From: Nemertoderma westbladi
Taxonomy: Eukaryota > Animalia > Xenacoelomorpha
NCBI GenBank assembly: GCA_032718475.1
Contig: JAUCBJ010000047.1
Coordinates: 1-43,412 of the forward strand
Reading direction: 5' to 3'
Length of the DNA stretch: 43,412 bases
In this document: in pieces, positions 1 to 43,412 of the stretch
How positions within the stretch are numbered: position 1 is the first letter of the stretch
Layout: every line of letters starts with the position of its first letter
Made by a program: the position numbers and the translations under genes
Notes under the pieces: model-generated
The model's input: the letters and a program-made list of their open reading frames with translations, nothing else
What the model was told of the DNA's origin: nothing
The model's database searches: none

Positions 1-1724
1 GCGTCTATCACCGAAGGGGTGATTTCAAGAACAGGCCTAATTATTTCAGTCTCATCTACTATAGTAGGGAGTCTTTCTATTTTAATTATTTGGTCTGCGG
101 GCTCTGTACTACCTACTTTGGTGTTATTTAGTTGCCTTCTAACAGCTGGAGGCAAATCAGGCAATTTCTGCCGGTGGAATGTTCTTTTGTGTCTGCTTAG
201 ACGAGATCTATTTCCTTTGCCTTCAGTATCGGTGGTATCGCCTTCTTCAGATGATGTATATCCCTGTCTTTTGGGAGTAGATCGATTCATCATCTGCATA
301 TTACTAGCTGTTAACTGTTTACTGAAGTCGTCTTGCTTCTCTTGAAGCGTTTCCAACTCCAGTTGGGCGATCTCTTCAGCCGCTCTCCGTTCTGCTTCTG
401 CTGCTGCCGCTTTTGCCTCTGCCGCTGCTGCTTTTACCTCTGCCGCTGCTTCTGCTGCTTTTGCCTCTGCCTTTGCTACTGCCGCTTTTGCTTCTGCCGC
501 TGCTTCTGCTGCTGCCGCTTTTGCCTCTGCCTCTGCTTTTGCTGCGGCCTTTCTGTCTTCTATACGTTTTTTCCTTACTTGTTCTTCTTGTTCTCTAACG
601 ATGCGGAGTTGTTCATCGAATTTAGCCTGGTTCGCCGCTAACCTATCCACATCAATCGCATCTAACACAAGTTTGGCTCCTTCGCTATTAGGGCTAAGTC
701 CCTCTAGCCTTCTCCTCAACTCTTCATCTCCCACAAAACGCTGATAGTCTGACAGATAGATATCAATGGCATCCTTCTTATGCGGTTTCTCTGCCGTCGC
801 TTCACTTTCCACTTGGGAAAAAGTAGCGTCTGTTGATTCTCCATGGGTTGAGCGCTCCTCCAACTGAGCCTTCCACTGAGCTGCTCCTTGAACCTGGCGA
901 CTCACCCGTTGAAACCAAGTCTTTACGGCAACTTGCAACGACGTGTCTTGTCTTCTTTTAGAAGCCTCCTCAAAGGCGGATAAGATTAGCCTAATTCGCA
1001 GAACTCTTTCTCTAACTTGATAAAGCAGCGATCCCTGCTCTTGAGGTCCTTGAGGTTGTTGAAACAGTTGTCTCTCTACTCGCTCCATAGAGCTGAAGAA
1101 TCCCTGTGCGTATCCGGCTGCGGACCTCTTCCATACAGCTGGATCGATGGTTTCCTTGGCTACTCCCATCCGGTGTATGTCTTCCCAGGCAGCTTCTGAT
1201 AAATCAAACGGGAGTCCGGGTCCGGGGAAGTTCCATTGCGACTCGACAATAGACTTCAGTTCTTCACTAGTGTATCCCGCGTAACTATCTCTAGTTGACC
1301 GTTGACTTCTCGCCCAATCGATCTGGTGTTCTTCCACCGCGATCAATAACCCAGCGAGCACGGCTGCAGGAAGGATGAGAAGGGGATCCGTATAAACCGC
1401 ATCCGTCATCTCTGCTCCGCTCTCGGGTGTCAGCTCTACAGTATCCTCACTACTGGAGCTGCTGGGCCGCTGAGGAATAAGTTCTTGACTAGCGGGTTGT
1501 TGCTGTTCCGCTGCCTTTTGGTCCCGCTTGACCTGAGCTCGAGTGCCTATGATAGACCTACGATGTTGGACCAGCCTAGGTTCTGTTATTACTACTGGAG
1601 GGATGACCTTCCTCACAGTGGGAGGTGAACTGGATTTACGACCAGACGGTTGTACGTCTCTATCTGAGTCGCAGATAGTTACATCTAATAAACTGTCTGA
1701 CAGGTTCTGCTTAGTATCAGACAT
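1..1724 (-). CDS. Long uninterrupted ORF (>=574 codons), open at the left edge; unknown protein with an Ala/Glu/Lys coiled-coil tract, possibly a retrotransposon gag/ORF1
   Basis: Manual translation from the ATG at 1724 (MSDTKQNLSDSLLDVTICDSD...RKAAAKAEAEAKAAAAEAAAEAK...RPVLEITPSVID) meets no stop before base 1. It is absent from the ORF track, probably because it lacks a stop. The upstream region is repeat-rich. No diagnostic domain recognised. Confidence 0.6.
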   Translation of the reverse strand, partial: MSDTKQNLSDSLLDVTICDSDRDVQPSGRKSSSPPTVRKVIPPVVITEPRLVQHRRSIIGTRAQVKRDQKAAEQQQPASQELIPQRPSSSSSEDTVELTPESGAEMTDAVYTDPLLILPAAVLAGLLIAVEEHQIDWARSQRSTRDSYAGYTSEELKSIVESQWNFPGPGLPFDLSEAAWEDIHRMGVAKETIDPAVWKRSAAGYAQGFFSSMERVERQLFQQPQGPQEQGSLLYQVRERVLRIRLILSAFEEASKRRQDTSLQVAVKTWFQRVSRQVQGAAQWKAQLEERSTHGESTDATFSQVESEATAEKPHKKDAIDIYLSDYQRFVGDEELRRRLEGLSPNSEGAKLVLDAIDVDRLAANQAKFDEQLRIVREQEEQVRKKRIEDRKAAAKAEAEAKAAAAEAAAEAKAAVAKAEAKAAEAAAEVKAAAAEAKAAAAEAERRAAEEIAQLELETLQEKQDDFSKQLTASNMQMMNRSTPKRQGYTSSEEGDTTDTEGKGNRSRLSRHKRTFHRQKLPDLPPAVRRQLNNTKVGSTEPADQIIKIERLPTIVDETEIIRPVLEITPSVID

Positions 1725-3043
1725 GACTATGTATACCGTTGAATGTCTACTGCTGTATTACAGTCTGAGTAAGTCTAGTAACTCAGTATTAACTGCTAGC
1801 CTAGTAATTAATTACCGGTACTGCTACTCAGTGTAGCGTGATATATATATAATATATTAGAATACCGGTATTCTTATAGTATATATAACTATATAAGTAT
1901 TATTACAGACTAGGTTTATCACAGAATACCGGTATAATTTTAGCACAAATATATATAAATATATAATAGGCCTATCGGAATACCGGTATACAGCTTACAG
2001 TTTGTAGTATATATAATTCTGGAATAGAATTAATTACAAGTACCGGTATAATTTCAGCCTAGATTTATAGAAATAAGATAATAGGCCTATCGTAAATACC
2101 GGTATATCAATTATTTTAGAATAATTGAATTTCTGAACTTTAGGGTTACTTGGTTACTTTAACTTACTTTATTACCGTTATTTAAGCAGTAATCCAACTG
2201 ATATTGAGACCTAATGGTTTTATGGTAGGCCTACTATTTATAAATCGTTAGATTTGATTTATAATGTATTTATACCCGTTTTAATGGGTTTAGTCAATGT
2301 TTGAAATAAATGTTATTATTTCTGGGGTAATCACTACACAAAGCGGTGCGCTTTTAGTGAAGTGTTACGTATAGGACACTAAAACAAATAATTCTAATTT
2401 ACCTAAGTTACTTAATACTACAAATTACGTACAATTCGGGTGAGATTACAATCTCTAAATAAATGCAAAAATTTACAAAAAACACAAAATACGAATTTTT
2501 AGGGTAATTTTACAAGAAGTCTACAAACCAGCCTAACAAAGGGTTAGAAAACTGGTTATTACAACGGACAGGGTACTGCGGTATTTGAAAATAATACGTA
2601 GTAGTAAATACACTGCGTTGTCTAGATAGAAAAATACCACCGCCTGACGACCTATAGCCGTATCGCTATAGGTTCTACGTTATGTATCACGGAGTGTTCC
2701 TACCTAGAAGTTAATAGAGCTAATCGAATGTGCCTATCAACCACTTTACAACACAAATATAATGCCTACACTAATTACTTCGGAAAGTACTGTACACTAA
2801 ACCCTAAATTAGGTACGAGTACTTGTACAACAGATAATCAGTAGTTAAATATACTTGAACAGCTAAAAGAACCACGGCATCTGCTGGAGTGACCGATGCA
2901 CAAAATCACCAGTCTTTACCTACGCCGAGCAGCCCGTGTAGTACCGGGGTTAATTTAACTATAGCGGTATGTATAACAAACACAATTACTGTAGGAACAA
3001 ACTTGGGGAATGAATGTTGCGGATAATCGCATAAACTCTGAAT

Positions 3044-3620
3044 AATAAATATTACGCTACGCGTACAAACTACTCAAACAAAATGCAGACCGAACACTGA
3101 CAGACTACTATCAAGCCTAAACAAACTACGGTATATGCAGACTCCGAAATAATTAGGTAGTATGCGTTCTAACCCAGTAGTACGACTTATTCTTTAGTTG
3201 GGGGTTTACCTTACAGCATTCGCTGCCCCTACTTCCTAACCGTTCTTTATCGGACAAGTGATCTACACACGCTGCAATCCGTTCAGCCCTAATAACAGCC
3301 AGACAACTATCCAGCCTACAAATTATCTAAATAAATATTATACGCTACCCGTACAGACTTACACAAACAAAGTACAGACTAAACGATGGCAGACTACTCT
3401 CAAGCCTAAATAAACTACAGGACATGCAGACTCCGAAATAATTAGGTAGTATGCGTTCTAACCCAGTAGTACGACTTATTCTTTAGTTGGGGGTTTACCT
3501 TACAGCATTCGCTGCCCCTACTTCCTAATCGTTCTTTATCGGACAGGTGATCTACACACACTGCAATCCGTTCAGACCTAACAGCAATCAGACAACAGCT
3601 CAGCCTACAAATTGTCTGTA
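3044..3620. repeat. Tandem duplication, about 289-bp unit x2
   Basis: The block atgcagactccgaaataattaggtagtatgcgttctaacccagtagtacgac... occurs near-identically at 3135 and 3424. Confidence 0.9.
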
Positions 3621-3788
3621 CAATCTGATCAGGCTTGCACGCCTTCTGTTCAATACTGGCCTACAAATAAATAAAACTGACAGAAATAAGTAAGCTCCAA
3701 AAGAAACAAGGGGTGTACAGTCCCTAATCTCTTAAACAGCCTACCGGTATACAACAATCAAATCGAATAATACTAATGTACTTATACG

Positions 3789-3915
3789 GAAGTACCGGTT
3801 AGGACAGTTGGGCCTACGGACCTACAGAAGTACCGGTTCTGGCAGTTGGACCTACGGGCCTACAGCAGTACCGGTTCTGGCAGTTGGGCCTACTGACCTA
3901 CAGAAGTACCGGTTC
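3789..3915. repeat. 38-bp tandem repeat, about 3.3 copies
   Basis: Units resembling gaagtaccggttctggcagttggacctacgggcctaca start at 3789, 3827, 3865 and 3903. Confidence 0.9.
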
Positions 3916-5164
3916 AAGTTTACCGGTTGACCGGTATTTTCAACTTTATTGCTTACTGCAATAAAGAAACATATATCCTTTAATGTTCGCGCTTTCAGAC
4001 CTTTGGCAGTTTAACCCACCAAATTAAGATGTCTTCTAGATATTAAATCTGTTTTTAGTCTATGACAAGTATTTGATTCACTACACTAGTCGAAACCAAT
4101 CTGTGCGCGATCATTCACCCGCTGGATATTCCCGGGAGATTGGGTTCGACGGTTTAATTTTATTGCTATGTAAGCCTAATGTATTATTCGACTGACAGTA
4201 CTATATAATCTCTGACAATGTTATTCACCTTCGGTAATATTAACAGTTCCTTTAGGACGTGGCGCTTTATCTATATAAACAGAGTTATGACTTAAACTAC
4301 TCACAACGATATGGCTTAATTATAATTCACATATATGGCGCATTCTTTAGGAATTGCTTCTTTAACAGACTCACTCATACACATGCTGCACAATACTGCA
4401 CACTAATCTGCCAATCTTCACTGATTTTAGTCACATATAAAAGGAACACAGGCTGACTCATGTAGGGTCTATCAAATAACATTAGATTCACTTCAAACCA
4501 CTTTAACATAAGTCACAATCGTTATTGGTAACCTTTCTCTCTTACCTTCGGTATATCAAGAATATTGGGTTTCGGGGTTATTTATCGTTATTCCAAATAT
4601 AATAATTCATCAACCATATTATGAAGAACTGACAGTAAATAGCAGTATAAAACAACAACTGAACACTGATTGTTATGAGTTTGCAATGTTTCAGCAGTCA
4701 GGATGTATGATCAGTCAGCAGTCCGCAGTAGTCGTTAGTTAAAGGATATATGCCCTTTATAATTAAACCTACTAGTGTAAGACTAAAAACAGTAAAGCAC
4801 AAAATACTTCCAAGCCGTTCTTTCTTTGGCTCAGGACTGAATGTAAACACTGCACATAGGCATTGCGTCATTTCTCGGAAATTTTCTGTACAAGGAGCCA
4901 CAAAAACGCTCTAATTGGCTGACTGAACTGAGAGACGCCGTAGAACAAAGGAAATCAACACGTATGAATGTCAGCTGTTAACCGTAGTCATAGTAACTAC
5001 TGTTCAAGAGTAGCTATCACCCCTTTGCGTCACGAATTGCCATAGAATCATAAAATATGCCTTTCACAGTACACATACGGAGGAAATAGGTCTTAGATCC
5101 TCTAAAAACACCGATACAGCAATAATACGGTCTCTTACACTTATTAAATCAACTACAGAGTATT

Positions 5165-5870
5165 TTAATGTAAAAGATAATAAAAATAACGGGGCAATTC
5201 AGCAAAGGCTTTTACAGTATGAAAAGTATCGAACTGCTTATCAAAAGGTAATGAATCCCTAGAAGTCCAATTTGAAGTATTTTCTAAGTCCTGAAGAAAA
5301 GTATCCTTATTAAAATTAGAATAATCATATACATTTTTATACATCGGCTGAGCAAAAAACATCGAGTAATTTTTCAGTACTAAAAAAGGTGGTAAATGGT
5401 CTGTGGATCCAATTTCAGACAAGAATACTCCCGGGTTACAAATAGACGTGTTTATATTAGTTATGATGTGATCTAGCAATGTTCTAGAATGCGGAGTTAT
5501 TCTTGTTGCTTTCGTAATTAGTTGGGTGAAACCTTTGGATGCCAAAATATTGGTATATTTATTTTGTATTAATTTGTTATTACCACCTAATAAATCGATG
5601 TTAGTATCGCTCGTTATAATAACTTCAAACTCAAGAAGAGATACTAATTTAGATTCAAGATAATCTCAAATTAGATTAATATCAGATTTTTGTGATCGAT
5701 AGTAACACCCAATAATTAATGGTTTACTTGGATGAGGCCGATTAATTTGAGCCCAGGAGCTTTCTATGTAATCACAATTAATTTTTAAATCATCACGAAT
5801 TCTAAAATCGAAATTATCACGAATATAGATCGCCGTGCCTCCTCTAGACTGTTTCCCTTTTATTCGAAAA
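5165..5870 (-). mobile_element. Degenerate non-LTR retrotransposon (CR1/L2-group-like) AP-endonuclease fragment
   Basis: Minus-strand motifs RGGTAIYIR, IIGCYYR, DTNIDLL, TRITPHSRTLLDHIITN and STDHLP are typical of LINE APE domains; the frame is disrupted. Confidence 0.85.
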
Positions 5871-6730
5871 TCGCATATCGACGTCGACGTCTGACAGACA
5901 AACAGACAGTATGGATGCCATGAAAGCTGACATCGGAAGTGAAATCTCCAACCAGGAAAATAGCGGAGGGAACTCAGATAGGCGGTGTGCTTTTCTTATC
6001 TGTCAGATTATTCTAGAACGTTACAATTTTTTAAATGCTAGGTACTTATTGCTACTTGTTTTGAGCAATGTTCTATACCTTGTTAGATATTTTATATAAA
6101 GTTCATGTTTGTAGAATAAGTATTTTTTGTTCTAGAATATGTTTAAATATTTCCATAATTTTTTTAGAATATTATCTTTTTATAAACTTACAGTATATCT
6201 TTTTAAACAGCGCGTTTTTGCTAATTTGTTTTTGATAAAATTCTAGAATATGTTAGCAATTAATTAAAATTCTTCAATAGAATTTAAGAACGATATGAAA
6301 AGTGCTGATATCAAAGCAAGGGATAACTTTCAATTTAATTAAATTTAAATTAATATTTTTTAAAATAAATATTTCCATTTTTGAATAAAATTACTAATAA
6401 ATTTAAAATTTAATTTAATTTTCTGGAAAAAATATATTTTTTTATAATGATGTTTATCTACGGTGGGTTATCCACTCTTATAACATTTGTAAAAAACTTT
6501 ATTGCGTATTTATGAATTAATCCGCTTGTTGCCATAATAATTACCGAAGTGTTCCAGAGCTTCGTATTGTGATGGTAAATATCACTTAGGTGTCCTAAAC
6601 TATTGGCCATGCAGCCTGAATTTACTAGCTAACTTGAGGGTTTAGATTACATAGTAAACACAGTGGAAATTTCAGGTAAATAAAAAAATGAAATATTTTG
6701 TAAAAATTGGTCATGTTTATTTTTCTTCCT

Positions 6731-7600
6731 CTACACCTACTATTACTACTACTACTACTAGGTCGAGCGAACTCGGACAGTGGAAATGAGATCCTTCCAG
6801 GCTTCCCGATTCTCCATAGTTGTCGCAATTTAGTTTCTCCTAAGTTCAGTATCCCTTTCAAGTTGATCTATATATGTTACGGCCGGTCGTCCACGACTAC
6901 GCTTTCCATGAGTTGGTTGCCAGAGAAGTAGATCTGGTATGACCTCGTCTTTACTTCGCCAGCAGTGCCCACTGAATCTTAATCTGCGTTCACGGAGGGT
7001 GGTTGATACAGGTGGTATTGTACCATAAAGCTCGGCGTTTATCATGTATTGTCTCCAGCTGATGTTTAGGGCTGCCCGGCACTACTATGTCTTGTACACA
7101 CCCCCCCCCCCCCCCCCACTTTTGTTTTAGAACATATTTATTGTTCTAGAACACATTTATTATGTTCTAGAACAAAATTTATTTTGATAAAAAAAAATAT
7201 TATTGTTCTAGAACAAATTTTTTTTCTAGAATTTATTTTTATTTTTCCAGTTTCTATAGTAATTATATATTTCGAGAATACTAGATTAGTAGTGCCGGGC
7301 TGCCCTTAGTAGTCTTGTGTAGCAACCATCAATTTGTTGTTCAAGTGATTTAGTCAGTGTCCAGGTCTCACCCCCGTATAAAAATACACTTTCCACTGTG
7401 GCTCGAAAGAACTTAGTCTTCAGGTGCCTGGAGAGATCTGATTTCCAGATAGTATCCATTTTTGATAGAGCTACCCAAGCCTTTGCTTTCCTAACTTCTA
7501 TGTCCTTTTTGCTACTCTCTATCCATGATCCAAGGTACTGGAAGTCATCGACCTTCCTTAGTTGGTTATTATCAATGGTTGTCAAGTTTCCATCAACATC
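6731..7600 (-). mobile_element. 5'-truncated RTE-like LINE 3' end with a (TAG)n tail, interrupted by a MITE
   Basis: VDDFQYLGSWI...FFRATVESVFLYGGETWTLT...LLRAA continues across the insertion as LNISW...RERRLRFSGHCWR...GKRSRGRP. A tandem TAG tail lies at about 6735-6760 on the minus strand. Confidence 0.9.
7078..7296. mobile_element. 219-bp non-autonomous DNA transposon (MITE) with a 9-bp TSD; Merlin- or Mutator-like
   Basis: TIRs GGCACTACTA (7078-7087) and TAGTAGTGCC (7287-7296); direct repeat GGGCTGCCC at 7069-7077 and 7297-7305. Removing the element and one TSD restores the LINE reading frame. Confidence 0.9.
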
Positions 7601-8957
7601 AACAACATCCTCTGCACCAGTCCTACAAAATTACTACAGTTTAAATGTTCTAGAACGATCGATAGCTAGTTAGCACAACTTTTGGCTCTATAGCTAACCA
7701 ATTTTGGTAACTAATTGACCTACATCAAGTTTTGCAAACCTCTGAACGTTGATACATTGTTCTAGAACGTTTACCTATTTGAAAGTATAGAATTGCTATA
7801 GCTCATTTAAACATGAGAAACTTGGCTATAATGCAGTAAGTAATGTGTGTTGTGAGTCCATGAATTTAGAATTTGAGAAATTCATAAAATATTTGTTAAT
7901 AAAGACTCCGGTCATATATCTTAAATTTCATGGTAGCTTGTCATTTTTGATGTCGCTCAAGCTATTTTTCATATATGATTGATTGATTGATATTGAGTAA
8001 AATATATAAAAGTTGAGGTACGTAAACGTGTTGAGGTCCCCACGACCATTATATTTACTTGAATAATACTTGTTATACAAAGTTAATTTAACCCGAACCA
8101 CAAGTCAAATATTTCATTAATGGGGTTCACAGACCATATTTAATTTAATGCTAAGGTCTAAGGTAGTCCAGCGCAATTTAGCTAGCGACCGTATATTTCC
8201 ACTTAGCAATTCCAAATCCTAGAATAATAATACAGTGAAGTAAAGTACAAGGTACTGCTTCAGTACGCGTACACACACCCCACCAAATTTGTATTTGCAT
8301 TAAATGTACCAGAACATGTCAGCTATTTTATTTTGAAAAAGTAATGTTCTAGAACAAATATTTTTTGTTCTAGAACATTTTAAAGCCTGGTTTATAATTG
8401 AAAAGCATGGGATGGTTATAAAACGTGTATAAAATATATTTTTTTAATATTGAGTGACATTTTTAAATTAAATTATGATGATAGCTAGTAAAGCTAATGG
8501 TAGCTAATAAATAATAAACGAAACGATAAAACCAATTTACACAAGAGTCATTTGTTAAAATTTCAAATTATTTTTTTACTACTAGTACCTTTTAAAAAGT
8601 AGGCCTACTAGCTAACACAAAATCAAAATTACTAGCTACAATCTTACTGGCAGAAGGTCAAATATAAACCTTCATATGAAAGAAATTGGTCAAAAAATGG
8701 GTACCCAATACATAAAATTTTACCCAATACATAAAAATTTGAGATACATAGGGCCTATGCTACTAACTATTGCCCCAGAACGTTTACTACGCACAAAGTG
8801 GCACATAGTGTATAGGACTAGCTAGTTTTTGCAAAAGAAAAATGGTATGTTTCCACTACTTAAAAAGTTATTATATTCGGAGTCATGGTTTGTTAGTATA
8901 AACACGACCTCTTATCTTTGAAATTAGTTTCAACCTGATAAAAGCAATTTGTGAAAG

Positions 8958-10214
8958 ATGGATGTTATAGTTAATCAAAAAATATCGAACTTAGATATTG
9001 GTATCCACCACGAAGAGATTGCTGAATCTCACGCCCGCGGGATAATGGCTATTCATCTCAAAATATGTCGGCAGGTTAATATTAGTAACTTTTCCGTAAT
9101 GAGCAAAGAATTCGCATTGCAAATTACCCTGAAACTCAACAACCTTTCCCATAAATCAAAAGTAATCAAAGTGGACGCAAGTCAGACAGGCGAGTCGCAT
9201 GCGAAACAAAATATTCTGGAAATGGTATGTTTCGACGAGGTTAAACACATCCCCGTTGATGTGAGTAACTTTTACGAGGACGAAATTAACTTTGTCACGT
9301 TGACGGTGATGGGACAAGAAGAGGAAGATGTGCCGCGAGTGATAGGATCGGCTCGGTTTCATCTTTACGACGCGGTTAAAATATCCTTCCTCTCTCGGAG
9401 CCACGAACTGCGACGCAAGAAGATGGTGACCGGCTACCTCGACGCTGACATCGTGTTCCGTTACGGCACTTTCGGTTTTGGATTCAGTGAGATGCTAGAA
9501 GATCAGCAACGACCCATCTCCGATCAACTCGCCAACTCCTTGTTCCTTAGGATAAGACCACCCACCCCCAACTTCACTGTCCCCCACATCGGGGTGCTTC
9601 TTAGCTACCCCAAGGAGCATCCGCCATTCTTGCCTTTCACTGAAAAGGTTAGTCTTGTCTCACCCGACCATATGTTGCCGATTGGGCCCTTTGCGGATGA
9701 GGATTGGCTGGAAGGGGATAAATGTAAGATGGAACATTTAATGAAGAAGAGCGGGCCGAGATTGTCACACTTGTTCTCTGAGTATCAGAAGTTGCCCTAC
9801 AGGAAACAACGTAATCGTTTCATACGGAATCTATTGCGGATGCAAACCGAAGATGATGTTATCATGTTGGGGGCTTTGAAGGATCCCGGTAAGGCGCAGC
9901 CGGATGCGGAACCGGATACCGGAAAGACTGAAAATCAGTGGTTGATTCCGGCTCTGGATATGACCAACTCGAGCGCGGGATCCAGCGAATCGATCGTATT
10001 GTCCCCGTCTCCCCATTTCATGAACGCGTCCTACGCTGAGCGCGGAGTGTTGGGTCGGTGGTGGAACGGCTTCACCTCCTTCTGTTGTCCGTGGAGGTCG
10101 CGGACAGTGGAAACTCCGTATTCGATGATGACAATGATGAAGACGCCCGCGACAGTTGCGGACGAAGGGATGCCCACTATCCCAAAGATCAGGGTCAGTA
10201 AAACGAGGGGATAG
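8958..10214 (+). CDS. C2CD6: Single-ORF C2-domain protein of the C2CD6/ALS2CR11 (CatSper targeting subunit tau) family, 418 aa
   Basis: Motifs GIMAIHLKICR, FDEVKH, IGSARFHLYD, FRYGTFGFGFS, SLFLRIRPP and EHPPFL occur in the same order as the recalled ALS2CR11 motifs (AVHIK.CR, FDEVKY, LGS..VHLYE, FSYGNFGYGFS, SMFMNIAPP, EYPAFL). GC content is higher than the flanks. Confidence 0.75.
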   Translation: MDVIVNQKISNLDIGIHHEEIAESHARGIMAIHLKICRQVNISNFSVMSKEFALQITLKLNNLSHKSKVIKVDASQTGESHAKQNILEMVCFDEVKHIPVDVSNFYEDEINFVTLTVMGQEEEDVPRVIGSARFHLYDAVKISFLSRSHELRRKKMVTGYLDADIVFRYGTFGFGFSEMLEDQQRPISDQLANSLFLRIRPPTPNFTVPHIGVLLSYPKEHPPFLPFTEKVSLVSPDHMLPIGPFADEDWLEGDKCKMEHLMKKSGPRLSHLFSEYQKLPYRKQRNRFIRNLLRMQTEDDVIMLGALKDPGKAQPDAEPDTGKTENQWLIPALDMTNSSAGSSESIVLSPSPHFMNASYAERGVLGRWWNGFTSFCCPWRSRTVETPYSMMTMMKTPATVADEGMPTIPKIRVSKTRG

Positions 10215-10732
10215 TACCGTAAATTATTTGTGTGAATATTAAATTAATAGCAACTATCGATATTAACAGAAGATTCAAAATTAATTTTGTGTACTGTACA
10301 GCATTCATCAACTGATGATTGATTTAATGTATTCAAAGACCTTGGAGGAATGTGAGCGATGATTATTTATTGAAATTGAAAATGGAAACTTTTCTAGAGA
10401 ATGATGTGTATTTTGAGAAATAATAAGAACGAATCCTCCAGATAGGTTTACCGCATTACATTTTTGAGGATAAGAAACATAATCCGTTTACTCAATCAAT
10501 AAATGGTTTTATTTGATTGTTAGAGGGTGTTAATATTCCATTTGTAAAGAAGACTTCTGTATTCTAACTGATGGTTACTACTGCTATTTGTTATTTCAAC
10601 TGGCGAATGTTTAAAACTATAATACTCTAAACTAAATGCAATAACAACAGTCAACACGCGCAATTAGCAATTTTAATTTAGTATTATTTATTAATAATTA
10701 GTTCAGAGTTTCAATTACAACCATCCCTGAGG

Positions 10733-12300
10733 CGAGTAAGGGTTGGAAGAGTCCTGGTATCAGTGTCCAAGTAGTGTGGAGTGAGGGTGGGAAGAGTCAA
10801 GGTATCAGTGTCCAAGTAGTGTGGAGTGAGGATGGGATGAGTGCAGGTATCAGTGTACAAGTAGTCTGGAGTGAGGGTGGGATGAGTGCAGGTATCAGTG
10901 TCCAAGTAGTGTGGAGTGAGGGTGGGATGAGTGCAGGTATCAGTGTCCAAGTAGTCTGGAGTGAGGGTGGGATGAGTGCAGGTATCAGTGTCCAAGTAGT
11001 GTGGAGTGAGGATGGGATGAGTGCAGGTATCAGTGTCCAAGTAGTGTGGAGTGTGGGTGGGAAGAGTCAAGGTATCAGTGTCCAAGTAGTGTGGAGTGAG
11101 GGTGGGATGAGTGCAGGCATCAGTGTCCAAGTAGTGTGGAGTGAGGATGGGATGAGTGCAGGTATCAGTGTCCAAGTAGTGTGGAGTGTGGGTGGGAAGA
11201 GTCAAGGTATCAGTGTCCAAGTAGTGTGGAGTGAGGGTGGGATGAGTGCAGGTATCAGTGTCCAAGTAGTGTGGAGTGAGGATGGGATGAGTGCAGGTAT
11301 CAGTGTACAAGTAGTCTGGAGTGAGGGTGGGATGAGTGCAGGTATCAGTGTCCAAGTAGTGTGGAGTGAGGGTGGGATGAGTGCAGGTATCAGTGTCCAA
11401 GTAGTCTGGAGTGAGGGTGGGATGAGTGCAGGTATCAGTGTCCAAGTAGTGTGGAGTGAGGATGGGATGAGTGCAGGTATCAGTGTCCAAGTAGTATGGA
11501 GTGAAGGTGGGAAGAGTCCAGGTATCAGTGTCCAAATATTGTGGAGTGATGGTGGGAAGAGTCCAGGTATCAGTGTCCAAGTAGTGTGGAGTGAGGGCGG
11601 GAAGAGTCCAGGTATCAGTGTCCAAGAAGTGTGGAGTGAGGGTGGGAATAGTCCAGGTATCAGTGTCCGAGTAGTGTGGAGTGAGGTTGGGAAGAGTCCA
11701 GGTATCAGTGTCCAAGTAGTGTGGAGTGTGGGTGGGAAGAGTCCAGGTATAAGTGTCCAAGAAGTGTGGAGTGAGGGTGGGAAGAGTCCAGGTATCAGTG
11801 TCCAAGTAGTGTGGAGTGAGGGTGGGAAGAGTCCAGGTATCAGTGTCCAAGAAGTGTGGAGTGAGGGTGGGAAGAGTCCAGGTATCAGTGTCCAAGTAGT
11901 GTGGAGTGAGGTTGGGAAGAGTCCAGGTATCAGTTAGTCCATGTAGTGTGGAGTGAGGATGGGAAGAGTCCAGGTATCAGTTAGTCCATGTAGTGTGGGG
12001 TGAGGATGGGAAGAGTCCAGGTATCAGTTAGTCCATGTAGTGTGGAGTGAGGATGGGAAGAGTCCAGGTATCAGTGTCCATGTAGTTTGGACTGAGGATG
12101 GGAAGAGTCCAGGTATCAGTTAGTCCATGTAGTGTGGGGTGAGGATGGGAAGAGTCCAGGTATTAGTGTCCATGTAGTGTGGACTGAGGATGGGAAGAGT
12201 CAAGGTATCAGTGTTCCAGTAGTGTGGAGGGATGGTGGGAAGAGTCCAGGAATCAGTGTCCAAGTAGTGTGGGGTGAGGGTGGGATAAGAGTTGAGGTAT
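10733..12300. repeat. 45-bp minisatellite, about 34 copies (some 48-bp variants at the right end)
   Basis: Unit ggtatcagtgtccaagtagtgtggagtgagggtgggatgagtgca; variant units cluster by position within the array. Confidence 0.97.
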
Positions 12301-13485
12301 CACTATCTTAGCCCTAGCCATATTAACAGTCCCTCTCTTGAGTTTGAAATTGTTTTCTCTCGCATGGAGGACTTTTAAAAACTGGCTTAGTGTTCCTCGT
12401 GAACGATGAATCTTATTTGACAATAGGATTTCCACGAGCCATGTAGTACTAGCTATTGTACTTATAGTACTAGGTATAGTGCTGGCTAGTATGAGGCACC
12501 GCACCTGCCTTACTTTAACCCTGCTAAGTGACTTTCTTATGGCAATCCCAACTCTACAATGCTATGCATGGGAATTTACCGCTTGTCCATTTCAAGGAGT
12601 TGTGATTTCCCCTGAGGAAGAGTTTCTCAGTCCTGGAAAAATTGGTGACTCATCCTTTTCCGTGGCGGTATCCTTTGATGTAGGACCGGCTGTATCATTA
12701 GTGTTAGGGCGGTTGCCTGCCTGTCACAACTTATGAGCACTCGCGTAAAATCCGCAATGCCAATGGGCTGGCAATTTCGTTTTTGGGTAGCAGAGTGTCC
12801 CCACCTACACTATACACCGACGTCAGCTTAAAAAAGGTTGAATAATTTAATCAGATCCGGTGTGAAAAACATCACGGCACCACCCCTGAAACCTTGCTCA
12901 AGGTATTCTTTTCGGTTATCTCGCAGACTATTGGAAATTGTATTACTGTAATAAATCATCTGATTAATTAGCCATACCGGGCAGTTACGAGTGTCGATTC
13001 CAGGGGCACTGAAAGATTAACATCAAAATTATTTATGTAGTTTTTCATCAGTTATTATTTTCGTTTTGTTACAAATTTTGGAAAAACTATAAATAAACTC
13101 GATGCAAAGTTGACTTTACAATGTTATATTATTTATATTGCTCTACCATAACGAACCATTTGAAACTCTGTAACGCGCTCCTTTTCACACAAGTATATAA
13201 ATTTGGTACAATGAAATAATTGTTGTTGTTACTAAAAGCAGTGGTTTATTTTCTTTATATACTCGGTATACTTTACATTTTAGATAAAAATTAATATATA
13301 TATATATATACACATTATTAGAAAGTAGTACACTGTAGATAATTGTATTATTACTAGTAGTAGCTTTTAATCTACAATAAATTAATTCAGTACTATATTA
13401 ATTATTATCATATGTTCAAGGAATTGTAGAATACTGAAATATATCAACATTCTAAAAGTCTATGCCTGTTGCCAATAATCGGATA

Positions 13486-13647
13486 GTGTCGCAAATGGAC
13501 CGCAAGTGAAATAATGTTTCGTTTATTGTTTTGGTTAGGAAACATCGCCACTGTAAGCTGTTCCTTTCCTTAAATGTTTTAAATTAAATATATTTTTTAA
13601 ATGCACTAAACATATAAGTGCTGTGCTTGCGGTCATTTTGTGCCATT
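13486..13647. mobile_element. Short MITE-like dispersed repeat (copy 1)
   Basis: Imperfect terminal inverted repeats gtcgcaaatggaccgcaag / cttgcggtcattttgtgcc; a related copy is at 26923-27079. Confidence 0.65.
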
Positions 13648-14822
13648 AAAACTCCCAATAATAAATCTCTAACATACAACAATATAGACGAGTAATTTGT
13701 TTGATTAAATATAATAATATATAATGTATTTTATTATATTGTCTATATCAGAAGACATAAATAGATAACAATTAATGGTTATTTTAGCAATAATAGTAAT
13801 CAGCACAATAATACTAGGTAATGAGGTACAAATTAACGATATTTGGGGACATTGTATTCAATGATGTATTTCAGCCATTGAGAATTAAATTCAAATTCAC
13901 GAGATAAGTTCCACCGGCTGAACTGAAGAAATATTTCAAAAACTTGCCAAAAATTCCATTTCCCAAACATTTTTCGCTTTCTTTTGAATTTTCACTCACA
14001 CGTCCCATACACCGCCTACATTGAAGGTAGGCGTACTTTGGAAGTGAGAAGTTTTTATTTTTATTTATAGAAATTATTAAGAATTCTGGAACAATAATTA
14101 CGTATTCGCTAGGACATTTTTACTTACACTTACAACAGAGAGTGAGTGTGTCACGCCATGCAACTTAGCCAATTAAAATTCATAAAGAGACTCGCTTTTT
14201 ATAATTTCATATTTTGACATGGAACCATCCACCCACGCAACTGCGTACACAGTTAGCACGTTGCAGTGTTAGTTGCTGGACGCATTAGCGTCATTAATCC
14301 AGCGCCCACGCACTCATTGCACTCAGGCGCACGCTGAGACAAAAGCTGGGTGCTAATCCTACGCCCACGCACCCACATACACGATACAGGCTCTAGGATA
14401 TTGTAATCAAAGATTCGGCTGAAAGGCATCTAATTAAAGGTAATGGGATGCTTTATAGCTTAAAGAGACAGCTTAAAAGCGGCAAAGATAAATTCTTGAA
14501 AAAAAATTGAATACCTTTGATGAGGAGAGGTATTATTATAAACATTGAATACAAAGTGTTGACTCTCAACAAATATCAAATAATTATTTGAGGACGTTAA
14601 ATATGTAAGTATACATCATTATTGACAAGTCTAATCATATTAAATTTTCTCAACTAAATTAAATTGTATCTTTCAATTATTACATAACTAATTTGCAACC
14701 AATGAACAGACTGCAGTCTGGTGCACATTGCATATTGAAATTATGGAATTAATAGATAGAGCACGTTTTGGAAAAAATTATCTTTATTTCATAGTAACTA
14801 ACTATATCCTTGTGGGGCGAGC

Positions 14823-15155
14823 CACGAAGTGAGCGAAGCCTTAGCATATGGGTGCCATTGGCGAGTTGTCTGTCGTCGTCGTCGTCGTCGTCGTCGTCTG
14901 TCGTCGTCGTCTGTCGTCGTCGTCTGTCGTCGTAAATTTTTGAACGCTAATAACTCGGTTATTCCTTGATGAAATTAATCGAAACTTGGTATGTATGTAG
15001 TCCGTCAAAAGTTTAGAAAGAATCTGAAGTTTCGTCAAAAACGAACTAACGCAACGAGGCACAAGATGAGGACGAGTATTGTGTTGAAGACTTCTGACTA
15101 ACACCAGACAACTCGTTAATGGTACCCATATGCTAAAGGCTTTGCTCACTTCGTG
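14823..15155. mobile_element. Non-autonomous element with about 37-bp inverted repeats and an internal (GTC)n microsatellite (MITE or Helentron/DINE-like)
   Basis: cacgaagtgagcgaagccttagcatatgggtgccatt (14823-14859) is the near-perfect reverse complement of 15118-15155. A (GTC)n tract lies at about 14870-14932. Confidence 0.8.
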
Positions 15156-16790
15156 CTGCGCGAAGACACCACGAACGTGTTTTAACTGTGAGAGAGGAAT
15201 GTGGAGGGAATACCGTACCGCGAAATCCACACATTAATACATTTGTAAATGTAAGCAGATGTTTCTGTCAAGCTTTTGTTAGATCTTCAGTTTTAATTCC
15301 GAACATATTTTATAAAGTAACATTGTGTGATCCGTCCAAAAAAAACCGTACAATTTTCAATAAAATTTTCAATATTAGTATAATATAATTTTCAATAAAA
15401 ATTAATGAATGACCTGCATTTCTTCAATTGAAATGTGCGGACACGATTATGTCTCACCATCACACAAAACGTGGCTTTTTGTTACATACAGTTTATTAAT
15501 TATCACAACATCATAATTATTATCTACACAGTAACGATATAAAATTTGCTGTACAAATAAATTTACCCGCGATATATAATTATTCTAAAACTATCAAATA
15601 TAAATGTACAAAATAATAATTAAAAACTGCACATCTCAATTATTGTTGGCATCACAAACTTGACGTTCTTCTATTACTTACTACATGGCTGATCCGTGGT
15701 CAATTAATTTCATGTATAATTATTGTTTTGGTGACCCGGTGACTCGGTGACAAATGAAATTAACTGAAAGTAATTGGCCCGGTCAGCCTCAGTACCGGAA
15801 TACATACTTATACGTTTATTGATTAGCTCCCAAATAGTTAGTAACAAGTTTGCGTTTACTCATCAGAGTTAATAGATTATATACTACATTGGTCATTTAC
15901 CTAAGCTAATACATACAGTAGAAATACGGGGTTTATAATATACGTTTAGATTCTTAAAAATAAAAATTAATTATTAATAGTTAGATACGCGTTAGGCTGA
16001 CAATGTGACACTTGTATTATTGCAGCAATTCAATTATTAACAAATAAATATAGCGATTTGATTACTAAATACCATTTTAACGATCAATTAACATCAGTCA
16101 AACCAAAACGATATCCATAATTACCAATTAATTTCCAACAAAAGTTAATCATCAATCTTGTCCTGTCCGTGTGGTACAAAAAGTGCAGTTTTCTTGTGGT
16201 GACGGACATAATAAATATTGGATGTAGTTCGTGTTACTCAAAGTGACAATAATAATTATTATTAATTGTTATACAGCGATTCCTTGTTATATAGACTTAC
16301 TAACAGCCCGTTCAAAATTTAATTTAATTTTTTAAATGTACATAAAGCTTATTATCAGTAGTTTGTAAACCATTTAGTAATCGTTCGAGTTATTTAATTG
16401 GAAGCCAAATAACAGTATTCTAAGTAGGCCTACAGATATGATAATTTGCTTTAGAAGAATATAAGTTTTTAAATTTAAAAAGTGCTTAAAAAAATAATTT
16501 CAATTAATCCCATATTTATTTTTTTGTAAATTCGGCCAACAAACGGACTGCATTGTGTAAGACTCCGGAATTGCTGTAAAAGTTCATTTTTGTCGTTGTA
16601 TAAATAAACATCAGTTATCTTTACTGCCTATTAAGTTGTTTCAAAATATATTAACGCAGTTTTCAGATGAATCACATTTTGTTAGACACCCGAGGTGTGT
16701 GGAGCTGACGGCTATCTTTTTCACTGCCGTTTATCCTCGTAACCATGGTTATAGGTATTTCATTGTTAGAGGTCACCAATAGAAAGTTAT

Positions 16791-16991
16791 TCAATTATTT
16801 TGTGGACTGCTGCTGGTTGCCAGGTAGCATTGGCGTAAATCTTTGGACGGTTTCCAGCGACACTTCCCGTGCGTCCGACTGGCTTTGCAGACCGAGTGTT
16901 GGCTTTGGCATTCCCCTCTCACCGTATCTTTGATTACACATCGCTTGGTATGGCCTCTTCTGTGGCACTTTGAATCTTCGCAGTTAACAAC
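16791..16991 (-). CDS. TIMP: TIMP coding exon 5 (last; C-terminal domain and stop)
   Basis: Acceptor tgtttcag|GTT; encodes VVNCEDSKC...KRC...GECQSQHSVC...GKCRW...RQC...*, matching the TIMP C-domain cysteine pattern. Confidence 0.92.
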   Translation of the reverse strand, partial: VVNCEDSKCHRRGHTKRCVIKDTVRGECQSQHSVCKASRTHGKCRWKPSKDLRQCYLATSSSPQNN

Positions 16992-17026
16992 CTGAAACAA
17001 TTTATAACATTCTGACTTTCATTCGG

Positions 17027-17252
17027 GTGAGTACAAAACAAAGATCAAAGACCCAAAGATCCAAAGACCTGTACAAAACACATGTGTTAACTTTCGTTTA
17101 TTGTTTTGTCTCCCCAACACACCTCTGTAACCTGCTCCTTTACTAACCTGCTCCTTTAAATGACAATGTGACCTAACGCTCTTTGGGACCTAACGCGACT
17201 TTACCTCTTTGTTTTGTACAGGACTGGTGTTGAGTCTTTGAGTTGTACTCAC
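17027..17252. mobile_element. MITE-like element in TIMP intron 4
   Basis: Inverted ends gtgagtacaa / ttgtactcac and an inner inverted pair cctgtacaaaaca / tgttttgtacagg. Confidence 0.6.
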
Positions 17253-17426
17253 TTCTGTCATTCTGTCAATTTATTGCGGGTGAGTTTTAAAGAGTAAGTA
17301 GCTTCAGTCTAATTAGTAATTTAATTGCTTATTTAAAAAATATAATTCCATTGTACTAAGCATTTTTTATTTTTTTTTCATATTTGCTCTAAAACAGTCC
17401 TAATATTTCTTTGTATTCCTACATAC

Positions 17427-17551
17427 CTGGCATTCACAGCTCGACTTGTATTTGCTTCTAAATCCTCGCCTTTGTGTTGCGGAAAGTTTCTTCCATTCTT
17501 TGTACCAATTGCAACTGGAAATATCCATCCCGCCGTTCGGGGTTTGTTCAC
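17427..17551 (-). CDS. TIMP: TIMP coding exon 4
   Basis: ttttag|GT...CAG|gtatgt; encodes (G)EQTPNGGMDISSCNWYKEWKKLSATQRRGFRSKYKSSCECQ, matching the TIMP C.W...W..LS..QR.G....Y...C.C pattern; phases fit the neighbours. Confidence 0.93.
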
Positions 17552-17723
17552 CTAAAAGTTCGTAAAATTTACTAATATAAGTAATAATTCTCGATTAATT
17601 TAGTTATAAGTTGTCTATAATAGTTATATTTAGTATTACTATATACCGAGCTATTGTTAAATAATTTATTAACACTTTTGTTACTCCAATCTTTATGTAG
17701 GCCTGTTTGTAGTTTGTGCTAAC

Positions 17724-17850
17724 CTGTCAGTATATATGTGTGGTTTTTCTTCAGATCTACTGCACATGATGTATTTTCTTCACTGGACGCAAATAGTTTG
17801 AAATGTTTTCGTTTTTGTTTGCTGACTCTTCCTTTGTACACAGTTTTAAC
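17724..17850 (-). CDS. TIMP: TIMP coding exon 3
   Basis: tttaacag|GTT...ACA G|gttagc; encodes VKTVYKG...SSEENTSCAVDLKKNHTYILTG (K.YKG, C.V.L and Y..TG motifs). Confidence 0.93.
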
Positions 17851-17902
17851 CTGTTAAATAAATAAGTTTCAGATATTTTCATTGTCAATTCGCATATAAT
17901 TG

Positions 17903-18099
17903 GCCCATGTGAAGAATAACAGAAGGGCTGAATCTAACCAAAACAATAAACGAATTAGTATATGTACAGGTTATAAGACAGAAATAAGCGCTATAAAACA
18001 CTTAATAACGATAAATTGAAAAAAATAAAAAATCTTCATATATAAAATTCCAATAAAAAGTCGACCGAAAAGTGAAATCCTGGTATTCTTCACATGGGC
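17903..18099. mobile_element. MITE-like element in TIMP intron 2
   Basis: Perfect 16-bp inverted repeats gcccatgtgaagaata / tattcttcacatgggc. The internal aatctaaccaaaacaataa motif recurs at about 41322. Confidence 0.7.
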
Positions 18100-18176
18100 G
18101 ATAATTGATAAATTTATTCAATTATTAAATAAAGATAAAGAATTATTAACTCCGATTGTTTAAACTATAAACTCAC

Positions 18177-18319
18177 TCTGACAACGTAGGTATCGAGTGT
18201 CAACTTGTCATCACGTTCTCGGAACTTCGTCAGTCCCCCTGATTTGTTATCATAAAATGTGTTGTCGTAAAATCTTCCGTAGAAACCCGATAACGAGTTA
18301 ATAATTTTCGCCTTCACCA
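18177..18319 (-). CDS. TIMP: TIMP coding exon 2
   Basis: ttttctag|TG...AGA|gtgagt; encodes VVKAKII...DTYVVR (equivalent of VIRAK); phase 1 in and phase 0 out fit the neighbouring exons. Confidence 0.9.
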
Positions 18320-19563
18320 CTAGAAAAAAAAACAAAATAATAAGTAAATATGTTTGTATGTTTTTAATCACAAAAAATTTAATCACAATCTTAGATGAAA
18401 ATCACAGTACAATCGTATCGAGGTTAAAGTTTTTTTAAACGTCACATGTAACGATGGATACCGGTAATGAAATGTATTTCCTATTATATTCCTATGAATA
18501 TGGTGGAATTGAAATTTGTCGATATATATTCGTATGATGTAATTCGTCGATGTATATATATATATATATTACGTCTTATCATCAACGAGCAACAATATTA
18601 ATAACAACAACATCGACCTTCAACTGCATCTCTCAAAACAACTGATGCATGGAATTTTAATTCACTACGTTTATGCCACGAAATAAATTAAAACTTTTCC
18701 ACACAGAATTTCACTAACTCCATGACAAATTTCCATCGGCTCTTTGCCTGCTTAATTCAGCAGACAGCGGTAAGGAGTTCCAACATGGATGAGTCATCAG
18801 ACTGGGTCTCTTGGGAGCATCCCGTGAGGGGGAATTCAATTGGGGAGTTGTTGCTTATTAATCATTCGTGGGACACTGCAGGTGCCCGTGTGTGCCTACC
18901 GCGGGATTAGTTAGTCTGAGTACGTGGTAGTACGAGCGCTTGCTAGTTTACGATAACGCAAATCTTTGCTTCTCATGTTCAACTAAAATCAGTGTATTTT
19001 TAAAGGGTTTTGTATTTCCATGAAGCCACTTTGTGAAATCAATCAATAGTGAACGGAATAGATAACGCGGGATCTCTATGGGCCGCGGCAACATCAAGGA
19101 CTCACGGCCACCTTGAGATTCCCAGGGATGTAAGATTCGCGGCTTACTCCACTCCACCTGCAACCTGCACTTCCAGAGATCGCTATATAGTAACTAAAAG
19201 ACAAGCTGTTCCCAACCGCAATTGCGGTTTTTCGCGTTAATTAAATCCTAAACGCGACATCCCAACGTTCAAACTATCATTGATTCGTGGAAGCGACAAT
19301 CAATACCTTTGTTGTGGTTGACTTGTCTTGTCTTGTCTCACTTGTCTTGTATTTCTGATGTTCGGGTTGGGTTGACGTCGATAACTGAATAAGAAGTCCA
19401 GGGTACGGAAACTACACACACCCCTGGGCGATTTAGGAAAAACCATGAATGAGTTTGTATTTGTGTAGTTTTATTTATGTTTTAACCTTATAATATTGAC
19501 AGTTCTCTATGGAACTGTTAATGTAATGTAACGATGCTTTTCGTGGCTTAAGCATACTCATAC

Positions 19564-19880
19564 GATAAAGATTTATGACCAGTAAGGGTCTTGAGCCTCT
19601 GCTATTATTAGTTTACCATAACGCTGCTATATTAAACACAATATATAAATAAAATTTAATTAAAAATAATTCAAAGAATAAAAAGATATATACAAATGTA
19701 TTTGTATATATATTTGTTTGTTTGGCTTTGAATTGTTTTTAATTAAATTTTAATTATATATTGTTTAATAATATATAACCACTGAAGATGGGCGGGAAGT
19801 GTGAAATAGCTATATATGGTAAACTAATAGTATTTTATATTAGCCGTGGCTCAAGACCTTTCTCGCCATAAATATTTATC
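19564..19880. mobile_element. About 320-bp foldback (long imperfect inverted repeat) element in TIMP intron 1
   Basis: gataaagatttatgaccagtaagggtcttgagcctctgcta pairs with the reverse complement of the right end. Inner arms (aaaatttaattaaaaataattcaaag / ctttgaattgtttttaattaaaatttt) also pair, centred near 19698. Confidence 0.8.
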
Positions 19881-21844
19881 TATGGGACTGTAAAATTGTA
19901 TCTCCACCCCACCCAGATAAAGTCTGGCGTGCGCAATAAAATTAGTTGCTATGGTGCAGCTAGTGTCCGACCTTCAAGTGTATGAAGTACATTAGTAGGT
20001 ATCTTCGCATTAAGTTATAAAAATGTACTGGTCTAACTATAAAAATACTAAATAAAAATAATGACTATAATTTATGACGACAATAAATGCAATTGAACAA
20101 TACCAACCATAGACCACGTCAGTAACATATAAATATAAGTACCGGACCGGTAGTATTATTAACTTGAAGCGGGAAAAAAAGTGCGAAGTTATTACATTGT
20201 CATGAAATATTATGTCATAAACTACGATCATGATCATTACTGTCCGAAAACATCACAACAGGGCTCATCGGCGATTATTATGAAAATATATAATATAATA
20301 AATAAATAATAAAATAATAATAATAAATTAATTAAGTAGAAAATAATGAATTAGTACCCCAAAAGAGGTCAAATCTTTTAGTCTTTCCTTTTATATTTTT
20401 TCACCTTCAATATTAAGGGTAAGGAGCATTTTGCTGCTTTTTTATTGTTACAATAAATTAATATACTACAAGTTCAATATAATATACGAAACAATAGTAA
20501 ACTAATTTCCGTTTTCCTTTGTGTCCACTGTCAGACCTTCTGTCCCCTCAGACGTATTATTACAACGGCATTGTTTCATTATGATATGGAATGATCTCTC
20601 GGCTTGGAGGTATTCATAGATTGTTTCTGGTATGATAAGAATTTCTTTGTTTCCTAAATAACTAACGGTTTATTACGTAACATACCGCAACTTTGCGGTA
20701 ATTAGTACATGATATTGTGTAAGAGCATATAAAAGGAATGCTAAGGCATGGACATTGAACAATTGGTATACTCAGGTAAAATTAGCATTATTTGGCTCAG
20801 GTTTGTTATGAGGTTACTCGTGGGAAAGCATTTAGAGAAATTACTGTGATATTATCCAGGGTCTCACAAATATTAGGCCTACTATTTCCTATGCCATCAT
20901 TTACTGAAGACTTGTCACGATTATAATGTGTCAGCATTGCCGTGGATTGATTACTTCCCTCGGCTTATGACTTTTATTTCCGGCCAGACCGCGCCCTGCC
21001 CAACCCCGTCTCTATTATTATAGTATTGAGTTTATTTGTTTATTGCCTTACAGTTTCTATGAAATAATTTAAAAATAGCGTGTGATGTTCTATCTGTGCC
21101 AGAGAGAAGGTAGGCGCTTCTTGTAACGGAGATGATATAATAATGAATAAAAAAATAATGAATAATAATTAATATGTTATTATGTTCTAATTGCCAAAAG
21201 CATACATAATGAATATTGTTTAATCAGATTCTCCTGTTGATTTTTCCCTGTTGTGTAAATCCTAACATAAATAGTTCTGATAAACTTTCACTTTCTCGAT
21301 CACCTTATCTTGAGTAGAGTACCGGTACCATTGAAGCTGATAAACTTTCATTTTCCCAATCACGTTGTCTTTAGTACCGGTACCGATACCATTCAGCACT
21401 TTTCTTCAGATATAAACTTCTGAGGTACGGTAGTAGTGCGCCGTGAACCGGTAGTGTCGGAAGAGTAGGTTGGCCTATTAAATTTAACATTTACTGTAGG
21501 CCTACCGGTATTGTGTCCCATTTTGAGAGTGTAATTGATTACATAGGCAGATAGGTCCTACCGAATCAGGGAATGCATAGAATAATTCAAAATATACCGG
21601 TAGGCTCTAGGCCTACCTCTGTCCGGTATGCGTGCAGATGGGTGGGAAAGATAAGTCGTATTCTCGTATAAGCATACAAAATTGGGAATATTGTGTAGTA
21701 GAGATAGGCTACGGTATCTATCATCAACGGCTATTATTGTCGGTAGCATTAATACGAATATCATAGCGATTTCTTTAGTTTGGTATCATTAGGTATTAGT
21801 CCGTTGCATTCCTTACCAGCAAAAACATTCACTAAGACTGCACT

Positions 21845-22876
21845 ATGGCCTCAAAGCACGTGGACCAGGTTGTGGCAGATAATTTTGCAGATGACAGTGA
21901 CGAAGAATCTTTCTTCCAAGACATCGATCTGCTGCAACAGCACGGAATCAACGTACAAGACATTAAAAAGCTCAAACAATCCGGAATCTGCACCATTCGT
22001 GGCATACACATGACCACTCGGAAAAAACTGTGCCTCATTAAAGGCATATCCGAAGCAAAAATGGAAAAAATTAAGGAAGCCGCATCTAAACTGTCAAATA
22101 GCGGCTTCTGCACCGCACTGGAATACAACGTAAAACGTCAACAAGTCTTCCACATCTCCACAGGGAGCGGTGAGTTAGACAAACTCCTGGGAGGAGGGAT
22201 TGAGAGCCAAGCTATTACTGAGGTCTTTGGGGAGTTTCGAACCGGTAAGACGCAGCTGTCGCACACGTTGTGCGTGACGTCACAGCTCCCGGGTGCCGGT
22301 GACTACTCTGGGGGGAAGGTTGTGTTTATAGACACGGAGAACACCTTCCGACCGGATAGGCTGGTGGATATTGCGAACCGATTTAATCTTGACGCTGACG
22401 CCATGCTTGAGAACGTGCTGTACTCCCGGGCCTACACGAGCGAGCACCAATTCGAGTTGCTGGACTGCGTAGCCACTAAACTACACGAGGAGCCCGGGAT
22501 ATTTAAATTGGTGATCGTTGATTCCGTGATGGCTTTGTTTCGTGTTGATTTCTCAGGTCGGGGGGAGCTGGCGGATAGGCAGCAGAAGTTGGCGCAGTTG
22601 CTGAGTAGGTTGCAGAAGATCTCTGAAGAGTACAACGTCGCGGTTTTTATAACCAATCAGATGACAGCAGACCCGGGTGCTGCCCTCAGCTTCCAGGCCG
22701 ATCCAAAGAAGCCGATTGGTGGTCACATCTTGGCGCACGCGTCAACCGTTCGCGTTATGTTGCGTAAGGGCCGTGGGGAGGTGAGGATAGCTAAGATATA
22801 CGACAGTCCCAATCTCGCTGAGACTGAGGCCACCTTCGCTATAATGGCGGGGGGAGTGTCGGATGCGAAGGAGTAG
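21845..22876 (+). CDS. DMC1: Meiotic recombinase DMC1, full length 343 aa, no coding introns
   Basis: N-terminal [25 protein letters not shown], Walker A GEFRTGKT, Walker B LVIVDS, DMC1-type [19 protein letters not shown] and [18 protein letters not shown] (RAD51 has ELSARQMHL and GGNIIAHAS). Confidence 0.98.
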
Positions 22877-23244
22877 CCCCTCCTAACGATAGGAACTAGT
22901 AGCTCCTACTACTAGTGCTGGTGGAAAGTTTGGTTAACTCTATATTTAATTTTAGTGTAATTTATTGAAATTTTTATTTTATGGTAATTAATGTGTTTGT
23001 TTTCTGTTTATTAAATCCTTATTTTGGTTATACAATGTTATCATATCATAAAGATACAATATCGTTCAATTAAAAAGGTATTATTCTCACTAATTAAGAT
23101 CTTATGCGACTTGCAATTGCAAATTGTAGACCAAGACCACAATACTTGGAATTTGTATTACACTCTATTATAATACTTTGAATTAAAAACAATTATAACT
23201 CATTAGCAATAATAAGTACGAGTAAGTATTAGCGTTTATCTTAC

Positions 23245-23380
23245 CTAATGGCGAGGTACAGTAGGCAACTTGTGGATGCGCAATTGGCGGACATTGGCAG
23301 GCGTAGCAGAGTCTGTTACTCAACCACAGCGCCATACAGAGCACACTAACTGCCTCCCTTCTGGTCCTCATGTACATCAT
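23245..23380 (-). CDS. TIMP: TIMP coding exon 1 (signal peptide and mature N-terminus); the five exons join to 732 nt / 243 aa
   Basis: Hydrophobic leader followed by CQCPPIAHPQVAYC (TIMP signature C-x-C...HPQ..[FY]C); donor G|gtaaga. The start Met is uncertain among three nearby ATGs. Confidence 0.94.
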
Positions 23381-26300
23381 CCTGGTAGATCCAAGGTTCT
23401 TGATTTAATCCAATTGGGCCGATGGAAAATATACACAATAGAGAACTTCATTAACTAATTGCTTATTAAATTAAGATTGAGTATTAATTATATGAGACAT
23501 TGTAAATGTTACAAGCAATAGCTTCGTCTTTTTATGGTATCCCTACCGTAAAATTTTGTTGGGAATACCGCTTAAACGGTTCTTTTAAGTTTAACTTCTT
23601 CCATGTTACATACCAATCTAGCTCATCAACAAAAGGATAGCAAATATAGCGCTAAACGCCCATTGGTTGACAGTGCGGAGATGGTAACTTGCTATTGGTC
23701 AGTTGAGGTGGGGTTATTTATAATAGTTTCTTACTTGGCTGGAAAAATATGGTGGGAATGTTAGTTACAATGGGGAACCCCACCATACCTATGTATGTAT
23801 TTATATTCCACAGTGGGAGGCCTTACTAACTTAATATTCATTCATATTAATTATTACGTATTTTGGTTTTATACTGAACAATAATATTGCTTTAATGTTG
23901 CCGCCACAGGTTGGTCTAAATGCTCAACACATTAGTCCCATATTTATTACCAAAGAGGGTGTCTATTGACAATGGGCGGCGTACTTTGATGTCCCATATG
24001 AAAGTTTAGCCGACATATAATAGGCCCGCCCCTATAATTATTCATACCATTGAAGTATGGGCCCGATTAACTGGTAATTAGCACACGTGGGGTTAATTAC
24101 CGCATTGTCTTCAATGAGGAATTATTTTTTACAAACTTGAGTTGGCTGCAACTGCACTGCAAACCAAAGGGTCTATTCAGGTTTAGTTGTATATAATGTT
24201 AATATAGTAAACACTCATTCACACGTTCACCAAAACGTACACCCTTTGACCTTTTTAATATCTATACGACCTCTTATTGTACTCATTTTTTTGCACACCC
24301 ATTATTCGGCCAACATCGCAAGGTCGCCTCGGCAACGCAACTCAGACACAGTTCGCTGTCAGCCATGGAATTCGCGATTTCTTCTGTAACCAGAAATTTT
24401 AGTGAAAAACCTGATAGGTATAACTGAACCAATTTAAAATTCGGGAATTTCTCGGATTGAATTGAAAATATTTCCGAGACTATATTTCACTTTATTGTTT
24501 GGTTTGATTTTGAGTGATCCACATATTTTTCATTTTTATGTATGTTTTTAAAGCATGGTATATTTGAAACTTCATCCCTTTGTTTATTTATTATGTTGTT
24601 TCTACTGCACCATATGTGTATGTAAGTATGTTGTTCTGACTCAGTATCCAAATGGATTGAGTGGTATGTGTCCTTCTGTTACAACACAAATTCCACCTGT
24701 GGCACATGTCGTTCTTGAAACAAAGCGACATGCTGCTGTCAGGGGGTCCATCATATATGTCGTTTTAACTTTTCATATCTCGTAACGAGAAATACTCTGT
24801 AAATGTCGTTTTTACACAATAAATTTGAACATTTTCTGATTCTATTCTTTCTGATTCGACTGCAGCAAACCTAATTTTCTAAATTTTATGGTATATGTAG
24901 TTCTAATTCTTTACCGACGTTATCCATACATTCTGTATTTAAACACATTCAAAATGTATCTCTAATTCATTTATATACACTATGCAACAATGTGTATCAA
25001 CAATGTCCTGACAACTCGTGTCAGCTGAAGAAAAACGTATGTATATACGGTACCATTCATATATCTGTCTTTTCATTACCAATTGCTGAAACAGGGGAAA
25101 GGTACAAGTTCCAGAAGCGGTAGTAAAACTGTAAAGCTGGTCACCGATTTACAGATCTGATTCCGGACACAAGTTGTCCGGACATTAATAATTATTCGGA
25201 AGCGAGTTGTTTGTATCAATAAATTCATGTGTTCCCATTTACTCGTGAAATATGTTTTTGTGCTCTTACGATATACCATTTCAAATGTAACGTTTGTTTT
25301 ATTAAATGCCAGCTTCACAAGCACTGCCTGGTTTTTTTGTTTAGCGCGATATACTAACTGAAAATGCACATAATGACATAGATTCGTACACACACAAATA
25401 CCATATACTTTTAATTAATATTAAAATCTCATGATCGAACTTGGGGAGGTTTTAAAATACTACCGTCAAGGACTAGGGCAACCCGTTGAAAGATATAACC
25501 AACGATTGGTTATTATGTTAGGAATGAGAAGGGAATGCCTTATTCATTAATTTCTTCCTTCCATCACATATTATGATTATGAATCACGACCATATGGCGG
25601 TTGACTGCTTCCCAGGAATGTTTGTTATTAATTGGTTGTGTTGTTACTATGTTACTCATGATGTAACAACATAATGCTGCAAAAGTACCAGATGTACTAT
25701 AATTATATACCATATTCTCCTTTTGCTAAATACCAAATGCAAAAATAGTCTGGCAGATATATTTTTCATTGAACCTTGCTTGGGATTATAATAGTAAATG
25801 TTGTTTAAGATTGCTGTTTATGCAATGTTATGCTTTTGAATCTAATTTTAAAATTAATTACACTGTATAAAACATCAATATCTTTAAGATATAGCACACT
25901 TTATAACTTGAAGCAGGGCTGTTCCCATTGGAATAATAGTGAGAGAAAACGTTCTGGAAATCACCCTTGAAAATCGTATTGCTTTTGTATATAAAGTCAT
26001 CCGGTGTATATATAATTTGGTTACTTTAAGGAAAACCATCAAAGATGCCAGTTGTGCATCACTCGGATTATTGATGACAACAATATTACCGGAATCAGTT
26101 AAAGACATCTACTATAACATAACATATTTCTATGCAAGGTAAACGTTATAATATCTGCCAAACTAAATGGATGGAGATTTAATGAATTTATCTTCCAAAC
26201 AATCAATTGTTCGTTTAGGCCCGGTTCATACTAGCTAAATCGTCTAGCAACTAATTCGTTTAGACCCTAATGCAAGCAATCCTTGCACGTGTGACCGGGC

Positions 26301-26385
26301 CATTCAAGTCAATACATACTATCTGTTTTACACAAATATTTTCTGTCTAATTAACTAAATGTTTCTATATTTTACTATTTTGCAG

Positions 26386-26591
26386 TTAATCACACCAAAG
26401 TTTCCGATTGTAGTAAAGATTGGACATGCTAACGGTGGGGTAGGTAAGGTGAAGGTGAACACGCATCATGAGTTCCAGGACATCGCCAGTGTAGTGGCAG
26501 TAGCCAATACCTACTGCACAACTGAACCATTTATCGAAAGCAAATACGATATTCGTATCTTTAAGATCGGGGGATCCTACAAGGCTTTTAT
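26386..26591 (+). CDS. SYN: Synapsin internal exon (domain C, ATP-grasp)
   Basis: tttgcag|TTA...AT|gtaagt; encodes [69 protein letters not shown]. Confidence 0.97.
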
Positions 26592-26922
26592 GTAAGTTGT
26601 TATTTTAGTTGGGGTAAATTGCTATTATATTAGTTAGTTATATTAATTATTGCTGGTCTAATATTTTCCGGTGGAGAAAAGGATGACCTCTCACACAATA
26701 TAATATTGAAAAGTTGCCGCTTTAATCTGTAATTCCGTAGATATGATATTGTCACTCTAAAATACATCCTCCGACCTCGAATTTACATTATTGCATAAGA
26801 AATTTATTTGAACAAATTTATTTCCGGTATACCAAATCATTTTGCACCTCTCAGCACAACACCTACATTTTCATATGATAGTTGCAAAAATTGATCGCAG
26901 GTAAAAAAAAACAGTGCTCTCC

Positions 26923-27079
26923 TGCGCAAACTGGCCGCAAGTGAAATATAGTTTCGATTATTGTTTTGGTTAAAAAAAACACTTCAACTGTAAATTTATC
27001 CTTTCCCTTAATGTTTAAAAATAGAGTGAATTACTTTTTGAGAACACATAGTTGGTGTTTGTGGTCATTTTGCGACATT
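26923..27079. mobile_element. Short MITE-like dispersed repeat (copy 2, related to 13486-13647)
   Basis: Shares ccgcaagtgaaat...tttcg.ttattgttttggtta...actgtaa...cctttcc...ggtcattttg with copy 1. Confidence 0.65.
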
Positions 27080-27154
27080 AACTCACAATTTTATGTAAAC
27101 CGCCATCACCATTATTTTTCACTTCGCTACCAATATTCACTACACATATTATAG

Positions 27155-27335
27155 GAGGACTAGCGTGTCACCAGGTAACTGGAAAGCCAACACGGGATCG
27201 GCTATGCTCGAACAAATACAAATGACGGACCAGTACTACTTCTGGGTCAACGAAGTTTCTAAACTTTTTGGCGGACTCGATATTTGCGGAGTTTCTGCGC
27301 TCAAAGGTCGCGATGGCCGCGACTATATTATTGAG
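27155..27335 (+). CDS. SYN: Synapsin internal exon (domain C)
   Basis: atag|G AGG ACT...GAG|gttagt; encodes [60 protein letters not shown]. Confidence 0.97.
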
Positions 27336-27782
27336 GTTAGTTGTATTTACATGTCTTTTAAAGACCATTTCTGATACTTGGCGTATTTTATATGAAGATT
27401 GGGGGATATGGAAGAGTGGGAAGATGGTATATACTCAACGGGAATAGCGGCTAGGTTGGTTCCTCTTTCAGTGCCATTAGTAGGCCTACTTTGTCGTAGG
27501 ATTAGTCGCTTGTTGATTTCTATACAAACGGTTAGCGATAATTCCCCGTCCCAAGTATTGCTGATTGTCCGACCAGGGAACGTAACACAAACCTCTTTCT
27601 GTAACAGAGTGGGTTTAGTGAAGGACCAGGTTATAGATTTCCTAGGTGGGAGAAACCTAAACAATAAACGATAGTTATGAATTTATGCCTTAATATTTTT
27701 AAGGTCAAAAAGATAAAAATCTAGTGACAGAAATTGTAAATTGATTTATTCTATCTAAGTACATTAATTAAATATAAATTGG

Positions 27783-30530
27783 TTATATCTTTTCGTTTGC
27801 CACTGTAATTTCCCCCTCCTGCTGGTACTTTGCTTTGTCGATGGCTTGAACACGCCGCACCTCCGCCGGTTGTGTCAGACTGTAACCGCCACCTACATAA
27901 CGCCGGGACCCGGTTCGCTGAATCAACAACTCTTTGTGAGGAATAGAGTTATAACTGATGGCATCCTTTTTCAATTTGATATCGTAAAACTTTTTTTTGA
28001 CAAGATTGAGTTTGTGAGACATTTCATTATTACGTGTATCACTTTTCTGTAAAGTCGTTTCGCACATCTGTAATTCTGCTGCCAAAGCCTTTATATGACC
28101 GTTCTTCTTTCTCATTTTCATCTGGTGTTCTCTTAATATGTTCTCTTTTTGTGGTATTTTTGCAAGAACCTGTTGCAAACCCGCTATCATTGTATCCTTT
28201 TCCTGTAAATATATTTCTAATCGGAGAACATCATCGGTTTTTTTGATCAATCTCTTTTGGAGTCTGCTAGTTTTTTTTATTTGCTCGTAAGTTGACGGAT
28301 CTGCTCCTTTTAGTTTCCTCCATCGGTGGAGGTTTAATGGATCCTTTAGAGCTTGCTCCATCGCTCCACATCTTCTGCGTTCATTCAATAATTCCACCTG
28401 CCCTTGCCTCACCTCCAATCTGAGGTTGTCAGCTTTAACCATGTCCTTTTCGGCGATGGATTTTTCTATTCGTAGTTTCTTGATCTCGACCTTCAACAAA
28501 CGAATATCTTCTAACCGCGTCTTGTAATCTATTTCCCCTGTATCCATAATTTTTTGTTGCAGTTTGACTTTCTCATGGAATAAAGCTATGGCCTCGTTTT
28601 GACGTATTAACTTTGTTCCCAATAAATCTCTTTCTGACATTAATTTGTCTAGTTCAGCCTTTCGACTTACTGAATCCCGCTTTAAAGATTCTATAATTGA
28701 CATAAGTTCATTTTTCTCGATATCTTTGTCCTGCAGGGCGAGTTTCCGTTCTTCAGATTGGTTTGTGATTCTCTGCAGTTCTCTACGTATCGCTTCTTTC
28801 TCATTTTCAATTCTGTGCAATTCTTTGCTCTCATTCTCCAATGCGTTCTCTTGTGCGATAACTTCTTCTTTCAACTGGTCGATTTGATGGTCCATGGAAT
28901 TTAACTTACGTTCGTGTTCCGTTATCACATCTTTCGCCGCTATTAGGTTTTTATTGTATAGGTTTCTATCCTGTCTGACGTCTTCATACAACTTTTCCTG
29001 AACCCTAAATTTCGCGTCTGCTTCTGCTAATTTCTTATTGTAATCGCTAATCTGATTTTCTTTAATTTTTATATTTTCCGTATACTTAAGTAACTTTTGA
29101 TTAATTTCGTTATAATCATTTCGACAATTGTTTCTTTCGTTCTCAAGTTTTAGCATTATTTTGGCCTCTTTTTGTGCTTGTGTAATGTGGTTTTTAATTT
29201 CTGTTTCCAAATTCTTTGTTGTTGATTCAATTAGCTTTCTAATTCCCGTTTGTTTTTCCACTTCATTCGTTAGATTTAGTATAGTTTTTGTTAGCGTGTC
29301 CCGCTCTTTAATAAGATCATGAGTTAATTTCTTTTCATCCTCAACTTCTTTTCTTATAAATTCTTCTGTCTTTTTATTACTTGTATTCAAAGCTTTGAGA
29401 CGTTCCGTTTCATTTTCAAGATTTTCCTTGTCCTCTTCTAAACAAGTCACTCTTCGCAATGCACTATCTCTCTCTTTTACCACTTTTTGGTTCTCTTGAT
29501 TTAGTCTATGTATGACATCGTCTTTAACTTTTAAACTGGCTGCTTTCACGTTATTTTCAGAGTTCAATGCGTCGTTTATGATCAACTGATTTTCATATTC
29601 AACGTTTTGTTTGGTGTATCTGTTACTCAAAACCTCTAATTCTCTGGTAACTTTCTCCAGGTTGAATTTCGTTTCCCTGTAAAGTTGCTCCATCTTGGAT
29701 AATTCAGATATATTCTTCTCGTTTTGAATTTTAGTTTCTTTCAAATCTCTCGAGGTTGTCTCAACCACTTGTTTCGACTGTTTTAAATCATTCTCACATT
29801 TTTCCCTCCGTCGTTTTTCCCTTAGAAATTCGTTAAACTTACCCTGCACTTCGTGTTTTAATTCACCGATGTCAAACTCATGCTCCTCATTTATCGCCTG
29901 CAGTGTTGTTTGCTCAGTCTTAGCTAATGCTAACAGATTCGTGTACTTCTCCACACTGTCGTTGAGGGAGGCATTCTCCAAAACTAATTCGTCAGTCTTT
30001 TGTTGAAATTTGTTAATATCTTCGGAGGCTGCTTCCGATAGTTTCCCCCCTTTATCAACAACAGTTCTGAGACGATGTATCTCGAGTTTCATGTTATTCA
30101 CAGATTCCTTGGCTTGCATCTCCTTTTCGTTTGCGGCGTCTACCATCTTCCACGCATTCTGGATTTCTTTCTTCAATATCAACACTGTATCTCGATCTTT
30201 ATCAGATAGCATCTGGATGGTTTTCATCTTAATAGTGTTCGCAATGATATCACCATTAAGCTCTTTACATTTCTCAAGAACTGTACGTTCTGATTTGTGA
30301 CTTTTCTTTAAAGCCTTTAAAAGTTTCTCATATTCAACTTTGTATTTTTCGACTCCCTTCTCACTCATCAAAGAATGAAGAACATCTTCAAATTCCCGTT
30401 CGAGATTTTGTGTAACTTCATCAGCGACTTCTACAGGCAGATTGTCTGTATCTTCCGCAATAACCTCTAATTTTTCTTTGCTAACCACTTTGGCGTCGTC
30501 GCTCAGACTATTCTTTATGTAGTTATTCAT
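27783..30530 (-). CDS. CFAP58: Cilia- and flagella-associated protein 58 (CCDC147) family coiled-coil protein, 915 aa, no coding introns
   Basis: Motifs YKVEYEKLLKALKKSH, IQNAWKMVDAA, YEDVRQDRNLYNKNL, SERDLLGTKLIRQNE, RLEDIRLLKVEIKKLR, PLNLHRWRKLKGADP and RYVGGGY. Minus-strand AATAAA at 27745-27750. Confidence 0.92.
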   Translation of the reverse strand: MNNYIKNSLSDDAKVVSKEKLEVIAEDTDNLPVEVADEVTQNLEREFEDVLHSLMSEKGVEKYKVEYEKLLKALKKSHKSERTVLEKCKELNGDIIANTIKMKTIQMLSDKDRDTVLILKKEIQNAWKMVDAANEKEMQAKESVNNMKLEIHRLRTVVDKGGKLSEAASEDINKFQQKTDELVLENASLNDSVEKYTNLLALAKTEQTTLQAINEEHEFDIGELKHEVQGKFNEFLREKRRREKCENDLKQSKQVVETTSRDLKETKIQNEKNISELSKMEQLYRETKFNLEKVTRELEVLSNRYTKQNVEYENQLIINDALNSENNVKAASLKVKDDVIHRLNQENQKVVKERDSALRRVTCLEEDKENLENETERLKALNTSNKKTEEFIRKEVEDEKKLTHDLIKERDTLTKTILNLTNEVEKQTGIRKLIESTTKNLETEIKNHITQAQKEAKIMLKLENERNNCRNDYNEINQKLLKYTENIKIKENQISDYNKKLAEADAKFRVQEKLYEDVRQDRNLYNKNLIAAKDVITEHERKLNSMDHQIDQLKEEVIAQENALENESKELHRIENEKEAIRRELQRITNQSEERKLALQDKDIEKNELMSIIESLKRDSVSRKAELDKLMSERDLLGTKLIRQNEAIALFHEKVKLQQKIMDTGEIDYKTRLEDIRLLKVEIKKLRIEKSIAEKDMVKADNLRLEVRQGQVELLNERRRCGAMEQALKDPLNLHRWRKLKGADPSTYEQIKKTSRLQKRLIKKTDDVLRLEIYLQEKDTMIAGLQQVLAKIPQKENILREHQMKMRKKNGHIKALAAELQMCETTLQKSDTRNNEMSHKLNLVKKKFYDIKLKKDAISYNSIPHKELLIQRTGSRRYVGGGYSLTQPAEVRRVQAIDKAKYQQEGEITVANEKI

Positions 30531-31619
30531 TGTGAACTACAATCTTTTTTATATCGGCAAAAACACTGAACTATTTTGTCTCTATATGATATCCAAATTA
30601 ATTAATTAAGAAAATTAATAATTTAACAATTAATATTTATGTTATATATTTCACGTTTACTTAGTCACATGCGCCTTGTGTATTTATCATTTAATAATGG
30701 TTTTCACTTCACTTACTCCACCTATTTACAGTTATCCCATTGCCCAATTAGAGGTGAACAAATTAGTCTATTGGAATAAATAATTCTATTTATATACTTG
30801 TGTAAAATAGCACTTTACAATGTGGTGATTCGAATGGTTTGATATGTCAGCGAATGTCGGTGAATTATACATATAGATACCCAAATAGGCCAAAACACTG
30901 TAAAGTACTTTGCATCAATTGTAGTAGATTTATTCCTGAATTGTAACATTATAAAACGTTCTGATTGCTGATAAAAAATGGCATATGAAACTTTTGTTGT
31001 GAAAAAATGGTGAAACATTTTTTTTGGTGGAGTTTGAAGGTACTAGTGTGTTATCTGTCTAGAACAATAATTAGTTGTCCAAGAACAATAATTAGTTGTC
31101 CAAGAACAAGAATTAGTTAGTTCAAATGCACAAAATGACTAGCTAGATTATGTAGTGCAAAATATTATTTTAATATTATTTACCGTACAGTTGTAAAGTA
31201 AATGTAATTAATTGAAAAAAGATGATATGAATTTCATTATATTTTCCCAAACAATATTTAAAAGTGCTTTTAATATTTAACAGATTTGTATTTCCCTTTC
31301 GTTATTTACCCACCAGTTAACCCGAAACTGTTTGGTTTACATTGAAAATTTTAGGCGGGTAAATTTCGGATTCATATTGATGTAGATAACGAAATAGTGT
31401 CTTTATTACTAAAAATGTATTAATTAATATTCTAGAAGTATAATTAATATTCATAAATAGTGGCCAAGGAGCCGCTATAAATAATACCCCCCCCCCCCCC
31501 CCCCCTTCTCATCCTGCGGCCACGAAGTCACTTGTGGCGTATGTCTTTATATATAGAGACAAAAATAACCAAATTAAAAATGAAATACAAATAAAAAATT
31601 GTATATTTTTGTGATTTAG

Positions 31620-31738
31620 GCGAGTGACTGTTCGTTGCCATTAATGGGAGATAAACAGGAGGAAGATAAACGACTGATTGCCGAGATGGTAATGATTCGA
31701 ATGCAACAGGAATGGAAACCTCCGGCTCAACCTCACCA
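31620..31738 (+). CDS. SYN: Synapsin internal exon (end of domain C); not in the ORF track
   Basis: gatttag|GCG...CA|gttagt; encodes ASDCSLPLMGDKQEEDKRLIAEMVMIRMQQEWKPPAQPH (compare MPLIGDHQDEDKQLIVELV). Confidence 0.95.
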
Positions 31739-32185
31739 GTTAGTCTAACTTTATATTTATTATACATAATTTTATGTCCTGGAATATAGGATGGAACATA
31801 TATACACCATGTCCCGTAATACATACGTAATGTATAGTGTCATTTTCTGATGACACGGACCCCCCCCCCCCAGATTTTTCTACAAATATATATTGCTTGA
31901 AATTTGAAACTCAACTAGTTCACCTCACCGTGGTTGTTACCATGAAGCCGGAATTTTCGATTTCGCTTTTAAATTTTATTTATAAGCGTTTTAAAAAAGT
32001 GTCTTTTGCGAAATCGCACCATCCGTATCGTGGCCATTCTTCGCAAAGCTTGCGTTGCAAGGATTCCAAATATGTAGCAATATCTGAATTTCGTTGAGAA
32101 ACAGCTGAGATATAGGAGTTCCTAATCACACTATTACGTAACTATTCATACATAAACAAATTATTGCAATTAATTTATATTTTAG

Positions 32186-32724
32186 GTCAGTTCCCCAGTC
32201 TCCTCCGCTTCCGTCTAATCAACCCGGTAACCCACAGACGGGCGGCCAATCGCTGGGCGCCTCTCCAATGCGCGGCCCAGTTCCTACCAGTCAACCAGGT
32301 GGCGCTACTACTGGTGTCGGTCTGCGAGGCCCTCCTCCACCGCAAGGCATACGTCAACCAGTACCGCAGGGGCCACTGCAAGGACAACCAAGTCATCCCC
32401 CGGGGCAACAGCAGGGACCTCCACCCGGACAACATGGACATCCCCAAGTGCAACATGGACCGCCACAGGGGCAACATGGACCTCCACAAGGGCAACATGG
32501 ACCACCACAGGGGCAACATGGACCGCCACAGGGGCAACATGGACCTCCAATAGGGCAACATGGACCTCCCCAGGGGCAACAAGGACCTCCCCAGGGGCAA
32601 CATGGACAACCACAAGGGCAACACGGACCTCCCCAGGGGCAACACGGACCTCCACCACCTGGTCATCAACCAAATCGACAACCTGGAGCCCCTGCTCCGT
32701 CACAGCCACCACCCAGACAACCCG
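32186..32724 (+). CDS. SYN: Synapsin exon encoding the Pro/Gln/Gly/His-rich disordered domain D
   Basis: ttttag|G TCA GTT...CCC G|gtaggt; phases match both flanking exons; contains 11 x 21-bp GPPQGQH repeats. Confidence 0.9.
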
Positions 32725-35024
32725 GTAGGTTATAGGATGTCCCTTTTGTGTAAATAAATGTTGAATAAATTGAGTTTCCTTGAGCTCAACTCAAATCACT
32801 TTTGATATGGTATTGGTGCGAAGTTTGTTTGTGGTGCATTTGGTGAGAATGTAATAATAATTATCTTCAGTTTGAATGGTTGAAAACCTTTCTTTACAAA
32901 ATTGTGACAATCAGATTGTTCTTGTCAAATTTAGATAGATGTTATAGAAGACCCCAAAAAATTTGTTAAAACAGGTTATTGCTAGTTCTAAATCAATTAT
33001 GGCGATATATTTGGTGCTTGGTGTTGGTGTAATAACATAATTGTAATAAAACTATTGTATGCAGTCCTTAATATTAGGCTCGATTCACAGTGTGGGGAGC
33101 TAGGTTGATCCCCTTCACACTGCTTTCTTAAACTGGCTTGATGGCATAGCTGCGCTAAGACAGTTCGCAGTGAGAACGATCCCAAACTAGCTTGAGCAAC
33201 TAATACCAGGTTCTATATAGTTCAAGCTGAGTTGTGTGAATGTGGCTTTTTTTTTAATGCATTGGCAACGATTATAGGTTTATTGGTTATGAGCCTATTT
33301 ATTTATTTTGCACTATTTAGCATGAATGTTTATTTGAATGAAACATTGGATCGCCACTTTATGTCGCTGTCAATAATTGCGTTAACAATATGATTAAATA
33401 TATTAATTAATTTATGTAAAATAAACGAACTATATAATAGTAGCTGATGTGGATGTATGTATTACTATATGTCGACAGCATGCGGTAGTGTAACCGGTCT
33501 GGGTCGGTAAGTGCAGCAGAACTCAAAGCCAGGAGCGAACAGATACAATCACCCATAGGCCGCCCTCAAAACAAACGTGTGTGTGTTGTGCCAGAAGCGA
33601 GTTCTGACACAAACTCAGACGTTGGGGTAGCGCCTCGAGTATAATTATAATCGTTTGCTGATGGCTCAGCTGTACTGACTCGCCCCAAATACCAAACTGA
33701 TCATAGATTCAGATGACAGCATGCTGCTAGCGGTCTTTATGTGACCCTGGTTAACTTTATGTGACTCAGGTATAACTGCGTGTAATAATAAAACCATGGT
33801 CATTTCAAATGTATTGTATGTACGTATAGAAAGCAAGTAGACCTAAAACGGTTTAAAACTTCATGTTTAGTCACTTGGAAATTTTAATATTAATTTGCCT
33901 GTAGTAGGCAAATCAGCAAATCGCAATTCATCACTTTAAAATGTAGACATTTTAAAATGCTGAATTGTTAATTACCAATAAACTCCACACCGTATTTACA
34001 TAATTTAAACAAAATGTTTTGCATAAATTCTGCGCTTTGGTTTCAAAATTAGAAATTACCAATCGTTGCTATATTAATTATTGCATCTGTACTTACATAT
34101 TTGCACATTTTTCACACTGCTTACACAGGCTCCACTAAAAATGAACGTTATTTTTGGTTTAAGTATATATATATAATATAGTATAAGTCTGACATCATTA
34201 AATCTGTACCTTCAATACCATCATGCACATAAAATAAACTATATTTAATTGTTTTCCTTTTGCGAAATATCATTATTTAATCGAATTGTTTTTATTGTAT
34301 TTTTCAGCATCCGGTATTAACTTTGTGAGTGCTTTGAACTGCATGCGGATAACCAATGGGATTTTAGGAATTTCCAAAAACCCTATTGGCTGGCTACTTT
34401 TTCTCTTTTCTTGAATTATTATTGTTTTTTTTCCTCAACTTTTCCTTTCTGCTGGTGGTCTTCTGTCGGCAGATTCACTCTCCCTGAATATTCATTCTGT
34501 AGAGTTGCAATGCAACATAACATTACCATCGAAAACAGCCGAACTCATAATGTTGTTGCAAGAAACTCTAAACAATTAGTAAATTACCTAATTTTCGAAT
34601 GTTTGTGTGTTGGGCGGCAAAAATGAGAATCACAGTTATCTTGTATTGTTGGTACATTTTAGATAAGATATAAATATGTATTATACACCATGTCCTGGAA
34701 TATAGTGTCGCTATTCCGGTAGCTAGACCAACCCCCCCCCCCCCCCCCCCCCCCAAATCTTCTACAAATCTTAATGAGATTGCATGAAATTTGAAACATT
34801 TGAAAAATGTAACACAATAAACGTAAAATAGCTGAGATATAAACGTTCGAAAGTTGCATAGTTTTATTCCAAAATTGTAACATTACTCAACAGCGAGTAT
34901 TAACATAGTAGTATTTAGTATTAACATTTATTAGTATTAACAGCGAGTTGTTATTTGGCACTTTACAACTTTAGAGGACATTAAGCATTGTATTGGCCTG
35001 TACATTTAGTATTGTATTTGGTGT

Positions 35025-35115
35025 TATTGTTTACGTGGTAACCAATGACGGCGTTAAGTAATATCCACTAAGGGGACATTACTTAGCGCCGTCATTGGTT
35101 ACCACGTAAACAATA
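35025..35115. repeat. 91-bp near-perfect hairpin (42-bp arms, 7-nt loop)
   Basis: tattgtttacgtggtaaccaatgacggcgttaagtaatatcc pairs with 35074-35115 with one G-T and one A-C mismatch. Confidence 0.92.
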
Positions 35116-36319
35116 GGTGGAAATTTGCCTGATAGCCAGATAGGCCTACTGCATTACCTAACGGTAGGCGGGGTATAGCTATTAATAACCAGTAGCTAAA
35201 TTATTAACATGGCTCCAAACGCCACCATAAATATAAGCCAACTTATTTATAACATAATTAATGTCATTTTTACATTTATTTATACAGCGACTAATATAAT
35301 TTGTGCAGTTTCTATCACTTATAATGTATATGTACAATCATTTCATAATTTTGGAATAAAACTACATGCATACTTGTTGCAAAGTACTTTACAATTTCTG
35401 ATCCTCGTGATTTTATTTTCACTCACTCACTAACGTTCGTTCGTGTAACAAAGCCACTCGGATCATCACTCTGTAACCACTTTACACACAAGTATGTAAA
35501 TAGTTATTACACCTGCGCAAGGTTATTTTATTCTATTTAAGAAATACCTCATATTCTAAAACACTTCATCCCATACGTAGCTGGGCAACAATGCAATAAC
35601 TCTATAATCATACTATTACGTAGCTATTCGTACATAAACAAAGTGTTCCGGAATATGGTTTATTTGTTAAATATAATTAAACAGCCTCGTGCAGGCGCAA
35701 AACCATGCAACTTTCTAACGCTTATATATCAGCTATTTTACGTTTATTGTGATACATACATAATTTGGAATGCTTGCATGGCCAGCTTTCCGTTAATATC
35801 AACAAATCGCTATAAGGTTGAAGAATAACTGCGGTGTAACTGGCGCAATACCGACGGAGACACCTTTTTCAAACGCTTGTAGCTAAAGAATGAAAGCAAA
35901 TATAAAAGTTCTGGCTCACCCAGCAGGGAGGAGGGAGGTGAAACTATCTCTGTTTCAAACTCCATGCAATCTCATTACGATTTGTAGAAAAATCTGGGGG
36001 GAGGGGAAGGGGGTCCAGGTAACTGAATAACGATAACTCTATTCCAGGACATTGTGTATATATAATATATAGATAGGAATATATTAAGATAAAATAAAAC
36101 ATTTGATAAATAGTGCAGCCTGAGTAACATTCGTGTGTTTAAAGTAAGCATGATTTGTTTGGATTGTCTTGCAATTTTTCGTAATGTGTTACATATTTGC
36201 ATGAATTTCTGGTTATTAAATTTTCATGTTACAACACGATTGAAATAGAATATAAGTACAATAATTAGACTCTGGTAATTAGGTTACACAGGCTGCACTA
36301 TAATTTACCGGTACCGGCG

Positions 36320-38191
36320 GCATCTTGGTGAGCAACTCAGTGAGCAACAACGTGGTGAGCAACTCAGTGAGCAGCGACTCAGTGAGCAGCAATTTGCTGA
36401 GCAGCAACTTGGTGAGCAGCTCAATTAGCAGTAACTTAGTGATGAGCAACTTGCTGTGTAACTCAGTGAGCAGCATCTGGGTGAGCAACTCAGTGAGCAG
36501 CAACTTTGCGACCAAATCAGTGAGCAGTAACTTGGTGGGCAATTCAGTGAGCAGCAACTTGGTGACCAACTCAGTGAGCAGTAACTTGGTGAGAATCTCT
36601 GTGAGCAACTCAGTGAGTAGCAACTTGGTGAGAAACCCTGTGATCAGCAACTTGGTGAGCAACTCAGTGAGCAGCAACTTGGTGAGCAACTCAGTGAGCA
36701 GCAACTTGTTGAGCAACGCAGTGAGCAGTAACTTGGTGAGATTCTCTGTGAGCAACTCAGTGAGTAGCAACTTGGTGAGAAACCCTGTGAGCAGCAACTT
36801 GGTGAGCAACTCAGTGAGCAGCAACTTGTTGAGCAACGCAGTGAGCAGCAACTTGGTGAGAAACCCTGTGAGCTACTTGGTGAGCAGTAACTTGGTGAGC
36901 AGCAAGGTGAGCAACTCAATTAGCAGCAACTTGGTGATGAGCAACTAGGTGCGCAACTCAGTGAACAACAACTTGGTGAGCAACTCAGTGAGCAGCAACT
37001 TGGTGAGAAACTCTGTGATCAGCATCTTGGTGAGCAACTCTGTGAGCAACTTGGTGAGCAACTCAGTGAACAACAACTTGGTGAGCAACTCAGTGTACAA
37101 CAACTTGGTGAGCAACTCAGTGCACAACAACTTGATGAGCAACTCAGTGAACAACAACTTGGTGAACATCTCAGTGAGCAGCAACTTTGGTGAGCGACTC
37201 AGTAAAAAGCATCTTGGTGAGCAACTCAGTGAGCAGCATCTTGGCGAGCAACTCAGTGAGCAGCACCTTGGTGAGAAACCCAGTGTTAGCAACTCAGTGA
37301 CCAGCAACTTGGTAAGGAGCTTTGTGAGTAGTAACTTGGTGAGAAACTCAGTGAGCAACTTGGTGAGCAGTAACTTGGTGAGCAATTTAAATTAGCAGCA
37401 ACTTAGTGATGAGCAACTTGGTGAGTAACTCAGTGAGCAGCATCTTGGTGAGCAACTCAGTGAGCAGCAACTTGGTGAGCAACTCAGTGAACAACAACAT
37501 GGTCAGCAACTCAGTGATGAGCAACTTGGTGAGCATCTCAGTGAACAGCATCTTGGTGAGAAACTATGTGAGCAATACAGTGAGCAGCAACTAGGTAAGC
37601 AACTTGGTGAGCAGCAACTTTGGTGAAGTGCAACTTGGTGAACAACTCAATTAGCAGCAATTCAGTGAGCAGCAACTTGGTGAGCAATTCAGTGAAAAGC
37701 ATCTTGGTGAGCAACTCACTGAGCAGTAACTTGGTGATCAATTCACTGAGCAGCAACTTGGTGAGCAACTCAGTGAGCAGAAACTTGGCGAGCAACTCAG
37801 TGAGCAGCAACTTGGTGAACAACGCAGTGGGCAGCAACTTAGTGAACAACTCAGTGGGCAGCAACTTAGTGAACAACTCAGTGAGCAGCAACCTGGTGAG
37901 TAACTCAGTGAGCAAATTAGTGAGCAACACAGTGAGCAGCAACTTGGTGAGTAACTCACTAAGCAGTATCTTGGTGAGCACCTGAGTGAGCAGCATCTCT
38001 TCGTGAGCAACTCACTGAGCAGTAACTTGGTGAGCAACACAGTGAGCAGCAACTTGGTAAGCAACTTAGTGAGCATCAACTTGGTGATGAGCAACTTGGT
38101 GATGAGCAACTTGGTGAGCAACTTAATTTGCAGCAACTCAGTGAGCAGCTACTCACTGAGCAGCAATTTGATGAGCATCACAGTGAGCAAC
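36320..38191. repeat. Degenerate minisatellite of about 1.9 kb built from 12- and 15-bp subunits (about 27-bp period)
   Basis: Repeating gtgagcaactca + gtgagcagcaacttg with scattered frameshifts. Confidence 0.96.
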
Positions 38192-39430
38192 AAAAATATG
38201 GTGGATCCGTCATTAACGATCCGTCAAAATCGATTCCTTCAGAGATCCCGTAGCCTGATGTATTTTGAGCATTTTGAGCATTTGAGGTCTTGACACAGAG
38301 TCGAATGATTTGATGAAACTATTAAGATACCCACCAATGTTCTTCTTGGTGGGTTCTTATTCTCTTCCAACGAGATTCTCCTTACACGATCCTTCATGAA
38401 TTTAACATGATTCTGTTTAATTGCTTTGCCGCGCCGCCATCAGGCCAATTTTATATCTTTCACTATTACCGAAAAGGGAGAGTTTAACTTTCATAACTTT
38501 AGAAAGTATTTTAATTTCTTTCTGTAGGCCAAAGTAAAGTTCATTACAACCACATACTGACATACTGACAGACTGACAAAAATATTATGACACGACCTAC
38601 TACTGTGTTGAAATTCCTACTCACTGTCTGTAAATATATACATTACATAGATCAACAGTTCTGGATGTAATCGTATATCATTAAGTATAAAATTATTAGT
38701 ATGAGTATAGAGTGTGTATTATTTTTTCTTCCATTTTCCCTTATACTAATAAAGGATATATATACGGTGTCTGAAAGCGGCCAAAATAATTCACTACTTT
38801 TTTATTTTTTGACATTTTTTTTCTTGAATTTCAACCCGTATATATCATATTAATCACAACATAATACCTATTTATTGTTACCAGATATATCATAAAAGCT
38901 ATTCCATTCTAATAAATATGGTTACAATAACAGTGAATCTAATAACATTTTCCTACATTGTGTAGTTTAGTGCATGAGTTTAGTTTCATGTTCATATGCA
39001 GTATGAAGATTGTTTTAACAAGTAATTATCACATTTTCTAATGTTTTTTTTTTTAATTCTAATTTATTGGAAACAAGTTATTTTAGTATAAATTTCAACA
39101 ATAAATTCAACAATTTATTGCTGTCCGATGTGTCCTAAAGTTCTTAATTTTTGTACGTCTGTTAAAGACCTAAAGGGGGGGGGGGGGGTGACGAATACTG
39201 GTTATTGGTTGCCCAAAAAAAATTTAAAAAATTAATTTTGTTTCGGGTTTTTTTAACCATTGGCCTTTTAGCAACGATACCTACTCAATTCATACTTAAT
39301 TAGCTATTATTTCGTAACACATTGATCGTCCCTTTTCTAACTAACTATTTCGTAAAGTTGTCCTTTATAACACACCACACTCAGAATTTAATTTATATCT
39401 CAAACATAAATAATTACTGTCTCTGTGCAG

Positions 39431-39606
39431 GGCATCAACAATCCGTTCAACCTCCGATAAGACAGCCCCAGGGCTCGAACCCTGGACCTAGTGGACAACC
39501 TGCTCATCGACGCAGCGACCAACAACCCGAACCTTCCGACGACTCCGAAATCTCCTTCATTAAAGTTAAACGGGCGTTTTCCGGAATATTCGGAGACTCC
39601 TTATAA
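39431..39606 (+). CDS. SYN: Synapsin last coding exon including domain E; the five exons in the window join to 1221 nt / 406 aa
   Basis: ctgtgcag|GG CAT; ends EISFIKVKRAFSGIFGDSL*, matching domain E (IRSLRKSFASLFSD). Confidence 0.93.
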
Positions 39607-42384
39607 TGCTTTGCGGTTCCTTTAATTACTCTTAATTGTGTTGCAGTTTATGCCATTGTCATTATCATTAATTTTAGTGAATTTAAATTAATTTAAATTT
39701 TTATTTCTTGACGCGATAACCTTAATTAGCATTCAATGAAAATATTGAACGCGAGTGGAATGGTAGGCCTACTACTGAAACTTATGTATGGTTGTCTTTT
39801 TGATTCGAGTGATCTTATATTTTGAAAGAATTAAATCAAAGTTTTTAGATAATTATTTTTCGGATGTAAACCCTAGACATAGATTAATATCCTCGGTTTG
39901 AATATTCTCCATCGTTTCATATTTAATTATAGTAATAAATGATTTTAGATTGTAAATTTTTTTGTAAGTACAAGTTTGTTTGTTCTGAATTTTTATTCGG
40001 ATTTATTTTTAGGTGCAACAAACAAATAGATAATTATTGAATTGACTGTTGCCCTGATGTGAAGAAATATTGATGGTAGATATTTAACTATTTTACTCAA
40101 ACGTTGGAACCGTATTATTATCTTCAGCTAGTTTTATGATACTTTTCTCTGACACGATGTACAAACCAGAGCTGTCTGTTTAATATTGCTATACACATAT
40201 TATATAGTTATTAATGAAATTTACAGTTATTTCACTTTATTTTGCGTGTCTAGTCTAGCCGATCAATATAGTTAACGTAGTGTCGCTGATTTTGTTCTCA
40301 CTTAGAAGGTGTTTTTTAGGATGTAAAAGATCAGATTTTATATTTTTTGCAGTAATTTTGGTTTTAATTGTGCCCGCTTCGAATATTATTGAGTAATCAT
40401 TTTGTGTTTTAGGAAAATGAATCATGTATTAATGATGTATTTGTTCTTAAGTTTGTATCACTTATATATATTATATTGTGTAGTTTGGCAAAGTCTTTCC
40501 TTTCCGTAACAACTGCAACCAAACTGTTCACATGAAAACTAAACAATACAAAACAAGAGGTATCTCTGAAGCTTTTTTATCCAATCACATTATCGTTCTA
40601 CAGTAGGCACGTCATTGGTTAGTTAACTGACTCGAACATTTGTTCTTGAACGTCAAGTTTACAATAATGAGTTTCTTCTCACTGACTGTTGTATCTGGTG
40701 TTCTACACATTGTGCTAGTGGTCTGTATTTCTGGAGTTATAGTGATATATAAAATATATTGTTATGGTCTCCTATTGTTCTGGTGCCGTGTTCTATATTC
40801 TATATTATATTCTAAATGTTCTAGAGTTCTTATGTGTAATTGATTGTGATGGTGTTCCATTGTTCGGGTGTTACATTTTATTTTCAATCTAATGTTCTGG
40901 TATTATTATATTGTTATTGTATTCTAATATATTATTACTAACGGTAATTATAATTTTGTTGTAGTGTGCTGTAAGTTTATTAAATATTATTAGCCCAAAA
41001 GTTTTAGTTTCAGTTAATGATGTAACGATCGACGTCAATGGTTTTTATAATTAATTAGTTGTCATTATTATTATTATATGTTAGTGATTCAATATATTTA
41101 AAAATTATATTGTATAAAATTTTCCGCAGTAATGTTTAGGTGTTATTGAAATACTGTTGAGTGAGTATTGTGAATTATTGGCACCATTTACAACGGGGGG
41201 GGGGGGGGGGGGGGCTGCAGCTGGACGTAAATCCCATCTCGGCGACGAATTAACAGCCAGCATGTATCAATGCTGAATTATCACTAAGGGAATGGAGCAG
41301 GTCACAGTGGCACCTTATTCTAATCTAACCAAAACAATAAGCAGCTGTTAGAATATAAATAGGGTACAGTAAAATTTTTGAGTAATGTGCATCTGCTAAT
41401 TGCCCACCCCAAACCACCCACCCCACCCCCAAATATCCGTTTATAACACGTAGTGCGTGTAATTTATTATCGCTTCCCATGGTATTTGAAATATGTTGTA
41501 TTTAATGTATGTTTTGGTATTCAATTCTAATATGATTTAAAACATTTTAGTTATAGTGCTGTATACCATTTTGTGTAAATAATACCCCATAGTCAGTAAG
41601 TGCAGTAGGCCTTATACGTCCTTCATTAATAGTTAGGTACCATAATTAAAAGGCGATTTCTAAATGAAATATCTTAAAGATGACCTGTGTTCTCAAGTTT
41701 TCATGTTAAAGTCTCCAGCACAATTTGTAAATTGATATGCGACCATATTGTTAGTCAGTTTTATTATTGTGCCAATATTTCTCGAGTGATCTATGAAAAA
41801 CTGACATTTAATAATGGTTTTTGTTATTTTTGTCAAAGCGAATTGTGGACACCCGGTGTACAACGCTATGAGCATTAAAATGGTCAATAAAATTAGTCAA
41901 AGAAATAATAGTCAATAATGTCGCCTTATATTCATTATTATAGTCGATACGTGGATTGTAATTTCACTTTATACAAAATAAACTGTTAGTTACCAGAAAT
42001 TCAATGATTTAACATAATAATTATAAATTGAATTTTTAATTATTGTCCCCCTTATTCATCCTCTAATAGTTAGTTAACTAGTTCAGTAATTGTAGATAGT
42101 CCTAAAAACCGAAAATGACTAAAATATTGACGAAAAATTAAAATTAATTTACACACATCGGTAAATCGTATTTGGATTATTATATTATTTTAGAGATTAT
42201 TTTCTCGAATATTATAATATTTTCATTTCCGAATAACGTATTTATTCTAAGACCTTGACATGTAACATTGTGAATTCAGTTCCACTTTCCAAATTGTTAA
42301 TTATTTATTCGTTTTAATAGCCTCTCATCTCGGGTTGACAATCAATCTCGCTATTGGTTCATTGCTGCTCTCCCATCTTATCGT

Positions 42385-42579
42385 TCAGTATTCCTCCTCT
42401 TCCTCCTTAGCTTCCTTTCGTGGACCCGGAGCCGCCAGATTAAGGTGCGGCTTCTTTCTATTTTTCCACGCAAAAATAATCGATGACAAATAAAAACACG
42501 TCATAAGTATGACTGCTATAGCAACCGGCACGCCCATAAACATAGAAAGCCAATGGTGCCATTCCCAATGGTCGCCCAT
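42385..42579 (-). CDS. Putative 64-aa single-pass membrane microprotein (or last exon of a longer gene)
   Basis: MGDHWEWHHWLSMFMGVPVAIAVILMTCFYLSSIIFAWKNRKK...KEAKEEEEEY: a hydrophobic segment, then a basic cluster, then an acidic tail. GC content is above the flanks. Confidence 0.5.
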   Translation of the reverse strand: MGDHWEWHHWLSMFMGVPVAIAVILMTCFYLSSIIFAWKNRKKPHLNLAAPGPRKEAKEEEEEY

Positions 42580-43009
42580 GTGTACTAAAGATTCTATATA
42601 TTTTTTAAGCAATATTTCAATTGAAGAGTTTGTGGCTCTATATTATTATTTACAACAATTTGATTAGATAAACCAGCTGAATTTACAGGTAGTTTGTTGC
42701 CTATATTACAACAGGCCACATCAGTTTAGTATCCGTAAGCGATATTGGTCAATCCTTTCAATGAAAAATGTAACTAAAAGAATGTGTAGGATTATCAATA
42801 TTTGCTAAGGGATGTTTCCAAGGTAACAAATTAAGCCTCTGATATATTATGTAATCTCAAGGTTTAATTAATTAATGACACATGGTGGGATGGGGCGTTA
42901 TATTTTTGTGGCTTAATAATAGGCTTATTTCACTGGAGGGATATGTAGCCTACTTTATGATACAGTTACAGAACTGCTACACTACGCAGGGCAAGTTGTT
43001 TTAAAAATC

Positions 43010-43412
43010 ACGTAGGATTAGCAAGAACCAGCCCACCAGCCGATCGCCTCAATGGTTGGAAGAACCACTTTGTGAATAGCTCCTCAATAATGACAGGGTA
43101 TTGCCTGATAACTTTATAGAAGTAAAAGTGTCTGAGTCTGTACTCCCAGATATTCCCATTGGCGATATCTCCTTTGCAGAAGTGAAGGCTGCTGCATAGA
43201 GTAAGTCCAATCATGCCAGTGGAGTAGATGGTGTTCCCCCTGAGGTCTTTAAATTACCTGAGTGTTTAAAGCTCATCTATCCCATCATAGTAGACATGTA
43301 CCGAACAACAAGAGTCCCACAAGAAATGAAAACTAATAAGTTGGTGCCAGTTCCCAAGAAGGGCAACCTAACACTCTATGGTTCTTTTCGGGGAACCTCA
43401 TTGATCTCGATC
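43010..43412 (+). mobile_element. Degenerate LINE ORF2 fragment (start of reverse transcriptase), running off the right edge
   Basis: ASGVDGVPPEVFK...VPQEMKTNKLVPVPKKGNL...FRGTSL matches the LINE pattern G.DG.P.E..K / P.PKKG / RGISL; an in-frame stop and a frameshift lie upstream. Confidence 0.88.

Follow-up and report, generated by a model that had tools for sequence, protein, structure and literature searches.

Intron-free genes of meiotic and flagellar families in the synapsin-TIMP locus of Nemertoderma westbladi

The window analysed here, meaning the whole stretch of 43,412 nt of contig JAUCBJ010000047.1, contained no N bases. Three intact ORFs without coding introns, of 418, 343 and 915 aa, were found across 21.6 kb of the locus formed by the genes for synapsin and TIMP (Table 1). 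The original prediction was correct on these ORFs, and also on the retention of introns by synapsin and TIMP, which presented GT-AG borders and spliced in frame without stops. It had also placed all three ORFs inside one neuronal gene; this held for CFAP58, which lies between synapsin exons, whereas the C2CD6-like ORF had synapsin exons on one side only within the window.

Table 1. Positions of the single-ORF genes and of the host exons in the window
Feature	Position	Strand	Description
C2CD6/CatSper-tau (CTSRT) family single-ORF gene	8958..10214	+	418 aa; PF15729
TIMP exon 5 (last coding)	16794..16991	-	Cys-rich; AG acceptor, reading frame runs to the stop; no Pfam TIMP match alone
TIMP exon 4	17427..17551	-	splice sites; Pfam TIMP E 8e-11, above cut-off
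TIMP exon 3	17724..17850	-	splice sites; weak Pfam NTR match, E 0.023
TIMP exon 2	18177..18319	-	phase-matched exon scan, in frame; no Pfam match alone
DMC1 single-ORF gene	21845..22876	+	343 aa; in TIMP intron 1; antisense to TIMP, sense to synapsin
TIMP exon 1	23245..23380	-	leader and N-terminal Cys-X-Cys; phase-1 GTAAG donor; weak Pfam TIMP match, profile positions 2-17, E 0.13
Synapsin first exon in window	26386..26591	+	206 nt, ATP-binding domain; Pfam Synapsin_C E 1.4e-30
Synapsin exon, 5' border of CFAP58-hosting intron	27155..27335	+	181 nt
CFAP58 single-ORF gene, strongly diverged	27783..30530	-	915 aa; antisense in synapsin intron
Synapsin exon, 3' border of CFAP58-hosting intron	31620..31738	+	119 nt
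Synapsin Pro/Gln-rich exon	32186..32724	+	
Synapsin last coding exon (domain E)	39431..39606	+	

Synapsin was represented in the window by five exons on the + strand, with at least four introns kept. Its best match was amphioxus (77% over one exon), and identity of its core was 62-69% with 17 of the 18 homologues compared and 47% with the remaining partial row, the values between phyla being 65-76%. Exons for the N-terminal half were sought across the whole window and none was found (best score 0.6 bits vs. 32-85 bits for held-out arthropod controls), so the 5' exons should precede base 1 of the window if the gene is not broken. TIMP displayed five coding exons on the - strand with four introns kept, and a search of the window for a second TIMP found none. 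TIMP itself is likely to lie inside synapsin, and the C2CD6-like gene, sense to synapsin, is probably located within the same TIMP-hosting intron. Minisatellites and repeat fragments, the latter presumably LINE-like, were present in the introns hosting the three genes. Hosting introns can be very long at other synapsin-TIMP loci, since PMC2825198 gives a span of ~340 kb for the sea urchin TIMPs, and places the Capitella TIMP ~46 kb past the synapsin start.

The whole DMC1 ORF was found between consecutive TIMP exons, in an intron of 4925 nt (18320-23244), and DMC1 is thus likely to be doubly nested, within TIMP and with it within synapsin. The position of DMC1 in TIMP intron 1, a point absent from the original prediction, is the most distinctive feature of the locus. 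Its assignment was clear: the NCBIfam DMC1 score (543.5 bits) exceeded its cut-off of 447.7 whereas that for RAD51 (422.5) stayed below its own (478.05), and matches in PDB reached 589 bits for DMC1 vs. 358 for RAD51. Residues 6-343 aligned without gaps to human DMC1, the protein being full length and colinear with intact nucleotide-binding motifs. A metagenome scan yielded 80 DMC1 loci, the best 80% identical; these were on short contigs, none of them informative on gene order. By sequence, DMC1 appears conserved like a sole orthologue.

CFAP58 occupied a synapsin intron of 4284 nt (27336-31619), with the whole ORF between consecutive synapsin exons. The CFAP58 coiled-coil domain was recognised with E 4e-71, and the ORF was colinear over its full length, aligning with the PDB CFAP58 chains over 863 residues; neither DMC1 nor CFAP58 lacks a coding exon, as each is colinear with homologues of full length. 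Identity to 33 animal homologues, chosen among the 120 matches listed and biased to slowly evolving animals, was 39.5-42.1%, whereas these are 72-86% identical between phyla, so that the protein is below the conservation level of an ordinary orthologue between animal phyla. In a quick tree its terminal branch was 10 vs. a median of 0.11. It was about equally far from animal CFAP58 (515-519 bits) and from the algal chain 8GLV (503 bits). The change was graded: 59% of 367 invariant columns were kept vs. 18% of 124 variable ones, with only three small gaps, which shows selective constraint at the level of the alignment, and 41% of otherwise invariant columns were changed. As the homologue set is biased to slow animals, this divergence may also reflect a lineage-wide speed-up of ciliary genes. 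The known proteins CFAP58/CCDC147 and the paralogues FAP58, FAP189 and MBO2/CCDC146 share the full-length colinear coiled coil of CFAP58 type, and specialisation of paralogues within this group is described for Chlamydomonas (PMC11151096, PMC10266980); the ORF studied here differs from them in being nearly equidistant from animal and algal chains and in its many altered invariant columns.

The C2CD6-like protein matched Pfam CTSRT (PF15729) with 48.2 bits vs. a cut-off of 24.4 (E 1.8e-12). The match was confined to residues 28-170, and the ORF is therefore only putatively complete. The first match in the Atlas was the CTSRT cluster (0.94, 180 of 256 features), weak as separate evidence with a recognition of 2065, below 2300. 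Single-sequence models gave pLDDT values of 33 (full length) and 50, and Foldseek rows were mostly C2 domains, none with E <= 0.001. As for relatives, none of the 1651 candidates of the protein search scored, and none of the 56 metagenome pattern matches encoded one. C2CD6/CatSper-tau likewise carries an N-terminal CTSRT (C2-type) domain; mouse C2cd6 has at least 13 exons over ~43 kb (PMC8857959), whereas the gene described here is a single ORF with a putative link to CatSper.

An in-frame stop was present 6-9 nt upstream of the ATG in each of the three ORFs, and a polyadenylation-signal hexamer followed the stop codon at 24 nt (C2CD6-like), 134 nt (DMC1) and 33 nt (CFAP58). No strong splice acceptor was detected in the 120 nt preceding each of the three ATGs, where the best candidates ranked at percentiles 0.78-0.87 against a null median of 0.84, so that a nearby 5'-UTR intron, trans-splicing and splicing into synapsin are all unsupported. 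GC at four-fold sites was 0.61 in the C2CD6-like gene, 0.59 in DMC1 and 0.40 in CFAP58 (Fisher P 3e-5 and 2e-4), and codon GC of the ORFs exceeded the intron background of 0.34. The genes seem on sequence grounds to have had different histories, given a diverged CFAP58, a conserved DMC1 and unlike codon GC.

Vertebrate DMC1 and CFAP58, as well as mouse C2cd6, are multi-exon. The proposal of an RNA-mediated origin is plausible as regards the lack of coding introns and the location of the genes in introns of others, but no retro-hallmark was found to accompany them. Searches at the three ORFs found no poly(A) remnant, no target-site duplication (the longest flanking repeats, of 9 nt, were reached by 84-94% of random intron pairs) and no flanking LTR/TIR or long repeats; the RNA route is consequently argued by intron absence alone. 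Such hallmarks decay and are mainly useful for young copies (PMC5470649). Taken together, we moderately favour an origin of the three genes as independent, old RNA-derived copies (retrogenes) in long introns, retained by selection, probably for germline jobs. Germline mRNAs would have been reverse-transcribed by LINE-type enzymes and inserted into long, repeat-tolerant introns, each gene then relying on a short promoter and a poly(A) signal of its own. The absence of introns may have favoured retention: with hosts on opposite strands, a doubly nested DMC1 necessarily shares its direction with one of them, and the C2CD6-like gene shares that of synapsin, so that splice sites within these genes would interfere with the host. 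A trace of such a filter was sought within the ORFs, where donor-like and poly(A)-like words were not depleted (P >= 0.40 in 12 of 12 tests). DMC1 would probably perform ordinary meiotic strand exchange, possibly replacing its parent, whereas CFAP58 would likely be a duplicate that diverged fast and took on a specialised role in the axoneme, perhaps that of sperm, with a conserved parent elsewhere.

It is rather unlikely, although the best of the alternatives, that germline-expressed genes instead lost their introns wholesale and in place by cDNA recombination and were afterwards moved into the locus at the DNA level, all three being sole orthologues and CFAP58 evolving fast with the ciliary genes of the lineage. 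The 206-nt and 181-nt exons of synapsin match fusions of adjacent human exons, so that two introns have apparently been lost from the gene, as would be compatible with general intron loss. PMC2825198 reports such losses in Ciona, Nematostella, Drosophila or Capitella, and certain invertebrates have many genes with a single exon (2532 of 15,154 in Xenoturbella bocki, a figure that serves only as a baseline; PMC11521371). The missing retro-hallmarks and the conservation of DMC1, as expected for a sole orthologue, point the same way. Against this, four introns remain in TIMP and four or more in synapsin, synapsin and DMC1 do not present a strong lineage speed-up, and three DNA moves of single genes without their neighbours are less economical than retroposition.

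According to the original prediction, the three genes would further be co-regulated as a spermatogenesis cassette, within a chromatin domain that opens in the germline while synapsin is silent. All three nested protein-coding guests other than TIMP do belong to meiosis or flagellar families, but germline bias of retained retrogenes (PMC5470649) accounts for this common theme without co-regulation. Words of 6, 7 and 8 nt common to the three 600-nt upstream regions showed no excess over random intron triples (P = 0.13, 0.19, and 0.41), and no X-box or CRE match was found in these regions. The genes are on differing strands and in different introns, with no head-to-head pair, and differ in codon GC and evolutionary rate. 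"Male-germline genes" was likewise too narrow a description, as DMC1 works in female as well as male meiosis and human CFAP58, modelled in the axoneme of respiratory cilia (PDB 8J07), serves somatic cilia too. In mammals, anticorrelation of host and nested genes is rare, human pairs being mostly neither correlated nor anticorrelated (PMC11694760). Co-regulation is therefore improbable. We are equally doubtful of a bolder picture in which synapsin-TIMP would repeatedly receive and retain germline genes, with the sole DMC1 as a doubly nested retrogene beside a CFAP58 variant restricted to sperm and a subunit that targets CatSper, all opened as one germline chromatin domain with synapsin off, and with other flagellar genes independently recruited to synapsin introns in other phyla. 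That the ORFs are dead copies, or foreign pieces inserted by an assembly artefact, is very improbable in view of 915, 343 and 418 uninterrupted codons, the graded constraint on CFAP58, codon GC above that of the introns, the absence of N and of long repeats at the ORFs, and flanking host exons that splice in phase.

Under the retrogene origin that we favour, a conserved pair that is a textbook nested locus has received further guests, among them a core meiotic recombinase inside TIMP. Whatever is transcribed at the DMC1 site would run with one host and against the other, and the locus therefore offers a natural experiment on the means by which nested genes avoid mis-splicing and transcriptional interference. 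CFAP58, intact in spite of its divergence, is a candidate for an axoneme variant specific to sperm or to a cell type, and through the CTSRT-family gene the range of CatSper-tau-like proteins would come to include an invertebrate. The finding is less surprising in that germline genes without introns, lying within long neuronal introns, were known before as a general pattern, from flies and mammals (compare also amphioxus SYCP1). In the literature searched on nested genes at synapsin and TIMP, an arrangement with DMC1 and CFAP58 as guests was not found described, nor was an intronless invertebrate DMC1 among the matches listed, judged by titles and abstract openings.

Comparison with known systems places the locus among them. 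In the synapsin-TIMP loci of Candiani et al. (2010; PMC2825198), TIMP is likewise antisense in a synapsin intron and has five coding exons; the extra guests given in the available text are only further TIMPs (two in Ciona, 10 in sea urchin), whereas the guests added here are unrelated genes without introns, one of which lies inside TIMP. Amphioxus SYCP1 is similarly a conserved meiotic gene of an invertebrate with a single coding exon at a new address, but it is located beside other genes and the loss of its parent was demonstrated (PMC5803294), while DMC1 lies inside genes and replacement is only proposed. Nested genes of Drosophila and mammals are also short, often intronless and often testis-expressed in long host introns; multi-guest hosts occur, and same-strand guests are mostly intronless (PMC5174743 and PMC11694760). 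Those guests are typically young duplicates, whereas the guests described here belong to ancient conserved families, one of them two levels deep between opposed hosts.

Each of the three guest genes of the original prediction was recovered as a single ORF, with identical coordinates and lengths. An in-frame stop lies 6–9 nt 5' of the ATG in all three, and AATAAA or ATTAAA occurs 24, 134, and 33 nt 3' of the stop codon in the C2CD6-like gene, DMC1, and CFAP58, respectively. The DMC1 ORF scored 543.5 bits with the NCBIfam DMC1 profile (cut-off 447.7) and aligned with human DMC1 without gaps; a RAD51 identity was rejected (NCBIfam RAD51, 422.5 bits, below the cut-off of 478.05). The largest ORF encodes a full-length CFAP58-type protein. 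In the C2CD6-like protein, residues 28–170 match the Pfam CTSRT domain with a score above its cut-off; the top Atlas match was a CTSRT cluster (weak if taken as separate evidence), and none of 1651 candidates scored in a sequence search. Single-sequence fold models of this protein reached pLDDT values of 33 and 50; Foldseek matches were mainly to C2 domains, none with E of 0.001 or lower.

Guest ORFs and mapped coding exons of the two host genes
Feature	Position	Strand	Length	Mapping
C2CD6-like ORF	8958-10214	+	418 aa	
DMC1 ORF	21845-22876	+	343 aa	
CFAP58 ORF	27783-30530	-	915 aa	
Synapsin exon	26386-26591	+		synapsin homologues
Synapsin exon	27155-27335	+		synapsin homologues
Synapsin exon	31620-31738	+		synapsin homologues
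Synapsin exon	32186-32724	+		synapsin homologues
Synapsin exon	39431-39606	+		synapsin homologues
TIMP coding exon 1	23380-23245	-		
TIMP coding exon 2	18319-18177	-		
TIMP coding exon 3	17850-17724	-		
TIMP coding exon 4	17551-17427	-		
TIMP coding exon 5	16991-16794	-		

All introns between the five synapsin exons are GT-AG, and the spliced frame has no internal stop. Spliced TIMP comprises 242 codons with 16 cysteines; taken singly, one of its five exons passed the Pfam TIMP cut-off, two gave weak TIMP or NTR matches, and two none. In these models a synapsin intron of 4284 nt holds CFAP58 in antisense orientation, with 447 and 1089 nt separating it from the exons on either side. DMC1 is inside the 4925-nt TIMP intron 1, its end 368 nt from the donor, a location absent from the original prediction. 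According to PMC2825198, an antisense TIMP inside a synapsin intron is conserved between sea anemone and human, and the hosting intron may reach tens to hundreds of kilobases. On this basis DMC1 very likely sits two levels deep, on the strand opposite to TIMP and on that of synapsin. Profiles of the N-terminal half of synapsin reached at best 0.6 bits across the window (32–85 bits in held-out arthropod controls), so the 5' exons would be located ahead of base 1 if the gene is unbroken. At 6.6 kb past the TIMP stop, the C2CD6-like gene probably shares the long TIMP-hosting synapsin intron. In the 27155-27335 synapsin exon a single Pro is inserted into a motif gap-free across all 18 aligned homologues, and the last exon in the window is amphioxus-like.

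The three guests apparently share no common history. GC at four-fold sites was 0.61 in the C2CD6-like gene, 0.59 in DMC1, and 0.40 in CFAP58 (intron background 0.34). CFAP58 showed 39.5–42.1% identity to 33 homologues that are 72–86% identical between phyla, a set chosen among 120 listed of 324 matches and biased to slowly evolving animals; its terminal branch in a quick tree was 10 (median 0.11), and it scored about the same against an algal chain (8GLV) as against mammalian chains. It keeps 59% of 367 invariant columns vs. 18% of 124 variable ones and, judged by these residues, is constrained despite its divergence. In the same animal, the synapsin core was 62–69% identical to 17 of 18 homologues (47% for one partial row; 65–76% between phyla), and DMC1 shared 80% identity with its best-matching metagenome relative, so the animal is not generally fast, bearing in mind the slow evolvers of the CFAP58 set.

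Intact ORFs, families, nesting, and constraint are established. For their origin, three independent, old retropositions are the best-supported reading and a reasonably probable one. The guests would have arrived by an RNA route and would be germline-expressed, and a filter may have favoured intron-free guests running sense to the host; for DMC1 a sense run to some host is unavoidable because its two hosts are opposed. Against retroposition, the guest ORFs showed neither a poly(A) remnant nor a target-site duplication or LTR; such marks decay (PMC5470649). Against the filter, none of 12 tests for depletion of splice-donor-like or poly(A)-like words in the ORFs was significant. Amphioxus SYCP1 (PMC5803294) is a precedent for a conserved meiotic gene left only as a single-exon retrogene.

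The main rival, intron loss across the lineage followed by DNA-level moves into the locus, seems rather unlikely. By size, the 206-nt and 181-nt synapsin exons match fusions of neighbouring human exons. They resemble intron losses reported in Ciona and others (PMC2825198), which favours this rival.

The co-regulated spermatogenesis cassette also proposed found no support and is quite improbable: 6–8-mers shared by the three upstream regions showed no excess over random intron triples (p 0.13–0.41), X-box or CRE patterns had no matches there, and DMC1 works in both sexes. Two further points argue against the cassette: CFAP58 is also a component of respiratory cilia in humans (PDB 8J07), and host and nested genes are rarely anticorrelated in human data (PMC11694760).

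The very likely double nesting of DMC1 and the extremely diverged yet intact CFAP58 are most striking; the arrangement is real, its general kind already known. In the literature listings searched, with most subscription journals and supplements S3/S8 of PMC2825198 lying outside them, neither synapsin nor TIMP was described as a host of DMC1, CFAP58, or C2CD6.

CpG observed/expected was about 0.9–1.1 in introns and coding regions of the whole locus, no sign of long-term germline methylation. The presumed long TIMP-hosting intron contains LINE-like fragments and a 45-bp minisatellite. Broken LINE-like pieces, endonuclease-like or RT C-terminal-like, lie at 5168-5995 (-), 6833-7630 (-), 12256-12733 (-), and 43050-43412 (+), presumably of CR1/L2 and RTE families; none had a significant Pfam RT or endonuclease match. 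The minisatellite (10734-12302), directly past the C2CD6-like gene, has long open frames on both strands; those of a 27-bp satellite in the last synapsin intron (36331-38193) are interrupted. An ORF of at least 574 aa (1-1724, -), continuing past the left end of the window, had no match in Pfam, NCBIfam, or Atlas and is possibly a retroelement ORF1 or a fourth nested gene; it bears an Ala/Glu/Lys repeat (390-550), with a 289-bp tandem pair upstream (3044-3617). Convergent to the synapsin 3' end, a short ORF of about 63 aa (42388-42579, -), with no above-cut-off Pfam match, has one hydrophobic stretch.

Follow-up and report, generated by a model that had tools for sequence, protein, structure and literature searches.

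An intact, intron-free DMC1 gene in the first intron of an antisense TIMP gene, itself probably nested in synapsin, in Nemertoderma westbladi

The window analysed here is a 43,412-nt stretch of Nemertoderma westbladi DNA (contig JAUCBJ010000047.1), in which exons of synapsin, a complete TIMP gene and a complete DMC1 gene are found together with two more intronless genes (Table 1). From the outermost gene to the innermost, the strands are plus for synapsin, minus for TIMP and plus for DMC1. TIMP has five exons, is antisense to synapsin and lies directly upstream of the conserved synapsin C-domain exon encoding LITPKFP, which presumably corresponds to mammalian synapsin exon 6. From this exon onward, five synapsin exons give an open frame through to the E-domain stop. 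The TIMP exons, all with GT-AG junctions, join to one open 243-aa frame with a 27-aa leader, a mature chain starting CQC and 14 cysteines in the mature chain. The joined protein scores 104.7 bits (E 2.9e-34) against a profile made from four Pfam-confirmed TIMPs; exon 1 by itself is weak (E 0.035-0.13) and gave 0 matches in a PDB search. These features place the protein in the TIMP family, with metalloproteinase inhibition as its putative function. The junction coordinates given in an earlier note on this DNA (23245 and 18319) proved exact in the five-exon model, which joins in frame. With respect to alternative first exons, four Cys-x-Cys sites with a phase-1 GT are present on the minus strand of 18320-23560, and only the one at 23299 qualifies, being alone in having a Met-led leader, an HPQ motif and a TIMP profile score.

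Table 1. Features of the synapsin-TIMP-DMC1 locus (positions in the window)
Feature	Position	Strand	Details
C2CD6-like (CatSper-tau) ORF, intronless	8958..10214	+	418 aa; Pfam CTSRT 48.2 bits, cut-off 24.4
TIMP exon 5, to stop	16791..16991	-	8.3 bits
TIMP exon 4	17427..17551	-	Pfam TIMP 48.4 bits, cut-off 23.1
TIMP exon 3	17724..17850	-	13.9 bits
TIMP exon 2	18177..18319	-	frame and splice sites; no Pfam match by itself
TIMP intron 1	18320..23244	-	4,925 nt, phase 1, GTAAGA...TTCTAG; DMC1 inside
DMC1 transcript	21793..23093	+	one X4 contig; 5' UTR at least 52 nt
DMC1 ORF	21845..22876	+	343 aa, single coding exon
TIMP coding exon 1	23245..23380	-	leader and CQC; X4 cover to 23557 as 5' UTR
Synapsin exon LITPKFP..., first after host intron	26386..26591	+	homology; X4 contig
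Synapsin exon (...IIE)	27155..27335	+	homology; X4 contig end at 27336
CFAP58-like ORF, intronless	27783..30527	-	914 aa; in next synapsin intron, 27336-31619
Synapsin exon, C domain end	31620..31738	+	
Synapsin Pro/Gln-rich exon	32186..32724	+	frame and splice sites
Synapsin last exon, E domain	39431..39606	+	

The complete plus-strand ORF of 343 aa that the earlier note placed between TIMP exons 1 and 2 was re-found, and it belongs to the DMC1 rather than the RAD51 family. It passes the DMC1 model TIGR02238 (543.5 bits, cut-off 447.7) and stays below the cut-off of the RAD51 model TIGR02239 (422.5 versus 478.05), a PDB search gave 589 bits for DMC1 versus 358 for RAD51, and it is 76-83% identical to the best 120 listed matches, among which all family-named ones are DMC1. 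The Walker A and B motifs are intact (GEFRTGKT at 129 and LVIVDS at 222), and Q247, P277 and G278, which we take to be DMC1-invariant loop residues, are shared with 120 of 120 homologues. The protein sequence has diverged somewhat, with an end branch of 0.57 versus a median of 0.13 in a quick tree and seven departures at 208 conserved columns (homologues: median 1, maximum 8). This tree of 59 rows, from which two loci with stops were left out, had no starred group and did not place the animal. In an independent sample, X3, the ORF has 0 amino-acid-changing differences versus 6.6 expected at the flanking non-coding rate of 18 in 2,173 sites (Poisson P 0.0014, Fisher P 0.006); the differences present, two in the DMC1 ORF and two in TIMP exon 1, all leave the proteins unchanged. 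In X4, DMC1 has one amino-acid change, at a variable column. The best reading is that DMC1 is constrained and transcribed; meiosis-specific expression and strand-exchange activity are putative.

Contigs from four runs (X1 to X4) were compared with the window over 21301-28000. X4 is labelled "DNA?" with no record as RNA, and we treated it as RNA-like from its behaviour. Its depth is zero in 13 of 30 bins, and its eight listed pieces fall on genes (four) and repeats (four). Three of the four gene pieces stop at predicted splice sites, with other letters beyond: one starts precisely at 23245, the TIMP donor, and has 90 other letters attached, one breaks at the synapsin acceptor 26386 (26385/6) with 412, and one ends at 27336, the next synapsin donor, with 35; the breaks at 26385 and 27336 sit one chance G past the splice site. 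The partners of these joined letters would be TIMP exon 2 and upstream synapsin exons. The share of words in X4, 0.23, agrees with a spliced set that includes TIMP exons 2-5 (0.217-0.231) and disagrees with one that lacks them (0.169; SE 0.012). These data suggest that splicing removes TIMP intron 1 and the synapsin introns each as one piece. X4 does not cover the 218 nt of CFAP58 that fall in 21301-28000, a gap to which we give no evidential weight. The fourth gene piece is DMC1, with 22 loose letters past 23093 that are likely a poly(A) tail or adaptor; an ATTAAA lies at 23069-23074, and the contig stops 19 nt later. X4 thus points to DMC1 having its own polyadenylated transcript. This transcript lies wholly inside TIMP intron 1 and stops 151 nt before reaching the TIMP exon-1 donor, so that there is no exon overlap.

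The inner two levels are also supported by the assembly. X1 and X2 each span 21301-24742 in one contig, X2 spans 24726-28000, and DMC1 and TIMP exon 1 are bridged by single contigs; for the long contigs of X1 and X3, the left ends are calculated to lie at 18493 and 18487, and among the X3 contigs listed no single one crosses 23078-23178. For the outer level, we searched the window for synapsin exons upstream of TIMP and found none (best score 2.1 bits), whereas in the positive control 82 of 82 held-out upstream-exon pieces scored at least 54.2 bits. The host intron must therefore exceed 26 kb and begin left of base 1, and because the upstream exons are absent from the window, we infer the outer level from homology and the RNA-like X4 contig. 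In other words, the three-level +/-/+ nesting described in the earlier note is borne out directly for DMC1 in TIMP and for TIMP before the synapsin exon, and indirectly for the synapsin level. Alternatively, there may be only two levels, with the 5' half of synapsin not left of TIMP as a result of a split gene or a misjoin left of the window. The lack of an upstream exon in 26 kb, a run-contig comparison that starts at 21301 and the repeats and LINE-like pieces at 5000-12300 favor this alternative, but the 412 other letters at the synapsin acceptor argue against it, as does the antisense TIMP at a position that Candiani et al. 2010 describe, in the sections considered here, as conserved from Nematostella to human (PMC2825198). 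We consider it very unlikely.

DMC1 and synapsin share a strand, and the X4 DMC1 contig begins right after an AG at 21791-21792 (local AG frequency 0.07), as would be expected if DMC1 were an alternative last exon of synapsin under the synapsin promoter. However, nothing precedes 21793 in this contig, the ATG has an in-frame TAA three codons ahead of it, and splicing in phase 0 to 21793 would give the wrong frame (52 nt). Because of this TAA and the out-of-frame join, no synapsin-DMC1 fusion protein is possible, and we regard a last-exon role as highly improbable. The earlier note held that the synapsin pre-mRNA must skip DMC1's splice and poly(A) signals, but this adds no particular load: splice sites are lacking in the DMC1 coding region, and 49 AATAAA and 33 ATTAAA already lie on the synapsin strand of the host intron as far as it is visible.

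Whether the nested gene is the only DMC1 of the animal is a closer question, and we put the odds that it is a little over even. If it arose by retroposition, it could be a second, faster-evolving copy with a multi-exon parent surviving elsewhere. The long branch and the seven departures at conserved columns are in line with this possibility, to which we give somewhat less than an even chance, and the neighboring CFAP58 shares only 39% identity with homologues whose identity to one another is 62%. By contrast, in all four runs one RAD51-like contig exactly explains the depth over three raised ORF bins, and thus these runs show no DMC1 copy of at least 90% identity and no detectable older copy. 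No other DMC1-like contig was found in the four runs, where the power for old copies is about 2/6, only two of six foreign DMC1 DNAs being detectable at 24 nt/90%. A joint 22060-22637 present in all four runs was rejected as a DMC1 deletion; it accounts for all the excess depth, and its loose ends read as what we take to be RAD51-type motifs. Moreover, the synapsin branch is also long (0.40 versus 0.066), arguing that the lineage itself is fast. The synapsin tree, from which one chosen homologue without the anchor motif was left out, has an open fork with amphioxus and vertebrates and does not place the animal.

Two intronless genes besides DMC1 lie in the window. The C2CD6-like ORF (Atlas first match CTSRT, 0.94) would share the host synapsin intron of TIMP, and the CFAP58-like ORF is in the next one; together with DMC1, all three recognisable germline-type genes in the window are intronless, while both hosts keep introns. 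An ORF at 3-1721 had no Pfam, NCBIfam or Atlas match, Rfam gave 0 matches, and the three window proteins tested against a 15-billion collection were absent from it.

Intronless germline genes in intron-bearing hosts are the bias predicted by RNA-mediated copying. In the model that we favor, a germline DMC1 mRNA would have been reverse-transcribed and inserted into TIMP intron 1; insertion into long introns by this route is likely also for the C2CD6-like and CFAP58-like genes. Vertebrate DMC1 is multi-exon. The barley gene has 14 exons (PMC6579892, as excerpted), and we found no invertebrate DMC1 gene structure in the literature. In Drosophila, the sections considered of PMC5174743 describe RNA-mediated insertion as the rule by which testis-specific genes become nested. 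In three of three amphioxus species synapsin and DMC1 are on records that differ in length (29.55/23.23, 25.72/22.63 and 22.91/19.73 Mb), which bears indirectly on a relocation. A metagenome scan of 80 loci returned none with animal flanks, no synteny and no relative with or without the insertion; its matches were short transcript-like DMC1/RAD51 pieces and archaeal radA. No direct scar of retroposition was found here: the two flanks have 0 9-mers in common and thus no target-site duplication, and a genomic poly(A) remnant is absent at DMC1. Such traces are expected to decay in old retrogenes.

The missing scars would also fit a DMC1 whose introns disappeared in place, or long ago, before a transposon or a small rearrangement moved it as DNA, in which case the nesting is still real. 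Synapsin itself shows two intron losses here, giving exons of 206 and 181 nt, a pair of fused exons in the pattern reported for Ciona, with each loss also in other phyla (PMC2825198, as far as considered). Long sponge-type ENA contigs (0.7-1.5 Mb), from a Geodia cluster and a second cluster, likewise gave full-length DMC1 calls, hinting at intron-free DMC1 elsewhere, and a foldback element lies in the same TIMP intron. However, this element lies 2 kb away from DMC1 without flanking it on both sides, and three unrelated germline-type genes are intronless in hosts that keep most introns. We therefore consider a DNA move unlikely, and favor, with a probability of roughly 0.65, an intact, intron-free DMC1 in TIMP intron 1 that is likely a retrogene, with TIMP likely in the ancestral synapsin intron, giving three levels.

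As members of their families, DMC1 would act in meiotic cells and synapsin in neurons, and clashes between host and guest are probably avoided by this division. TIMP may tolerate its guest because DMC1 is antisense to it, and synapsin may do so because an intronless guest adds no splice sites and one poly(A) hexamer among dozens. If the nested DMC1 had also replaced its parent, meiosis would rely on a gene enclosed twice over, in a neural and matrix gene pair that has been kept since cnidarians and bilaterians split, and neuron, matrix and germline programmes would alternate on the same piece of DNA. Syn-TIMP nesting is a textbook arrangement kept across animals; at least three germline-type guests, one within TIMP, were accepted at this locus, showing that the constraint on the pair does not bar insertions. 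We speculate that the synapsin locus is a collecting site for germline retrogenes where the nested DMC1 replaced its parent, a doubtful proposal at present. The locus offers a test of host-guest avoidance by tissue exclusion, antisense interference or poly(A) site suppression. For annotation, single-exon intronic meiosis genes are easily missed, or dismissed as pseudogenes, in "meiosis toolkit" surveys.

Parts of this design are known from other systems. In amphioxus and Ciona, SYCP1 is a case of meiotic retrogene replacement; in the sections considered, that retrogene adjoins conserved genes instead of lying inside them, and parent loss is demonstrated there (PMC5803294), whereas loss of a DMC1 parent here is putative. 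Mammalian TIMP2 hosts DDC8 in intron 1 (PMC4452049), likewise a guest in the first TIMP intron, although it is unrelated to DMC1. Because TIMP2, alone among mammalian TIMPs, lies outside synapsin, this case has only two levels. DDC8 is testis-expressed. Double nesting and testis retrogenes lying within other genes are both well documented, and the case is less singular than the earlier note would suggest: 484 of 2,357 nested genes are doubly nested ("Russian doll") in Hormiphora californensis (PMC8527503), and a handful are in Drosophila (PMC5174743). In the portions of these two papers considered, genes lie in introns within introns as here, and the inner ones tend to be RNA-derived and testis-specific; unlike in those cases, the nesting of the outer pair here is itself ancient and conserved, and a core meiotic recombinase lies innermost. 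The Syn-TIMP pairs in the sections considered of PMC2825198 likewise have a five-exon antisense TIMP in the synapsin intron before the C-domain exon, with one, two or ten TIMPs in the intron and no third-level gene reported there, whereas here TIMP intron 1 holds DMC1 and synapsin introns hold two more intronless genes. We found no published DMC1 inside a Syn-TIMP unit, and to this extent the earlier claim stands, although DMC1 shares the locus with two other intronless germline-type genes. Thus, the gene-in-gene-in-gene layout itself was already known, and DMC1 in the Syn-TIMP unit is a new example of it.

We conclude that the nesting is real, with two of its levels well supported and the third, the placement of TIMP within a synapsin intron, probable. 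In this animal DNA of ~35% G+C, the uninterrupted ORF lies above the NCBIfam cut-off for DMC1 and below that for RAD51, and a PDB search with its protein gave DMC1 as the top matches (589 bits vs 358 for RAD51); identity to homologues is 76-83% (120 matches listed). The complete DMC1 claimed in the earlier note thus stands, as does its position between the first two exons of TIMP. The five TIMP exons join into an open frame of 243 aa, in which a 27-residue leader is followed by Cys-Gln-Cys, and the encoded protein reaches 104.7 bits against a profile built from four TIMPs. Among four first-exon candidates with Cys-x-Cys, only the one to the right of DMC1 has the leader, the HPQ motif and the profile score. 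Thus, DMC1 resides in the 4,925-nt TIMP intron 1. At 19584-19861, this intron also holds a foldback or MITE-like element made of nested inverted repeats: one pair has 39-nt arms at 95%, and two further pairs lie outside it.

Exons and ORFs of the locus
Feature	Coordinates	Strand	Remarks
TIMP exon 1	23380-23245	-	GT-AG splice sites
TIMP exon 2	18319-18177	-	GT-AG splice sites
TIMP exon 3	17850-17724	-	GT-AG splice sites
TIMP exon 4	17551-17427	-	GT-AG splice sites; above Pfam TIMP cut-off
TIMP exon 5	16991-16791	-	GT-AG splice sites
DMC1 ORF	21845-22876	+	343 codons, uninterrupted
CatSper-tau/C2CD6-like ORF	8958-10214	+	intronless, 418 aa, CTSRT C2 domain; same inferred synapsin intron as TIMP
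CFAP58-like ORF	27783-30527	-	intronless, divergent; in next synapsin intron (27336-31619)
Unassigned-family ORF	3-1721	-	573 codons, runs past window edge; Ala/Glu/Lys-rich coiled stretch

As the earlier note proposed, TIMP precedes a synapsin exon (+) at 26386, and five synapsin exons extend from there to the E-domain stop at 39606. None of the N-half exons is in the window (best profile score 2.1 bits; held-out pieces of the upstream synapsin exon score at least 54.2 bits in 82/82 cases), and therefore the host intron would exceed 26 kb and start to the left of base 1. Two synapsin exons, 26386-26591 (206 nt) and 27155-27335 (181 nt), seem to correspond to mammalian exons 6+7 and 8+9, respectively, each pair fused into one; this is the pattern (double loss) reported for Ciona synapsin. 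Trees of DMC1 and synapsin gave no placement of the animal. TIMP position and orientation agree with the Syn-TIMP nesting of Candiani et al. (PMC2825198), who describe it as kept across animals ranging from Nematostella to human.

Four sequencing runs from three samples were compared with 21301-28000. X1 and X2 may be from the source sample; in each, a single contig spans DMC1 and TIMP exon 1, and in X2 contig cover bridges onward to the synapsin exons. The independent sample X3 gave two contigs (21301-23077 and 23179-24742), and the gap between them has depth, with no bridging piece among those listed. X4, labelled "DNA?" and with no record as RNA, behaves like a transcriptome: 13 of 30 bins lack any cover, and its eight listed pieces fall on repeats (four) and genes (four). 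One piece has its start precisely at the TIMP donor (23245), where 90 other letters are attached; a second starts at 26385, on the synapsin acceptor side (412 other letters joined); a third stops at 27336, and 35 other letters lie beyond; and the fourth covers DMC1 (21793-23093), ending 19 nt past ATTAAA and followed by 22 other letters. A G shared at the join would account for the one-base overshoots at 26385 and 27336. We infer the identity of the joined letters; indirectly, this is backed by the X4 word share of 0.23, which agrees with a spliced set that includes TIMP exons 2-5 (0.217-0.231) and not with one lacking them (0.169). Because of these breaks and ends, we read DMC1 as a separate transcript that stops 151 nt from the TIMP donor, and TIMP and synapsin as splicing over their guests. 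The X4 DMC1 contig begins directly after an AG (21791-21793; AG frequency there 0.07); this may be chance or mark an acceptor, for trans-splicing or within the 5' UTR.

TIMP transcription would run antisense to DMC1, which would be removed along with intron 1, while synapsin transcription would pass through both TIMP and DMC1. The synapsin strand of the visible host intron holds 49 AATAAA and 33 ATTAAA; to this, DMC1 adds one ATTAAA and no splice sites. Family roles suggest tissue separation between meiotic cells and neurons, matching the pattern described in a Drosophila study, in which inner nested genes are RNA-derived and testis-specific (PMC5174743). According to PMC11694760, mammalian host and guest can also share expression in testis, with changes to host isoforms, and DMC1/synapsin exclusion is therefore not certain.

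DMC1 appears constrained in X3, where its two differences are both silent although the flanking rate predicts 6.6 amino-acid changes (P 0.0014-0.006); X4 has one amino-acid change, at a column variable among homologues. Somewhat fast evolution of the protein shows in its branch (0.57 vs median 0.13) and in seven departures at 208 conserved columns (homologues: median 1, maximum 8); synapsin is likewise long-branched. In 4/4 runs, extra depth on the ORF corresponds to exactly one contig, whose flanks we take to be RAD51-type by motif. Since this contig explains all the excess, a near-identical second DMC1 is absent. An older parental copy could escape detection: the 24-nt/90% rule would detect only 2/6 foreign DMC1 and 3/10 RAD51-like DNAs.

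Two further ORFs of sperm-type families, missed in the earlier note, are CatSper-tau/C2CD6-like, of a family (CTSRT) with otherwise mostly chordate records in the Atlas match, and CFAP58-like. The latter may be a fast-evolving sperm paralogue, since it has only 39% identity to its homologues, against 62% among the homologues themselves. All three recognisable germline-type genes lack introns, and both hosts retain theirs. Records carrying synapsin differ in length from those carrying DMC1 in three of three amphioxus species, which makes an origin of DMC1 at another site probable. Relocation and the intronless germline-type genes point to retroposition; at DMC1, neither target-site duplication nor genomic poly(A) was found. 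Full-length DMC1 is also called on 0.7-1.5 Mb ENA contigs for P0126, P0134 and members of their clusters, one including Geodia barretti; some demosponges may have intronless DMC1, and such calls on long sponge-type contigs hint at intron loss elsewhere too.

Elsewhere in the window, the long ORFs on both strands at two minisatellite arrays (10710-12300 and 36280-38190) are spurious and arise from the repeats, and a ~200-nt block near the left end is duplicated (3130-3330 and 3420-3620). Broken ORF pieces (5165-5995, 6830-7630 and 43200-43412) show no more than a weak DUF6451 match and by eye look like LINE endonuclease/reverse-transcriptase remnants. The unassigned ORF, with no family match in Pfam, NCBIfam and Atlas searches, may be a fourth nested gene or resemble gag of a retroelement.

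A literature search found no DMC1 in the Syn-TIMP locus, in line with the earlier note, which knew of no described meiotic recombinase there; the accessible portions of PMC4860685 and PMC2680839 hold nothing further on the arrangement. Double nesting, a guest in TIMP intron 1 and meiotic retrogene replacement are each already described. Hormiphora has 484 doubly nested genes (PMC8527503) and Drosophila a handful (PMC5174743), the first intron of mammalian TIMP2 carries DDC8 (PMC4452049), and the meiotic gene SYCP1 was replaced by a retrogene in amphioxus and in Ciona, where such replacement is called relatively common (PMC5803294).
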